The notes under the pieces were generated by a model. That model searched no databases. It had not been told where the DNA came from and saw only the letters and a program-made list of their open reading frames with translations. A stretch of 49,227 bases of DNA. It comes from an uncultured Candidatus Bathyarchaeia archaeon. GTDB lineage: Archaea > Thermoproteota > Bathyarchaeia > Bathyarchaeales > Bathyarchaeaceae. Position numbers and translations under genes: made by a program. How positions within the stretch are numbered: the stretch's first letter is position 1; each line of letters opens with the position of its first letter. Shown piece by piece: positions 1 through 49,227 of this stretch. The stretch is taken from positions 1 through 49,227 of the forward strand of contig CAYFXU010000002.1 of NCBI GenBank assembly GCA_964347145.1, given 5' to 3'.

Positions 1-319
1 CCGCCTCAACAACACGGCTTCCCGGGCCAACTCCGCTGAACATGAGGATGAGGGCGATGTCCTTGGGATAGGATATCTGGGTTCTTCTCTGCATTTTGAA
101 GATATAGTCTCGAAGAGTGGGCTTCAAAGCCACAAACTCCACCCCCATGCTGCTGGTTGTTCGGGTTCCATATTCTTTTCCAACCAAGTCATCTAGTTGA
201 ACGAAGCCCCTGTGGGTGTGAAAGCTCTTTCCCTTCTCCACCTTGACCAAATACGTTCGTTTCCGGTCCAGGTAAAGAAGGACATCTTCCCCTTCACGAA
301 TAGTTGAGACAATGTTCAT
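1..319 (-). CDS. trmI: tRNA (adenine-N1)-methyltransferase, TrmI/GCD14 family; N-terminal part only, gene runs off the left edge
   Basis: Not in the ORF track because there is no stop in the window. Manual reverse-strand translation from ATG at 319..317 gives MNIVSTIREGEDVLLYLDRKRTYLVKVEKGKSFHTHRGFVQLDDLVGKEYGTRTTSSMGVEFVALKPTLRDYIFKMQRRTQISYPKDIALILMFSGVGPGSRVVEA. This is colinear with the N-terminal domain of archaeal TrmI and the start of its SAM-binding fold (QI.YPKD ... PG..VVEA). Confidence 0.8.
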   Translation of the reverse strand, partial: MNIVSTIREGEDVLLYLDRKRTYLVKVEKGKSFHTHRGFVQLDDLVGKEYGTRTTSSMGVEFVALKPTLRDYIFKMQRRTQISYPKDIALILMFSGVGPGSRVVEA

Positions 320-617
320 GTCACATCATGCCATAAAGTTAACGAGATGAAACAGGGCGTCCCCATTCTTCCTGCTCGGACGGTAGACACTTCGAGTTTA
401 AGAATCTCTTCACCCATTTTTGCCCCTCCACAGTTGTGTCTGTCTGAATCTTCTACCGGCATATTATTTGGTACAATATCATATTTATACTGAATCGGTT
501 TCTAGGACAGACAAGGTGGATAAATAATTGACGCGATCGTCAAAGCTTCACTCGCGCGTCCACGTCCGTTAGTTCACTTCCATTCAGAACAATTGATAAG
601 CCATTTAAATTGGTAGA

Positions 618-627
618 TTTTATATAA
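618..627 (+). promoter_or_regulatory. TATA-box-like element TTTTATATAA about 25 nt upstream of the GTG start at 647; implies a leaderless or near-leaderless mRNA
   Basis: An AT-rich octamer sits at the distance expected for an archaeal TATA box relative to a transcription start near 647. A second ATTTAAAT element lies at 604..611. Not experimentally supported. Confidence 0.3.
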
Positions 628-646
628 CTAATGCACGCTGAAAGCG

Positions 647-2278
647 GTGAACAATGTGACCAAACAAGTGACGAAGCTTGTCCTTCCCTTTGCCGTTCCT
701 GCGGGGGATCGAGCCGAAGCCTTTACAGAGGATATGGAGATGGCAGCCATTTTTTACCTAGCCGAATCGGAGAGAGGAAAGGGCGAAGGGCGTATCTTGA
801 AGAAGCCAGATGAGAAACTGGTTTTTATAGCTGAAGTTTGGTATCCCGTATGGCTGGTTCCTTGGAGAGGAATAACCCTACTCTTCGACGGGCTTGGTGT
901 CACAAAACACACATTCTCTTACGACGTACTTCCCGATATCAAGACCTTTGACAACAATATCCAAGTAAGCGCGAAAACACGGGAAGCCTATTCCGTGACT
1001 CTTTCCCAAAATGCCAGTTACTTTCAAAACTTCGCCAGCAAAGAGGAAAAAACAGTAGAAGGCCTCATCACAAATCCAGATCTAATACAAGACTTTGTCG
1101 CTTATCTTTCAGAAGAGGAGGAGATCGAAAAACTCGTAACCACAAAAGCTGTTTTGTCCCCCACCATCCATAAATCGGAGATCTCAACTTCCATTGAAGA
1201 GCTTTCACACTTGAGAGCCAAATTGAAGAAAGACATCAAGAATTTGGGAAAGACTATGAAGCTGCTGAGCTTGACAACTGGAGAACAGGTAAAGACAATT
1301 CGCGAAGAAGTCAAGGAAATTCGAAAAAAGTTTGACCAAAAAATCGAGAAGGTCAAGCTTAGAGTAACAGAAAGGATACAGCAAATTCAAGAGAAGTATG
1401 ACGAAGAAGTCACCAAGATATCCAAGAGATACGAGAGGCAACTCCGACCTCTTCATAAAAACCATGTTAGATTTGAAAAAATGCAAGAACGTCTGATAGC
1501 TGAAATCAATCGTTGCGAGGCTGAAATAAAATCTTGCAGGCTTCGCAAAGATGAAGGAGATGAAATTCACTGGAGCCAGAAACTTGAAAAAATCAAGAAA
1601 AAACTTCCCAATCTAGAGAAGAGCATGAGAGACATAGACAGAAAAATAGAGGATGTTGAAATTGCCAAGAAAATGGAGATATCTCAACGAAAAACAAAGC
1701 GGGACGCCCGCATCGAAGAAGCTACGAAAGCTCTTGAAGAGCTTGAGGCTTCACGGGAGGCCCGAATTAGAATGAAACAGCAGGAAATAGCTTCGCTGAA
1801 AGACACGACTTCCTCAATCATAAATCAAATGAATGAAATCGTCAAGTCGAAAAAAGCGGCTTTGAATGAGCTCGACCGAACAGGTACGTCGAGAATGAGA
1901 AGAAAGTACGCGCTTGCCTATTTACCGCTCTACATTGTTTGTTACGAAACAGAATTGAAGAGAAGATATGTTGTGTATCCCCCATCCATTGTAGACAGTA
2001 TGGGAATCTTAACAAAATTGAAGGGTGTTTTCGGCGCCACAAAGATGAAATCTTTTCTTCAGCCTCGTTCAAGAGCTATTACGGCCCTTCTTAATCAACT
2101 CGTGATCCTGATCCGAGAAAATCCCGTGTTTGAAAAAGAGATAAGTGACGCTGGAATTAAAGCTAGCATCTTACGAACAGCAGAGTTACGAATAGGCGTC
2201 AAAAGAGGATTGAAAGAGCTAAGAGACGAAAAATGGATATCGGACAGCGAACTTGAAACCTTCAGCAAGCTCCTGTGA
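647..2278 (+). CDS. Hypothetical protein with a long central coiled coil; no family recognised
   Basis: 543-aa ORF with a GTG start. Residues about 175-420 are K/E/R/I-rich and heptad-like (EELSHLRAKLKKDIKNLGKTMK, IEKVKLRVTERIQQIQEKYDEEV, EELEASREARIRMKQQEIASLK). They are flanked by a W/P-rich N-domain (AEVWYPVWLVPWRGITLLFDGLG) and a C-domain (YLPLYIVCYETELKRRYVVYPPS). Confidence 0.7.
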   Translation: MNNVTKQVTKLVLPFAVPAGDRAEAFTEDMEMAAIFYLAESERGKGEGRILKKPDEKLVFIAEVWYPVWLVPWRGITLLFDGLGVTKHTFSYDVLPDIKTFDNNIQVSAKTREAYSVTLSQNASYFQNFASKEEKTVEGLITNPDLIQDFVAYLSEEEEIEKLVTTKAVLSPTIHKSEISTSIEELSHLRAKLKKDIKNLGKTMKLLSLTTGEQVKTIREEVKEIRKKFDQKIEKVKLRVTERIQQIQEKYDEEVTKISKRYERQLRPLHKNHVRFEKMQERLIAEINRCEAEIKSCRLRKDEGDEIHWSQKLEKIKKKLPNLEKSMRDIDRKIEDVEIAKKMEISQRKTKRDARIEEATKALEELEASREARIRMKQQEIASLKDTTSSIINQMNEIVKSKKAALNELDRTGTSRMRRKYALAYLPLYIVCYETELKRRYVVYPPSIVDSMGILTKLKGVFGATKMKSFLQPRSRAITALLNQLVILIRENPVFEKEISDAGIKASILRTAELRIGVKRGLKELRDEKWISDSELETFSKLL

Positions 2279-2294
2279 GAAAAGACATTCTATG

Positions 2295-3656
2295 TCAAAT
2301 AGCGTATCTTTTTCCCAATTTGACTAAATGCACGTTTTTGTGTATTGCCTTGAACAGTCTTTGGTTTTCTGTGTGTATTGGGAAAATCTGTTTTGGTTCA
2401 ATGTAGTTGATGAGGGCTGTTAGTTGGTGTCTGTTCATGTGGCCGGAAGCGTGAAGTTGGTGAAATTTGATTTTGAAGTGTCGTAGCCAATTGTGCATAA
2501 CTTCGTCTTCAATGTCTTCTTCGCTGTAGGGTTCGCTCATGCTGTGAATGAAATGGCTGTCTGGATCCGGCCTTATGTCGATGAGTTCTGCAAATTGGTA
2601 AAAATCTAGGTCCATGATTATTTCGCCTTGATGTTCGTGCACAAACTTGTAGTTCACCATTTTGTCCATGTATTCTCTTTCCCAAACGTAGTAGTCTTTC
2701 TCTTGAAAACTCCCGGTTTTCTTCCTCTTGTAATAGACCATGATGTTTTTGTCTTTCATTGGGTCCGGAAGGTTAAGGCGCTTATCTTCTACTAGCTTGC
2801 TTAACAGGTGCGCGGTTTTCGGGGATATGACGAGTTTTCTGTCATTATTCTTGGCTAGCTTGTAGAATGTTCTCAACCTATCCATATCTCGCCCGTAATG
2901 GGCAACGAACACAATCTTGTTTGTTGCAGAAACGATTTGGTTGCTTAGTCTCTTTACTTCTTGTTCAGAGTAGTTCTTTCTCCGTTCCACCTCAACCATC
3001 CTTGTTCCTTCGCTTATCATCGCTATGGGCTTAGATTCGCTAGCTTTTTGCGCAAATTCCCCTGTCATCTCTTTTCGAGGACCGTGTGCCCTCAGGTCTC
3101 CAGTGTAGACAATTGCTCCTTTGGAGGTGTGAATTATGAAGCCATAGGAAGCAGGAATAGAGTGGTCAACGTGAATCGGTTCTGCCACTAGATGGTCAAT
3201 CTTTATCTTGCGTCCTGTTCTGAACGTTTCATAGGGATGCTTTCCGAAATCAGCTGAGCCGGTTTCCTCCATTGACCTTATGAAAAGTTTTGTTCCGTAG
3301 CCGCAGCATATGGGGATTTTTTCGTCAAGAAAAAGGATGTGTCCCACATGGTCTATGTGGGCGTGAGACAGAAATAAAGCATCAATTTTCGGTTCCGCAT
3401 ACGCAAGATTAGTAAACGCCAAATGTTGTTCGCCATAAATCCCTTTTATCTTTGGCAACAGGTTGAACTCAAAATAGTCTCCCAAACCATTTACTGCTCT
3501 GGGGCAAAGCCAACCGGTAAAGTATTCTGCGCCCATGTTGAAAGACTGCCCAAAATCCAAGAAGATTCTAGCTTTTTTGTCTTCTAAAAGAACTTTGTTT
3601 CCACCAATCTCGTTTACACCGCCGTAAAAGGTGAGAGACGTCTTTTGCTTTACCAT
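2295..3656 (-). CDS. rnj: Archaeal RNase J-like beta-CASP ribonuclease (metallo-beta-lactamase fold)
   Basis: 453 aa. Carries the HxHxDH signature LSHAHIDHVGH, an N-terminal LTFYGGVNEIGGNKVLLED, and later VHVDHS, LHASGH and PIHTE motifs. There are no KH domains, so it is not aCPSF1. Size fits archaeal RNase J. Confidence 0.8.
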   Translation of the reverse strand: MVKQKTSLTFYGGVNEIGGNKVLLEDKKARIFLDFGQSFNMGAEYFTGWLCPRAVNGLGDYFEFNLLPKIKGIYGEQHLAFTNLAYAEPKIDALFLSHAHIDHVGHILFLDEKIPICCGYGTKLFIRSMEETGSADFGKHPYETFRTGRKIKIDHLVAEPIHVDHSIPASYGFIIHTSKGAIVYTGDLRAHGPRKEMTGEFAQKASESKPIAMISEGTRMVEVERRKNYSEQEVKRLSNQIVSATNKIVFVAHYGRDMDRLRTFYKLAKNNDRKLVISPKTAHLLSKLVEDKRLNLPDPMKDKNIMVYYKRKKTGSFQEKDYYVWEREYMDKMVNYKFVHEHQGEIIMDLDFYQFAELIDIRPDPDSHFIHSMSEPYSEEDIEDEVMHNWLRHFKIKFHQLHASGHMNRHQLTALINYIEPKQIFPIHTENQRLFKAIHKNVHLVKLGKRYAI

Positions 3657-3696
3657 CCTACTCGGCCCTCAACGATTATTTTCTCTACATATTTAC

Positions 3697-5379
3697 CTAA
3701 TTTTTTCCCATTTTTTGGCAAAGGTTGGAAATGGCTAAGATGACATGAGGTGAAGTGAAGACGCTGAAAACCTTTACGTACCTCGCTGTTGCCGCCTTCT
3801 TTACAGTCTCCTTTTTTCCTCCAGCTTCCAAATATCCTTCAATGAAGTTTCTTGTTATGATGCTCGCGGCTTTGGTTGAAGAGATTGGAAAAACATAGTG
3901 CCCTGAATAGTAGAGAAATTCGGCCACGTCCCAAGCTTGATTTCCGTTTCTTGCTGCCTGCTCAAGGTCAACAAAGAAGATCTCTCCATCTTTTGTGACG
4001 ATGAGGTTTTCTGGTTTACAGTCTCCCAAGCTAACGCCAAGCCTGTGCGCTTTAGCGATTTTTCTCCCCACCTTCTTCACCATCGCCGCTTCTTTTACAG
4101 CCTTATCTTTTGATGAAATGATGCGCTTGACGGTTTCCACCATCTTTTCTCCCTCAATGAACTCTTCAAAAATCAAACGTTTCTGGGGACTGACATAAAG
4201 AATCTTGGGAACTGGAAAACCTTTAGCGTACAGAAACTGGTTTGTGGCATATTCCCTTTCCAGTCTTGACCGCCCAAGCACGGCGAAGGTTTTGGTACCT
4301 AGAGACCACAATGCTAGGGGAAACCATTTGAAGCTAGACCAGTTCCTGAATTTCTTAACCACAAGTCTTTGTCCCCCATGATTTCTCCGAAACGTGAGGA
4401 GGTATACGTCGTTCAAGACTCCTCCCATCTCCTCGATTTTCAATTCTAAAGCCTTTCCATCTGGAATGGTTTTTCTAACAAAATCTTGGATGGTGGACTT
4501 GTCTGAAAGCGCTACGGGGCCGAGAGGCGTTGGCATCAACAGGTGTTTCTTGGGTTCCTCAAGCCGGAAAACCATTCCCTCAGCTTCAACTTTGAGAGTC
4601 GATTTCATGAAGATTCTCTGGTCTTGCGTGAGGGAACTGATTGTCTTTGAAAGGACACTAAGAACGTGGAGGAGACCCGCTCTCTGAACCGACCTGAGGA
4701 AAAGGGGAAGGCGAGGTTTCCGTCTTCTGAAGTTATCGATAAAGCTTCGCGTAATCTTAACGTACCCGTTGGAGAAGACGATCTGATTTTCTTTTGCCAT
4801 TTCGTTAAGGGCTTTCATGTATCCTTTCATCATCGACTCCACATTTTTTCTTCTGAGATTTCTTCCTAACATGTTAAGATAGGTGTAGGTTATTAGGGGA
4901 AACAGTCGAGCCCTCTGCGTCATGGTTTCATACATAAAATAATCTGCCTTGATAAGAAACTCATTGGACAACTCGGGAAATTCTGAAACCAGGTTTTCAA
5001 GAAGCTCCGAAATGATCCTTCGTTTCATCTTCACTTCCTGACGCTGCAAATATTGCCCGTTGATCAAGGGTTCGTAGGGAACCGTGATCTTTTCGGCAAC
5101 TAATTCACCTAGCCACCCCTGCCCAACATCCCTTTCAAGGGCCCTTCGATCCGCTGTCAAAATCAAAGCGCCCACTCCATCTGTGGACCTGAAGTATGTG
5201 TTTAACAGGAGAGGAAAACTTTCAAGGATCAACAAAACGTTTACATCACTCTTTTGATCAGCGTATCCGCAAACCCACGGACCGTAGAAACAAGCAGCAG
5301 TAATCTGGCGAGAGCCAGCAATATGCCTACACAGGCCTAACACTTTTTCTTTCAGGTCTTCGCTCAAGAAACGAGACAC
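3697..5379 (-). CDS. Fusion protein: degenerate nucleotidyltransferase-like N-domain plus RIO/Bud32/Kdo-type protein kinase-like C-domain
   Basis: 560 aa. The C-terminal ~230 aa show a VVKKF lysine, the catalytic loop LGDCKPENLIV, and FFVDLEQA in the DFG position. The N-terminal FYGPWVCGYADQKSDVNVLLILE resembles a minimal NTase G[SG]...DxD motif but reads DVN. Confidence 0.6.
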   Translation of the reverse strand: MSRFLSEDLKEKVLGLCRHIAGSRQITAACFYGPWVCGYADQKSDVNVLLILESFPLLLNTYFRSTDGVGALILTADRRALERDVGQGWLGELVAEKITVPYEPLINGQYLQRQEVKMKRRIISELLENLVSEFPELSNEFLIKADYFMYETMTQRARLFPLITYTYLNMLGRNLRRKNVESMMKGYMKALNEMAKENQIVFSNGYVKITRSFIDNFRRRKPRLPLFLRSVQRAGLLHVLSVLSKTISSLTQDQRIFMKSTLKVEAEGMVFRLEEPKKHLLMPTPLGPVALSDKSTIQDFVRKTIPDGKALELKIEEMGGVLNDVYLLTFRRNHGGQRLVVKKFRNWSSFKWFPLALWSLGTKTFAVLGRSRLEREYATNQFLYAKGFPVPKILYVSPQKRLIFEEFIEGEKMVETVKRIISSKDKAVKEAAMVKKVGRKIAKAHRLGVSLGDCKPENLIVTKDGEIFFVDLEQAARNGNQAWDVAEFLYYSGHYVFPISSTKAASIITRNFIEGYLEAGGKKETVKKAATARYVKVFSVFTSPHVILAISNLCQKMGKN

Positions 5380-5660
5380 AAAGCTTGAACTCCACTCTTA
5401 AGATGCTACTCCTCTCTAAAAATATCTTTACCACAGAGATTTTCATTTCTCTTTGGATAGAACTCTCTTATGACCACAACTTCCGACCGGCGTTCGTGTG
5501 ACGGTTGGAATGGAAAGAGAGGAAACATGCCCCCAAGAGACATTTGAAAGAGACAAATTGTGATGAAACAACGCTGAAACCCCTGAACAATCCGCGCGGG
5601 ACAACGGCGATGGGTTCGGGGTCTGACAAAGACTTTTAATCGACAATAGCCATCAGAGTC

Positions 5661-6329
5661 ATGGAAAACGATATGTCGCGTTTGCAAACATTCTTCAAGA
5701 AGGCCACAGAGACATTCAAAGCCTGTATTCAACGAAACAAGATGATAATAAAGGCGACAACTCTTGCTTTCTTTGCGATAATATTCCTCTCAATCTTTTT
5801 GACGATTCTTGTTTTCTCTTCGGCTCCATGGCTGTCAGACTGGTTCAAGTCTGTGGCGGAGTCCGAGAGGCGCTACATAGCTATTCCGCCCCCATTCACT
5901 GAAGAGCTTTATTCTTACATTTTTCTGAACAATATAGGCCATTTCTGGAACCCGCTCAAAATGCTTGTTTGGGTACCGTTACTGGGCACATTCGTTCTGG
6001 GCTTGGAGCTTCTGCTTAACGGAGGAGTAATAGGGATAGTAGCCGTTATTGCTGGAATGACTCACGGCGTGTTTTATCCGATTGTAGGACTGACGCCTCA
6101 CGGCATACTCGAGATCCCTGCATTCATATTTCAATTTGCCTCTATAATTCGGTGGCAAGTGACGACAATGGACTTGATAATGGCAAAGATAACAGGCGAA
6201 AAAATGGAGAACGCTAATTTTAAGCGAGACGTGAAAGACACCATCATTCTTGCAATAGCATCCTTGATCCTCTTCATGGTAGCAGCCGCTGTAGAGACGT
6301 ATATTACTCCATACCTACTTGGAATGTAG
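5661..6329 (+). CDS. SpoIIM/DUF95-family integral membrane protein
   Basis: 222 aa with about 6 hydrophobic helices. LLLNGGVIGIV and TPHGILEIPAFIFQFASI match the conserved SpoIIM-family NG...HG..EIPA pattern. Confidence 0.6.
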   Translation: MENDMSRLQTFFKKATETFKACIQRNKMIIKATTLAFFAIIFLSIFLTILVFSSAPWLSDWFKSVAESERRYIAIPPPFTEELYSYIFLNNIGHFWNPLKMLVWVPLLGTFVLGLELLLNGGVIGIVAVIAGMTHGVFYPIVGLTPHGILEIPAFIFQFASIIRWQVTTMDLIMAKITGEKMENANFKRDVKDTIILAIASLILFMVAAAVETYITPYLLGM

Positions 6330-6427
6330 AAGTGCATCTGACGTTTCAGATGAATTCTATTATGAGCGAGAAGGAACACTGCTGAATGGCTGAAAAAGAG
6401 GGAGTTGATTGGTGGTAAATAGATTTT

Positions 6428-7273
6428 CTAGATTGCGACAGATTCCAGAGTGCTCAGTAACTGATCTTCTGTTTGTATGTGATATTTGAAGTGTTCATTG
6501 GGGTCGTTAAGCAAGACGTAAAGCCAGTATATCCCAAATATGCCCGCGGTTATTATTGTTAGAATTAGGTATAGAACAAAGCTTCTGTTGGGCGTGCTCT
6601 CTGTTCTTCTCGGCAAAGAAAGCGTGACACCGCACTTGTCCATAGTCCTGGTCAGGTCCTCCCAAAGGCCATCCTCTCTTCTCTCATGTTTGTAGAAGTC
6701 TTTCATCAGGAAGTAGCTGACATACCATTCTGCAAGGAAAATGAACGCGGACAAGATGGCCCAAAGTACTGCACCCTTTTCGGTTTCCTCAGCTTTGGCT
6801 TCCCTTACGGTTCTCTCCATGGATGATAAACTAGCTTCTACGTCAACACCCTTTTTTGCTGCTATAGCTTTCACTGCTGTCACAACATCTTCAAACAAAA
6901 ACATTTGTCTCTTGAAGTGCGTGTTGCGCCTTTTGATGAGCTTGTATCTGAGTATTATAGACACGATGAACCCAACTATGGTTAGCAGCACTACAGAGAT
7001 AGTCAACATTGCAATAAGCGGTATAGCCAATGATGGTTCTTCAGGCACAGTCCACGGTGCTGTCGCCGCCACAAGTATCCCGTAAAAGACTGTAACAACC
7101 ACGCCAATTGCAGCGAAGATGGGTATCAAGTAGACGAGGATCCATGCGGTCGACATCTTTGGATCTGATTCATCACGCATCCGAACGTCTTTCCTCAAAT
7201 TCTCAATTGGCACACTCAAACTATTCCTCTCACATTTGCGCCGTTGATTTCTATCAGAAGTTGTTATTAACAC
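6428..7273 (-). CDS. Membrane protein with a DUF4234-like C-terminal segment; start uncertain
   Basis: 281-aa ORF with a GTG at 7273. In-frame ATGs at 7180 and 7156 are plausible starts. It has several TM helices, and the C-terminal LILTIITAGIFGIYWLYVLLND resembles the DUF4234 GIYxxxW signature. Confidence 0.5.
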   Translation of the reverse strand: MLITTSDRNQRRKCERNSLSVPIENLRKDVRMRDESDPKMSTAWILVYLIPIFAAIGVVVTVFYGILVAATAPWTVPEEPSLAIPLIAMLTISVVLLTIVGFIVSIILRYKLIKRRNTHFKRQMFLFEDVVTAVKAIAAKKGVDVEASLSSMERTVREAKAEETEKGAVLWAILSAFIFLAEWYVSYFLMKDFYKHERREDGLWEDLTRTMDKCGVTLSLPRRTESTPNRSFVLYLILTIITAGIFGIYWLYVLLNDPNEHFKYHIQTEDQLLSTLESVAI

Positions 7274-7405
7274 TTATGTAGTATCAAATGAAACATTTGT
7301 GTTTTTCACGGATGTCCCCAAATGCGTCCACTCGAAACTTGCAATATGATCTGCCCATTTCGTTTTCCAGCACAACCCCCGCACACGAATGTGCCGCGAC
7401 GACCC

Positions 7406-8791
7406 TTACTTGGTCTTCTGCACATTTTCATTATACGTTCTTAACGTTTTCATGGCGCTCACAGCCTTTTCAGGCAGATTGTAGACAGGTATGCTGGTAT
7501 CCCTTAACACTCGGTAGACCATCGTGAAGTCTTCTCCTCCCGCTGGGACATCCACAACAGGCTTGCCAGAATACTTATTAGCTGTTTCGGCAATGGCCAC
7601 AGCGTCTTCAGGCTCAAAAAAGCATGATTTCAGCATGTTTATGACCAAAACTCCGTCGACATTGGGATCAGACAAGACTAGGTCCAAGACAAAAGAGTAT
7701 CTTTCGGCCCTAGCATCAGCGATGAGGTCTATTGGGTTGATCGCCTCCACGCCTGGATAGCGACTTTCTATCTTCCTTCTAGTCTTTTCTGAGAGAGGCG
7801 CTAGTCTTAACCCGTTTTTCACCACAGCGTCGGCGGCTAAGATGGCTGGTCCACCAACGTTACTCACGATTACGACATTGTCTCCGCTAAGGGGAGGCTG
7901 CTTTGCAAAGGCGATGGCCGCATTAAGTAGTTCCTCAGCGTCTCCGACGCGAATGATGCCAGATTTTTTGAAAGCTGCGCCAAACACGATGTCTGAGCCG
8001 GCTATGGAAGCCGTGTGGGACTTGGCTCTTCTAGCCGCTTCCTTCGTTACTCCACCCTTTAGAGCTAGAATTGGCTTCCTTTTCACAATTTTTTGGGCTA
8101 CCTCTACAAACTCTCTTCCTTTCTCAATGCCCTCCATGTATAGGCATATCACCTTTGTTTCCGGGTCTTCATCGAAGTATCGGAGGAGATCCACGTCGTT
8201 GATGTCGATTTTTTCTCCTATGAAGGCGAACTTGCTGATGCCTATGTCGTAGAAGCAGGCCAGGTCAAGGAGGAGGGCGCCTACTCCTCCGCTCTGAGAT
8301 ATTATGGAAATGTTGCCCTTTTTCGGCATAACATCCCGTTCAAACGTTGTGTTCAGCCCGTTGGCTGTGTTCAAGACCCCTAAAATCGTGTTTGGACCCA
8401 ATATTCGAATGCCGTATTTCTTTATGAGCCCTGTTAATTGTTGGCGGTGTCGGTCTTTGTATCCTCCGGGTATCAGCACTAGGGCTTTGACTCCTATCTT
8501 GCCGCACCTTTCCGACTGGTGTAAGGAAGCTCTAGGCGGCAGCATGATGACTCCGAGATCAGGTGTTTCAGGCAGATCCATAGGCTGTTCTTGGTCCCTT
8601 TCTCCTTCAATGTCCAAAACGAAGGTTTTTCCTTCAAAGAATTTGTTCATGTTGTGGATGACGCTTTCAAAAAGCCAAGGAGATGTCATTCCAACTTTTT
8701 CTCGAATTTTGCTGGATCCTATGAGTACGACGCTGCGGGGTTCAAAGAGAGACTTCACTTCGCTCACGCCACTTGATTTGTCAATTTCCAA
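7406..8791 (-). CDS. acdA: ADP-forming acetyl-CoA synthetase (NDP-forming acyl-CoA synthetase), alpha subunit
   Basis: 461 aa. Shows a CoA-binding Rossmann start (RSVVLIGSS), ISIISQSGGVGALLLD and a phosphohistidine-loop-like KSHTASIAGS. No ATP-grasp beta subunit is adjacent. Confidence 0.8.
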   Translation of the reverse strand: MEIDKSSGVSEVKSLFEPRSVVLIGSSKIREKVGMTSPWLFESVIHNMNKFFEGKTFVLDIEGERDQEQPMDLPETPDLGVIMLPPRASLHQSERCGKIGVKALVLIPGGYKDRHRQQLTGLIKKYGIRILGPNTILGVLNTANGLNTTFERDVMPKKGNISIISQSGGVGALLLDLACFYDIGISKFAFIGEKIDINDVDLLRYFDEDPETKVICLYMEGIEKGREFVEVAQKIVKRKPILALKGGVTKEAARRAKSHTASIAGSDIVFGAAFKKSGIIRVGDAEELLNAAIAFAKQPPLSGDNVVIVSNVGGPAILAADAVVKNGLRLAPLSEKTRRKIESRYPGVEAINPIDLIADARAERYSFVLDLVLSDPNVDGVLVINMLKSCFFEPEDAVAIAETANKYSGKPVVDVPAGGEDFTMVYRVLRDTSIPVYNLPEKAVSAMKTLRTYNENVQKTK

Positions 8792-8901
8792 AAACTTGAA
8801 GGGTATGGTAATTAAAATAGAAAACTCCGTTTCTTATTAAGGATTAGCAGAAGAAGGCATATAACGCTTAAATATTTCGCCTCGTTTCTACAGCGTGGTC
8901 G

Positions 8902-9687
8902 TTGTACTTGGTCTCAACTGTTGAAACAGCTGTAAAGTTGCGCAGGGTGGCCAAACATTACGCCGACATAGTAGCCGTCGACTACATAGATTTCGATGTT
9001 AAATACGGGGAAATCCTCGGTCTTCTAGGCCCCAACGGCTCAGGCAAATCCACAACCCTAAAGATGATTCTAGGATTAGTTAAGCCGGACTCCGGATCCG
9101 TGAATGTTCTCGGCATAAACGCCGAGGATGACCCTGTAGCAGTGAAGAGGCAGGTGGGATACATTCCAGAGTCTCCCAGTGTATACGAGTTTTTGACGGG
9201 ACTAGAATACCTCGACTTTGTTGGAGACATTTACGGAATAACTGCGTCAGAGAAGAAGGCTCGGATCGAAGAGTACTTGGAGGCTCTTGAACTGGAAGGA
9301 AGGGAAGGCGACATGATAAGCAGCTATTCTCAGGGAATGAAGCAGAAAACTGCGCTTATCTCCGCCTTCCTGCACAAGCCGAAATTGCTACTCTTAGATG
9401 AGCCTCTGAGCGGTCTAGACCCGAGGTCAGCTCGAATCGTGAAAGACTTACTCCGTGAACTGAAATCAACGGGAGTGACGACCCTCATGTCAACCCACAT
9501 TCTGGAGATCGCCCAAGCCATGTGCGACCGCATCGCCATCATGTACGAGGGAAGATTGCTGGCTCTAGGAAACATGAAGGAACTTCGGCAAAAGGCGAGA
9601 CTGCCAGGATCAGATCTAGAAGACATCTTCTTGAAACTCACGGGAACAGAAGACGTCAGAGAGGTGGTCGAGGCGCTCCTGAAATGA
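8902..9687 (+). CDS. ABC transporter ATP-binding protein
   Basis: Walker A GPNGSGKST, signature YSQGMKQK, Walker B LLLLDEPLSGLD and H-loop STHIL. The track gives a TTG start. Confidence 0.9.
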   Translation: MYLVSTVETAVKLRRVAKHYADIVAVDYIDFDVKYGEILGLLGPNGSGKSTTLKMILGLVKPDSGSVNVLGINAEDDPVAVKRQVGYIPESPSVYEFLTGLEYLDFVGDIYGITASEKKARIEEYLEALELEGREGDMISSYSQGMKQKTALISAFLHKPKLLLLDEPLSGLDPRSARIVKDLLRELKSTGVTTLMSTHILEIAQAMCDRIAIMYEGRLLALGNMKELRQKARLPGSDLEDIFLKLTGTEDVREVVEALLK

Positions 9688-11360
9688 ACTGGAGGAACGT
9701 TCTTCGACTGATAAGCGTAGACATAAAAGCTGGCAGACTGATTAGGGGTCGAAGGCTGAGAAGGTATCGAGAGAATAGGGGTTTTCAGTATCTGTTATAT
9801 GGAGGAGCCTTCATCCTAGGACTAGCGATAGGAATAGGCGTCGGGAATTTCTACTCTGGAATAGCTGATCAAGAAGTGAGGAACATGTTATATGAGGGCG
9901 CCCAATCCCTTTTCCTATCGTTCCCCACTCTGGTTCTCGTTTTCAGTCTGGTCTTCACCATGATGGGGCAAATCCAACGGATGGGTGTGAGAGCTTCCCT
10001 TCAACCGCCCTACTGGCTACCCATCACCTGGGAGGAACACACTCTTGCTTCCACCCTGGCTAACCTCATTGGCCTGCCCTCGGTTTTCCTCATTTTGTTG
10101 ATTTCAGTAATAGCAACGGCCTCAATCTATTTGGAGCAGGTGCCTCTTGCCACACTAACAATTCTTGCTTTGCTAGCCAGCGCCTTCCTGGCCAGCACGA
10201 CCACGGAGATTTTCAGAATCTTGCAGGTTCGGCTTATCGGGGCCGTTTACAAGTCTACAGGTAAGGCCGCGGTCTGGGTGAGATTTTTAGGTTCCATGGT
10301 CTTTTTGGTCGTCTTCTACGTAGTTTGGTTTGCTTTCACTTCTGGCATAGGTTCTGTTGCCCTCATCCAAGCTGTTGCGGGTGCTCAACAGGCGGTTTGG
10401 TTTGTTCCCTACATCTGGTTGGGGATGGTTTTGGCTGCCTTTGTAAGCGGCTTACTCGCACAAACTGTGATTTTCTCGCTGGCTTCCATTCTGTTCATCT
10501 TGGTTCTCTTCTATGTAGCAGTTAGGCTGAACGCCAGATTCGGGTTGTACGAGCCGCCAGCGATCACGGTGTCACGTGGAGTCTATGCTCCGAAAGTTGG
10601 CTTTTTGGGAAAGCTTGGTTTTTCCTCCTTGGAGGCAGCTGTGATACGGAAGGATTTCAAGGCTTTTACGAGACGTCGTGAACTGATGTACGTTTTCATT
10701 ACACCCCTAGTCTTCATACTCATACCCTTGATGCAGTATTCGGGGATATACGGGACCCAACCGCCAGGTGGTTCTCGATTTATTCTAGCTATGATCCTTC
10801 TAGTGCCTGGGCCCATAATGGCTGCTATGTTAGGACTTATGATAATCGGCCAGGAAGGCGAGTCTGTATGGCTCTTCTTTTCTTCGCCCATCAGTGCCCG
10901 CAGCCTTGTAAAGTGTAAGTACGCCTTTGTTATCATCTTCTCATTTGGGGTAATGCTGGTATGTGGCATTCTTGGAATTCTAGTCGCTCGTTATTCGCCA
11001 GACATTACTGTGGCATTGCTAATAGAGTCAATATTGCTAATCCTAGCGTTAGGTGCAGTTTCACTAAGAGCAGGAATAAAAGGAGCCGACTTCACCCAAG
11101 CTCCGAGACCCAGAATGGTTAGGCCTTTAACGGCTGTTGTCAACATGCTCCTATGCTTAGTTCTGGCGGTGGTAATATTTTCTCCCCTCCTTCTGCACGC
11201 AGCTACGATGGGATACATATCTATTCCCGTGCCCTTGCCAAAATTAAACCTAACCATAGCAGTTTCCATAAGCGCGGTTGTAGCCCTCGCAGTGACCGTT
11301 GTATTCTATGGAGTAGCTCTCAAAAGTGCAGAAGAGTTCTTAATCAAGGCTGAAATATAA
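9684..11360 (+). CDS. Large polytopic membrane protein, putative permease partner of the preceding ABC ATPase
   Basis: The track ORF starts at 9522 inside the ATPase gene. The ATG at 9684 overlaps the ATPase stop (ATGA) and gives 558 aa with at least 10 hydrophobic helices. No family motif recognised. Confidence 0.6.
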   Translation: MNWRNVLRLISVDIKAGRLIRGRRLRRYRENRGFQYLLYGGAFILGLAIGIGVGNFYSGIADQEVRNMLYEGAQSLFLSFPTLVLVFSLVFTMMGQIQRMGVRASLQPPYWLPITWEEHTLASTLANLIGLPSVFLILLISVIATASIYLEQVPLATLTILALLASAFLASTTTEIFRILQVRLIGAVYKSTGKAAVWVRFLGSMVFLVVFYVVWFAFTSGIGSVALIQAVAGAQQAVWFVPYIWLGMVLAAFVSGLLAQTVIFSLASILFILVLFYVAVRLNARFGLYEPPAITVSRGVYAPKVGFLGKLGFSSLEAAVIRKDFKAFTRRRELMYVFITPLVFILIPLMQYSGIYGTQPPGGSRFILAMILLVPGPIMAAMLGLMIIGQEGESVWLFFSSPISARSLVKCKYAFVIIFSFGVMLVCGILGILVARYSPDITVALLIESILLILALGAVSLRAGIKGADFTQAPRPRMVRPLTAVVNMLLCLVLAVVIFSPLLLHAATMGYISIPVPLPKLNLTIAVSISAVVALAVTVVFYGVALKSAEEFLIKAEI

Positions 11361-11379
11361 GCGAAAGATTAGAAGCATG

Positions 11380-12249
11380 CTAGGCTGTTCTCTTTGAAAC
11401 ATCTGACCTAACCAGCCTGATCGTAGATACCACAATGAAGATGGAGGTATACACTGCTACAAGGACACCTGCCAAAAGAAGATCAGAGCCTCCCTGTGTT
11501 GGAGAGATGAAAGGGCTGCTTGGAACATTCACAAGTTTTTCCATCACAAAGCTAGGGAAGTTGGAAGCACCCCAGTCTGGAAGCCATTTGCTAACATCTA
11601 GGTAAAGCTGTTCCCCTGTGAAGCCATAAACAGCAGATAATACACCACTTATCACCAAAGAAGCTATGAAAACGCCAATGGCAGAGAGGTAGGAGAGGGT
11701 AGTTCTTCTCAAAACCTCGCTGAACATAAAAGCCAAAGACAAGAAAACGAGGTTGGAATAAACAATGGCCAAGTAGATATGCGGGACGAACTGAAGACCT
11801 TCTTGCGGACTGAAAAATGTAACGGCCAAAATGACGCCAAGCACTGTCGTCAGGGCTGCTACGAAACTCAAAAGGGACAAACCACCCAAATATTTTCCAG
11901 TCATGTACTCGAGTTTTGTAATGGGTTTAGACAGCAGTATGTCTGATGTCCCATGCTCGTATTCCTCAGACATAGATCCGCCTGCAATCATGATGACTAT
12001 GAGGGACATAAAAAATCCTTGAGGAGTTAGAGCCTCGACAATCCACATGAAGGGTTTAATCTGTTCCAAAACACCCTGAAGACCAGGAGGTAGGTTAGGA
12101 GGAGGGTTTGTAAAAAGAAAATTGAACACCACGAAAATTAACACTTGAATTGCGAAAGCCAAGATGACCAAGGCGAAAAACCATTTCTTGGCTAGAGCTC
12201 TCTTCCACTCATAACTTGTAATATTCGCAACTCTTTGAAGTGTGTTCAT
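11380..12249 (-). CDS. ABC-2-type transporter permease
   Basis: 289 aa with about 6 hydrophobic segments. It starts 1 nt after the stop of the ATPase gene 12251..13198 on the same strand. Confidence 0.7.
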   Translation of the reverse strand: MNTLQRVANITSYEWKRALAKKWFFALVILAFAIQVLIFVVFNFLFTNPPPNLPPGLQGVLEQIKPFMWIVEALTPQGFFMSLIVIMIAGGSMSEEYEHGTSDILLSKPITKLEYMTGKYLGGLSLLSFVAALTTVLGVILAVTFFSPQEGLQFVPHIYLAIVYSNLVFLSLAFMFSEVLRRTTLSYLSAIGVFIASLVISGVLSAVYGFTGEQLYLDVSKWLPDWGASNFPSFVMEKLVNVPSSPFISPTQGGSDLLLAGVLVAVYTSIFIVVSTIRLVRSDVSKRTA

Positions 12250-12250
12250 T

Positions 12251-13198
12251 TCATTGTCCTCCCTTTAAGGCGCGGAGATAAGCGTCTTCCAACGTGATCT
12301 TGTTAAGGTTCAGACCTAGCAACACGCCTTTGCGCTTGAAGATTTCTGAGGAGATTTCGCCTCTAAAGTCCTTCTTCTCTTTTAGTTCTATCCTTAGTTT
12401 GTTTCCTTCAGCTTTCACGTCTTCCACGTAGTCGAGTCCTCTAAGGGCAGAAATCATTGTGTCTGTGACTCTTTTCAGTTCTGCTTCTATGACCCATTGT
12501 TGGGTGAAGGCCTCCAGCACTTGCCCTATTGGACCGTCGAAGAGCATGCTGCCTTTGTTGATCATTCCTACGTGGGTGCAGATTCGCTGAACTTCATCCA
12601 GGAGGTGGGATGATATGAAAACGGTTTTGCCCTGTTTTGAGAGAGTCGCGAAGAGGTCTCTGAAGTGGGCTGTGGCTTCTGGGTCCATGCCGATTGTAGG
12701 TTCGTCCATGACGAGAACCAGGGGATCGTTGATCAGGGCCAAAGCTATGGAGAGCCTCTGAACCATTCCTTTGCTATACTTTCCAATCTTTTTGTCGCCC
12801 CATTCTTCTAAGCCAACGAGGTCAAGGAGCTGTTTAATCCTCTCCTTCCTGGCCTGCGCAGCCAAACCAAACATCTTTCCCATAAAATGTAGCAGCTCCT
12901 CTCCGGTGAAGAAGGTTTGCAGTGTTGGCAGCTCCGGGGCGTATCCTAGGCTTTGAAGTGCTTGAACCGGGTCTTTGCTCGGATTGATGCCGGCTATCTG
13001 AACTTCACCTTGGTCCGGCTTTAGGAGACCGAGCATGGTTCTTATGGTTGTGGTTTTTCCTGCTCCGTTTGGGCCAAGATAGCCGTAGACCCATCCTTTT
13101 TTTACTGCAAGAGAGACAGAGTCTAGGGCTTTGAAGTCTCCATAGAATTTCGTGAGGTTTGAAACTGTGATTACTGAGTGAGAAGACATGCCATGCAC
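12251..13198 (-). CDS. ABC transporter ATP-binding protein (ABC-2/CcmA-like) with a C-terminal extra domain
   Basis: Walker A GPNGAGKTT, signature YSKGMVQR, Walker B LVLVMDEPTIGMD and SSHLL. Confidence 0.9.
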   Translation of the reverse strand: MHGMSSHSVITVSNLTKFYGDFKALDSVSLAVKKGWVYGYLGPNGAGKTTTIRTMLGLLKPDQGEVQIAGINPSKDPVQALQSLGYAPELPTLQTFFTGEELLHFMGKMFGLAAQARKERIKQLLDLVGLEEWGDKKIGKYSKGMVQRLSIALALINDPLVLVMDEPTIGMDPEATAHFRDLFATLSKQGKTVFISSHLLDEVQRICTHVGMINKGSMLFDGPIGQVLEAFTQQWVIEAELKRVTDTMISALRGLDYVEDVKAEGNKLRIELKEKKDFRGEISSEIFKRKGVLLGLNLNKITLEDAYLRALKGGQ

Positions 13199-13224
13199 CG
13201 ATCGCGATAATTCTGGTTGGGTTC

Positions 13225-14565
13225 TTAATAAACTTTGACAATAGGAGCCTTGCGCCTTGGTAGGTTTGTGGCAGTTTCTTGGGCCTTCAGCATGACCTCT
13301 TCTTCCTCTAGGGTTTTGACCTCCTTGTTTTCCATGAGTATTCTTCCGTCTACGATAACGGTGTCTACGTCATTTCCATACGCAGAATAGACTATGTTGG
13401 CGTAGAAGTCATGGATAGGTGTTAAGTGAGGTTTCTTGAAGTCAAGGAGGATTAAGTCTGCTTTCTTGCCGACTTCTAGCGATCCTACTGTTTTTTCTAG
13501 GCCTAAGGTTTTGGCGCCGTCTATTGTAGCCATTTCTAAAACCTTTTGAGCTGGCAAAACTTTTGGGTCTCTATAGTATAGCTTCTGTAGAAGAGCTGCG
13601 ACCTTCATAGATTGGAACATGTCTAGGTTGTTGTTGCTGGCTGGTCCATCTGTTCCTACGCCAACGGTTACACCCAAGTCTAGGAGTTCTTTGATTTTCG
13701 CTGTGCCTTGGGCGAGTTTCATGTTGGCAACTGGATTGTAGGAAACCCTAACGTTGTGTTTGGCGAGGAGTTGCATCTCTCTTTCAGTTAGGTTGATGCA
13801 GTGGGCGGCTAGGACATCTGGACCCAAGAAATCTATTTTTTCTAGTAGCTCAACTTCTGCGAGACCGTGTTTCCGTTTTGTCTGGTTGACAGCTTGTTCG
13901 GATTCTGCTAGATGTATGTGGAGGCCTGCGTTCAGTTCCGAGGCTTTTTGTCGCACTTTGGCTAGGAGATCCAAGCTGCATGTGTAGAGGGCGTGCGGGG
14001 CTAACTGAACTGTGACTCTTCCGTTCGCGTAGCCCTTATGTTTTCGGGCGAAGTCTACGCTATCCTGCAACATTTTTTCTCCTCTGCGCAAGAGACCTGC
14101 CTCCAGAATTCCTTGGGCTAGAACAGCTCGTAGGCCTGCTTTCTCAACTGCCTTTGCCACTTGATCCTCGTGCAAGTACATGTCTGCGAAGGTTGTGGTT
14201 CCACTTTTTATCATTTCCAAGCAGCCGAGTGAGGCGCCATCATAGACGTCCCCTGGCTTCAGTTTTGCTTCCAAAGGCCAAATACTCTCTTTCAACCACG
14301 TTTCTAACGGCTGGTCTTCAACGATTCCACGGAAAATAGTCATGGCCAAATGGGTGTGACAGTTGACCAAGCCAGGCATAGCCACCTTTCCACGGCCGTC
14401 CAAAATTCTTTCAGCTTTGGTTCTTAGAGAGTTAGACTTCTTCCCCACGCGAATTATCTTGTCGTTTTTTATGGCAACTGCGCCTTCTCTGACGACCTCT
14501 CTGCCGTCCATTGGAATGATAACACAGTTGCGGATCAGGATGTTTGCTTCTCTCAAGCGGATCAC
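13225..14565 (-). CDS. mtaD: Amidohydrolase-superfamily nucleoside deaminase (MtaD/DadD-type 5'-methylthioadenosine/S-adenosylhomocysteine deaminase)
   Basis: 446 aa with the metal-ligand motifs VNCHTHLAM, HIHLAES, AAHCI and GTDG. Confidence 0.75.
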   Translation of the reverse strand: MIRLREANILIRNCVIIPMDGREVVREGAVAIKNDKIIRVGKKSNSLRTKAERILDGRGKVAMPGLVNCHTHLAMTIFRGIVEDQPLETWLKESIWPLEAKLKPGDVYDGASLGCLEMIKSGTTTFADMYLHEDQVAKAVEKAGLRAVLAQGILEAGLLRRGEKMLQDSVDFARKHKGYANGRVTVQLAPHALYTCSLDLLAKVRQKASELNAGLHIHLAESEQAVNQTKRKHGLAEVELLEKIDFLGPDVLAAHCINLTEREMQLLAKHNVRVSYNPVANMKLAQGTAKIKELLDLGVTVGVGTDGPASNNNLDMFQSMKVAALLQKLYYRDPKVLPAQKVLEMATIDGAKTLGLEKTVGSLEVGKKADLILLDFKKPHLTPIHDFYANIVYSAYGNDVDTVIVDGRILMENKEVKTLEEEEVMLKAQETATNLPRRKAPIVKVY

Positions 14566-14842
14566 CAGTTAAGTTGACATACAAGGAAAAGCCCTGAAGA
14601 CAGATATAAAGAACTCAGGATCCATCGCATTATGTTCCCTTTCCGGACGCGTATCGGAGATAATGGAGCCTTTAATCTTGTTCGCTTGGCAACGGGGCGA
14701 AAACGGTTTTTTCCATTGGCATCTGAAAGACTACTCTCTTCCTATGATCCTATTCTTTCACGCAGATCTTGTTATGATTGGGTAATTTTGATAGGTGGAG
14801 TAAAAATGGGGGTTTGAAAAGCGGTTTGCTTTCTCTCGTCAC

Positions 14843-16042
14843 CTAATACTCGTAGAATCCCTTACCAGTCTTGGTTCCCAACTCGCCCTTCTTCACCATG
14901 TCCTCCAAGAGTGGGCTGGGCCTGTAAAACGGTCCGTAACGTGCTTCAATCTCCTTCAACTTCTCGACCACCGTGTCGATGCCCAAGGAATCTGCCAATT
15001 CTAGCAAGCCTATGGGTGCGTTGAAGCCTAACTTTATTGCTTTATCGATGTCTTCTTTGGTGGTCACATTTTCCCTCACCAACTCTGCGGCAATGTTGAT
15101 ATTTACGTAATTTGGAGTCATGGCGTCAAATTTCTCGGCTTTTTCCACAGGTAGGTCCCGTCCACGTGAATCGAGTGGAACCCATTTTTTCTCAGGATAC
15201 GTGTAGAATCCTTTTCCCGTTTTTACTCCTAGTTCGCCTTTCTCAACTTTCTCTTTGAAGAGCGGACACATCTCGAATCCCGTCCATCTCTCGTTCATGA
15301 ATTTCATCACGCTGGCTCCGACGTCTATACCTGTGAAGTCCATCAGCCCAAATAGTCCCATAGGCATTCCAGCCTTGTGTATTGCTGCAGCATCCACTTC
15401 CTCGATTGTGTACTCTCCTCGATAGACCAACCATCCAACGAGGTTTGATCCTGGAATCGTTGCCCTGTTAGCTACAAAACCAGGGATATCCTTCTCGCAG
15501 ACGATGGTTTCTTTACCAAACCTCTTCCCAAGTTCAATAGTAGTGTTTAGCGTTTCATCGCTCGTCTTCTCGCCTCTGACCATTTCGACCAGGCGCATCA
15601 TTTGCGGAGGGCTGAAGAAGTGCATACCGACAACTTTCTCAGGTCTATCGGTAGCCGTGGCGATTTCGGTTATTGGTAGGGCGCTGGTGTTTGTGGCCAA
15701 AATCGCATGTGAGGGTGCGTATCCATCGATTTCTTTAAACACTTGCTGCTTCAATTTTAGATTTTCGGGAACAGCTTCTATTACGAAATCCACATCCTTC
15801 GTAGCTTCTTGGAGCGAAACTGTTGTGTTGATCCGCTCCAAAGCTTTATTGGAGTCTTCCTCTAATATCCGACCTTTCTGGACGAATTTGCCTAGGCTCC
15901 ATCTTATTTTTTCCATACCGCTGCTGAGAAACCTCTCTTCTATGTCTCTCATGTTCACTTCATAACCAGCAGTAGCTGCTACTTGCGTTATTCCATGTCC
16001 CATCAAGCCGGCGCCGAGAACCGCGATTTTCTTAATCTCCAA
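14843..16042 (-). CDS. 3-hydroxyacyl-CoA (3-hydroxybutyryl-CoA) dehydrogenase with a duplicated C-terminal domain
   Basis: Rossmann IAVLGAGLMGHGI, plus NTSALPI and HFFSPP. Two tandem C-terminal-domain motifs are present (GELGVKTGKGFYTY and GELGTKTGKGFYEY). The track ORF starts at 16120, but the TTG at 16042 preceded by GGAGGAG (8-nt spacer) puts the Rossmann motif at the N-terminus. Confidence 0.85.
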   Translation of the reverse strand: MEIKKIAVLGAGLMGHGITQVAATAGYEVNMRDIEERFLSSGMEKIRWSLGKFVQKGRILEEDSNKALERINTTVSLQEATKDVDFVIEAVPENLKLKQQVFKEIDGYAPSHAILATNTSALPITEIATATDRPEKVVGMHFFSPPQMMRLVEMVRGEKTSDETLNTTIELGKRFGKETIVCEKDIPGFVANRATIPGSNLVGWLVYRGEYTIEEVDAAAIHKAGMPMGLFGLMDFTGIDVGASVMKFMNERWTGFEMCPLFKEKVEKGELGVKTGKGFYTYPEKKWVPLDSRGRDLPVEKAEKFDAMTPNYVNINIAAELVRENVTTKEDIDKAIKLGFNAPIGLLELADSLGIDTVVEKLKEIEARYGPFYRPSPLLEDMVKKGELGTKTGKGFYEY

Positions 16043-16245
16043 TTCATAATCTCCTCCTTCAACCTTTTTTAGACGTGAGAGGCAAAGGTATGGAGGCGCA
16101 CACACAAAAATCTTTCCCACCAGCCTCTCGCGTCTTTTTCTATATTTAGTTGAGGAAAATAGGCTAAACCATAAGGCAAAAATTAAAGTTGCTCCAACCT
16201 ACAAGACAATCTACGAGAAGTGGCGACTGGCTGGGCGAAGCGAAG

Positions 16246-16830
16246 ATGGATCTAACGGTTCTGGTGGAATATTTACCCTACGTTTTAATCTTAGGAGGAA
16301 TCATCGCGATTTCTTGGTTGCTAGAAAGATTGGTCAAACCCGCGCCCGTCGTAGGGGGACTTGCAAGTGGATTGGTTAAGATTATGTCGCTTTTTGGATT
16401 TTTTGTGGGAATTCTTTTGATCGTAACGGCGGCAGTGGCTTGGTCAACCGACGCGGCTCAAGTTGATACCGGCACTCAGTACTTGTTGATTCTAGCAGGG
16501 CTAGCATTGTTTCTGAAACCATTGAAAGACATTCCCTGGGCGGCTTTGATGGGTTTGACTGTAGGCGGCTTGTGTGTCGGTTTCGTGTTCTTGTTCTATC
16601 CTTTGCCACAAGCTGTCTCCGGCATTTCATCCACGTGGATATATCTGGCGATTTTTCTTATTCCTGCTCTGGTTGCCTATGTGCTCTTCAAATTTATTGA
16701 AGATGTGTTGAAGCTTATCGGAATGGTCCTGACCTTTAAGCCTGTAACCCTCGCTTTAGGTTTAATATGCATTGCTCAAGGAATTCTTTTGCTTCTTAAC
16801 ACAAGCTTGTTCGAAATATTATTTGCTTAA
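16246..16830 (+). CDS. Hypothetical integral membrane protein
   Basis: The track ORF starts at TTG 16189. The ATG at 16246 begins directly with a TM helix (MDLTVLVEYLPYVLILGGIIAISWLL). About 6 helices, no recognised motif. Confidence 0.5.
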   Translation: MDLTVLVEYLPYVLILGGIIAISWLLERLVKPAPVVGGLASGLVKIMSLFGFFVGILLIVTAAVAWSTDAAQVDTGTQYLLILAGLALFLKPLKDIPWAALMGLTVGGLCVGFVFLFYPLPQAVSGISSTWIYLAIFLIPALVAYVLFKFIEDVLKLIGMVLTFKPVTLALGLICIAQGILLLLNTSLFEILFA

Positions 16831-16870
16831 TCGATGGAAAAGAAAAAGGTGGAGAATTACTGAGTGCTTC

Positions 16871-18172
16871 TCAACCCTTCTTTGTGATTTCCTTGATCAC
16901 TCCAGCGGCGATGGTTGTTCCCATATCCCGTATCGCAAACCGCCCAAGCTCAGGAAAGTCGCTGTAAGCTTCAACAGAAATCGGGTATATCGGTTCAAAT
17001 CGCACAATCGCACCGTCGCCAGTCTTCAGAAACGCCGGTTTTTCTTCGATGGTTTGCCCAGTTCTTGGGTCAAGTTTCGCAACTAGCTCTGTGAATCTGC
17101 ATGAAACTTGGCCTGTGTGAGCGTGCAGCACGGGAGAATATCCAGCGGCTATGGCTGTTGGATGATAGATCACGATAATTTGCCCAACGAATTCTCTTGC
17201 AACGGTTGGCGGGTTGTCGGTATGGCCACCCACGTCTCCACGGCGAACATCCTTTCTGGAGACACCCCTAACACTGAATCCAATGTTGTCGCCAGGAACA
17301 GCTTTCGGGATGTTAACGTGATGAGTTTCGATGGACTTTACTTCTCCTTTTGAATCTGAGGGCATAAACACAATCGTGTCTCCAGCTTTTAGAACCCCGG
17401 TTTCCACCCTTCCAACAGGAACTGTCCCAACTCCGGTGATCGTATAAACATCTTGCACTGGAAGACGCAGGGGCTTGTCAATGGGTTTCGGTGGAACTTC
17501 GAACGTGTCCAGAGCCTCGAAGAGTGAAGGGCCCTTATACCAAGGCATCTTGTCGCTGCGTTTGACGAGATTGTCACCGGTCCATCCCGACGTGGGAACA
17601 AAAGGTATCTTGTCAACGTTGTAGCCAACCATCTTGAGCATGCGAGAAATTTCATTTTTGATTTCTTCGTATCTCTCCTGTTTCCAGTCCACTGATGCAT
17701 CGTCCATTTTGTTGATTGCAACTGCCATCTGGTTTACTCCCAGCGTGTAAGCCAGAAAGGCGTGTTCCCTAGTTTGTCCACCCGGTCCGATGCCCGCTTC
17801 GAATTCTCCTCGTTTAGCTGAAACGAAGAGGATGGCCGCGTCTGATTGGCTGGCTCCGGTGACCATGTTTTTGACGAAATCTCTGTGTCCTGGAGCATCG
17901 ATGATTGTAAAAAAATACTTCGGTGTTTCAAATTTCAGGTATGCAACGTCTATGGTTAGACCTCTTTCTCGTTCCTCTTTGAGTTTGTCTAGGACCCAAG
18001 CGAATTTGAAGGTTTCCTTTCCCAATTTCTTGGCTTCTTCTTCGTATGTCTTGGCGGTTCTCTCGTTGACGGTTCCTGTGAGGTAGAACAAGTGGCCGAC
18101 GGTTGTAGATTTTCCATGGTCGACGTGTCCGATGACGACTAGGTTTAAGTGGGTTTTTTCGGCTTTACTCAT
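16871..18172 (-). CDS. tuf: Translation elongation factor 1-alpha (aEF-1alpha/EF-Tu)
   Basis: 433 aa with G1 GHVDHGKST, G3 DAPGHRDF and G4 NKMD. GGAGGAGAAAAA lies directly upstream of the ATG. Confidence 0.97.
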   Translation of the reverse strand: MSKAEKTHLNLVVIGHVDHGKSTTVGHLFYLTGTVNERTAKTYEEEAKKLGKETFKFAWVLDKLKEERERGLTIDVAYLKFETPKYFFTIIDAPGHRDFVKNMVTGASQSDAAILFVSAKRGEFEAGIGPGGQTREHAFLAYTLGVNQMAVAINKMDDASVDWKQERYEEIKNEISRMLKMVGYNVDKIPFVPTSGWTGDNLVKRSDKMPWYKGPSLFEALDTFEVPPKPIDKPLRLPVQDVYTITGVGTVPVGRVETGVLKAGDTIVFMPSDSKGEVKSIETHHVNIPKAVPGDNIGFSVRGVSRKDVRRGDVGGHTDNPPTVAREFVGQIIVIYHPTAIAAGYSPVLHAHTGQVSCRFTELVAKLDPRTGQTIEEKPAFLKTGDGAIVRFEPIYPISVEAYSDFPELGRFAIRDMGTTIAAGVIKEITKKG

Positions 18173-18326
18173 TTTTTCTCCTCCATATCTTATTTGAGCC
18201 TATTCCTCCAGTTGTAATGAAATTCGTAGAGAAGACAGTTGATTCAGTTATTTTAATTTTTTGAAAGGATTTTGGGTTGTCGACGTGCTTTCCGGTCTTG
18301 ACTCTCTCATGCGGTGTGAAGGTTGT

Positions 18327-18929
18327 CTAGCGGGAAGACTGAGCTATTCTTTCCATTTCGTTGCGTTTTTGCACGGCGTAGCTTTTTACATCTTTATTGG
18401 CTGCTAAGATCAAGTCTTCGGCGAGGCATTCTTCCAAGGAACGAGGGTTGCCAAAAGCGATCTTTCTTGCTCCCTCAGAAAGAAAACGGAGGGCAAGGTC
18501 AACTCGCCTTTGAGGAGATATGTCCACAGCCATGCGATAGGCGATGCCTCCATAGCTGATGCGGGTGGTATCCTCGCAGGGGGCAGCGTTTTCAATTGCC
18601 CTTACAAGGACTTGTATTGGATTCTCTCCTGTGCGGAGATGGATGATCTCGAAGGCATTTTTGACCACATTTATCGCTCTAGCCTTTTTTCCAGCGCTAC
18701 TGCCAGGTCGCATTAGGTTGTTTATGAGTCTCTCAACAATGTTAACTTTGGCCTTGCGAAATTTCCCATGCTCGTGTCTCCCCATGCTGTGGGGAACGTA
18801 AACTGGGTTAAGAGACAAAGAACGTGCGTCAAGCATGTACCGCCTGAGCCCTAGGTCCACTACCTCGATCCCGTCAAAACTCCACTTTCCGAATAATTTG
18901 ACCTCCTGCCCGTTGCTCAAGTGTGTCAC
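18327..18929 (-). CDS. rps7: 30S ribosomal protein S7 (uS7)
   Basis: 200 aa showing the archaeal uS7 pattern GKKARAINVVKNAFEII...NPIQVLVRAIENAAPCEDTTRISYGGIAYRMAVDISPQRRVDLALRFL. Confidence 0.93.
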   Translation of the reverse strand: MTHLSNGQEVKLFGKWSFDGIEVVDLGLRRYMLDARSLSLNPVYVPHSMGRHEHGKFRKAKVNIVERLINNLMRPGSSAGKKARAINVVKNAFEIIHLRTGENPIQVLVRAIENAAPCEDTTRISYGGIAYRMAVDISPQRRVDLALRFLSEGARKIAFGNPRSLEECLAEDLILAANKDVKSYAVQKRNEMERIAQSSR

Positions 18930-18992
18930 CTTGACAAACCTTTTGGGTTTAGAAGCCTCTATTTAAGGGTTGTTCAGAAGCTGGGTTTGATT

Positions 18993-19433
18993 TTAACGCA
19001 TCGGCTTCTCTTTCTTGCCGAGAACTAGTTCCTTGAGAGAGACACCGTTGACCGTGATGACTTTCCATCGAACTCCAGGGATATCACCCATGCTTCTACC
19101 GCGGGAACCGCCAATTCCTTCTACTATCACCTCATCGTGTTCGTCAACCATATTGAGGGCTCCGTCTCCAGGAAGAAAGGCGGTTATGGCCCTGCCATTT
19201 TTGATGAGCTGAGTTCTCACGCATTTCCTAATCGCGCTGTTCGGTTGCTTGCTTTCAACGCCAACCTTCTCCAGAACGATTCCACGAGCCATGGGAGCTC
19301 CTTGTAACGGATCAGATTTAACGTCCAGTCTGAGCATTCGGCGTTTGTAGTAGACGTCACTCCACCTGAACTTTTTCCTCTTTTCAAGGAGCTTTCTTGC
19401 GGCGAGTTCGCCCTTCGGTGACTTCGAACCCAT
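18993..19433 (-). CDS. rps12: 30S ribosomal protein S12 (uS12)
   Basis: 146 aa with [30 protein letters not shown] and [10 protein letters not shown]. Confidence 0.95.
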
Positions 19434-19669
19434 ACCTTTCTGTCCTCTAGCTACGTTATTTTGTAGTTCTAATATTTAAACAGTCTAGATTAGAAACTCG
19501 CATAAATATGAGAATTGTGGCGACGCTGTTGTTTTCGCTTGAGCGTCCTAGTCTCTATCATTTTTTCGCATCTTCTCAACCAATCTACAGTGATCATCCT
19601 TTGGGGACGCGGGCTCATAGAAGACATGCGTAAAAAAAGAAGGGAGTTATGTTGAAAACACCAACGACA

Positions 19670-20623
19670 TCAGCTTGTGGGGATAGAGATTAGATATGGA
19701 ATGTCTTCGCTTGTTATGAACACGTCAATGTCAGGTGCTATTTGCTTGAGCGTTTCGACCCATAGGTAGAGTTCTGCGATTCTTGTGGCGTTTGTGGGAT
19801 CTCCGCCCGAAGCAACGAGAATTAACTCAATTGCTTCCCTTGTCCCATTCGCAACTAAGATTTTTGCTTCAGCCTCAGCGTTCGCTTCTATTATCACTTG
19901 TTGAGCAGTGGCGTTGGCAAGTATGATGATTTTTTCCCTCTCAAATTCCGCCTGGATTTTCTGTTGTTCTGCAACCAACTTATCCTCGATGGCGGATGTG
20001 TACTTCTCAGGATAACCTATGTTTCTCAATTCAAACTCGAAACTGGTTATCGCACCGGCTAAGGAGGCCTCTGTGCTCAGTTTGCTCCATATTGCATCTC
20101 TAATGGTTTGCGCCACAAGATCTCTTTGTTCGATCGTTTGGATGCTAGTAAACTCTTTTGTAACCAGCCTGATCTGTTCTCTCGCAATAGATGCTATCAC
20201 ATCGTTTTTCCAGTTCTTCTGCGGAAGGCTTTGATACAGCTCTTTAAGCTTGGAAACGTCCAGTCTCCATCTCAGCATAATATCCACTGCCATCTCTAGT
20301 TGGTCCTTGGAGAAGCACATGACGGTTGGCAGGTCTGCAGTGGGATCTGTCCCGTCCCCCCACATCCCCAAAGTGTCGGTGGCAACAATGATATCTACTG
20401 ATTGAACCCACGGAGCTTTCACTATCCATGTTGGTCCGATTTTTGGTTCGCTCACGGTTTTGGCCCAAGGATCGACGAGAACCGCGGCGTGTCCAACACG
20501 GACGCTGGCAAACATGGTTAAAGCAAACAATACGGTGAACAAGACCAATCCTATCAACAGGATGACCATAACCAAGCCGAAGGCTCGCTTCAACAGCTTT
20601 GGTTTTCCTTCTTCATAAGTCAT
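19670..20623 (-). CDS. SPFH/Band-7 (stomatin/prohibitin-like) membrane protein
   Basis: 317 aa. An N-terminal TM helix is followed by an SPFH domain and an A/E/Q-rich coiled coil (AEQQKIQAEFEREKIIILANATAQQVIIEANAEAEAKILVA). Confidence 0.85.
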   Translation of the reverse strand: MTYEEGKPKLLKRAFGLVMVILLIGLVLFTVLFALTMFASVRVGHAAVLVDPWAKTVSEPKIGPTWIVKAPWVQSVDIIVATDTLGMWGDGTDPTADLPTVMCFSKDQLEMAVDIMLRWRLDVSKLKELYQSLPQKNWKNDVIASIAREQIRLVTKEFTSIQTIEQRDLVAQTIRDAIWSKLSTEASLAGAITSFEFELRNIGYPEKYTSAIEDKLVAEQQKIQAEFEREKIIILANATAQQVIIEANAEAEAKILVANGTREAIELILVASGGDPTNATRIAELYLWVETLKQIAPDIDVFITSEDIPYLISIPTS

Positions 20624-20790
20624 GTTATCACCTCCTCGACCTTTCTGATCGTTATCCGAACTGTTTCTTTGGGATCTACGAGGCTTCGTATCGACCTAGG
20701 TATCGAGAATCGGTAGTCCACTCCTATAGTTGTTTCCAAGATTATGGTTTCACCGTTCGCCTTCAAGATTTTCACTTTGCCTCGTGGCAT
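20620..20790 (-). CDS. Small SpoVT/AbrB-like protein, translationally coupled to the SPFH gene
   Basis: The ATG at 20790 is preceded by GGTGG; the track start at 20811 is a GTG. The product is 56 aa. DYRFSIPRSIRSLVDPKETVRITI fits the AbrB/SpoVT consensus. Its stop overlaps the SPFH start (ATGA). Confidence 0.45.
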   Translation of the reverse strand: MPRGKVKILKANGETIILETTIGVDYRFSIPRSIRSLVDPKETVRITIRKVEEVIT

Positions 20791-20893
20791 ATATATTCCA
20801 CCTTTCGCCACATAAAATAGCTTGTAAATGGAATATATAAACCTTATGTATGCCTATCAGCTTCAGGCAAAGCAAGAAACAGCACGCGCAATT

Positions 20894-21223
20894 CTATATC
20901 CGCCTTTTATGCAATCTTTCTTGCTTTTCTTTCTTTTGCTTTTTGAGAAAATACCACACTAACCATGTGATGATGAAGATGGGGAGGATGTCTGCACCTG
21001 GAACTAGCTCTAACAAAGATACAAATCCTATCCAGCGGAACATCGCAAGGCAAGCGATAATTCCAACCACATCAAGCATGTCCCCTACTAAAGGCAAGAG
21101 CAAAACTGCCGCCACATACTCGCTGACGTCCAACACTATGCAAAGTATGAGCGAAAACAATTCAACTTCGCTAAGGACAAAATATTTTGGTAGAGGCTTG
21201 AACTCTCTGTTCCGTTCTTCCAA
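20894..21223 (-). CDS. Small hypothetical membrane protein (3 predicted helices, lysine-rich tail)
   Basis: 109-aa ORF with hydrophobic segments and a basic C-terminus (KKQKKEKQERLHKRRI). No family recognised. Confidence 0.45.
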   Translation of the reverse strand: MEERNREFKPLPKYFVLSEVELFSLILCIVLDVSEYVAAVLLLPLVGDMLDVVGIIACLAMFRWIGFVSLLELVPGADILPIFIITWLVWYFLKKQKKEKQERLHKRRI

Positions 21224-21456
21224 ATCCTTCTCCTCTTAACGTGCGCCTGAAGTGTGGAGTGCGCACTGTATCCTTTCTTGGTTACGCATCCTCCCTAAGA
21301 AATTTTATGGTGGTTTCTGACTTAGAGTTTGCGCGTGCGCATTCGATACATTGGATCAGGTGAAGTTACGCACTCCAGAAGTTTCTTTCAAAAGTTTTTT
21401 TAACTTTTGTTTGTAGATATAGTTATCGTCAGATAACGAGAAAGGGGTGATGAAAT

Positions 21457-21900
21457 ATGAAGAAACTCTTGATGTTCACTTTGATACCCTTAGTACTATC
21501 TGTAATAGCAGTTTCTTCAGTGGCGGCAATCGGACCCCAAAAGGCGCAAAAGAACCCATACCTCGCGGTTATGCCTGAGGGAGTCGCCCTTCGCCTTCCA
21601 GGTGGAGTTCAGCAGGAATGGGTTGCGGACGCCAGAATCAGTCTAATTGACTTCATGCATTTGCTTGATCCGTCAAAACATAAAATCCGCAAGGCCATTC
21701 TCCCTACCTTCGAGGAGTTGAAAGCAATGTTTACTGATCCTGAGGCCGCAGTTGAAGTTGAAAATAAGTGGGGCTACATAAGTCATGACATTCTTGTTGA
21801 GATACTTACTTGGATGGGGTATCCAGAAGAGGAAGTCGATGCAATTGCAGCGATGTGGCCAATAGGAGTTTACATAATGTTCCTGAATGTGGGTAAGTAG
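21457..21900 (+). CDS. Hypothetical secreted protein
   Basis: 147 aa with a signal-peptide-like N-terminus (MKKLLMFTLIPLVLSVIAVSSVAA). GAAAGGGGTGATGAAAT lies upstream of the ATG and an oligo-T tract follows the stop. Confidence 0.55.
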   Translation: MKKLLMFTLIPLVLSVIAVSSVAAIGPQKAQKNPYLAVMPEGVALRLPGGVQQEWVADARISLIDFMHLLDPSKHKIRKAILPTFEELKAMFTDPEAAVEVENKWGYISHDILVEILTWMGYPEEEVDAIAAMWPIGVYIMFLNVGK

Positions 21901-22007
21901 AAACCACACCATTCTTTTCTCCTCTCCCTTTTTTCTGCGCGCGCTGCAAAATTGGATGCAGACGAAGGGATTGTCCGTCAAAAAACCATCAAAGTAACAA
22001 CTAAATA

Positions 22008-22025
22008 CATATGCGCGCGCATATG
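22008..22025. repeat. Perfect 18-bp palindrome CATATGCGCGCGCATATG in the intergenic region upstream of the dehydratase/lplA genes
   Basis: Read directly from the sequence; the reverse complement is identical. It is built on a GCGCGCGC core that recurs at 21937..21944 and 32754..32761. Confidence 0.9.
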
Positions 22026-22183
22026 AAGGCGCCTCGCTTCTTCTCTTGGGAATCTTTCACGACTAGAAAAAGGGGGAATTTGTTGGGAATGTCTTCATAC
22101 ATCTCTTATTTAAACAGATACAATTTAAACTTTGGAGACGTACGTTAGAACGGTTGTAGATCTAGAATCAAGGGTGGCATGAA

Positions 22184-22501
22184 ATGTCTGCCGAGGCTAT
22201 TGTGATGAATCCCAAGGACAATGTCGCGACGCTACTTTCTGATGCGAAGGCAGGCGCCATTGTCGTCGCTCGCTCCGTTGGCGGAGATGTAGTGAAGGAA
22301 ATGAAGGCGACGCAGCCTGTACCTTTCGGACATAAGATAGCGATTGGAAAAATAGCGAAGAATGAAATGGTCTTGAAGTATGGAGAGGTCATTGGAGAAG
22401 CGACAAAACCTATCAAAAAGGGTGAACACGTACACGTTCACAACGTTGGGAGCCTGAGGGTCGCAGAGAGACAAAGATCTAGTGCAGGAGGAATCACATG
22501 A
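22184..22501 (+). CDS. UxaA/SuyA-type dehydratase small subunit (SAF domain)
   Basis: 105 aa. NPKDNVATLLSDAKAGAIV...FGHKIAIGKIAKNEMVLKYGEVIG is typical of the SAF-domain N-terminus of altronate dehydratase or the sulfolactate sulfo-lyase alpha subunit. Its stop overlaps the next start (ATGA). Confidence 0.75.
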   Translation: MSAEAIVMNPKDNVATLLSDAKAGAIVVARSVGGDVVKEMKATQPVPFGHKIAIGKIAKNEMVLKYGEVIGEATKPIKKGEHVHVHNVGSLRVAERQRSSAGGIT

Positions 22502-23673
22502 GTTTTTTGGGATACAGACGGCCAGACGGTTCCGTGGGAGTTCGCAATCACGTTGCCATAATATCCACAGTGACATGCGCCAACGAGGTTGTATCAAGGA
22601 TCGCGAATCAGGTCAAGGGAACAGTTCCTGTCACCCACAACATGGGATGCGGACACTACGCCTTTACACCGCTTCGTCCACTAGCAGGGTTAGGGAAGAA
22701 TCCTAACGTTGCGGCTGTCTTGGTGGTTGGTCTAGGATGCGAGGTGGTCTCCGCAAAAATTTTGGTTGAAGAAATCGAGAAATCCAATAAACCAGTTGCG
22801 AGCATCGTAATACAAGACCTTGGAGGCACAATCAAAGCGACAAAACAGGGAGTTAAGATCATCAAAAGTATGGCGCAGAGAGTTTCTCGGCTGAAAAGGG
22901 AGCCCTTTGATCTGAGCAACCTGACATTAGGTTTGGAGTGCGGGGGTTCGGACGCCACCTCAGGGATAGTGGCGAATCCTGCCGTTGGAAGAGTGGCAGA
23001 CATGGTAGTGAAGGCTGGAGGGAAGGCGATACTTGCTGAAACCGTGGAGTTGATAGGCGCGGAGCATGTGTTGGCGAGAAGGGCAGTCAACGAGAAAGTG
23101 GCAGAGGAGATTGTTGAAGTTATCCGCCGAATGGAGGAGCGGATGATCAAGTCCTTAAACTTGCCCGTAGACCTGATTACCCCTGGGAACATTGAGGGAG
23201 GTCTATCAACTCTAGAGGAAAAGTCGTTAGGAGACAGTTACAAGGCTGGTTCCTTTCCTATACAAGGAATGTTGGAGTATGCTGAGACTCCAACCAAGAA
23301 GGGTCTCTTCATCATGGACGAACCAGGATATGATCCCGAATCCGTGACCGGAATCGTCGCAGCTGGAGCGCAGATTGTGGTCTTCACAACGGGGAGGGGC
23401 ACACCTCTTGGCTCGGCTGTGGCACCTGTGATTAAGATTACTGGAAATCCCAGGACCTATAAGACTATGAACGACAACATCGACATCAACGCCGGCACAG
23501 TTATTGAGGGCAAGGAAACAATTGAAGAGGTGAGCAGGCGCATATTTGAAAAGGTCTTGAAGGTGGCGAGTGGAGAGAAAACTAAAGCCGAGGTTCTAGG
23601 TCATACAGAACTTGCCCTACACTGGTCCTGGCCTATACCCGAAAAACTTGAGGAAAGGATATCTATACGCTGA
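22498..23673 (+). CDS. UxaA/SuyB-type dehydratase large subunit
   Basis: 391 aa with GYRRPDGSVGVRNHVAIIST, GLGCE, ECGGSDATSG and TTGRGTP, as in the UxaA C-terminal domain. Confidence 0.8.
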   Translation: MSFLGYRRPDGSVGVRNHVAIISTVTCANEVVSRIANQVKGTVPVTHNMGCGHYAFTPLRPLAGLGKNPNVAAVLVVGLGCEVVSAKILVEEIEKSNKPVASIVIQDLGGTIKATKQGVKIIKSMAQRVSRLKREPFDLSNLTLGLECGGSDATSGIVANPAVGRVADMVVKAGGKAILAETVELIGAEHVLARRAVNEKVAEEIVEVIRRMEERMIKSLNLPVDLITPGNIEGGLSTLEEKSLGDSYKAGSFPIQGMLEYAETPTKKGLFIMDEPGYDPESVTGIVAAGAQIVVFTTGRGTPLGSAVAPVIKITGNPRTYKTMNDNIDINAGTVIEGKETIEEVSRRIFEKVLKVASGEKTKAEVLGHTELALHWSWPIPEKLEERISIR

Positions 23674-23702
23674 TGGCTAAACAAACATGAACACATGTAG
23701 TA

Positions 23703-24512
23703 GTGGACAGTGAAATGGACGTTTGGAGACTTCTCAAACTAGAAACTCAAGATGCTTTCACAAACATGGCCATCGATGAGGCTATTCTAACGGCTAGAAT
23801 CGCTGGGAAAGTGCCCAACACCCTCCGCTTTTACAGATGGAAACCCTCGGCCGTGTCCATAGGCCGCTTTCAAAGACTTTTCGAGGAAGTTCACGTGGAA
23901 AACTGCAAAAAACACGGCGTGGACATCGTGAGAAGAATTACGGGTGGAGGAGCAGTGTACCACGACTTTGATGGGGAAATAACGTACAGCGTGGTCACTG
24001 ATGGAAAGGATTTGGGATACGCTGACATGGATATCATCTCGGCTTACAAGATAATATGCAGCGGGCTTGTTGAGGCTGTTAAAATCCTTGGAGCAACCGC
24101 AGAATTCAACCATCTCGACCAGAAACAGTGCCCCAATATATCCGTAAAGGGAAGGAAAATATCTGGAAGCGCTCAATCCTACAAGAGGGGCATGCTTCTT
24201 CAGCACGGAACATTTCTTGTGGACATGGATCACGAAAAGATGTTTACTTTTCTCAAGGTTCCGTGGGCCAAGACCTTGTTGGATGTATTGAAAGTATCAA
24301 AGAAAAAGTTGACGTCTGCCAAGCAGGAACTTGAATCGCAGATGTCCATGGAAAAGGCATACCAGGCTTTGGTTAGAGGATTCGAGAAGGCATTGAAAAT
24401 ACAGCTTGTAGAGGAAGAACTTACGAGTCACGAGTGCAAACTCGCTGAAAAACTTCGTATTAATAGGTTTTCATCTGCCGATTGGAATTATAACGGTAAA
24501 ATGGCTGTCTGA
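23703..24512 (+). CDS. lplA: Lipoate-protein ligase A, catalytic domain only
   Basis: 269 aa with FTNMAIDEAIL, LRFYRWKPSAVSIGRFQ, RRITGGGAVYHD and KGRKISGSAQ. The track start is a GTG and an ATG at 23715 is also possible. It is shorter than the two-domain E. coli LplA. Confidence 0.85.
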   Translation: MDSEMDVWRLLKLETQDAFTNMAIDEAILTARIAGKVPNTLRFYRWKPSAVSIGRFQRLFEEVHVENCKKHGVDIVRRITGGGAVYHDFDGEITYSVVTDGKDLGYADMDIISAYKIICSGLVEAVKILGATAEFNHLDQKQCPNISVKGRKISGSAQSYKRGMLLQHGTFLVDMDHEKMFTFLKVPWAKTLLDVLKVSKKKLTSAKQELESQMSMEKAYQALVRGFEKALKIQLVEEELTSHECKLAEKLRINRFSSADWNYNGKMAV

Positions 24513-24538
24513 TCGCTAGATGAAACTCGATAGTTTCT

Positions 24539-26593
24539 CTATAGCAGAGCGTACATTACAATAAGGGGAGCGAACACCGAAGCGACGAGAGACATCACCG
24601 TTATCATTGTGTTCAGCGACGGTCCCGCTGTATCTTTGAATGGGTCACCTACTGTATCGCCTATAACCGCAGCCTTATGGGGATCTGAACCCTTACCACC
24701 AAACGCCCCTGCCTCAATGTATTTTTTGGCATTGTCCCAGAGTCCACCAGAGTTCGCCATCAACAAGGCAAAGATCAAACCAGAAAATATGCTACCGCCT
24801 AAATATCCGCCAAGGGCTTCTATGCCCCCAACGAAGCCCACAACCAAGGTAACAACGATAGATAGGACGCTGGGAAGAATCAGTTCCTTCAAGGCTCCTA
24901 TTGTGGCAATATCTACGCACTTTGCATAGTCTGGCTTTACTCCCTCCTTGCCTTCCTTTAGACCAGGGATTTCTCTGAACTGCCTTCTGACTTCTTCGAT
25001 CATTCTAAAGGCGTTTTTACCGACGCCGAGCATCACCATCGCGGAAAACAATGGTGGCATTGCAATACCTATCAGAGCGCCTGTCAAAACTAGTGGTTCC
25101 ATTAAATCAAAACCAGCTGCCCCTGAGATTTCTTGAAAGGCAGCAAGCAATGCAAGCACCGTTAGTCCAGCAGCTCCTATTGCAAATCCTTTTGTTATGG
25201 CCTTGGCAGTGTTTCCCGCAGCGTCCAGTTTATCTGCAATGTCGATTACCTCCTCTTCCAGTCCTGACTGCTCTGCTATTCCTTTTGAGTTGTCGACAAT
25301 TGGACCATAGGCGTCGCCAGCAACGATCATTCCGACGATGGACAACATTCCAACCGCGGCGATGCCGACTCCATACACTCCAGCTAAACCGTAAGCAGCT
25401 GCGGCTGCGATGCCTATGCCGAGAAGAGGTGGGAACATGCTCACTAGGCCGTAGGAAAAACCAGTTATTATATTGATGGCTGCCCCTGTTTGAGAAGCTT
25501 CAGCGGTTCTTATTGCTGGAGCTCTGTCTATGGAAGTGAAGTAGTCTGTTGTGATGCCAATTACGATGCCAGCGACTAGCCCGACTACCAGAGCACCCCA
25601 CACCTGTAATGGCTGTAGGGAAGATTCGAGATTTCTCTGGACCCAAGTTTCAATATCCTGCTGAAGATAGAGAGTTACGAATAACGTCATGGCAATGAAG
25701 ATGCCACAAGTTATGTATGTCCCCCAGTTAAGCGCTTTTCCAGGATTGCCTTTCTTACCAACTCTCACAATAGCAACGCCTAGGATCGAGGCCAAGATTC
25801 CTAGCCCAGCAAATATCAGTGGCAAATTGACAAAATGATTATCAAAGGATGAAATTCCCGGTGCAAGACCTGCTGCCAATATCATTACCGCTACGATGCT
25901 GGCAACATAAGAGTCGAACAAGTCGGCGCCCATGCCTGCCACATCACCGACATTGTCGCCAACATTGTCTGCTATTACCGCCGGATTTCTGGGGTCGTCT
26001 TCGGGGATATTCATTTCTACTTTGCCCACAAGGTCAGCGCCTACGTCAGCGGTTTTCGTGTATATGCCTCCACCCGCCTTTGCAAAAAGAGCCCAGGCGC
26101 TTGCACCGAAGCTGAAGCCGAGAACTATTTCTGGATCGCCGGTGAGGTAGTAGACAACGCTTATTCCAAGGAGGGCCAGTCCAACCACAGATAGGCCCAT
26201 AACGGCTCCTCCTCGAAACGCTATTGGAAACGCCTTGTTCAGCCCTTCTTTTGCTGCATGGGCTGATCGTACGTTTGCCTTTAAAGCCACTACCATTCCG
26301 AAGTACCCAGCTAAGCCAGAACAGATTGAACCAAAAATGTATGCTACTCCCATAGTGGGACCGTTGGGAAGAAAGATTGCCAGGACTGTAGCTACGGCTG
26401 CAACGAAGACTGCAAGGTAAATGAATTCTCTTCTCAGAAAGGCGTTGGCGCCTTCTTGTATCGCTCCAGCAATTTCGCGCATCTTCGCGGTTCCGCTATC
26501 TTGTCTATTCACGTAGCCAAAGAGGTATGTTGCAGCTACGATTGAAACTAAAGCTGCGAGAGGCGCAATCATCCATAGTTCCATTCCAACCAC
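24539..26593 (-). CDS. hppA: Membrane-bound proton-translocating pyrophosphatase, K+-independent-type signature
   Basis: 684 aa with about 15 TM helices. Motifs are [21 protein letters not shown] and [31 protein letters not shown] has Lys at the position that distinguishes K+-independent enzymes. Confidence 0.95.
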
Positions 26594-26824
26594 ACCCGAT
26601 GCGTAGACTTATTGAACACAACGTGGACATCTTAAGTTTTTCGCCGAATTTTTAGCAGTATCTAATTTATAAAGTTGTTTTACATCTTATGCAACTCTTC
26701 ATTACCAACTTTTGACAGCTGCGAAGAAAACAACAAATAAATTGAAAGAAACGCTTTTTAGGAGCAAGATTTCTTTAAGGTGCTAAATACGAAATTATAA
26801 GGTTGGTTAATACAGGCGATTAAC

Positions 26825-29557
26825 ATGGCCTCCAAATGGCATGCTATGGAAACAGAAGAACTCATGAAAGACCTAAAGATAACTGAGAAAGGCTTGAGTG
26901 CTGAAGAAGCTAAACATCGACTGCAAGAATTCGGGCCAAACGAGCTGGTGGAGAGAAAGAGAGTAACTTCTTTTCAGATATTTGTTGGTCAGTTTAGGGA
27001 CATTTTCGTAATCATGCTTCTGGTCGCAATCGGCTTTTCGGTTCTAATTGGAGAAATCGTTGACGCTTCAACCATAGGTGCAATTGTAGTTCTCAACGCT
27101 GTCGTTGGTTTTGTTCAAGAGTACCGGTCGGAAAAAGCAATGGAAGCCATGAAAAAGTTAACAGCCCCAAGGGCGCGAGTTTTGCGGGATGGAAAAGAGA
27201 CGCTTATACCAGCCAAAGAGGTTGTGCCTGGGGATATCGTCCTCTTGGAGGCTGGAGACCGCATTCCAGCTGATGGCCGCGTCCTCGACGTGGTGGATCT
27301 GAAGACCGATGAGGCGGTTCTCACAGGTGAATCAACGCCTGTGGGAAAAATAACTGGAGTTCTTGACGAGGAAGCGCCTGTGGCTGATAGAAAGAATTCG
27401 GTTTTCATGGCTACTCACATCACATACGGCAGGGGAAGAGCGGTAATAACTTCTACAGGTATGGATACGGAGTTTGGAAAAGTTGCTGAGATGGTTCAAG
27501 CTGTGGAGGAGATGGATACTCCTCTCAAGCGGAAGCTAGCAGATTTCGCCAAAAAATTGGGAATAGTAATTGTAGTCATATGTGTTGTCATATTTGCTCT
27601 CGAACTATATGAGATATTTGTTATTGGAGTAAGTATCGTAGGTGAAGCCGTAGGAGACATTATAGAAGCGTTTGAAATTGCGGTTGCCCTAGCTGTTTCA
27701 GCTGTTCCAGAAGGCTTGCCAGCAGTAGTAACTATATCTCTAGCCTTTGGCGCCCGTGGACTTGCAAGACGGAACGCCCTTATTCGGAGACTTGCTTCAG
27801 CGGAAACATTGGGGGCTACAACCGTCATCTGTTCCGACAAAACTGGCACACTAACAAAGGGTGAAATGACCTTACGCAAAATCTACACCAACAACAAGAT
27901 TATAGATGTAACAGGAGTCGGGTACGAATCCAAGGGCAATTTTCTTCTAAAGGACACTCGTGTGGACCCAAAGGAGGATGCTCACCTCGCTTTGCTCTTA
28001 AGGGCCGGCACCTTATGTTCCAACGCCCACTATGATGGGAAAAGCGTGATTGGAGACACTACAGAAGGGGCATTAATTGTAGCCGCAGCCAAGGCGGGAG
28101 TGACGAAAGAAAACTTGGATAGGAGATATCCTCGTGTGCAAGAGTTGCCTTTTACATCTGAAAGAAAGCGCATGACAACCGTTCACAAGTCACCCGAAGG
28201 AAAGGCATTTGCCTACGCCAAAGGAGCCCCTGAAACCATCTTAGAGCGGTGCGATCGTATCTTCAAAGATGGCAAATCAACCAAACTAAACAGAAAAGAA
28301 AGAAAACACATTTTGGGAACAAATGAGGACATGGCAAGGGAAGCTTTACGTGTCATCGCCGTAGCCTACAAAGAGTTGCCAAGTACCACGTCGGAAAAAT
28401 TTGATGAAGAAGAGCTGGAGAGGGGGTTGATCTTTCTGGGCTTGACAGGAATGATTGACCCGCCAAGAGAGGAAGCAAGGGAAGCCAACAGTCTATGCCA
28501 GCAAGCGGGCATAAAAACCGTCATGATCACCGGAGATCACAAACTCACGGCAGTGGCGATAGCCAAAGAGTTGGGCATGTTGAAAAGCGATGTAGTTCTG
28601 ACAGGCGCCGAACTAGACAATGTAAGTGACGCAGAATTTGAGAAAATAGTGGAAGATGTGGCAGTCTACGCTAGGGTTTCTCCTGAACATAAACTGCGAA
28701 TAGTTAACGCACTGAAAAAGAAAGGACACATTGTTGCCATGACTGGGGACGGAGTAAACGACGCACCAGCCCTCAAGCAGGCGGATATTGGAGTAGCCAT
28801 GGGCATCACTGGCACAGACGTAACAAGAGAAGCCGCAGACATGGTGTTGGCAGACGACAACTTCGCCACAGTAGTTAACGCCGTTGAGGGAGGACGGAGC
28901 ATCTACGATAACATAAGAAAATTCTCCTTCTTCCTAATGCGTTCTAATTTCGACGAATTAGGCATAATAGCTATTTTCGCTCTTATGGGCCTAGAACTTC
29001 CACTTCTTCCGGGCATGATATTATGGTTAAACTTGGTCACCGATGGTGGACCAGCTGTGGCTTTGACTATGGAACCTCCTGAACCAGACGTGATGCAGCG
29101 TCCTCCACGCGACCCAAACGAAGGCGTACTGCACGGAAGGTTTGCTTCAATTATCGCCACTTTTACAGCTCAGTTCCTCTTAACTGGAGGCATATTCTTC
29201 TGGCAGTTCTATCTCACCGGTGCATACCTGCTCCCAGAACCCCTCAGAAAACAACAATTAGCATATGCGAGAACTATGGCTTTCATGCGGGCAACGCTAC
29301 AGGAATTATTTGTAGTATGGAATTGCAGATCCGAAAGAAAAAACGCCTTTAGACTAAGTTTCTCCTCCAACAAATACCTGGTGATTGCTGTGATTGGGTC
29401 CGCCTTGGTGACGGTTTTCATACCTTACATAGGGCTCTTTGAAACAGTTCCCATAGCAAATCTCTTCGACTGGGGAGTCGTTATAGCCGCTTCCCTCTCA
29501 GGCTTGCTGATATTGCCAGAGATTTTTTACGGAAGAAAGATATGGCGCTGGAGGTAA
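26825..29557 (+). CDS. P2-type cation-transporting ATPase (SERCA/PMCA-like, probably Ca2+)
   Basis: 910 aa with TGES (LTGESTPV), PEGLPAV in TM4, the phosphorylation site ICSDKTGTLT, MITGDH and MTGDGVNDAPAL. Confidence 0.93.
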   Translation: MASKWHAMETEELMKDLKITEKGLSAEEAKHRLQEFGPNELVERKRVTSFQIFVGQFRDIFVIMLLVAIGFSVLIGEIVDASTIGAIVVLNAVVGFVQEYRSEKAMEAMKKLTAPRARVLRDGKETLIPAKEVVPGDIVLLEAGDRIPADGRVLDVVDLKTDEAVLTGESTPVGKITGVLDEEAPVADRKNSVFMATHITYGRGRAVITSTGMDTEFGKVAEMVQAVEEMDTPLKRKLADFAKKLGIVIVVICVVIFALELYEIFVIGVSIVGEAVGDIIEAFEIAVALAVSAVPEGLPAVVTISLAFGARGLARRNALIRRLASAETLGATTVICSDKTGTLTKGEMTLRKIYTNNKIIDVTGVGYESKGNFLLKDTRVDPKEDAHLALLLRAGTLCSNAHYDGKSVIGDTTEGALIVAAAKAGVTKENLDRRYPRVQELPFTSERKRMTTVHKSPEGKAFAYAKGAPETILERCDRIFKDGKSTKLNRKERKHILGTNEDMAREALRVIAVAYKELPSTTSEKFDEEELERGLIFLGLTGMIDPPREEAREANSLCQQAGIKTVMITGDHKLTAVAIAKELGMLKSDVVLTGAELDNVSDAEFEKIVEDVAVYARVSPEHKLRIVNALKKKGHIVAMTGDGVNDAPALKQADIGVAMGITGTDVTREAADMVLADDNFATVVNAVEGGRSIYDNIRKFSFFLMRSNFDELGIIAIFALMGLELPLLPGMILWLNLVTDGGPAVALTMEPPEPDVMQRPPRDPNEGVLHGRFASIIATFTAQFLLTGGIFFWQFYLTGAYLLPEPLRKQQLAYARTMAFMRATLQELFVVWNCRSERKNAFRLSFSSNKYLVIAVIGSALVTVFIPYIGLFETVPIANLFDWGVVIAASLSGLLILPEIFYGRKIWRWR

Positions 29558-30113
29558 TCTTCCGAAAACGACTGATGTTGTTCTTCGAAGTTCAAAATAG
29601 TTAACCGAAATCACCCTTCGCAATCCTTAAGCCCATTCCATAGCGTGGATTCATAATGCATAATTAACGTCTAAGGTTTATCGATTACTGACTAAGATTG
29701 AAGAGAGCACAATTGAGCTGGCGGCTACTGTTCCACAGTTTGGGTCTCGGTTGTCTAAGCAGTTCCCTATTCCTCGAGATACTGGTCTTCTGGGATATAT
29801 TCCGCCGAGGATACTTCTTAGCCACAGAGCAAAATCAACTGATATTATCGTTCGAGGTGTTTCTAACGATTTTTGCCTGCATCTATTTTGTTTACATATA
29901 TCAACGGTTCGTTCGTTCCCTGAGGTAATTTGGCGCTGAAATTTTTTATTCTTTTCCTCAGAATAATTGTCAAAATATTATAAAATATGCATAAATGGTG
30001 TGTATTATGAAAGAGTTAACGACCTAACATAGTAGCATATTCCAGAAAAATAATAATTGTTAAATATCCTTCTGTTGAGAAAACGGGAATTGTGAATCTC
30101 AAGAGGTGAAAAA

Positions 30114-30767
30114 ATGAACCGTAAAAGAATCCTGGTATTGTCGTTGATTCTGTCAATGCTTTTGCTGACTTTGACTTACGGTGCTGTAGTAAGAGCTACA
30201 TCTGAAGATAGACGGCTTGTTTATGAAGCAGATTCTTTAGGTCTCAAAGTTAGCATTGTAGCCCCATACGTAGCTGATCCCGGTGAAAACATAACGGTTA
30301 ACATCAACGTGACAGCTGATGCTCCACGTGATGTAGGCATTCACGTAAATATTCATGGATTGAGAAACGAAACGGAGGAAATTTCACCCCCACTTGCGGA
30401 CATATACATAGACACAGTACCATATCAAGTTGACCATGTAATAACGATACCTAATGATACATGCCCCGGCTTGCTCTATGGTATCATAGAGTGGGGAGAA
30501 TGGAGCGCGCACGGCGGGGGAATTCAAGTGACGATTGAAAATCCACCTCCTGCCGGCTTCGTTGTAACCTACGTGAAGAACGTGGAACACGAGAAACTTC
30601 AAGCTGCCTATGACTCTCTGCTTGCCAACTACACAAAATTGGAAAACTACGAAAGCGAATTGGGTTCTACCAGAAATGTGATGTACATTCTTGTCGCGAC
30701 AACCGCAGTCTCGGCAGCTACAGTAGTTATCCTTTTACTAAGAAGGCCCAAAAGGCCTTGGACATAG
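30114..30767 (+). CDS. Hypothetical exported protein with a C-terminal membrane anchor
   Basis: 217 aa with an N-terminal signal-like helix, a C-terminal TM helix and a basic tail (ILVATTAVSAATVVILLLRRPKRPWT). AGAGGTGAAAAA lies upstream of the ATG. Confidence 0.5.
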   Translation: MNRKRILVLSLILSMLLLTLTYGAVVRATSEDRRLVYEADSLGLKVSIVAPYVADPGENITVNINVTADAPRDVGIHVNIHGLRNETEEISPPLADIYIDTVPYQVDHVITIPNDTCPGLLYGIIEWGEWSAHGGGIQVTIENPPPAGFVVTYVKNVEHEKLQAAYDSLLANYTKLENYESELGSTRNVMYILVATTAVSAATVVILLLRRPKRPWT

Positions 30768-31796
30768 AATTCCAATCTGCCTCTCTATTTCAGCTATTTC
30801 CTCGGGTAGAGGCTGTCTAGGATAATTGTAGAGGGGGCCACCGGGTCTCTCATTGTAGTAGGGTCGGTTGCAACCAGGACAGCCGGAAGTGACGAAAGGC
30901 TCGCCGGTTTTGATAACTTCTCGTAGCTGCTCTTCAGAGACACCGAAATCAATGAGACAACCGTAATCATCGAAAGCCATGTTTTCACACCGCGTTTTTC
31001 CATGGGTTATAAGGTAATGGGCGATCTGAATCTTCCGATAATGGCCTAAAGACGGTTGGGGGCTTTTTTCTAAAAGCGTTCCTTGTATGGGTGTAAAGGC
31101 GAACAACCCTGGATAAACTCCAAAATCAAAGCACCATTGAATCATGTGAACCATTTCCTTCTCTGTTTCGCCGAGTCCTACGATGAGATGAGTGGTTATG
31201 GAACCTTCCCCAAAAATTCTCCCCGCATGTCTCAAACCGTCGCGTAGCTTCTCCCAAACGTATGGTCCACCGACAAGTCTCCCCTTAATCTGGTCAAATA
31301 TCTCCTCGGTAGCAGCGTCTAGGGCCATGCTTATTCGGTCAACTCCAGCTTCTGCCAACATTTTCATTTTGTCCAAGTTCAAAGGTTGACAAGAGACGGA
31401 TATCGGCACTTTTACTCGTGACTTTATTTCTTCTACCAAACTCAAAATGTCGTCGAAAACCGTGGGATAATTCAACGCTTGGATGCAAACTCGCTTTATC
31501 TCATCAGTTTTTACAATTCTCTCCATTCCGGAAAGCACTTGCTTGGTTGGAAAGCAAGGCCAAGTAACCCTAGAAAGCATGTTCGCCCTACCTTTACTAG
31601 TCCTAGCTTGAGGGCAGAAGCCGCAGTTGGCAAAACATTTTCCATCTCGATACGTAAGCAGGTAGATAGTTGTGGGTTTGGCGTCCAGCCTACCCCTCAA
31701 CAACCCGAGTACGATAGCTGAGCCTGTTGAAACTCGAATTCTCTCGGGTAATTGCCTGACGTAACATTCATATTCTTCTACCACAACATCCACCAA
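30738..31796 (-). CDS. Radical SAM protein, candidate archaeal-type lipoyl synthase component (LipS1/LipS2-like)
   Basis: 352 aa. Carries the CX3CX2C motif CFANCGFC and additional Cys pairs, including a C-terminal SGCPGC. The LipS assignment is an inference from proximity to lplA, gcvH and a second radical SAM gene. Confidence 0.6.
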   Translation of the reverse strand: MVDVVVEEYECYVRQLPERIRVSTGSAIVLGLLRGRLDAKPTTIYLLTYRDGKCFANCGFCPQARTSKGRANMLSRVTWPCFPTKQVLSGMERIVKTDEIKRVCIQALNYPTVFDDILSLVEEIKSRVKVPISVSCQPLNLDKMKMLAEAGVDRISMALDAATEEIFDQIKGRLVGGPYVWEKLRDGLRHAGRIFGEGSITTHLIVGLGETEKEMVHMIQWCFDFGVYPGLFAFTPIQGTLLEKSPQPSLGHYRKIQIAHYLITHGKTRCENMAFDDYGCLIDFGVSEEQLREVIKTGEPFVTSGCPGCNRPYYNERPGGPLYNYPRQPLPEEIAEIERQIGILCPRPFGPS

Positions 31797-31911
31797 ATCC
31801 GAAAATACTTTCTCTATTCTCTGGTTGTGGACTTAATTTATTAGTCTACTGTTAGGATTGTGCCTCGGGCGTGCAGATCATGCAACTTTCAGGAGTAGCC
31901 CGTGCATGTCT

Positions 31912-32640
31912 TCACACAGCAAGAAAATACGCTATTGCAAAGGATATTGAGTTGTTTACTCCATGCATCAAAGCCGAAGCGGTTGTATTTCCGCCTGTCC
32001 GTTGCCAAACGTAGCCGAGAATCAAACCAGCAGCAAAGGCTGGAGCAATTGCATGCAATGTATTGAGACCGTGAAAAAGCCCCCATAAAACAGAAGCAAT
32101 CAACAGCCCCTCCATCTTCCCAAAAGAGTTCTCAAAACCTTTCTGAATAAAACTTCTAAAAGCCAACTCTTCGCATGGTGCAACCAGAACCAAGGACAGT
32201 ACAATCATGGCAATCAGCTGAAAAGAGTCTCTGGGCATCACTGACTCCGCAAAGAGTTCTCCAAAAGGATCAGGACCAAAAACAATTTCTTCACCAACAG
32301 AAATACCCAAGCCTGTCAAAAAAAGAAGCACCCCACCAAGGGAAACAATTCCCAAGATTTTAAGACTCGTCTTTTTTAAACCCAGTTCCTTCAAACTCGC
32401 GCCTTTATGACTGGCGAACAAAAGTGTGACTCCTAGAATAATTGCTTCATTGACAGGCGTTAATATGAATGCGAACGGAAAAGGCAAATCTAGGTAGTCT
32501 ATTCTCATGCTAAACAATACGAACGCCACCACGACAGAAGCGATCAAAAGTCCAATGACCAAGACAAAATAACAACCCAATGCAAGCATTGCCCTCCACT
32601 CAGACTGATTTTCCATCCCCTTTCCCGCCATGAATTTCAA
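31912..32640 (-). CDS. CPBP-family (CAAX/Abi) intramembrane glutamic protease
   Basis: 242 aa, polytopic. Motifs are EELAFR (EExxxR), LFHGL (FxxxH) and MHGVNN (HxxxN). Confidence 0.8.
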   Translation of the reverse strand: MKFMAGKGMENQSEWRAMLALGCYFVLVIGLLIASVVVAFVLFSMRIDYLDLPFPFAFILTPVNEAIILGVTLLFASHKGASLKELGLKKTSLKILGIVSLGGVLLFLTGLGISVGEEIVFGPDPFGELFAESVMPRDSFQLIAMIVLSLVLVAPCEELAFRSFIQKGFENSFGKMEGLLIASVLWGLFHGLNTLHAIAPAFAAGLILGYVWQRTGGNTTASALMHGVNNSISFAIAYFLAV

Positions 32641-32751
32641 GAAAACTAGTGCCCAAGCCTATTTTATGTATCTTGCCATGATTTTTCCGCATCTTGTACA
32701 GTGACCGTGAGTTAAAGAAAACTCAGCTTCCCAACTGAAACAACAGCATCC

Positions 32752-32763
32752 TTGCGCGCGCAA
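32752..32763. repeat. Perfect 12-bp palindrome TTGCGCGCGCAA about 70 nt upstream of the radical SAM gene at 32833
   Basis: Read directly from the sequence. It shares the GCGCGCGC core with 22008..22025 and lies in the divergent intergenic region between 32640 and 32833. Confidence 0.9.
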
Positions 32764-32832
32764 CAATTTCTGAATCCATAGTTAAATAACACGAATCTAA
32801 TACTTATTCCCTAATTACAGCCAAAAACGAAG

Positions 32833-33861
32833 ATGCCAAAGGTCGGGAAGCTTTTGAGTGAAACAGATAACTATGGAAATCTGATACGAGGGGACGATAG
32901 AGAGCTTGAAAGAGCGTCAAACATGGCTCAGAGGATCAGTTGGGAAAATTTCGGGAAGAAAATGCGATTCTATGCCCCAAGTTTCATCTACTATAAAACC
33001 AACTACTTTCACTCATCTCCAGTAACTTTCCCATCCATTTCAATCACAGGCTCCTCTTGCACTCTAAGATGCAAACACTGCGACGGGAAAGTCCTTAACA
33101 CCATGCTTCCCGCTCTGACCCCAAAGGATCTCTTCAACCTCTGTGCAAAACTCAAAAATAAAGGAGCTATTGGCTGCCTCATAAGCGGAGGATGCTTGCC
33201 AAACGGTTCTGTCCCCCTTGATGGATTCGTAGATGCAATTGCCAAGGTTAAGACCGAGCTTGGTCTGACAATAGCAGTCCACACAGGAATCATCGATTTT
33301 TCTACCGCAAGAAGGTTGAAGGAAGCTGGAGTTGACGCTGCCTTGACTGACATAATTGGTTCCGACGAAACGATACAGGAAGTCTACCAACTAAAAGTCA
33401 GAGTTGAGGACTTCGACAGGTCTTTGGAAGCTCTGCACGAATCTGAAATTCCATTGGTGCCTCATGTGCTCGTGGGGCTTCACTACGGTAGGCTCAAGGG
33501 GGAGCTCCAAGCCCTAAAAATGATTTCAAAATACTCGCCCTCGGCTGTCATAATAATAGCCTTCATGCCTGTACCAGGCACGCCTATGGAAGAAGTGAAA
33601 CCGCCTGAACCGCAAGACATCGCGAAGGTTATAGTAACAGCAAGACTCATGATGCCTCAAACTCCAATTGTCTTGGGGTGCATGAGACCAAAGGGTAGAC
33701 ATCGGACGAGAACTGACACGTTGGCTGTGAAAGCTGGAGTCAACGCCATAGCCTTTCCAGCCGTAGAAGCCATTCGGTTGGCTGAATCCTTGGGTTTGAA
33801 GATCACGTTTTCATCCTTGTGTTGTTCGCAAATCTTCGAAGACATCAAATCTCGTATTTAG
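32833..33861 (+). CDS. Radical SAM protein, candidate second lipoyl synthase component (LipS1/LipS2-like)
   Basis: 342 aa. Carries the CX3CX2C motif CTLRCKHC, plus GCLISGGC and a C-terminal SSLCCS. The functional assignment is by context only. Confidence 0.55.
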   Translation: MPKVGKLLSETDNYGNLIRGDDRELERASNMAQRISWENFGKKMRFYAPSFIYYKTNYFHSSPVTFPSISITGSSCTLRCKHCDGKVLNTMLPALTPKDLFNLCAKLKNKGAIGCLISGGCLPNGSVPLDGFVDAIAKVKTELGLTIAVHTGIIDFSTARRLKEAGVDAALTDIIGSDETIQEVYQLKVRVEDFDRSLEALHESEIPLVPHVLVGLHYGRLKGELQALKMISKYSPSAVIIIAFMPVPGTPMEEVKPPEPQDIAKVIVTARLMMPQTPIVLGCMRPKGRHRTRTDTLAVKAGVNAIAFPAVEAIRLAESLGLKITFSSLCCSQIFEDIKSRI

Positions 33862-34789
33862 AAGCTTTTAAGAATTCACATATGTACTTGTTAACGAGCT
33901 CCGGTTCTTCAAGTTGAACCCAGTGGCCACAATTTGGGAGATATCGTATAGAAAATGAAGCTTCAACAAATTCATCTGTATCAGCTATCAGATCCTTTGA
34001 AAGAGCAGCGTCTTTTTCTCCCCAAATCACCAACGTAGGGGACCTGATTTTTGGAAAAGTTATAGTTCTCTCAGAAAATAATATGGCGGGATTCATGTTG
34101 GCCCGATAATAATTTATCGCCGATGTCAAAGCTCCCGGTTTAGACCACACCTTTGCATAAATCTTCAGATCTTCGTCTGTGAGGACGTCCCTTTTAACAA
34201 AAGAACTTCGAAGCATACTTTTCAGAAAAGAGTAGTTGTTTCGACTCAAAACCTCTTCTGGAATGTCCGCTGTTTGAAAGAAGAAAACGTACCAACTTTT
34301 CTGCAGTTGCCTCAGTGAACTTTTGATCTTAATCGCATAGGCGCTGGAATGGGGCGCATTCAAGATCACCAATTTTTCCGTAGCTTCTGGATTAAAGGCT
34401 GCAAGAGACCAAGCTACAACTCCACCCCAATCATGCCCAACTATTATTGCTCGTTCTTCACCTAAGGCATGAATAAGACCAAGAATATCTCCTGCAAGAA
34501 GATGTAGCCGGTATTTGTCAATACCCTCCGGCTTGTCAGTTTCATTGTAACCTCTCAAGTCTGGAGCCACAACACGAAAATGCTTAGCTAACTCGGGAAT
34601 CTGAAATCTCCACAAGTACCAAAAATCAGGAAAGCCGTGAAGAAGGAGCAACAGTTTTCCCTCTCCCTGGCTCACATAGTGCATTCGAATTTCATCAGCT
34701 TTAGCAAAACCATGCTTCCATGTTTCTTTCATCCACATAACCTCAGAATATGGTATGTGGTCATTTGTATTTTGAAGTTTTTCCTTCAA
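33845..34789 (-). CDS. Alpha/beta hydrolase, epoxide hydrolase/haloalkane dehalogenase-like
   Basis: 314 aa with LLLLHGFPDFWYLWRFQ, the Asp nucleophile elbow VGHDWGG and a C-terminal NCGHWVQLEEP. Confidence 0.85.
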   Translation of the reverse strand: MKEKLQNTNDHIPYSEVMWMKETWKHGFAKADEIRMHYVSQGEGKLLLLLHGFPDFWYLWRFQIPELAKHFRVVAPDLRGYNETDKPEGIDKYRLHLLAGDILGLIHALGEERAIIVGHDWGGVVAWSLAAFNPEATEKLVILNAPHSSAYAIKIKSSLRQLQKSWYVFFFQTADIPEEVLSRNNYSFLKSMLRSSFVKRDVLTDEDLKIYAKVWSKPGALTSAINYYRANMNPAILFSERTITFPKIRSPTLVIWGEKDAALSKDLIADTDEFVEASFSIRYLPNCGHWVQLEEPELVNKYICEFLKASKYEI

Positions 34790-34860
34790 CCTTAAGACGG
34801 AACGTAGAGGAACCTGTTACGTTTTTGTTTCTCTGTGGCAGGCATAGTTAAGTTTTTAAG

Positions 34861-35322
34861 ATGAACAAGAACAAAATATCCTACTCGACCAATGAGGTGA
34901 AAGGTTTGGTTAAAGTAGATGACTATGAAGTGCCTGAAGGATTATACTACCACAAGGAATACCTGTGGGTACGCGTGGAAAAAGGAAAAGCAAAGATTGG
35001 CATGAGCGACTTCGCCCAAAAACAGCTTCGAGAAATCGTTTACGTCGAGCTTCCTAGCGTAGGCGACACTATCACCCAAAATGATCCCTTCGGAACGGTG
35101 GAATCCGTGAAAGCAGTCTCAGACCTAGTTGCTCCCATAAGCGGCACGATAGAAGACGTAAATCAAGAATTAGAGTCTAAACCAGAACTACTCAACGAAG
35201 ACCCGTACGACAAGGGATGGCTCCTAATGGTGAGCCCAACAAATCTTGACGTGGAATTAAAAGAAATTATGGACTTCAACGCGGCGGTGGAGTGGCACAA
35301 AGAACTCATAAAAGGAAGCTAA
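34861..35322 (+). CDS. gcvH: Glycine-cleavage H-protein family lipoyl carrier
   Basis: 153 aa. Carries the lipoyl-lysine motif TVESVKAVSDLVAPISGTI, plus YHKEYLWV and EDPYDKGWL. It has a ~20-aa N-terminal extension. It reads AQKQLREIVYVELP where the canonical sequence is AQ..LGD.VFV.LP. Confidence 0.88.
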   Translation: MNKNKISYSTNEVKGLVKVDDYEVPEGLYYHKEYLWVRVEKGKAKIGMSDFAQKQLREIVYVELPSVGDTITQNDPFGTVESVKAVSDLVAPISGTIEDVNQELESKPELLNEDPYDKGWLLMVSPTNLDVELKEIMDFNAAVEWHKELIKGS

Positions 35323-35465
35323 TCGAGCCTGGATGAGTGTCGGTAGGTTTCCCATGGTGACGTGTGAAGAGCTTTTAGCATGGATTGGCTTGATTCTGTT
35401 TCACCGCGGATTCGACGCCTAAAAGGAAATATCATAAGAAACCACTAGGTTGGGGGTCGTCTAGC

Positions 35466-35654
35466 ATGGGAAAGGTCGAAGACCAAATCATTTCAGTGCT
35501 GGAAAACTCAAAAAAGCCTCTTGGTCTCGTTGAAATCGCCGATCAAATCGGGAAACCAACGAAAACAGTTTTCAAATCCTTGCGAAAGCTTTTTCAAAAA
35601 GGAAAAGTCGACTTCGACGCCAAGAGTCGTCAATATATGCTTGCCAAAGAATAG
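35466..35654 (+). CDS. Small winged-helix (wHTH) DNA-binding-like protein
   Basis: 62 aa. VLENSKKPLGLVEIADQIGKPTKTVFKSLRKLFQKGKV has a helix-turn-helix plus wing pattern like MarR/ArsR-type recognition modules. Confidence 0.45.
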   Translation: MGKVEDQIISVLENSKKPLGLVEIADQIGKPTKTVFKSLRKLFQKGKVDFDAKSRQYMLAKE

Positions 35655-35674
35655 ATAATGCAATGATCACAGGC

Positions 35675-36514
35675 TTAGTATTCTTTTGGCATCATCTCAA
35701 ATTCTTTGTAAGAGAAGACCGGACCGTCTTTGCACACGAACTTGTTTCCTATGTTGCATCTTCCGCACTTTCCGATGCCACACTTCATCCTCATCTCGAG
35801 GGATAGGAAGACATCCTCGGGAGAGAATCCGAGCTCGTTAATGACCGGCATTGTGAACTTTATCATTATAGGCGGGCCGCATACAATGGCGATAGCGTTG
35901 TCTGAGCTTGGGGCAACCTCCTTGAGAACGGTGGGGACAAAGCCAACCAATCCGGTCCATCCAGGGACAGCGCGGTCTATAGTCACATTGAGGTTGATGT
36001 CATCTCTGTTCCCCCAAGCCTCAAGGTCGTATTTGTAGATGAGTTCGCCTGGGTTGCGGGCTCCGTATATGACTGTTAAATCTTTGAACCTATCTCTGTT
36101 GGCTTCATGAAGAATGAATTTGGTCAGAGACCTCAGTGTTGTGAAGGCGAAGCCTCCTCCGACAATCACAACATTGCGACCTTCCATTTCCTCTAGTGGA
36201 AATCCGTTGCCGTATGGTCCTCTGACTCCGATAACCGTTCCTTCTTCGCTGTTGTGTAAAGCGGTGGTGACGACTCCGACTTTTTTCACTGTGAATTGAA
36301 TGCAGTCTTCGTCCATAGGAGATGAGGCTATTCCTATGGGGCACTCCCCAGTTCCGAATACAGAGATTTCTGCGAATTGACCGCATCTGTATCTGAAGCC
36401 CTTGATTGCCTCCGGGTCTTTGAAAACGAGCTCAAAGGTCTTTATGTCGTTCGCCTCGTTTTCTGTTGTGACCTTTCTGACGACCACAAGACTTGGGATG
36501 TAAGGATTGCTCAT
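35675..36514 (-). CDS. FAD/NAD(P)-binding [2Fe-2S] oxidoreductase subunit (FlxA / sulfhydrogenase gamma HydG / AsrB / PyrK family)
   Basis: 279 aa with FAD-binding RYRCGQFAEISV, an NAD(P) Rossmann VVIVGGGFAFTTLRS and the C-terminal cluster motif CGIGKCGRCNIGNKFVCKDGPVF. Confidence 0.8.
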   Translation of the reverse strand: MSNPYIPSLVVVRKVTTENEANDIKTFELVFKDPEAIKGFRYRCGQFAEISVFGTGECPIGIASSPMDEDCIQFTVKKVGVVTTALHNSEEGTVIGVRGPYGNGFPLEEMEGRNVVIVGGGFAFTTLRSLTKFILHEANRDRFKDLTVIYGARNPGELIYKYDLEAWGNRDDINLNVTIDRAVPGWTGLVGFVPTVLKEVAPSSDNAIAIVCGPPIMIKFTMPVINELGFSPEDVFLSLEMRMKCGIGKCGRCNIGNKFVCKDGPVFSYKEFEMMPKEY

Positions 36515-36517
36515 TCT

Positions 36518-37552
36518 CTATTTCTCCTCTCTGGTTGAAATTGCTCTGACTACTTCTCTAATGTCAAGGTTCACAGGACACTCCTTGACACATCTTCCAC
36601 AACCCACGCAGAAGCTGTCGCCATGGTTCTTGACGAAATAATTGAACTTGTGCATTATCCTCTGTCTCATCCTCTCTTTTCCTGAAGGACGAGGATTATG
36701 CCCAGACCCTTGCAACGTGAAGCAAGAAAATTGACAGGAGTCCCAGATCCTGACCCTTTTTTCTTCTTCAGTTTCTTCCAGAATGTCAAAACAGCAGCAT
36801 GTGGGACAGAGGAAGGTGCAGACCCCGCAGCCTAGGCACTTCTGACATGTCTTGTCCCAAAAAGGATCGTCAAACATTCTGTCGAGTTTTTCGCTCACAC
36901 CTTTAAAAGAAAACCTAGACTCCACAGCGCTTTCAGCGCGTTCGGATAGCTTGTTCGCCCGCTCCAAGTCCACTTTTTTCGCATCTTTCAGCCACGGAAA
37001 CTCTTTGACGAGTTCCTCGCCTCTATCAGAGACTGTTTCTATTAGATACTTATCGTTTATGTCTTGGAAAAGCAGGTCCAAGCCTTCTTTCCCGAAAGGA
37101 CTTCCTCCAAGGGATGTGCAGAAGCATGTACTCAGAGGATGATTGCACGCCAATCCGACTATTGTTGTGTTCTTCCTCTTCTCTAAATAATACACATCTT
37201 TGTGTTCCCCTGAAGAGAGGAAACTGTCCAGCAAAACGAAGCTTCTGGCATCGCAGGGACGGACACCTAATAGCACCCTCTTTCCATTTCCAGTGGAAGA
37301 CTCTACAATTTCTACGTCTTTCTTGTCAATTTTAAACGTGAATAGAGTCTCGGTTTGCGGAAAGAAAACCTCTTTGGGAGGCTTCTTTGTATTGCAGAAG
37401 TTGAGGTAGGCCTGGTTTTCGGGGGAGAGCCTTTCAAATGACACGATACTTTTTTCCTTGACTGGCACGAAAACCTCGTATTCTTCAGCCAGTTCTCCAA
37501 TGAGGACGGGCAATTTGCTTTTTTCAATTACCTTCCACTTCATTGGAAACAC
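36518..37552 (-). CDS. Iron-sulfur subunit (FlxB / sulfhydrogenase beta HydB / AsrA family)
   Basis: 344 aa with CQKCLGCGVCTFLCPTCCCFD and CVGCGRCVKECPVN. Starts are GTG 37552 or ATG 37543. Confidence 0.7.
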   Translation of the reverse strand: MFPMKWKVIEKSKLPVLIGELAEEYEVFVPVKEKSIVSFERLSPENQAYLNFCNTKKPPKEVFFPQTETLFTFKIDKKDVEIVESSTGNGKRVLLGVRPCDARSFVLLDSFLSSGEHKDVYYLEKRKNTTIVGLACNHPLSTCFCTSLGGSPFGKEGLDLLFQDINDKYLIETVSDRGEELVKEFPWLKDAKKVDLERANKLSERAESAVESRFSFKGVSEKLDRMFDDPFWDKTCQKCLGCGVCTFLCPTCCCFDILEETEEEKRVRIWDSCQFSCFTLQGSGHNPRPSGKERMRQRIMHKFNYFVKNHGDSFCVGCGRCVKECPVNLDIREVVRAISTREEK

Positions 37553-37558
37553 CCCGTT

Positions 37559-38509
37559 TCACTTGATGAACTCCTGAGGATCCTCCATTTTGAATTCTCC
37601 CAATGGAGGAACCGCTTCAAGGCTTACTCCCGCTTCGTAGCCATACCGCTCTTTCATGATTTTTTCAGTTTTCTTCACGAGCTCCCTCAGGTTTATTCCC
37701 ATAGGACAAGCTCGACTGCAGGCTCCGCAATCCACGCACCTCCCGGCCACATGAAAGGCGCGTACGATATGGTAGATCATGGTGTCTGAAAGGTCGTTAG
37801 TCTTGCCGAACCACACCGGCATAGTTTGGTCGACACAGCACATTTTGCAGTAGCATAGGGGACAAACGTTCCTACATGCATAGCACCTGATGCATTTGCT
37901 CAGTTCCTCCCTAAAATGTTCCCACCTCTCTTTCGCTGACTTGGACTCAAAATTAATAACTTCAGCGAACTCGTTAGTGTCCGGGATTTCAGGCACCTTT
38001 TCTCCTACAAATACGTCGCAGATAGGTGGATTCCTGTGCTTGCAGGTTAGACACGAATCGCAGAGGAAATCCTTTTTCGGCAATGTCAGCTCAAAACCCT
38101 CTCCCTTAACCTTGACCTGTTCATCTTCGACGACTGCTTCAAGGACATCTTTACCCTCGAGTTCTGCCTCTATTTTTTTTCTATCAATTATGCCCAGACA
38201 AGGAACACCTATTATGACTACATTTTCCCGCTGAAACTGCTTCTCTATGGCACAAACAGCTATCAACCGTGCGTCGCAACCTTTTGCGACAATTCCTACC
38301 TTTACATTCTTACCTATTACGTATTTTGAAAGATTGGCGTCACAGATTGCGTTCCAAACGAGCTTATGAACTTCCTCTGTGTTGTCCACAAAGCAGGGAG
38401 TAGTGCGGAGAGGTAAGCTTCCTTGCTCATATCCTATTATCAAGTCGACCTTCTTCTCGCTGAGAAGTTTTTTCGCGATCTCTCTCATCGAATTTTCAAT
38501 GTTTTCCAT
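37559..38509 (-). CDS. 2x[4Fe-4S] ferredoxin-domain subunit (FlxC-like) with an uncharacterised N-terminal domain
   Basis: 316 aa with CIRCYACRNVCPLCYC and CVDCGACSRACPMG. Its ATG overlaps the mvhD stop by 14 nt. Confidence 0.6.
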   Translation of the reverse strand: MENIENSMREIAKKLLSEKKVDLIIGYEQGSLPLRTTPCFVDNTEEVHKLVWNAICDANLSKYVIGKNVKVGIVAKGCDARLIAVCAIEKQFQRENVVIIGVPCLGIIDRKKIEAELEGKDVLEAVVEDEQVKVKGEGFELTLPKKDFLCDSCLTCKHRNPPICDVFVGEKVPEIPDTNEFAEVINFESKSAKERWEHFREELSKCIRCYACRNVCPLCYCKMCCVDQTMPVWFGKTNDLSDTMIYHIVRAFHVAGRCVDCGACSRACPMGINLRELVKKTEKIMKERYGYEAGVSLEAVPPLGEFKMEDPQEFIK

Positions 38510-38945
38510 GTGCCATCTCCCTCTTCACCAGTCTCTTGGCGGGTCCTAAAGTCTTCACCGTTTCTACCACTTCCGTCACAACTTTGGCAAACTTTTCACC
38601 TTCAGCAGCTGAAACCCATGAGAAGTTTACCCTTCCAGGATCAATCCCCACATACCCCAACAAGTCCTTCAAGACAGCAAACCTCCTTCTGGCCACAAGG
38701 TTCCCGCTGATGTAGTGGCAGTCTCCCGGATGGCAGCCAGAAACCAACACCCCATCCCAGCCGTGCTGCAGGGCCGTTATGATATAGTATGGATTGACTC
38801 GCCCGGAGCATGGGACTCGGATGATTCTTATGTTAGGAGGATATTGGATCCTGCTTATCCCGGCAAGGTCTGCTCCGGCGTAGCTGCACCAGTTGCACAG
38901 GAAAGCTAGTATTTTTGGCTCCCATTCTTCTTCGGCAGTTTTCAT
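38496..38945 (-). CDS. mvhD: MvhD/FlxD-type [2Fe-2S] electron-transfer subunit (methyl-viologen-reducing hydrogenase delta family)
   Basis: ILAFLCNWCSYAGADLAG...VPCSGRVNP...DGVLVSGCHPGDCHY. The ATG at 38945 lies 5 nt after the hdrA stop, with GAGGTGA spanning that stop. The track's 38978 start lies inside hdrA. Confidence 0.88.
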   Translation of the reverse strand: MKTAEEEWEPKILAFLCNWCSYAGADLAGISRIQYPPNIRIIRVPCSGRVNPYYIITALQHGWDGVLVSGCHPGDCHYISGNLVARRRFAVLKDLLGYVGIDPGRVNFSWVSAAEGEKFAKVVTEVVETVKTLGPAKRLVKREMAHGKH

Positions 38946-38950
38946 TTTAG

Positions 38951-41900
38951 TCACCTCAGCGCGGCTATGACCGAGCATATCTGGTGGTCAGTAAAGCCTT
39001 TGATATCTATGGCTGAGCACCTGCAAGTAGCTGCGCAGGCTCCGCATCCCTTGCATAGGGCGCTGTTCACCTTCGCTGTTCTTCCTATCTTAGTCTCCTC
39101 GATCTCCATAGCATTGTACGCGCATACCTGTATGCAAAGCTCACACGCCGTGCATCTGTTCGGGTTGACAGTGGCTACGATTCCCTCGGCCTCGATTGTG
39201 TCTTTAGCCAGCACAGTGCATGCCCTGGAGACGGCGGCCTTGGCCTGAGAGATACTCTCTTCCATGGATTTTGGGGAATGAGCCATTCCGCATACGAAGA
39301 TGCCGTCTGTGGCAAAGTCGACAGGTCGAAGCTTGGCGTGTGCCTCCAGAAAGAAACCATCTTCGTTGATCGGAACCTTCAGCATCTTGGCCAAAATCTC
39401 GTTTTCTTTGGGTGGAATCACGGCTGCGCTCAGAACGACGATGTCCGCGTCTATCAGGATGTCTTCTAGAATGGTTGGCTCAAAGACCGAGACCTGCAAG
39501 CGCTCCTTTCCTTCTGATTGGACCTTCTGAACCTTCGGCTTGTTTTCTTCGTCGTAGCGGATAAAAACTACTCCAGCTTCTCGAGCTTTTCTGTAGTGTT
39601 CTTCTTTTAGACCGTACGTTCTTATGTCCCGATAAAGAACATACACGTTGGCTTCTGGGTCCTTTTCCTTTACTTTTAAGGCATTCTTGACCGCTTCTCC
39701 ACAACACATTCTGCTACAGTAGGGGCGTTCATCACACCTGGACCCGACACATTGAATCATCACCACATTGCCAAACTTTTCTTCAGCGTTGGCTACATTG
39801 CGTTCCTCCAGTTCTAGTTGCGTTAGGACGCGGGGGTCTTCACCATAAAGGTACTCGTTTGGATGATATTCTTCACCGCCAGTAGCAACGATAATGACGC
39901 CATGTTCCAGTTCTTTTTTTGCTTCACTGCTCGAGTTTTGATTCACTGTAGTTTTAAAGTTCCCTACGTACCCGGAGACATTCTCGACCTTTGTGTCTAG
40001 AAAGACTTGGATCAGTTCGTTTGAGTTTACCTTTTCAATAATTGTTTTGATGTAGTCTCGAGTGTCCTCACTGTCCAATGTGTAGTGGATCTTGCGGAGG
40101 AATCCCCCAAGTTCTTTGTTCTTCTCCACCAAATAAACTTCGAAACCTTGTTCAGCTAGGGCTAGAGCCGCAGTCATGCCTGACAAACCACCCCCGATAA
40201 CGAGTCCACGGCGGGTGACGTTCAGAGAAAGCCGCTCCAAGGGGGTCAGCATTCGAGCCTTTGCCACCACCATTCTCACCAAATCCTTCGCCTTCTCGGT
40301 TGCGGCTTCGTGAACATGCATGTGAACCCAAGAGCACTGGTCTCGGATGTTCGCCATCTCAAAGAGATACCGGTTCAGGCCAGCCTCCTTTATGGTTTCC
40401 TGAAAGAGAGGTTCATGTGTTCGCGGTGAACATGAGGCAACCACAACCCTGTTGAGACCGTATTCTTGGATATCCTTCTTTATCCGCTCTTGAGTGTCTG
40501 AAGAGCATGTATAGAGGTTGTCGCAGGCGTGGACGACGTTTGGAAGAGTTTTGACATACTCCACCACACTTGGAACATCGACAACACCTCCAATGTTGAT
40601 GCCGCAATGACAAATGAAGACTCCTATCCTAGGCGGTTGTCCTCTAACATCAATCTCTTTTGGGAACTCTTTCTTCTTAACCAAGCTTCCTCGAACTGAA
40701 GATAGCAACTCACCGACACAAGAAGCAGCCGCGCTGGCTTGAGTCACAGTCTCGGGAATATCCTTGGGCGAGGAAAGCATGCCGCAAACGAAAACTCCAA
40801 GCCTTGAAGTTTCCATAGGGTTGAAGGTTTGGGTTTTGCAGAAACCGTATTCATTCAACTGAACACCGAGGTTTTTGGCTAACTTCTTAACATTCTCGGA
40901 AGGGGTGAAACCGATTGAAAGGACAACTAGTTGAAACTCTTCTTCAAGGAGTTTTCCATCTTCAGTCTCATACCTTATTCTCAGATTCTGGGTCTCAGGT
41001 ATCTCTTCTATTCCAGACACTCTACACCTGACGAATCTCACTCCGTACTCGTCTTTAGCCCTCTCGATGTATTTGTCGAAGTCCTTTCCGTACGCTCGTA
41101 GGTCTATGTAGAAAATAGTTGGTTCAATCTGGTTCATGTGTTCCTTGGCTATTACAGCTTCCTTTGTGGCGTACATACAACAGACTGAAGAGCAGTAGCC
41201 GTTCCCACAAGTGACGTCTCTTGAGCCGACGCATTGTACAAAAGCAATTTTCTTGGGGATGTCTCCGTCTGATGGTCTTTCCACTCGTCCCATGAAGGGA
41301 CCAGAAGCACTCAGTATGCGCTCGAACTCAATGCTTGTGACCACGTTGGCGTATCTTCCGTAACCATACTCGCTTTTCAATTTGGCGTCAAATTCTTCAG
41401 CGCCGGGGGCCAAGATGACTGCGCCAACATTCAGTTTACCCTCTTTCTCTTGGTCTGAGTAGTTTATGGCGTCCGCCAGACAGATGTTTTTACAGAGCCC
41501 GCAACCCATGCACTTCTCTCTGTCGATCATATAAACCAGTGGAACAGCTTGCGGGTAATCTATGTGGATTGCGGACCTCTCGCTCAAGCCTTTGTTGAAG
41601 GTATCTATAGCCTCTACTGGACAAAACTTGGCGCACAATCCACAACCTGTGCACCTTTCCATATCAACGTATCTTGGCCGTTGTTTAACTGAGACGTTTA
41701 GGTTGCCTGCCTCTCCAGAGATTCCCGTAACCTCAGAACAAGTCAACACTTCAATGTTCAGGTGTCTTCCACATTCCACGAGCTTTGGAGACAAAATGCA
41801 CATGGAGCAGTCGTTTGTTGGGAACGTCTTGTCTAGCCTCGCCATGACTCCGCCTATGGCAGAGGAATTGTCCACTACGTAGACTTTGAAGCCTGAATCT

Positions 41901-42001
41901 GCCAGGTCAAGCGCCGACTGTATTCCTCCGATTCCCCCGCCCACAACTAACACGGAACCTACTTTGTTTTCTTCAGAAAGTGGGTTTTTTGGGTTCACCA
42001 T
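38951..42001 (-). CDS. hdrA: Fused double HdrA-like flavoprotein: QmoA-like module with inserted ferredoxin domain plus canonical HdrA module
   Basis: 1016 aa with two FAD dinucleotide motifs (VLVVGGGIGGIQSALDLADSG and GLVIGGGLSGMTAALALAEQG). Other motifs are DKTFPTNDCSMC, two CSSVCC/CSRMCC motifs, an internal HdrA N-domain motif IGVFICHCGINIGG, and four CxxCxxCxxxCP-type ferredoxin motifs. Confidence 0.9.
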   Translation of the reverse strand: MVNPKNPLSEENKVGSVLVVGGGIGGIQSALDLADSGFKVYVVDNSSAIGGVMARLDKTFPTNDCSMCILSPKLVECGRHLNIEVLTCSEVTGISGEAGNLNVSVKQRPRYVDMERCTGCGLCAKFCPVEAIDTFNKGLSERSAIHIDYPQAVPLVYMIDREKCMGCGLCKNICLADAINYSDQEKEGKLNVGAVILAPGAEEFDAKLKSEYGYGRYANVVTSIEFERILSASGPFMGRVERPSDGDIPKKIAFVQCVGSRDVTCGNGYCSSVCCMYATKEAVIAKEHMNQIEPTIFYIDLRAYGKDFDKYIERAKDEYGVRFVRCRVSGIEEIPETQNLRIRYETEDGKLLEEEFQLVVLSIGFTPSENVKKLAKNLGVQLNEYGFCKTQTFNPMETSRLGVFVCGMLSSPKDIPETVTQASAAASCVGELLSSVRGSLVKKKEFPKEIDVRGQPPRIGVFICHCGINIGGVVDVPSVVEYVKTLPNVVHACDNLYTCSSDTQERIKKDIQEYGLNRVVVASCSPRTHEPLFQETIKEAGLNRYLFEMANIRDQCSWVHMHVHEAATEKAKDLVRMVVAKARMLTPLERLSLNVTRRGLVIGGGLSGMTAALALAEQGFEVYLVEKNKELGGFLRKIHYTLDSEDTRDYIKTIIEKVNSNELIQVFLDTKVENVSGYVGNFKTTVNQNSSSEAKKELEHGVIIVATGGEEYHPNEYLYGEDPRVLTQLELEERNVANAEEKFGNVVMIQCVGSRCDERPYCSRMCCGEAVKNALKVKEKDPEANVYVLYRDIRTYGLKEEHYRKAREAGVVFIRYDEENKPKVQKVQSEGKERLQVSVFEPTILEDILIDADIVVLSAAVIPPKENEILAKMLKVPINEDGFFLEAHAKLRPVDFATDGIFVCGMAHSPKSMEESISQAKAAVSRACTVLAKDTIEAEGIVATVNPNRCTACELCIQVCAYNAMEIEETKIGRTAKVNSALCKGCGACAATCRCSAIDIKGFTDHQICSVIAALR

Positions 42002-42002
42002 C

Positions 42003-42788
42003 TTAGCTCACCTCTTTTCTTCGATACTTTGGGCTATTTCCTTCTATTCCTGCAACAGAGACTAACCCAGCGCGCTCGAGAGAAGTCATGTTTCTTAGCA
42101 CTTCGCTCGGAGAGTTTCCCACTTTTTTAGCTATTTCCCTGACGGAGAGGGTGTCTTTTCCCAGGGAGAGTAGGATTCTTCTTTTTGCAAGCTCTTTTTC
42201 GATGGTTTGGAACATCAGTTGATCGAATTCTTCTTGAGGGACTTTCTCCCCAAAGACGTTTTTATCCTCCACAAGCTCCATTTCTCTGCCCATGAGCCAT
42301 CTGATTCTCTGTTGGGCGAGGGCTTCCTTGGCTGCTAATAAGCGTGCTTTCAAATGTTCGAGTTTCATGTCTGTTTCTTTGCCTAGTGGACCTAGTTTCT
42401 TCACTCTTTCTGTGAATTCTTTCACCAGAGTTGCGAAGCGTTCACCCTCAGCGGCGGACACCCATTCAACTATCACCCGATCAGGAGACAATCCCACGTT
42501 TTTGAGGACATTTTTGGTTGTTTTCATTCTTCTTTTCGTGTAGTAGTTTCCGGTAATGTAGTGGCAGGTTCCCAGGTGGCAGCCCAAGACCATGACGCCG
42601 TCTAGACCTTGGATGAAGGCTTCAAGAATGATGGTTGGGTCAACCCTTGCTGAGCACATTACTCGGATAATACTTACATTGGGGGGATATTGCATACGGC
42701 TGACTCCCGCTAAATCCGCTGCGGCGTACGAGCACCAGTTGCAGAGGAACCCCAGGATTTCTGGTTCAAAATTCCTCTGAGAGGTCAA
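42003..42788 (-). CDS. MvhD-domain protein fused to a C-terminal winged-helix domain
   Basis: 261 aa. Residues 1-135 are MvhD (ILGFLCNWCSYAAADLAG, VMCSARVDP, DGVMVLGCHLGTCHY). Residues about 195-261 read ILLSLGKDTLSVREIAKKVGNSPSEVLRNMTSLERAGLVSVAGIEGNSPKYRRK, an ArsR/MarR-like wHTH pattern. The TTG start overlaps the upstream stop (TTGA), with GGAGGT 9 nt upstream. Confidence 0.8.
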   Translation of the reverse strand: MTSQRNFEPEILGFLCNWCSYAAADLAGVSRMQYPPNVSIIRVMCSARVDPTIILEAFIQGLDGVMVLGCHLGTCHYITGNYYTKRRMKTTKNVLKNVGLSPDRVIVEWVSAAEGERFATLVKEFTERVKKLGPLGKETDMKLEHLKARLLAAKEALAQQRIRWLMGREMELVEDKNVFGEKVPQEEFDQLMFQTIEKELAKRRILLSLGKDTLSVREIAKKVGNSPSEVLRNMTSLERAGLVSVAGIEGNSPKYRRKEVS

Positions 42789-44458
42789 GGTGTAACCTCC
42801 GCTAGGGCAACTACTTGTGCAACAAGCTGCTCATTGGTAAAGTGTCTCATAGTGATTGCCATCTGCGGACATCCAGCTCCGCATGCCCCACAACCCTTGC
42901 AGGAAGCGGCTATCACCTTGGCTTTCCTTCCCTTCTCGGTTCTTTCAACATGTATTGCCTTGAAAGGGCAAGTCATCTCGCACAAGCCGCAACCGGAGCA
43001 TTCTTCCTCATCAATCATCGGGATTAAGGGCTCGGTTTTCACGCGTCCAACTGACATAGGTATAGACGCTCGAGAGGCTGCGCCGTACGCTTGGAAAATG
43101 CTCTCACTGATGTTGGCCGGCCAATGGGCGCAACCGCACACATAAATGCCGTCCGTGGCGAAGTCGACGGGTCGAAGTTTAACGTGGGCCTCCAGGAAGA
43201 AGCCGTTCTCGTCAACTGGTACTTTCAGTTTCTGTGCGAGGTCTTTGGAGTCGTTGTAGGCGACCATTGGCGTTGAAAGCACGACGAGATCGTAGGGCAA
43301 TACGAGTTCTTCGCCCAGGAGCTCATCGTAGGCTCTGATCGACCCATTCTCGAGAACTGGTTGCCTTTGAGGCGAGTATTTTATGAATATTACGCCCGTT
43401 TCTCTCGCTTTTCCGTAGTAATCTTCATACTTTGTTCCTTGGGTTACAATGTCTCTGTATAACACGAAAACCTGGGCATTTGGGTTTGCTTCTTTAATTA
43501 ACATCGAGTTTTTGAGGGCGGCTAGGCAACAAACCTTAGAGCAGTAGGCCCTTTGTTCGTTCCTCGATCCTACACATTGGATCATCACAACATTGTCGGC
43601 GTTGATCCTTCCCTTCTTCAGCATTTGTTCCAGTTCCAGTTGGGTGACAACGGTTTTTCCATTGTAGCCATACATGCCCACGGGCTTGAGTGACTCAGCA
43701 CCTGTTGCTATCACGATCACTCCAGCCTTGAATAGCCTCTCCTTTTCTCCATTCCCTATCGTGACGTCATAATTGCCGACGAAGCCTTCAACTTCTTTAA
43801 CTTCGGAAGATGTCAAAACCTCTATCTCAGGGTTCTTCCGAACTTCCTTCGTCCTCTCCTGAACCAGCCTTGAAGCTTCTTCATTTGTTGGATAAAGCTT
43901 GTAGAGGTTATTTAGAGTTCCACCCAATTGGTTCTCTTTCTCTATCAGCTTCACTTCGAAGCCGCGGTTAGCTAGACTGAGGGCACAGGTCATTCCCGCG
44001 ATCCCTCCTCCAATTACCAAGGCGCAGGGATTAACCGCAATCTCAGTCTCTTCCAAAGGTTCCAGCAACGCTGCCTTTGCGACTCCCATCCTTATTAGGG
44101 CTTTTGCCTTTTCAGTTGCCTTCTCCCTCTCTTGCATGTGGACCCAAGAGCATTGGTCTCTTATGTTTACGAATTGAAAGAGGTAGGGGTTTAGTTCTGC
44201 CTCCTTGCAGGTTGACCTAAATAGAGGTTCGTGAGTTCTTGGGGTGCAAGACGCTACGACCACGCGGTTCAACTGTTTTTCCGCTATGGCGTTTTTTATT
44301 TCTGTTAATCCAGCCTCGGAGCAGGTATACTGATTGTCTTGAGAGAAGACAACGTGAGGCAAACTCAAGGCGTATCTAGTGAGTTCCGGAACGTCGAGAA
44401 ATCCTGCTATGTTCGTTCCGCAGTGACATACAAAAACGCCCACTCTAGCTTCATCCAA
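42785..44458 (-). CDS. hdrA: HdrA-like flavoprotein, module B (HdrA N-domain + FAD domain + C-terminal ferredoxin domain)
   Basis: 557 aa with VGVFVCHCGTNIAG, RDQCSWVH, ALVIGGGIAGMTCALSLANRG, CSKVCC, CSGCGLCEMTCP and CKGCGACGAGCP. It is colinear with residues about 455-1016 of the 1016-aa paralog. TTG start, with AGGTGA upstream. Confidence 0.9.
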   Translation of the reverse strand: MDEARVGVFVCHCGTNIAGFLDVPELTRYALSLPHVVFSQDNQYTCSEAGLTEIKNAIAEKQLNRVVVASCTPRTHEPLFRSTCKEAELNPYLFQFVNIRDQCSWVHMQEREKATEKAKALIRMGVAKAALLEPLEETEIAVNPCALVIGGGIAGMTCALSLANRGFEVKLIEKENQLGGTLNNLYKLYPTNEEASRLVQERTKEVRKNPEIEVLTSSEVKEVEGFVGNYDVTIGNGEKERLFKAGVIVIATGAESLKPVGMYGYNGKTVVTQLELEQMLKKGRINADNVVMIQCVGSRNEQRAYCSKVCCLAALKNSMLIKEANPNAQVFVLYRDIVTQGTKYEDYYGKARETGVIFIKYSPQRQPVLENGSIRAYDELLGEELVLPYDLVVLSTPMVAYNDSKDLAQKLKVPVDENGFFLEAHVKLRPVDFATDGIYVCGCAHWPANISESIFQAYGAASRASIPMSVGRVKTEPLIPMIDEEECSGCGLCEMTCPFKAIHVERTEKGRKAKVIAASCKGCGACGAGCPQMAITMRHFTNEQLVAQVVALAEVTP

Positions 44459-44465
44459 GTTCCTG

Positions 44466-45758
44466 TCACCTCATGACAATCTCTGCGGCCCGCTCGGCTG
44501 CCCCACTCGCTTGGGCTACAGACTCGGGTATGTCCGTTGGTTCTCTGCAGCACCCGCACACGAATATTCCTGGTTTAGTTGAGTCCAACGGGTTTAAATG
44601 ATCAGTTTTGAAGAAGTTGTATTCATCAAGCTCGGTTCCCAGAGCCTTTGCTAACTCCTCCACACCTCTTCTCGGCATCAGACTGGTTGCCAAAACCGCC
44701 AAGTCCACAGGCATTTTCTTTGTTTCTGAGGTTTGAATCTCTTCATACCAAACTATAGGATTCTCATTTCGATCTTCGGTTATCTTGGCAACCCGACCTC
44801 TAACGTAAGATATATTGTATTCCTGCTCTCCTCTCGCTACGTATTTTTGGAAACCCTTCCCCGCCGCCCGAAGGTCCATGTAGAATACGTAGGACGTCAC
44901 GTTTGGGTCGTGTTCATAGGCGAGCATGGCCTCTTTAGTTGCGTGCATGCAACAGACGGATGAACAGTAACGGTTGTTTCTAAGGTCTCTAGACCCAACG
45001 CACTGTATGAAAGCAATGTTTTCCGCGGGCTTTTTGTCTGAGGGTCTCGTGAGGTGTCCTCCAGTGGGCCCTGAAGCACATATCAGTCTCTCGTACTCTA
45101 GCGACGTGATCACGTTTCGGTACCTTTTGTAGCCATATTGAAGAATCCCGGAAGGATCGAAGGGGTCAAAACCTGTGGCGACGATGATGGCGCCAACGTG
45201 CAATGTTACATCCGTGTCTTCCTGCTCAAAGTCGATAGCCTTTCTGGTGCAAAATCTCTCACATATTCTGCACACACCCCTCGTTAGGAAAAGGCAGTTT
45301 TCCCTGTCAATGGTCATGGCTGCTGGAACTCCTTGAAGGTAGTATGGGTATATGGCTTCCCTCCTTCTCAGTCCCATGTCAAATTCGTCAGGCACCTTTA
45401 CGGGGCACTTTGCGGCGCATTCTCCACAGTTGACACATTCGCTTTCCTTTACGAATCTGGCATACTTGCGTAACTTCACCGAGAAATCTCCAATCCGGCC
45501 CATAACGTTCTTGACCTCCGATAGGGTGTGGAGGGTTATGTTGGAGTGTCTGAAGCAATCGGCTAGTTTGGGAGATAGTATACATATGGAGCAGTCGTTT
45601 GTTGGGAAGGTCTTGTCAAGTTGAGCCATCCTTCCACCTATGGCTGGCTTCCTCTCAACCAAGTGCACCTTGATCCCCATATCTCCGAGGTCCAGAGCTG
45701 CTTGGATGCCGGCTATTCCACCACCAATAACGAGGACTGGCCTAGGCTTTTCCTCCAA
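44466..45758 (-). CDS. hdrA: HdrA/QmoA-like flavoprotein, module A (FAD domain with inserted ferredoxin-like domain)
   Basis: 430 aa with VLVIGGGIAGIQAALDLGDMG, DKTFPTNDCSIC, CVNCGECAAKCP and CSSVCCMHATKEA. It is colinear with residues 1-450 of the 1016-aa paralog. TTG start, with GGAGGAAAGG upstream. Confidence 0.88.
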   Translation of the reverse strand: MEEKPRPVLVIGGGIAGIQAALDLGDMGIKVHLVERKPAIGGRMAQLDKTFPTNDCSICILSPKLADCFRHSNITLHTLSEVKNVMGRIGDFSVKLRKYARFVKESECVNCGECAAKCPVKVPDEFDMGLRRREAIYPYYLQGVPAAMTIDRENCLFLTRGVCRICERFCTRKAIDFEQEDTDVTLHVGAIIVATGFDPFDPSGILQYGYKRYRNVITSLEYERLICASGPTGGHLTRPSDKKPAENIAFIQCVGSRDLRNNRYCSSVCCMHATKEAMLAYEHDPNVTSYVFYMDLRAAGKGFQKYVARGEQEYNISYVRGRVAKITEDRNENPIVWYEEIQTSETKKMPVDLAVLATSLMPRRGVEELAKALGTELDEYNFFKTDHLNPLDSTKPGIFVCGCCREPTDIPESVAQASGAAERAAEIVMR

Positions 45759-46887
45759 GGTCCTTTCCTCCAGCCAATTCAGAGAGTCTCTCCTCGGCTC
45801 TCATTCTCTTCCTTCTGGCGAAGGAGACAAGTTTAGCCATCATTTTCGTCTTTTCTATCCTGCTCTCCTCCGCATTTTCGAAGGTTCTTTCTTGGATGTA
45901 GCCCTCACGGAGGGCTTTGTCGTAAACCGACGCACCTAATTTTGACCTTATCAGGGTTGTGGTGAATCCATCAGGTGAACCAAGTCCTCCAACAGAAATG
46001 TCTGCATATTCGTTGTTGAAGTCTTTACAAGTGAAGCATGCTGGACGGGCAACTTCGTGTACCTCTTCCAATGGGACATGGATTGTCACGCCCTTTGTGA
46101 GGGAGATTACGAAATCGTCCTTGATGTTTAGCTTGACAATCTTCTCCAAGTTTAAGTCAAGTTTTTTTTCCAACATTTCTCTCGCTACGTCATCAAAGGA
46201 GAAGTTTTCTATGCAGAATAATCCTATTGTATACCTTATGAGGTGGGCCGGGATAATGCCAAGGCACTGCATCTTTCGAATCGCGTTGATTTGGCATGGA
46301 GTTCCAACCACCGCTATGTCATGCAGGTACCCTTTCTCCAAGCTTTTTACCGTGGACAGGATCGGAGTATAGGTAGTGTATTTTCCCCCCAGTTCTTCTA
46401 GGTGAAGGGATCCTGAGAACGTGGAGCCCGCCGCTTCGATGAGTTCCTTAGGTGTTCTAGCAACTATCGCCTTTCTTGCGAAGCGTCCGACCTTCTTTGA
46501 GACGATTGCACCATTTATCAGATTGCGCTCCAATAAATATAAGAGAATGGAGGTTACCACCCCTCCGTCCGTGCAAATCTCCTTCACGTTCTCATTCGTC
46601 GTTTGAGCGGAAGTTATCCTCTGATAGTCTCCTATTGGGGGTTTCCACCCAAACTTCTCTTGGAGTTCTACGTTTAGGGTGTCCGTTTGGGGGCATATGA
46701 GGTAGCATATTCCGCATTTTAGACAGTTATCCTCGTTAATATATCGTGGGACCTCATTCTTGCCCATTTCTAGGGCGTTCAGTTCTCCTGCTGAGCAAAA
46801 GGAGACGCATCCGCCACATTTACCGCATATTCCCTTTTCAATTACTTCTTCGGTTAGGTCTTTGAATGTCTTGATCTCTTCCTCCAT
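45742..46887 (-). CDS. FrhB/FdhB/FpoF-family F420-interacting iron-sulfur flavoprotein with an N-terminal 2x[4Fe-4S] ferredoxin domain
   Basis: 381 aa with CGKCGGCVSFCS and CLKCGICYLICPQ, followed by the FrhB-type core (IAVVGTPCQINAIRKMQ, GLFCIENF, CFTCKDFNNEYADISVGG). Confidence 0.8.
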   Translation of the reverse strand: MEEEIKTFKDLTEEVIEKGICGKCGGCVSFCSAGELNALEMGKNEVPRYINEDNCLKCGICYLICPQTDTLNVELQEKFGWKPPIGDYQRITSAQTTNENVKEICTDGGVVTSILLYLLERNLINGAIVSKKVGRFARKAIVARTPKELIEAAGSTFSGSLHLEELGGKYTTYTPILSTVKSLEKGYLHDIAVVGTPCQINAIRKMQCLGIIPAHLIRYTIGLFCIENFSFDDVAREMLEKKLDLNLEKIVKLNIKDDFVISLTKGVTIHVPLEEVHEVARPACFTCKDFNNEYADISVGGLGSPDGFTTTLIRSKLGASVYDKALREGYIQERTFENAEESRIEKTKMMAKLVSFARRKRMRAEERLSELAGGKDLGGKA

Positions 46888-47031
46888 GAGAACCCAAACC
46901 TTAGAACGTTAGTATAGTTTTGTGGAATTATTTAAGGAATTCTTTCTCAATACTGGAGAATAACAAATATAAAGAGGCGAGGTAACCCTATAGCTTCTCG
47001 TGAAGTGAATATGTCTAGGAGAAATTGACCC

Positions 47032-48381
47032 TTGCCTAGGAAAATAGTAATTGTTGGCGCCAACGCTGCTGGTGTCCATGCAGCCAACGCGGCCCGCAAA
47101 ACCGATCCCAAGGCTGAAATAACCCTTATAGATAAAGAGCCATATCCAGCGTACTCTCGTTGTGGTATACCGTATGTATTGGGGGGCGAGATCCCTACTT
47201 TTGATGACCTTATGGCCTTCCCTCCATCTCACTATAGAATGATGAAGTTTGATCTACGCCTTGAAACCAAGGCTAGATCCATAAACCCAAGTGACAAAAT
47301 TGTTCTGGTTGAAGATAATGAAGGAAACTTTGAAGCGCTAAAATATGATTCATTGATTCTCGCAACTGGGGCTGATCCATTTGTCATACCGATAGAAGGT
47401 CACAACCTTCCAGGGGTGTTTGCGATGAGGACTGTGGATGACGGAAAGGCAATACAAGAGGCAATCAAGACGGCTGAGAACGCTGCTGTTGTAGGCGCAG
47501 GGTTCATTGGCCTAGAAACGGCACATGCCTTCGTAGCAAGTAAAATCAAAACCACAATCATTGAATTGGTGCCATATATTCTTCCTGCATTATTTGATGA
47601 AGATATGGCCGATTACGCACAGAAGAAGATGGAAGAGCATGGCGTCAACGTGGTAGTGGGCAGACGGGTAGACGCAATTCTAGGAAAAGATAAGGTTGAA
47701 GGCGTGAGCGTAGGCGGCGAAGAAATCAAAGCAGATGTTGTTGTTATGGCAGCAGGAATTAGACCTAGAACAGACTTGATAAGAGGACTTGGAGTCGAAC
47801 TGGGCGTCACCAGAGCTATTAGAGTCAACCCAAGAATGGAGACAAGCGTCTCTGACATATTCGCAGCTGGAGACTGTGTGGAGTCTCAAAGCTCGATTAC
47901 AGGGCTACCGTGTCTTTATCAACTTGGAACCAATGCAGTTAGGCAGGGGACGGCCGCTGGAGTCAATGCCGCAGGAGGGTACGCTTCCAATCCTCGCGTG
48001 ATATGCAGTGCAGTTTCAAAGATTTTCGATTTTGAACTTGGTGCAGTTGGTCTCTCAGAATATCAAGCTGCCAAGGTGGGTTTCCGAACAGTCAGTGCAA
48101 GCATCACGGGAAGAACTCGGGCACCATACTTCCCCGGCGGAAAAGAAGTCAGAGTAAAGATTATTGCTGAACCGATTTTGGGAAGAGTTATGGGAGCCCA
48201 ATTGGTCGGTGGAGAAGATGTGGCGCAGAGAATTAACATGCTCTCTGTGGCGATACAAAAGGAAATGACGGCATTGGAGCTCTCAGCGGCAGATACCAGT
48301 TACGCTCCTCCAGTAGCTGAGACCGTTGAACCAGTAGCAACAGCCGCTGAGATCGTCGCAAAGAAGATACGGCGGCGTTAG
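47032..48381 (+). CDS. Pyridine nucleotide-disulfide oxidoreductase of the single-cysteine NADH oxidase / CoA-disulfide reductase / NSR type
   Basis: 449 aa with a TTG start. Motifs are KIVIVGANAAG, a single active-site-position Cys in YSRCGIPY, a second Rossmann AAVVGAGFIGLE, and AAGDC. Confidence 0.85.
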   Translation: MPRKIVIVGANAAGVHAANAARKTDPKAEITLIDKEPYPAYSRCGIPYVLGGEIPTFDDLMAFPPSHYRMMKFDLRLETKARSINPSDKIVLVEDNEGNFEALKYDSLILATGADPFVIPIEGHNLPGVFAMRTVDDGKAIQEAIKTAENAAVVGAGFIGLETAHAFVASKIKTTIIELVPYILPALFDEDMADYAQKKMEEHGVNVVVGRRVDAILGKDKVEGVSVGGEEIKADVVVMAAGIRPRTDLIRGLGVELGVTRAIRVNPRMETSVSDIFAAGDCVESQSSITGLPCLYQLGTNAVRQGTAAGVNAAGGYASNPRVICSAVSKIFDFELGAVGLSEYQAAKVGFRTVSASITGRTRAPYFPGGKEVRVKIIAEPILGRVMGAQLVGGEDVAQRINMLSVAIQKEMTALELSAADTSYAPPVAETVEPVATAAEIVAKKIRRR

Positions 48382-48434
48382 GAAACCTCATTAGGCGCTG
48401 ACATCCAGGCCTATGGCCAATTGCACCTAAGAAG

Positions 48435-48944
48435 ATGTCAGGAACTGCGCGCGAGCGCTCGAAGGTTGAATATATGAAAGTTGACACCTACGACATTCCT
48501 GAAAATTATTATTACCTCAAAGAACACGAGTGGGTCTTAATAGAAAACACTGACACCGCGAGAGTTGGCATCACGGATTACGCTCAGAAAGCGCTGAGGG
48601 AGATTACATACTTTTACGTCGGGAAGAGGGGTGCCAAAGTCAAACGGATGGAGACAATTTGCAGAATAGAATCCGTAAAATGTGTCGCCGAGATATTAAG
48701 TCCGCTTTCGGGGGTGGTTCTCAGATTTAATAACGCATTAGCTGACACTCCGGGCATTATAAATCAAGACCCTTATGGCAAAGGATGGATAACAATTATC
48801 CGCCCCGCAAACCTTGACAAGGAACTAGAAAAACTGTTAGAAACAGAACTTTACGCGGAGCATATTAGGCAGCTTACCAGAATCGACGAAACTCTATTGA
48901 TTCATAGATGGAAAAAGGGGATAGGAGAAAAAACGGGCGAATAA
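48435..48944 (+). CDS. Divergent GcvH-family lipoyl-carrier paralog (LbpA-like candidate)
   Basis: 169 aa, or 156 aa from the ATG at 48474. It retains HEWV, the lipoyl-lysine context RIESVKCVAEILSPLSGVV and QDPYGKGW. It lacks the canonical LGD.VFV.LP.VG, reading ALREITYFYVGKRG instead. It carries a ~40-aa C-terminal extension. Confidence 0.8.
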   Translation: MSGTARERSKVEYMKVDTYDIPENYYYLKEHEWVLIENTDTARVGITDYAQKALREITYFYVGKRGAKVKRMETICRIESVKCVAEILSPLSGVVLRFNNALADTPGIINQDPYGKGWITIIRPANLDKELEKLLETELYAEHIRQLTRIDETLLIHRWKKGIGEKTGE

Positions 48945-48952
48945 CAAATGTC

Positions 48953-49227
48953 CTAAATTTGGACGCCAACTCTCTTCAACAAATCAGACGTCCTCACACG
49001 GTTCATGTCTAGCCCCAGCCCTTTTGGGTCTATTCCGAGAGCCAACCCAAGGATTTGGGTGTAAAAGAGAACGGGCAGGTTATATGCAACGTTGAATCTT
49101 CTCTCTATCACCCTCTGATTTCTGTCGTACATGGAGCCACACAAGGGGCACATCAGAACCATCGCGTCGGCACCCCCAGCTTTAACGTGGTCAAGCTTCT
49201 TCTGAGCCAATGCTAAGGCGATTTTAT
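48953..49227 (-). CDS. hdrB: Heterodisulfide reductase subunit B-like protein, C-terminal CCG-domain part; gene runs off the right edge
   Basis: The reading frame stays open to the window end (..KIALALAQKKLDHVKAGGADAMVLMCPLCGSMYDRNQ...NLPVLFYTQILGLALGIDPKGLGLDMNRV). The AGAD...CP.C...Q...PV.....Q.LGLALG pattern is typical of the HdrB C-terminus. Other CCG-domain proteins (GlcF, SdhE/TfrB) are not excluded. Confidence 0.7.
   Translation of the reverse strand, partial: KIALALAQKKLDHVKAGGADAMVLMCPLCGSMYDRNQRVIERRFNVAYNLPVLFYTQILGLALGIDPKGLGLDMNRVRTSDLLKRVGVQI

Follow-up and report, generated by a model that had tools for sequence, protein, structure and literature searches.

A tightly packed Bathyarchaeia operon predicted to join F420-type and NAD(P)H-type electron-input modules to two asymmetric HdrA/MvhD flavin units

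Nine minus-strand open reading frames (g1 to g9 in the order of transcription) occupy positions 35675–46887 of the window, the whole 49,227-nt stretch of DNA from a Bathyarchaeia archaeon analysed here, with the coordinates and overlap-coupled junctions that the original prediction had described. The first two genes overlap by 17 nt (45742–45758), g2 and g3 are 7 nt apart, g3 and g4 share a TTGA overlap (42785–42788), and a single nucleotide lies between g4 and g5. The spacer between g5 and g6 is 5 nt given a g6 start at ATG 38945, which we adopt because of the Shine-Dalgarno (SD) motif GAGGTGA 5 nt upstream; the longest-ORF start at 38978 would produce a 28-nt overlap with g5, and in relatives MvhD begins 5–7 nt after the fused HdrA. 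A 14-nt overlap joins g6 to g7. Between g7 and g8 the spacer is 6 nt with a GTG start of g8 and 15 nt with ATG 37543; the latter start is more likely, since FlxB has 341 aa and follows a 16-nt spacer in two relatives (L001 and L082). The last junction, g8/g9, is a 3-nt spacer. TTG serves as start codon of g2, g3 and g4. SD-like motifs (GGAGG, GAGGTGA or GAGAGGAG) were found, as predicted, upstream of g2–g7 and g9, but none precedes g1, which has TATA-like boxes upstream instead. The only minus-strand TATA-like motifs between 35600 and 47100 are those at 46973 and 46935, in the 144-nt divergent intergenic region (46888..47031) that likely holds the promoters of the operon and of the oppositely oriented flavoprotein gene.

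The domain order given by Pfam and NCBIfam is also the one that had been proposed: FrhB_FdhB_N/C with an N-terminal 2x[4Fe-4S] domain (g1), two HdrA parts (g2 and g3), FlpD/MvhD with a winged HTH (g4), a fused HdrA (g5), FlpD/MvhD (g6), an FeS protein (g7), a Fer4_22 HydB/AsrA-like protein (g8) and a FAD_binding_6/NAD_binding_1/DHODB_Fe-S HydG/AsrB-like protein (g9). The composition is likewise as described, with an FrhB module, two double-flavin HdrA/MvhD units and a FlxCBA-like NAD(P)H module. A search of other genomes found the same gene order in at least three other Bathyarchaeia (L082, L083 and, with insertions, L084) and in one Asgard MAG (L016), so the arrangement is not due to chance. 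Judged from sequence, the nine genes are one real, tightly packed operon of a Bathyarchaeia archaeon. Convergent with the operon end is a plus-strand gene (34861..35322) for a GcvH-like lipoyl-carrier protein of 153 aa with an ESVK motif; a GcvH gene also follows flxA in L001 and L082–L084. Between it and the operon end a small HTH protein of 62 aa is encoded (35466..35654, plus strand), whose counterpart in L001 has a weak Pfam HTH_IclR match.

The HdrA genes show a division of labour between complementary halves. g2 (44466..45758, 430 aa) matches positions 140–561 of the NCBIfam HdrA2 model and is an ‘a’ half: the Cys197 motif (TNDCSIC) lies in its TrxR/FAD domain, and there are also an inserted ferredoxin domain, the TrxR-domain [4Fe-4S] motif and equivalents of E356 and K409, whereas the N-terminal domain is absent and so is the C-terminal ferredoxin domain. 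g3 (42785..44458, 557 aa; HdrA2 positions 1–230, HdrA positions 326–652) is a ‘b’ half with an N-terminal cluster domain (CxC, SCTPR, QCSW), a TrxR/FAD domain lacking both Cys197 and the inserted ferredoxin domain, and a C-terminal 2x[4Fe-4S] ferredoxin domain. Both halves recur in g5 (38951..42001), a fused ‘type II’ HdrA of 1016 aa in which an ‘a’ half (residues ∼15–435) is followed by a ‘b’ half (∼456–1016); its N-half is 46% identical to g2 and its C-half 47% identical to g3. The match of g5 to Methanothermobacter wolfeii HdrA (5odc_A) falls into three pieces (18–381 to 147–511, 456–627 to 3–174 and 871–1008 to 505–642), residue 62 is the sole site of the Cys197 motif, and the N-terminal-domain motifs are confined to 462–558. 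Homologs of g5 are numerous, ∼1015 aa long and 65–90% identical, and those with a source name are all from Bathyarchaeota/Bathyarchaeia except one Chloroflexi match. None of the four TrxR domains has lost GxGxxG, the HA4 Cys motif or the equivalents of E356 and K409, two residues named as key for bifurcation (Lyu 2025). It is from this kind of complementarity between HdrA halves that obligate heterodimers have been inferred (Chadwick 2022).

Each HdrA unit is followed by an MvhD. The long one, g4 (42003..42788, 261 aa; Pfam FlpD, E = 1.7e-55), carries the MvhD [2Fe-2S] domain at residues 6–136, the only part covered by the PDB MvhD chains 8rvu_F and 5odc_D, and a conserved C-terminal winged-helix-like extension of ∼120 aa with Pfam HTH_20 and HTH_24 at residues 202–245. 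The short MvhD/FlxD, g6 (38496..38945, 149 aa; FlpD, E = 2.7e-55), is 55% identical to g4.

At the head of the operon, g1 (45742..46887, 381 aa) is an FrhB/FwdI-like F420-type oxidoreductase subunit, in which the 2x[4Fe-4S] ferredoxin domain precedes a flavin/[4Fe-4S] domain (FrhB_FdhB_C, E = 2.8e-38; FrhB_FdhB_N, E = 7.6e-16). Its best solved match is FwdI (8rja_E, E = 4e-52, full length), an add-on subunit shown experimentally to be F420-reducing; FrhB itself (6qgr_B) matches at 2e-36, and g1 stays under the NCBIfam cut-offs for FrhB and FpoF. F420 use by g1 is not proven by these matches, as members of the FrhB family with other substrates exist, and one of them, chlorophyll a reductase (5dqr_A), is among its PDB matches.

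The distal end of the operon encodes a FlxCBA-like module. g7 (37559..38509, 316 aa) is a FlxC with a degenerate FrhB/FdhB-like N-part (Pfam FrhB_FdhB_C, weak, E = 1.6e-4) and a C-terminal 2x[4Fe-4S] domain, and its PDB matches are FdhB chains of Fdh-Hdr supercomplexes (7bkb_E, E = 1.5e-25; 9t1s_M; 8rvu_E). g8 (36518..37552, 344 aa from GTG; Fer4_22, E = 1.4e-30) and g9 (35675..36514, 279 aa; NAD_binding_1, DHODB_Fe-S_bind, FAD_binding_6) are a HydB-like FeS subunit, FlxB, and a HydG-like FAD/NAD(P)H/[2Fe-2S] subunit, FlxA, with sulfhydrogenase I beta (9nez_B, E = 2e-46) and gamma (9nez_C, E = 1.3e-57) of Pyrococcus as best solved matches. Since both also match AsrA/AsrB and HydB/HydG models, and since g4 has a Pfam winged-helix match, one could imagine genuine AsrAB or a sulfhydrogenase HydBG remnant next to a redox-sensing transcription factor, unrelated functions merely juxtaposed. 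We regard this as highly improbable. The Asr, Hyd and Shy scores all fall far under the curated cut-offs (g8 is under those of ShyB, HydB and AsrA), and the window contains neither asrC nor hydrogenase subunits. Of the 84 fused-HdrA loci compared, 16 have the FlxC-FlxB-FlxA triple after MvhD/HdrA, and the g4 extension accompanies fused HdrA in different phyla. Moreover, the hydrogenase of L001 has its own distinct HydB/HydG pair, only 36–37% identical to g8/g9. The AsrAB identity, which the original prediction had itself raised as an objection, is rejected on the same cut-offs, the absence of asrC and the recurrence of the triple.

Comparison with relatives raises the question of how far the operon is one machine. 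In the close relative L001 a group-3 [NiFe] hydrogenase and different HdrA genes take the place of its upstream half, so that the nine genes may be a set of separable modules and not a single complex. The halves are also found apart: in L010 FrhB, a fused HdrA and MvhD stand alone, and g5–g9 occur without FrhB in many loci, the module being present also in Dehalococcoidia, Archaeoglobi and Desulfobacterales. There is one HdrA unit in L010, while the window has two and L084 three. These findings would suit two independent enzymes that are co-expressed with no physical or electronic link, namely FrhB-HdrAa/Ab-MvhD, a ferredoxin:F420 oxidoreductase that may or may not bifurcate, and fused HdrA-MvhD-FlxCBA, an NAD(P)H-linked Flx-Hdr enzyme. 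The former is a role proposed for Korarchaeia, together with the co-location of frhB, hdrA and mvhD (Vulcano 2023). We nevertheless consider full independence unlikely. The halves are joined by the TTGA overlap of g3/g4 and the 1-nt spacer of g4/g5, different phyla share the order ‘[HdrA unit] – long MvhD – [HdrA unit] – short MvhD’, and at least two HdrA units are present in 35 of the 84 loci. The long-MvhD extension is kept in 37 loci, and its usual position directly upstream of the second (fused) HdrA suggests a physical link.

A further question is where the disulfide reductase is. Upstream of the operon and divergent from it lies a plus-strand gene (47032..48381) for a 449-aa flavoprotein of the CoA-disulfide-reductase/NADH-oxidase class (Pfam Pyr_redox_2 and Pyr_redox_dim; a single redox Cys motif, YSRCGIPY), for which CoA-disulfide reductase is the best NCBIfam model, below its cut-off. 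It is followed by another plus-strand gene (48435..48944) for a GcvH-like lipoyl-carrier protein of 169 aa with an ESVK lipoyl-lysine motif (Pfam GCV_H; above the NCBIfam GcvH cut-off). Both keep their positions in L082–L084. Beyond them, 2 kb upstream of the operon, the window end cuts through hdrB on the minus strand (48953..49227, the C-terminal 90 residues of the CCG-domain subunit), a fragment 84–86% identical to residues 205–290 of the 291-aa HdrB of L083 and L084. At that place L082–L084 have hdrC (166 aa) and hdrB (291 aa, Pfam CCG), so that hdrC is expected beyond the fragment, outside the window. The absence of HdrBC that the original prediction emphasised therefore holds only inside the operon.

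This bears on the view, framed in the original prediction, of the nine proteins as a self-contained soluble complex without disulfide reductase. Such a complex would perform Nfn-like bifurcation or confurcation among F420H2, NAD(P)H and ferredoxin, for example 2 F420H2 + NAD(P)+ + Fd(ox) = 2 F420 + NAD(P)H + Fd(red), with the Flx module at the high-potential exit in place of HdrBC. Bifurcation between two nicotinamide pools has a precedent in Nfn, and FlxC and FlxB, both with 2x[4Fe-4S], could in principle stand in for HdrC at the TrxR-domain cluster. Genes on the opposite strand stand between hdrCB and the operon, L001 has the g4–g9 half and no hdrBC within 10 kb, and three Desulfobacterales loci with fused HdrA-MvhD-FlxCBA (L038, L054, L056) show no HdrB match in their flanks. 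Nonetheless, hdrCB adjoins the operon in four Bathyarchaeia genomes, the window and three relatives, and in the Asgard locus hdrC-hdrB stand immediately before frhB, in the same orientation. Within 10 kb of 59 of the 84 loci there is an HdrB or at least an HdrC-like FeS protein (some perhaps HdrD-type fusions). MvhD stands directly before FlxC, which corresponds to its donor-side location in the structures of Mvh-Hdr and Fdh-Hdr, and FdhB, to which FlxC is similar, belongs to the donor side as well. Furthermore, the F420 and NAD(P)H potentials are very close, so the driving force would rest entirely on pool ratios. As framed, the HdrBC-free complex finds no support in this synteny, and the reading in general seems to us doubtful.

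The explanation we prefer, at about an even chance, is that the operon encodes two donor modules and the flavin/FeS core for flavin-based electron bifurcation of the HdrABC type, the most likely substrates being the two donors NAD(P)H and F420H2, ferredoxin and a disulfide. By analogy with the Mvh-Hdr and Fdh-Hdr structures, we infer that in g5–g9 NAD(P)H would reduce the FAD/[2Fe-2S] of FlxA, and FlxB and the FdhB-like adaptor FlxC would hand the electrons on to the short MvhD with its [2Fe-2S]. Next would come the C-terminal ferredoxin clusters of the fused-HdrA ‘b’ half and its N-terminal cluster, which Cys197 of the ‘a’ half completes, and then the bifurcating FAD, located in the ‘a’ half. 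From this FAD one electron would leave via the inserted ferredoxin domain to ferredoxin, the other via the TrxR-domain cluster to HdrC/HdrB, reducing the disulfide. The g1–g4 unit would be the same machine made from the split HdrA pair and the long MvhD, with the FwdI-like F420 oxidoreductase subunit as donor or acceptor module. Both units would be reversible and, as one supercomplex or two complexes, would together connect the pools of NAD(P)H, F420H2, ferredoxin and thiol/disulfide. Against this explanation stand the location of hdrCB in a separate transcription unit, the single hdrCB pair seen for two HdrA units and the L001 flanks free of hdrBC; we also know of no disulfide substrate in non-methanogens. 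One possible role would be F420H2 supply for the H4MPT Wood-Ljungdahl pathway in archaea without FrhAG hydrogenase subunits. In Bathy-6, where FrhB is present without FrhAG, the source of F420H2 was reported as unknown (Loh 2021).

Asymmetric tandem or fused HdrA, FrhB-HdrA-MvhD clusters and Flx-Hdr systems had all been described bioinformatically, and the novelty originally claimed was overstated to that extent; for the nine-gene arrangement as a whole, the literature searched yielded no biochemical description. The operon is built from known parts. Its g1 has the N-terminal ferredoxin domain in common with FwdI, and both HdrA units share the ‘type II’ architecture already catalogued in ANME. 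g7 resembles FdhB, in the solved Fdh-Hdr supercomplexes a subunit of the formate dehydrogenase donor module, and the counterparts of g8/g9 are beta and gamma of Pyrococcus sulfhydrogenase I, an NADP(H)-linked pair. Joined in this order, they would make the system a two-input archaeal relative of FlxABCD-HdrABC.

Re-derivation of all junctions from the sequence bears out the predicted layout of nine consecutive minus-strand ORFs at 35675–46887, with two small corrections of start sites. In transcription order the genes (g1–g9) encode an FrhB/FwdI-like protein (g1), the 'a' and 'b' halves of HdrA (g2 and g3), a long MvhD (g4), a fused HdrA (g5), a short MvhD/FlxD (g6), and FlxC, FlxB and FlxA (g7–g9). 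Neighbouring genes overlap by 17 nt (g1/g2), through TTGA (g3/g4) and by 14 nt (g6/g7), or are separated by spacers of 7 nt (g2/g3), 1 nt (g4/g5) and 3 nt (g8/g9). The g5/g6 spacer is 5 nt if ATG 38945, closely preceded by GAGGTGA, is taken as the g6 start (the longest ORF runs from 38978), and the g7/g8 spacer is 6 nt with a GTG start or 15 nt with ATG 37543. Judged by gene calls in two related loci (L001 and L082), ATG 37543 seems to fit better as the start of g8. Shine-Dalgarno-like motifs precede g2–g7 and g9, none is present upstream of g1, and TTG serves as start codon in g2, g3 and g4. The sole TATA-like boxes on the minus strand within 35600–47100 fall in the 144-nt divergent intergenic region upstream of g1; they were located by a crude TATA-box regular expression and are weak evidence, and the nine genes look as if they stand under one promoter. 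A tRNA scan detected no tRNA genes in the window.

The core of the operon is built from HdrA halves. Proteins g2 and g3 are two different partial HdrAs, and in g5 a half resembling g2 (46% identity) is joined to one resembling g3 (47%); g5 aligns with M. wolfeii HdrA in three pieces (residues 18–381 to 147–511, 456–627 to 3–174 and 871–1008 to 505–642). The 'a' halves (g2 and the N-terminal half of g5) carry the Cys197 motif NDCSxC and an inserted ferredoxin domain, while an N-terminal cluster domain and a C-terminal ferredoxin domain are found in the 'b' halves (g3 and the C-terminal half of g5), which are devoid of Cys197 and of the inserted domain. GxGxxG, the QCVGSR...CC cluster motif (the HA4 Cys motif) and counterparts of E356 and K409 are retained in each of the four TrxR domains; these two residues were named as key for bifurcation (Lyu 2025, PMC12054007). 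We rejected assignment to the canonical M. wolfeii type I HdrA, where all domains reside in one homodimer-forming polypeptide, since here its features are split between the halves. By sequence, g2/g3 and g5 can be assigned to the asymmetric tandem and fused HdrAs, with the N-terminal domain and Cys197 distributed in a complementary manner. From such complementarity in ANME tandem and fused HdrA, obligate hetero- or pseudo-heterodimers were inferred (Chadwick 2022, PMC9012536), and the fused form was termed type II HdrA (Lyu 2025). The PDB returned no match to type II HdrA; every HdrA match there is a chain with a single TrxR domain.

The two MvhD proteins, g4 and g6, are 55% identical and share the same five Cys positions. 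In addition, g4 has a winged-helix-like extension of ∼120 residues (42003–42419 on the minus strand, residues ∼139–261), which is conserved in 37 loci from archaeal and bacterial phyla, either fused to MvhD or as a stand-alone ORF of 110–170 aa, and whose coding sequence mostly lies immediately before that of a fused HdrA; it may act in regulation or as a connector in the structure. A single-sequence AlphaFold model of g4 had a mean pLDDT of 41 and was unusable.

The last five genes make up a contiguous chain from the fused HdrA (g5) through FlpD-type g6, the 2x[4Fe-4S] FdhB-like g7 and g8 (Fer4_22) to g9. FlxC (g7) resembles FdhB from solved Fdh-Hdr supercomplexes (7BKB chain E, E=1.5e-25), and the match takes in the C-terminal two-cluster domain of FdhB. 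The best matches of g8 and g9 are the beta and gamma subunits of Pyrococcus sulfhydrogenase I (9NEZ; E=2e-46 and 1.3e-57, the latter for g9 against 9nez_C), and g9 contains the Pfam domains FAD_binding_6, NAD_binding_1 and DHODB_Fe-S_bind. Domain content identifies g8/g9 as a predicted NAD(P)H/FAD/[2Fe-2S] module. These matches could also be read as a juxtaposition of Asr, sulfhydrogenase or regulator genes, which we regard as highly improbable: g8 scores 153.3 as AsrA against a cut-off of 323, g9 scores 189.1 as AsrB against 288.6, and the window contains no asrC or siroheme subunit. The AsrAB and sulfhydrogenase readings of g8/g9 were discarded on these scores and on context.

At the other end of the operon, g1 is a flavo-FeS protein of the FrhB family to which a 2x[4Fe-4S] ferredoxin domain is added at the N-terminus, as judged by Pfam, NCBIfam and solved structures. 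It passes both Pfam cut-offs (FrhB_FdhB_N and _C), and its GTPCQ, GLFC.ENF and C..C.DF...ADIS.G..GSP motifs line up with FwdI and FrhB. It is neither FrhB proper (NCBIfam frhB score 185.7, below the cut-off of 331.5) nor FpoF (114.9, below 475), and there are no frhAG or fpo genes in the 49-kb window. Among solved structures, the closest to g1 along its whole length is FwdI (8RJA chain E, E=4e-52), the add-on subunit that lets formylmethanofuran dehydrogenase of Ca. Ethanoperedens reduce F420 (Lemaire 2024, PMC11493965). FwdI and ACDS zeta (8RJA, 8RIU) have the same architecture as g1, an N-terminal 2x[4Fe-4S] ferredoxin followed by an FrhB-like FAD/[4Fe-4S] domain, and the likeness extends to the concept of connecting an F420 module to a wire of FeS clusters; however, the Ca. 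Ethanoperedens subunit is attached to Fwd or CODH, whereas the gene for g1 opens an HdrA/MvhD operon. BLAST of g1 against g7 gave no match, though both resemble FrhB/FdhB-family chains, so they are not recent paralogs. F420 biosynthesis genes were found in all Bathy-6 phylotypes analysed (Loh 2021), a subgroup to which the archaeon of the window may or may not belong.

The cluster is real and conserved. Homologs of g5 of ∼1015 residues are many (65–90% identity), and those with a named source come from Bathyarchaeota/Bathyarchaeia, save one Chloroflexi match. A scan for fused HdrA with one genome per species gave 80 loci, and four more were fetched by exact protein; the resulting 84 were annotated by BLAST against the window proteins. 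The 80 belong to Bathyarchaeia, Asgard archaea, Thermoplasmatota, Archaeoglobi, Methanoperedens, Dehalococcoidia, Desulfobacterota and others. The full g1–g9 order is found in L082 and L083 and, with insertions, L084 (all Bathyarchaeia), as well as in the Asgard locus L016. One insertion in L084 is a 499-aa Fer4 + Pyr_redox_2 GltD-like ORF after frhB (4657–6156), the other a third unit of MvhD and fused HdrA (13045–16838), so the number of HdrA units runs from one (L010) to three; at least two are present in 35 loci. The g5–g9 module (fused HdrA-MvhD-FlxC-FlxB-FlxA) is present in 16 loci, among them loci from Dehalococcoidia, Archaeoglobi and Desulfobacterales (for example Desulfosudis oleivorans); for sulfate reducers, the distribution of Flx is taken from this synteny scan and from general background knowledge.

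In the close relative L001, g5 is 89% identical and g4–g9 are conserved, while g1–g3 are replaced (637–9209) by a [NiFe] hydrogenase with small and large subunits and its own HydB/HydG pair, together with two different HdrA genes, for an HdrA-MvhD fusion of 796 aa and an HdrA of 660 aa. Judging by this swap, the donor modules look exchangeable. In two Asgard loci, MetV and MetF (methylene-tetrahydrofolate reductase; 13527–15165 in L008, 13493–15130 in L012) follow a two-unit core composed of a split HdrA pair, a long MvhD and a fused HdrA with its MvhD, which is the theme of the Moorella MetFV-HdrABC-MvhD system; in L008, hdrC- and hdrB-like ORFs also stand before this core. The L001 swap, the MetFV loci and the recurrence of g5–g9 argue for a modular system with a conserved HdrA/MvhD core and exchangeable donor modules.

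The original prediction placed no HdrBC within the operon. This stands, but in its vicinity the 90 C-terminal residues of HdrB, with a CPLC CCG-type motif, are encoded at the window edge (48953–49227, minus strand), where the gene is cut off by the end of the window. The fragment lies ∼2 kb upstream of the operon, past two opposite-strand genes, and is 84–86% identical to residues 205–290 of the 291-residue HdrB in L083 and L084. In L082–L084, hdrC-hdrB is followed by opposite-strand genes for GcvH and a Pyr_redox_2/dimerisation flavoprotein, the nine genes frhB-hdrAa-hdrAb-mvhD-hdrAab-mvhD-flxC-flxB-flxA and an opposite-strand second gcvH, with outer flanks that differ among the three genomes. 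By analogy, hdrC would be expected just past the window end. The Asgard L016 has hdrC (a two-cluster ferredoxin) and hdrB (with CCG domains) immediately before frhB on the same strand. Within 10 kb, an HdrB match is present in 24 of the 84 loci, and a further 35 have only an HdrC-like FeS-protein match, some possibly HdrD-type fusions. An Nfn-like complex that links F420H2, NAD(P)H and ferredoxin with no part for HdrBC, as first proposed, agrees with the gene content of the operon; it is not the most economical reading given hdrB at the window edge and hdrCB beside the operons of relatives, and we consider it unlikely.

The two genes between hdrB and the operon, both on the plus strand, encode a flavoprotein of the CoA-disulfide reductase/NADH oxidase class (47032–48381), divergent from the operon, and then a GcvH paralog (48435–48944). 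Three Bathyarchaeia genomes keep the flavoprotein-gcvH pair in this place, with hdrCB on one side and frhB on the other. A dihydrolipoamide dehydrogenase was rejected for the flavoprotein, as the single redox Cys of the CoADR/Nox motif (YSRCGIPY) is present and CxxxxC is absent. A second GcvH paralog lies beyond the other end of the operon (34861–35322, plus strand). Both paralogs score above the NCBIfam GcvH cut-off and have the ESVK lipoyl-lysine motif; the position of the upstream one is kept in L082–L084 and that of the downstream one in L082–L084 and L001. GcvH is also found at the head of Hdr/Flx clusters in Thermoplasmatales (L003) and in distant Bathyarchaeia (L004). Within 12 kb of the operon are genes for the two-component lipoyl synthases LipS2 (30738–31796, minus strand) and LipS1 (32833–33861, plus strand), both above NCBIfam cut-offs, and for an LplA-like ligase (23703–24512, plus strand). 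By annotation, the GcvH, LipS1/LipS2 and LplA-like genes together constitute a lipoylation neighbourhood.

A gene for a small HTH protein of 62 aa sits between the downstream GcvH gene and the operon end (35466–35654, plus strand); its L001 counterpart has a weak HTH_IclR match, and the protein is possibly a local regulator. Elsewhere in the window (24539–29557), a membrane H+-pyrophosphatase (684 aa) adjoins a P-type cation ATPase (910 aa), and further upstream there are EF-1alpha, ribosomal S7/S12, 3-hydroxyacyl-CoA dehydrogenase and ADP-forming acyl-CoA synthetase-like genes. This gene set fits a fermentative archaeon.

The lipoamide couple has a potential close to –281 mV. As this is the revised value for CoM-S-S-CoB (cited in Lyu 2025), GcvH-bound lipoamide, which was suggested as the Hdr disulfide in Culexarchaeia (Kohtz 2022, PMC9723716), would thermodynamically be no worse than the real heterodisulfide. 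One may go further and take as the functional unit a conserved locus of ∼15 genes (hdrCB, the CoADR-class flavoprotein, two lipoylated GcvH, the small HTH gene and the operon) with lipoyl-GcvH as the Hdr thiol/disulfide couple long sought for non-methanogenic archaea. We put this forward as speculation that is rather unlikely to hold; if true, it would describe a hub of four pools, NAD(P)H, F420H2, ferredoxin and lipoyl-GcvH, in which one to three asymmetric HdrA units are chained together, with the winged-helix part of the long MvhD as structural connector between them.

The gene content, motifs and synteny can be accommodated by a two-input bifurcating system of the Flx-Hdr type, to which we give about an even chance, its path, substrates, direction and quaternary structure being reasoned by analogy with the Mvh-Hdr and Fdh-Hdr structures. 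Details of the path in those complexes reportedly come from the work of Wagner in 2017 and Watanabe in 2021; the same HdrA clusters are described in Chadwick 2022. NAD(P)H would be oxidised at FlxA, and FlxB and FdhB-like FlxC would pass electrons to the short MvhD (g6). The route would then lead through the C-terminal ferredoxin clusters of the 'b' half and its N-terminal cluster, completed by Cys197 of the 'a' half, to bifurcation at the FAD of the 'a' half. The low-potential electron would leave through the inserted ferredoxin domain to ferredoxin, and the other through the TrxR-domain cluster and HdrC/HdrB to a disulfide. A machine of the same kind, with HdrA split into a pair, may be formed by the products of g1–g4, FwdI-like g1 handling F420H2/F420. 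Owing to the asymmetry, each unit would have a single complete bifurcation site, and its second flavin only the TrxR-domain cluster. With one unit running forward and the other backward, the pools of NAD(P)H, F420H2, ferredoxin and thiol/disulfide could be linked.

The nine genes might instead encode two independent, merely co-expressed enzymes, with the FrhB unit in the role of ferredoxin:F420 oxidoreductase that was put forward for Korarchaeia; we find this improbable. Methanoperedens, Bathy-6, Korarchaeia and Culexarchaeia have frhB without frhAG, in Korarchaeia reportedly beside hdrA and mvhD, and reduction of F420 by confurcation or from ferredoxin has been proposed in these lineages. Those proposals leave the second donor unspecified, whereas here an NAD(P)H module and two HdrA units share the operon with frhB.

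Bathyarchaeia and Asgard archaea are abundant sediment anaerobes. The source of F420H2 for the archaeal Wood-Ljungdahl pathway without FrhAG is not known (Loh 2021), nor is the Hdr disulfide in organisms without CoM and CoB. A link of the pools by the predicted two-input system would answer the first puzzle for Bathyarchaeia that have FrhB and no FrhAG (Loh 2021). One operon combines two HdrA units that have bifurcation motifs with modules of the F420 and NAD(P)H types, and is adjoined by hdrCB and two lipoyl carriers; its value is that of a defined target for both questions, with a gene set suited to heterologous expression and concrete candidates for donor and disulfide. Split and fused asymmetric HdrA in series, known here from genes, would be an architecture new to biochemical study.

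Each class of component has already been described: Flx-Hdr, asymmetric tandem and fused HdrA, co-location of frhB, hdrA and mvhD, F420 add-on subunits, and GcvH beside Hdr. The literature searched yielded general Flx or HdrA surveys and no biochemical or structural account of this cluster. FlxABCD-HdrABC of Desulfovibrio vulgaris Hildenborough was reportedly proposed, by Ramos et al. in 2015, to use NADH for electron bifurcation, with ferredoxin and a disulfide of a protein or thiol as acceptors. It consists of a HydG-like FAD/[2Fe-2S] subunit, two FeS subunits and an MvhD-type FlxD coupled to HdrA, with HdrBC close by. An NAD(P)H module and FlxD coupled to HdrA are common to both systems; here the hdrB end lies near the operon but outside it. 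However, the gene order here is hdrA-flxD-C-B-A, the HdrA is a fused asymmetric double one instead of a single one, a second (split) HdrA/MvhD unit and an FrhB-type module are added, hdrCB forms a separate transcription unit, and the host is an archaeon. Homology to Flx-Hdr was demonstrated via Desulfobacterales clusters (34–57% identity), the D. vulgaris system being likened by description.

Tandem and fused type II HdrA of ANME archaea and methanogens, and HdrA of Moorella MetFV-HdrABC-MvhD, show the same complementary loss of N-terminal domain and Cys197, and both TrxR domains keep the E356/K409 equivalents; obligate hetero- or pseudo-heterodimers are inferred for them as well. The half with Cys197 comes first here, while the order is opposite in HdrA3/4 of Chadwick 2022, and the partners are FlxCBA and FrhB instead of Molybdop/FdhB or MetFV. 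The surveys of Chadwick 2022 and Lyu 2025 cover methane-metabolising archaea, not this cluster of Bathyarchaeia and Asgard archaea.

The sHdr-LbpA system (Cao 2018, PMC6067878) and the Ehe/HdrA2B2C2-GcvH cluster of Culexarchaeia (Kohtz 2022) also have GcvH/LbpA genes beside Hdr genes and LipS1/LipS2/LplA lipoylation genes nearby. Membership in sHdr-LbpA was rejected, as only the lipoyl-carrier adjacency is common: sHdr has a small HdrA of ∼350 aa, two HdrBC pairs and sulfur-transferase genes, none of which is present here, while HdrA of the operon is of the bifurcating methanogen type and matches sHdrA (6tjr_A) weakly and partially. With MvhADG-HdrABC of M. wolfeii (5ODC) and Fdh-Hdr(-Fmd) (7BKB, 8RVU) the operon has in common the full set of HdrA domains and cluster motifs, as well as MvhD and a subunit resembling FdhB. 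In these complexes full-length HdrA is homodimeric and the donor is H2 or formate, whereas here the domains are spread over two different halves and the predicted donor is NAD(P)H or F420H2.

Follow-up and report, generated by a model that had tools for sequence, protein, structure and literature searches.

Which disulfide Hdr uses physiologically in Bathyarchaeia has been stated to be unknown (PMC7886697), and the locus analysed here raises the question of whether a lipoylated protein could take this role. At one end of the 49,227-nt bathyarchaeal stretch under study (the window), a gene of the GcvH family (GcvH#2) is enclosed between the gene of a CoADR/Nox-family flavoenzyme and the convergent 3' end of hdrB, next to a divergent Flx/Hdr operon (Table 1). 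An earlier note on this DNA had suggested that protein-bound lipoamide may be the redox couple handled by HdrB. Judging from sequence and gene context, lipoyl-GcvH could serve as a protein-bound dithiol/disulfide carrier that connects HdrBC and the Flx-Hdr machinery with NAD(P)H via the CoADR-like enzyme, a reading that we favour tentatively and with a little less than even confidence.

Genomic linkage of GcvH, CoADR-like and Hdr genes

The single-Cys flavoprotein described upstream of GcvH#2 was found as reported, with Cys44 in PAYSRCGIPY as its sole N-terminal redox cysteine. In the PDB it is closest to NoxA-3 of A. fulgidus and CoADR of Pyrococcus, and in the NCBIfam profile search it reached 345.9 bits against TIGR03385 (cut-off 578.8). 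The distance to GcvH#2, given before as 54-93 nt, is indeed short and amounts to exactly 92 nt, because a length of 156 aa and an MKV start are shared by more than 100 homologues, which identifies the ATG at 48474 as the true start. A 169-aa ORF from 48435 was rejected as too long in view of these homologues. Between the GcvH#2 stop and the convergent CCG-domain ORF there are 8 nt, in agreement with the earlier note. The two genes are convergent and not co-transcribed, an observation that counts against a carrier role.

A full-length hdrB orthologue (L001, 10483-11361) matches PDB entry 5odc_B at 5e-77 and possesses both CCG motifs; it is of the methanogen type, and the bathyarchaeal HdrB is approximately 45% identical to this structurally solved methanogen protein. 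Since hdrC lies directly upstream of hdrB in the relatives, the truncated edge gene is not a lone GlcF/SdhE-type CCG protein, which had been named as a possible objection. All members of the divergent operon could be confirmed as nine co-directional genes, namely frhB, which opens the operon opposite the CoADR-like gene, three hdrA-like and two mvhD genes, and those for an FrhB-like/Fer4, a Fer4_22 and an FlxA-like protein. No CCG protein was detected by Pfam among their products, so that hdrCB would provide the missing subunit.

Table 1. Position, strand and profile matches of the annotated features in the window.
Feature	Coordinates	Strand	Evidence and remarks
LplA-type lipoate-protein ligase, catalytic subunit	23703..24512	+	269 aa; Pfam LplA-B_cat 1.9e-47
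LipS2 radical-SAM lipoyl synthase subunit	30738..31796	-	NCBIfam NF053743 LipS2 352.9 bits (cut-off 270)
LipS1 radical-SAM lipoyl synthase subunit	32833..33861	+	NCBIfam NF053742 254.6 bits (cut-off 230); Pfam Radical_SAM + BATS
GcvH#1 (family T1)	34861..35322	+	GCV_H 4e-39; near-canonical lipoyl motif ESVKAVSD
Winged-HTH ORF between GcvH#1 and operon end	35466..35654	+	62 aa; weak TrmB/HTH_IclR matches
FlxA-like FAD/NAD(P)-binding Fe-S protein (sulfhydrogenase gamma / AsrB-like)	35675..36514	-	NAD_binding_1 + DHODB_Fe-S_bind; NF006220 225 bits
Fer4_22 Fe-S protein (sulfhydrogenase beta / AsrA-like, FlxB-type)	36518..37552	-	Fer4_22 1.4e-30; ShyB 2e-55, under cut-off
FrhB_FdhB_C-like + 2x[4Fe-4S] protein (FlxC-type)	37559..38509	-	Pfam matches
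MvhD (FlpD) electron-transfer protein	38496..38978	-	FlpD 2.7e-55
Tandem HdrA-like flavo-Fe-S protein	38951..42001	-	1016 aa; NF040770 HdrA2 1025.6 bits in 3 stretches (cut-off 1100)
MvhD domain fused to winged-HTH	42003..42788	-	FlpD 1.7e-55 + HTH_20/HTH_24
HdrA-like protein	42785..44458	-	557 aa; HdrA2 573.5 bits
HdrA-like protein	44466..45758	-	430 aa; HdrA2 526.4 bits
FrhB, F420-interacting flavo-Fe-S subunit	45742..46887	-	FrhB_FdhB_N + FrhB_FdhB_C; NF006807 201.7 bits
CoADR/Nox-family single-Cys FAD/NAD(P)H disulfide oxidoreductase	47032..48381	+	449 aa, TTG start; Pfam Pyr_redox_2 4.2e-62 + Pyr_redox_dim
GcvH#2 (family T2), H-protein fold, extra C-terminal tail	48474..48944	+	156 aa; Pfam GCV_H 2.4e-35
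hdrB 3' end, truncated by contig end	48953..49227	-	last ~91 codons; TIGR03288 HdrB 1.5e-20, model positions 206-290

The adjacency first noticed in this contig is conserved. The order CoADR, GcvH#2 and convergent hdrB-hdrC beside the divergent Flx/Hdr operon was present in 7/7 related contigs and is therefore beyond chance, while the outer flanks vary (MFS transporter, mvhGA-hdrACB, lplA, or GAPDH-PGK). These relatives belong to one clade with 72-87% GcvH#2 identity, so the count does not represent seven independent events; their CoADR-like proteins are 86-91% identical to that of the window. In one of them (L006), lplA is located directly upstream of and co-directional with hdrC-hdrB, and its product is an orthologue (53% identity) of the LplA encoded in the window.

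A set of archaeal lipoate-assembly genes (lplA, lipS2, lipS1) had been overlooked in the earlier note. The window also holds a second GcvH (GcvH#1). LplA scored 197 bits against the NCBIfam model LplA_large, under its cut-off of 480. The gene of GcvH#1 lies roughly 1 kb away from lipS1 and runs convergently towards the 3' end of the nine-gene operon, at the opposite end from GcvH#2. Its family T1 (99% bootstrap in the NJ tree) occupies the end of the Flx/Hdr operon in the window and in L089, L105 and L106, in three different upstream contexts, and the 62-aa HTH gene recurs at the equivalent position in these three contigs. In L090, L107 and L108, T1 forms a gcvH-CoADR operon with overlapping or 3-nt-spaced genes (55-59% CoADR identity), and in L018 and L009 it stands beside a CoADR-like gene. 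No Hdr gene occurs within 10 kb of the pair in L090, L107 and L018, from which it follows that the pair can function without adjacent Hdr; these cases count against a carrier role at Hdr.

The linkage of GcvH to Hdr is not restricted to Bathyarchaeia but extends to Anaerolineae and thereby across two domains. A distinct GcvH family of these Chloroflexota (motif MESGKWVGR) closes hdrD-like-hdrA-mvhD-(flxCBA-like) operons and was terminal in all nine contigs that include upstream sequence, with a gap of 18 nt in L103. A lipoate ligase gene follows in five of these nine (among them L096, L098, L100, where it is an LplA+LplB fusion, and L102), and L101, a contig without upstream sequence, adds a sixth case. 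The lipoate-assembly genes of the window, lplA in L006, the T1 contexts and the Anaerolineae operons together strengthen the GcvH-Hdr link.

Clustering with lplA, lipS1 and lipS2 might also be expected if the GcvH paralogues passed lipoate to another lipoyl protein, a relay function established for GcvH in Bacillus subtilis (PMC6067878), and the proximity of GcvH#1 to lipS1 would fit this. We consider this very improbable, given that neither E2 nor any other lipoyl-domain protein besides the GcvHs was seen in the window, that a LipL-type amidotransferase was not seen either, and that the CoADR-like partner and the position of GcvH behind flxA in Anaerolineae would be left unexplained.

GcvH#2 and the glycine-cleavage H-proteins

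GcvH#2 carries the lipoyl-lysine motif ESVKCVAE, as noted before, with the lysine at position 69. Two further statements on this protein needed revision. The segment LGD.VFV.LP.VG was described as lost; in an ungapped alignment to the T. thermophilus H-protein it is not deleted but substituted by LREITYFYVGKRG. The additional tail comprises about 20-27 aa instead of approximately 40, and in the AlphaFold model (pLDDT 89) the canonical helix 124-136 precedes an additional helix (140-148), after which the chain ends in a disordered basic stretch. The predicted H-protein fold is intact (Foldseek 1onl_A, TM 0.95, rmsd 1.0 A). Cys63 and Cys70, on either side of Lys69, are invariant in 30/30 members of T2. 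This family is rare, with only 6 cluster representatives among 1.84 billion at E<=1e-30, and the phylogeny placed it in a separate long-branch NJ clade (100% bootstrap) that is not nested among gcvT/P-linked H-proteins.

Like GcvH and Lpd of glycine cleavage, the window encodes an H-protein fold with the lipoyl-Lys at a hairpin tip alongside a flavoprotein disulfide oxidoreductase, and Lpd adjoins canonical gcvH in Anaerolineae L051 and L054. GcvH#2 might accordingly be an ordinary H-protein of glycine cleavage or the reductive glycine pathway, with the CoADR-like enzyme as an archaeal L-protein substitute, gcvT and gcvP elsewhere and the proximity of hdrCB a lineage-specific accident. We regard this as unlikely. 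It is true that GcvH#2 exceeds the curated NCBIfam cut-offs (NF002270, 134.8 vs 117; TIGR00527, 121.8 vs 115.85), that it groups near bathyarchaeal gcvT-linked GcvH in the NJ tree with weak support, and that gcvH-CoADR pairs occur without Hdr nearby. However, the cut-offs do not discriminate, since the Anaerolineae Hdr-operon family passes them as well. The CoADR-like flavoenzyme differs from Lpd by its single redox Cys and by an E3 profile score of 135.6 bits, far under the cut-off of 408.8. Neither gcvT nor gcvP was detected in the 49 kb by tblastn with E. coli GcvT and GcvP as queries, nor gcvT, gcvP or E2 by Pfam among all large ORFs, which bears out the earlier note, and gcvT/gcvP were likewise missing from about 25 T1, T2 or Hdr-operon loci. 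Where gcvT is found in bathyarchaeal contigs (L008, L010, L017), it lies directly upstream of a different GcvH type. The GCS occurs in some Bathyarchaeia, yet it has been reported for only two orders (PMC10321748), and a recurrent Flx/Hdr linkage in two domains would remain unexplained by glycine cleavage.

The residues of the H-protein cavity (list taken from preprint 10.1101/2021.03.28.437365) point in the same direction. Position 70 is aromatic in 26/26 gcvT/P-linked GcvH, but L/M in T2, V/I in T1 and K/E in the Anaerolineae family; the invariant aromatic is thus gone in all three Hdr- or CoADR-linked families, and in GcvH#2 a Cys adjoins the lipoyl-Lys. Glu14, present in 25/26 gcvT/P-linked proteins, is lost in T1 and in the Anaerolineae family, and in GcvH#1 His13, Glu14 and the aromatic at 70 are all replaced. 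Glu12, His13 and Glu14 are retained in GcvH#2, which speaks for glycine cleavage and, together with the passed cut-offs, counts against a carrier role.

Relation to known Hdr and thiol-redox systems

A GcvH-like single-lipoyl-domain protein tied genetically to HdrB/HdrC-type CCG proteins, a dedicated LplA-type ligase and LipS1/LipS2 encoded close by, a carrier probably not meant for glycine cleavage and a proposed NAD-linked dihydrolipoyl dehydrogenase step are all shared with the sHdr-LbpA sulfur oxidation of Hyphomicrobium denitrificans, Aquifex and Sulfolobales (Cao et al. 2018, PMC6067878; PMC10332631). One could thus imagine an sHdr-like system in an anaerobe, in which the lipoyl arm, perhaps with the invariant Cys63/Cys70, carries sulfane sulfur for HdrBC; this appears quite improbable to us. 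Such systems have been described as "always accompanied" by DsrE, TusA or rhodanese (10.1101/2023.12.18.572138), whereas, in agreement with the earlier note, none of these was found in the window, 24 small intergenic ORFs included. The defining shdrC1B1AHC2B2 or C1B1AHB3-etfAB synteny is missing, the LbpA pattern of one cysteine close to each terminus does not apply to GcvH#2, the reductase is a single-Cys CoADR-like enzyme and not E3, and the partners are bifurcation-type, HdrA2-like tandem flavoproteins, MvhD, FrhB and Flx modules of anaerobes. By definition, the locus is not an sHdr-LbpA system.

Lipoyl proteins also relay dithiols in the mycobacterial AhpD/AhpC defence. The CoADR/Nox-like enzyme could therefore belong to a module of thiol-redox defence or sulfur reduction, acting on O2, CoA disulfide, persulfide or polysulfide, with lipoyl-GcvH as dithiol relay to a peroxidase or to sulfane sulfur independently of Hdr catalysis. 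The nearest solved relatives of the enzyme (NADH oxidases, CoADR, CoA-persulfide reductase), the isolated gcvH-CoADR pairs of several genomes, the resemblance of the Fer4_22 and FlxA-like proteins to sulfhydrogenase beta/gamma subunits and the antioxidant roles known for lipoylated proteins (PMC10332631) are in line with such a module. It nevertheless seems doubtful to us, as the searches of the window revealed neither peroxiredoxin nor AhpD, rhodanese, DsrE or TusA, and as neither the GcvH and lipoate ligase genes inside Anaerolineae hdr-flx operons nor lplA ahead of hdrCB in L006 would be explained.

The domain inventory is the same as that of the flavin-based electron-bifurcating complexes FlxABCD-HdrABC of Desulfovibrio and MvhADG-HdrABC of methanogens, i.e., an FlxA-like NAD(P)H module, Fe-S subunits, MvhD, HdrA, HdrC and a two-CCG HdrB. 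The known substrates of those complexes are DsrC or CoM-S-S-CoB, whereas the co-conserved candidate substrate here is a putatively lipoylated H-protein; in addition, hdrCB is separate from the hdrA/flx operon, and FrhB and a tandem HdrA are added. The idea that HdrB of non-methanogenic archaea might be served by GcvH was raised earlier for Culexarchaeia, TACK archaea without CoM/CoB, where gcvH lies within an Ehe/HdrA2B2C2 cluster and its lipoyl disulfide was speculated to interact with HdrB (PMC9723716). That cluster differs from the window by a membrane [NiFe]-hydrogenase with SdhA and CdhA and by the lack of a CoADR-like partner, and lipoate-assembly genes were not noted; the report contained no comparative test, in contrast to the linkage across Bathyarchaeia and Anaerolineae presented here.

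Possible function of the lipoyl arm

If the carrier reading holds, GcvH#2, and very probably GcvH#1, would be lipoylated carriers dedicated to Flx/Hdr-type electron transfer. We infer from gene context that the lipoyl group would be assembled on Lys69 by LplA and LipS1/LipS2 of the same 25-kb region, that the single-Cys CoADR-like flavoenzyme would replace the two-Cys E3 and interconvert lipoyl- and dihydrolipoyl-GcvH with NAD(P)+/NAD(P)H, and that HdrB, which has two non-cubane [4Fe-4S] CCG sites, and HdrC would act on the same dithiolane/dithiol, possibly within a single complex. This step would link up with the modules of the nine-gene operon (HdrA flavins, MvhD, FrhB and FlxA-like). The lipoyl arm resembles the native HdrB substrate: lipoyl-lysine is a C8 dithiol acyl amide, and CoB is likewise an acyl amide, of C7 and with a terminal thiol.

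The earlier proposal thus gains partial support from the conserved adjacency, the HdrB type and the T2 clade; the energetics are less favourable. Lipoamide has a potential of about -290 to -325 mV, an E0' approximately 150-180 mV under that of CoM-S-S-CoB, and is ill suited as the high-potential acceptor when electrons of NADH or F420H2 are bifurcated, which makes a simple "heterodisulfide replacement" energetically awkward. A second entry of NAD(P)H through the CoADR-like enzyme also looks redundant, as the FlxA-like protein already has an NAD(P)H site. With such a low potential, confurcation with oxidation of the lipoyl group, or else an H2-linked loop, is favoured over bifurcation driven by NADH. 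The lipoyl arm would then be a recyclable, protein-tethered "heterodisulfide" linking the Hdr machine with the pool of pyridine nucleotides, and protein-bound lipoate becomes a candidate disulfide, open to testing, for Hdr enzymes outside methanogens.

Gene neighbourhood of the second GcvH paralogue

As the earlier note had described, a GcvH paralogue (GcvH#2, family T2) lies between the gene of a CoADR/Nox-type reductase, which it directly follows, and a convergent hdrB gene. It matches the Pfam model GCV_H with an E-value of 2.4e-35, and the existence of more than 100 homologues of 156 aa beginning with MKV places its start at 48474, resulting in a spacer of 92 nt to the CoADR-like gene. No match to the exact GcvH#2 sequence is on record with either candidate start. 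The lipoyl-lysine (Lys69, within ESVKC) is invariant in 70 aligned sequences, and the AlphaFold model derived from this alignment (pLDDT 89) retains an intact H-protein fold, with the T. thermophilus H-protein as Foldseek match (1onl_A; TM 0.95, rmsd 1.0 Å). Two details of the earlier description need correction: the segment LGD.VFV.LP.VG, believed to be lost, is not deleted but replaced by LREITYFYVGKRG, and the additional tail, put at about 40 aa, comprises about 20–27 residues according to the helix boundaries of the model, in which a canonical helix (124–136) precedes a low-confidence helix (140–148) and a disordered basic end.

Features of the window discussed in the text
Feature	Position (nt)	Strand	Remarks
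LplA-type ligase	23703-24512	+	catalytic subunit only
LipS2	30738-31796	-	above curated cut-off
LipS1	32833-33861	+	above curated cut-off
GcvH#1	34861-35322	+	T1 clade, 99% bootstrap
62-aa winged-HTH ORF	35466-35654	+	directly after GcvH#1, before operon 3' end
Tandem HdrA-HdrA fusion, 1016 aa	38951-42001	-	HdrA2 model matched in three stretches
MvhD/FlpD-winged-HTH fusion	42003-42788	-	C-terminal DNA-binding domain
CoADR-like flavoprotein	47032-48381	+	449 aa, Pyr_redox_2 + Pyr_redox_dim
GcvH#2	48474-48944	+	156 aa, lipoyl-Lys69
hdrB 3' end	from 48953, off contig end	-	TIGR03288 positions 206-290

The only cysteines of GcvH#2, Cys63 and Cys70, are located one on each side of Lys69; both are invariant in 30/30 T2 sequences and absent in the other GcvH types compared. 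Family T2 is narrow and sits on a long branch (bootstrap 100%), with only six cluster representatives of 1.84 billion reaching E<=1e-30. Its nearest outgroup, protein P0123 from the representative search, has the LLIHRWKK tail in common with T2, but not the cysteines, and is encoded divergently from a CoADR-like gene; for this outgroup, a metagenome scan with P0123 recovered only the protein's own 1.6-kb contig with the divergent gene. A family-alignment scan of GTDB species representatives, dominated by the generic pattern NxDPYGxGW, revealed no T2-type locus among the matches listed, and yielded gcvT-linked and CoADR-linked GcvH outgroups. Since T1, the family of the other paralogue GcvH#1, and T2 group with a bootstrap of only 4%, T2 is no recent copy of T1, and a recent duplication of GcvH#1 was ruled out as the origin of GcvH#2. 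The NCBIfam family GcvH_rel_desulf was likewise rejected as a home of these proteins (at most 56 bits vs. a cut-off of 150).

The neighbouring flavoenzyme is the single-Cys disulfide reductase noted before: Cys44, within PAYSRCGIPY, is its sole N-terminal redox cysteine, an architecture that fits CoADR, and inspection of the sequence revealed no CxxxxC redox disulfide of E3. Among solved structures, the enzyme comes nearest to A. fulgidus NoxA-3 (1.9e-85) and Pyrococcus CoADR, with PDB 4fx9 at 6e-76. By HMM cut-offs, it is neither a curated CoADR (TIGR03385, 345.9 vs. 578.8 bits; NF007123, 315 vs. 458) nor an E3 (TIGR01350, 135.6 vs. 408.8 bits).

The hdrB fragment in the window retains the last CxxC, and the region beyond the contig end was read from relatives whose GcvH#2 is 72–87% identical. 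There, the orthologues of the edge gene encode full HdrB proteins of 291–292 aa that match methanogen HdrB structures (PDB 5odc_B, 5e-77); the orthologue of the related contig L001 carries two CCG motifs (C..CC..CxxC, residues 10–80 and 153–233), the HdrB criterion for two non-cubane [4Fe-4S] clusters. hdrC is situated directly upstream of hdrB in L001, L002, L004, L006 and L007, a position before which the contig of the window ends. The structure and profile matches, together with the hdrC of the relatives, rule out a GlcF/SdhE-type CCG protein lacking hdrC, which the earlier note had considered for the edge gene, in favour of a methanogen-type HdrB. By the HMM cut-off, this HdrB, scored on the L001 orthologue (300.7 vs. 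345.15), is outside the TIGR03288 equivalog.

The order Flx/Hdr operon(-), CoADR(+), GcvH#2(+), hdrB(-), hdrC(-) is kept in 7/7 contigs with a GcvH#2-type gene, so that the CoADR-gcvH-hdrB adjacency holds beyond the window; given that these relatives represent a single clade, they do not count as seven independent events. The outer flank of the block varies between an MFS transporter, mvhGA-hdrACB, lplA and GAPDH-PGK, with lplA in L006 located directly upstream of hdrC-hdrB in the same direction. In L004 (12175-18417), mvhG-mvhA-hdrA(MvhD fusion)-hdrC-hdrB comes next after the block of GcvH#2 and hdrBC, which puts a [NiFe] hydrogenase-Hdr set directly beside the lipoyl module. The second hdrCB behind mvhGA-hdrA is 41% identical to the first, indicating that the GcvH-adjacent hdrCB is a distinct paralogue.

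The nine-gene operon on the other side (35675-46887, minus strand) encodes FrhB, two HdrA-like proteins, an MvhD-HTH fusion, a tandem HdrA, MvhD, an FrhB-like Fe-S protein, Fer4_22 and an FlxA-like protein, and no CCG-domain subunit was found within it. The MvhD-HTH fusion, 259–261 aa in length and kept in L001, L004, L007 and the 2.2-Mb contig L089, could be either a regulator that senses redox state or a moonlighting subunit. The tandem HdrA architecture, at 34–35% identity, also heads bacterial hdrD-hdrA-mvhD-gcvH-lpl operons (L095, L097, L100). The names given to homologues assign the contig to Bathyarchaeia. Genes for archaeal EF1A, S7 and S12 are also present in the window, in which scans detected neither Rfam families nor tRNA.

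GcvH#1, lipoate assembly and an Anaerolineae counterpart

The window carries a complete archaeal lipoate-assembly set of LplA, LipS2 and LipS1 that had escaped the earlier note. The LipS1/S2 enzymes have been characterised in Thermococcus (PMC9585515), and the combination of LplA with LipS1/LipS2 also makes up the lipoate pathway that is general to archaea (PMC10332631). The intergenic ORFs of the window yielded no LplB small subunit. Between lplA and lipS2 (24539-29557) lie the genes of an H+-translocating pyrophosphatase (684 aa) and of a P-type cation ATPase (910 aa).

GcvH#1 occurs in two contexts. In the first, seen in the window, L089, L105 and L106, the T1 gene converges with the end of the Flx/Hdr operon, and the upstream neighbours differ between loci. 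The small winged-HTH gene lying in between is kept in the same place in all three relatives and could encode a local regulator. In the second context, T1 leads a tight gcvH-CoADR pair whose genes overlap or are separated by 3 nt (L090, L107, L108); it also adjoins a CoADR-like gene in L018 and L009. The CoADR genes paired with T1 are 55–59% identical to the CoADR-like enzyme of the window. No Hdr genes were found within 10 kb of the CoADR-linked T1 loci, a setting that would suit a thiol-defence or sulfur-reducing module operating independently of Hdr. Considering T1 at both the Flx/Hdr operon end and the CoADR pairs, one GcvH family bridges the CoADR-like enzyme and Flx/Hdr. We regard the independent module as unlikely. 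A partnership of GcvH with the CoADR-like enzyme is likely.

A third GcvH family of 141 aa with the motif FMSMESGKWVGR, carried by sources named Anaerolineae/Chloroflexota, was met by chance in the metagenome scan with P0123 via the pattern YYTKEHVW. Its gene is the last and co-directional gene of an Hdr/Flx operon in 9/9 contigs with upstream sequence. The operons of L103 and L104 read HdrD-like (Fer4 + 2 CCG)-HdrA-like (1140 aa)-MvhD-FrhB-like-Fer4_22-unknown-FlxA-like-GcvH, with a gap of 18 nt between the last two genes in L103; L096 has HdrA-MvhD-FrhB-like-Fer4_22-FlxA-GcvH-Lpl; L095 and L097 have HdrD-like-tandem HdrA-MvhD-GcvH, as does L100, followed there by a fused LplA+LplB ligase; and L094, L098 and L102 show matching operon ends. 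Since Anaerolineae also own a canonical GcvH beside a true two-Cys Lpd (CLNWGCIPTK; L051, L054), the Hdr-operon GcvH is an extra, specialised paralogue. The protein between Fer4_22 and FlxA-like is conserved with 361–365 aa and without a Pfam match (L103 7978-9075, L104 7984-9069), and the LplA+LplB fusion of L100 differs from the catalytic-only LplA of the window. An archaeal GcvH of Ca. Terraquivivens (L030 190-681, motif METGKWVGP) groups with the Anaerolineae family (62% bootstrap); a weak HdrB-like match lies about 7 kb from it.

Relation to glycine cleavage and sulfur oxidation

GcvH#2 exceeds the NCBIfam cut-offs for GcvH (NF002270, 134.8 vs. 117; TIGR00527, 121.8 vs. 115.85), as do all GcvH types compared. 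Since these include the Anaerolineae Hdr-operon family (NF002270), the cut-offs are uninformative on function and were dismissed as proof of a role in the glycine cleavage system (GCS). The aminomethyl-lipoyl arm of the E. coli H-protein is accommodated in a cavity involving Glu12, Glu14, Ser67, residue 68 and Tyr70 (10.1101/2021.03.28.437365). Among 26 GcvH proteins linked to gcvT/P, all 26 have His13, 25 have Glu14, and position 70 is aromatic in all 26. T2, including GcvH#2, keeps Glu12, His13 and Glu14 and has Cys at 65, Ala for Ser67, Glu for Asp68 and Leu/Met for Tyr70; in T1, His13, Glu14 and Tyr70 are all replaced, and in the Anaerolineae family Glu14, 63, 65, 67, 68 (to Arg) and 70 are.

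The earlier statement that gcvT, gcvP and E2 are missing from the 49 kb was upheld by tblastn (for gcvT and gcvP) and by Pfam searches of the ORFs, with the small intergenic ORFs included; gcvT/gcvP were likewise found neither in L001–L007 nor at any T1, T2 or Hdr-operon GcvH locus examined. In the bathyarchaeal contigs L008, L010 and L017, another type of GcvH (LHEIVYVELP) has gcvT directly upstream. A non-GCS role of the T1/T2 paralogues is quite probable. That they and the flavoenzyme are the H- and L-proteins of a GCS with gcvT/P located elsewhere in the genome would accord with the T2 residues retained at positions 12–14, but we attach little probability to it, and a role of the paralogues in lipoyl relay is very improbable. 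In two contigs of Acidaminococcaceae/-ales (L035 1604-8550, L083 817-7846), the order gcvT-gcvH-gcvPA-gcvPB-lipS1-lipS2-lplA directly links the GCS to the LipS1/S2-type lipoate pathway. P0122, a further protein of the representative search, contains three separate stretches resembling GcvH within 1391 aa and is thus a multi-H-domain protein.

Of the known systems, sHdr-LbpA of sulfur oxidisers comes nearest; what it has in common with the locus is the GcvH-like carrier, the CCG protein and the dedicated Lpl with LipS1/S2 (PMC6067878). GcvH#2 also carries its lipoyl-lysine on a GcvH-like single domain, and the ligase and synthase genes are nearby in the window, as is lplA next to hdrC in L006. 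In contrast, LbpA has two conserved cysteines near the N-terminus and near the C-terminus (PMC6067878), whereas those of GcvH#2 flank Lys69. The sHdr system is defined by the clusters shdrC1B1AHC2B2 or shdrC1B1AHB3-etfAB and is 'always accompanied' by DsrE, TusA or rhodanese (10.1101/2023.12.18.572138). Here, the neighbours are one hdrC-hdrB pair and the frhB/hdrA/mvhD/flx operon, no second B subunit or etfAB is present at the locus, and DsrE, TusA and rhodanese are absent from the large ORFs and the 24 small intergenic ORFs of the window, in agreement with the earlier note. By synteny, sulfur transferases and the terminal Cys pair, the locus is outside sHdr-LbpA; an sHdr-like carrier of sulfane sulfur, which the shared lipoate genes might suggest, is quite improbable. 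LbpA gave no recognisable tblastn match among plasmids, where annotated matches were labelled gcvH, and none in the PDB.

A possible lipoyl carrier for Flx/Hdr complexes

In uncultured anaerobic archaea and bacteria, the genes of HdrABC, Flx-Hdr and Mvh-Hdr rank with the most widespread and most strongly expressed genes of energy metabolism. The Hdr substrate outside methanogens and sulfate reducers is still called 'unknown' or 'unidentified' (PMC7886697; 10.1101/2023.11.21.568159; PMC9723716). A redox role of GcvH of this kind has been anticipated twice in concept, by a speculation on GcvH and HdrB in Culexarchaeia (PMC9723716) and by Oppinger and Muller, who considered a GcvH/LpdA redox pair in acetogens and judged it unlikely (PMC8760232); no account of the gcvH-Hdr arrangement in Bathyarchaeia or Anaerolineae turned up in full-text searches.

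The best-supported reading, which we put forward tentatively as somewhat short of an even chance, is that the GcvH paralogues are redox carriers that serve a Flx/Hdr-type system by means of a lipoyl group. LplA and LipS1/S2 would lipoylate them, and the CoADR-like enzyme would stand in for E3 and link lipoyl/dihydrolipoyl-GcvH with NAD(P)(H), as suggested by the conserved gcvH-CoADR operons. HdrBC would provide the CCG subunit that the nine-gene operon lacks and act on the same lipoyl dithiolane; direct turnover of lipoyl-GcvH by HdrB is conceivable, at slightly lower confidence than the carrier role itself. Chemically, lipoyl-lysine is a C8 dithiol acyl amide and CoB a C7 thiol acyl amide, so that the former resembles the latter with another thiol built in. 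The lipoyl-protein-dependent Hdr system proposed in the earlier note is partly supported: the gene context argues for it more strongly than that note had it, and the roles of HdrB and of the E3 substitute are ones that we infer.

With a potential of about -290 to -325 mV (PMC8760232), lipoamide is weak as an acceptor when set against CoM-S-S-CoB, and bifurcation to ferredoxin driven by NADH or F420H2 would therefore be unfavourable. More plausible options are confurcation (ferredoxin and dihydrolipoyl to NAD(P)/F420) and a loop linked to H2. The Cys63/Cys70 pair of T2 may tune the lipoyl chemistry, e.g. by mixed disulfides amounting to a true protein 'heterodisulfide'.

In its widest form, which we consider rather doubtful, the proposal would make protein-bound lipoate on GcvH paralogues the substrate of HdrBC/HdrD in the Flx/Hdr and Mvh/Hdr complexes of anaerobes other than methanogens (Bathyarchaeia, Anaerolineae and probably further groups), with the CoADR-like enzyme or E3 closing a redox loop that feeds or drains NAD(P)H into bi- or confurcation. 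The candidate set consists of a lipoylated H-protein paralogue, the ligase and synthase that go with it, and a reductase linked to NAD(P)H, and a co-conserved, encoded candidate substrate makes the Hdr question testable with recombinant proteins. If true, the role of lipoate would be widened from the metabolism of 2-oxoacids and glycine and from sHdr sulfur oxidation to anaerobic electron bifurcation, the automatic label 'glycine cleavage system protein H' would be wrong for thousands of genes, and the metabolic models of Bathyarchaeia, a group that ranks with the most abundant organisms of the subsurface, would be in need of change.
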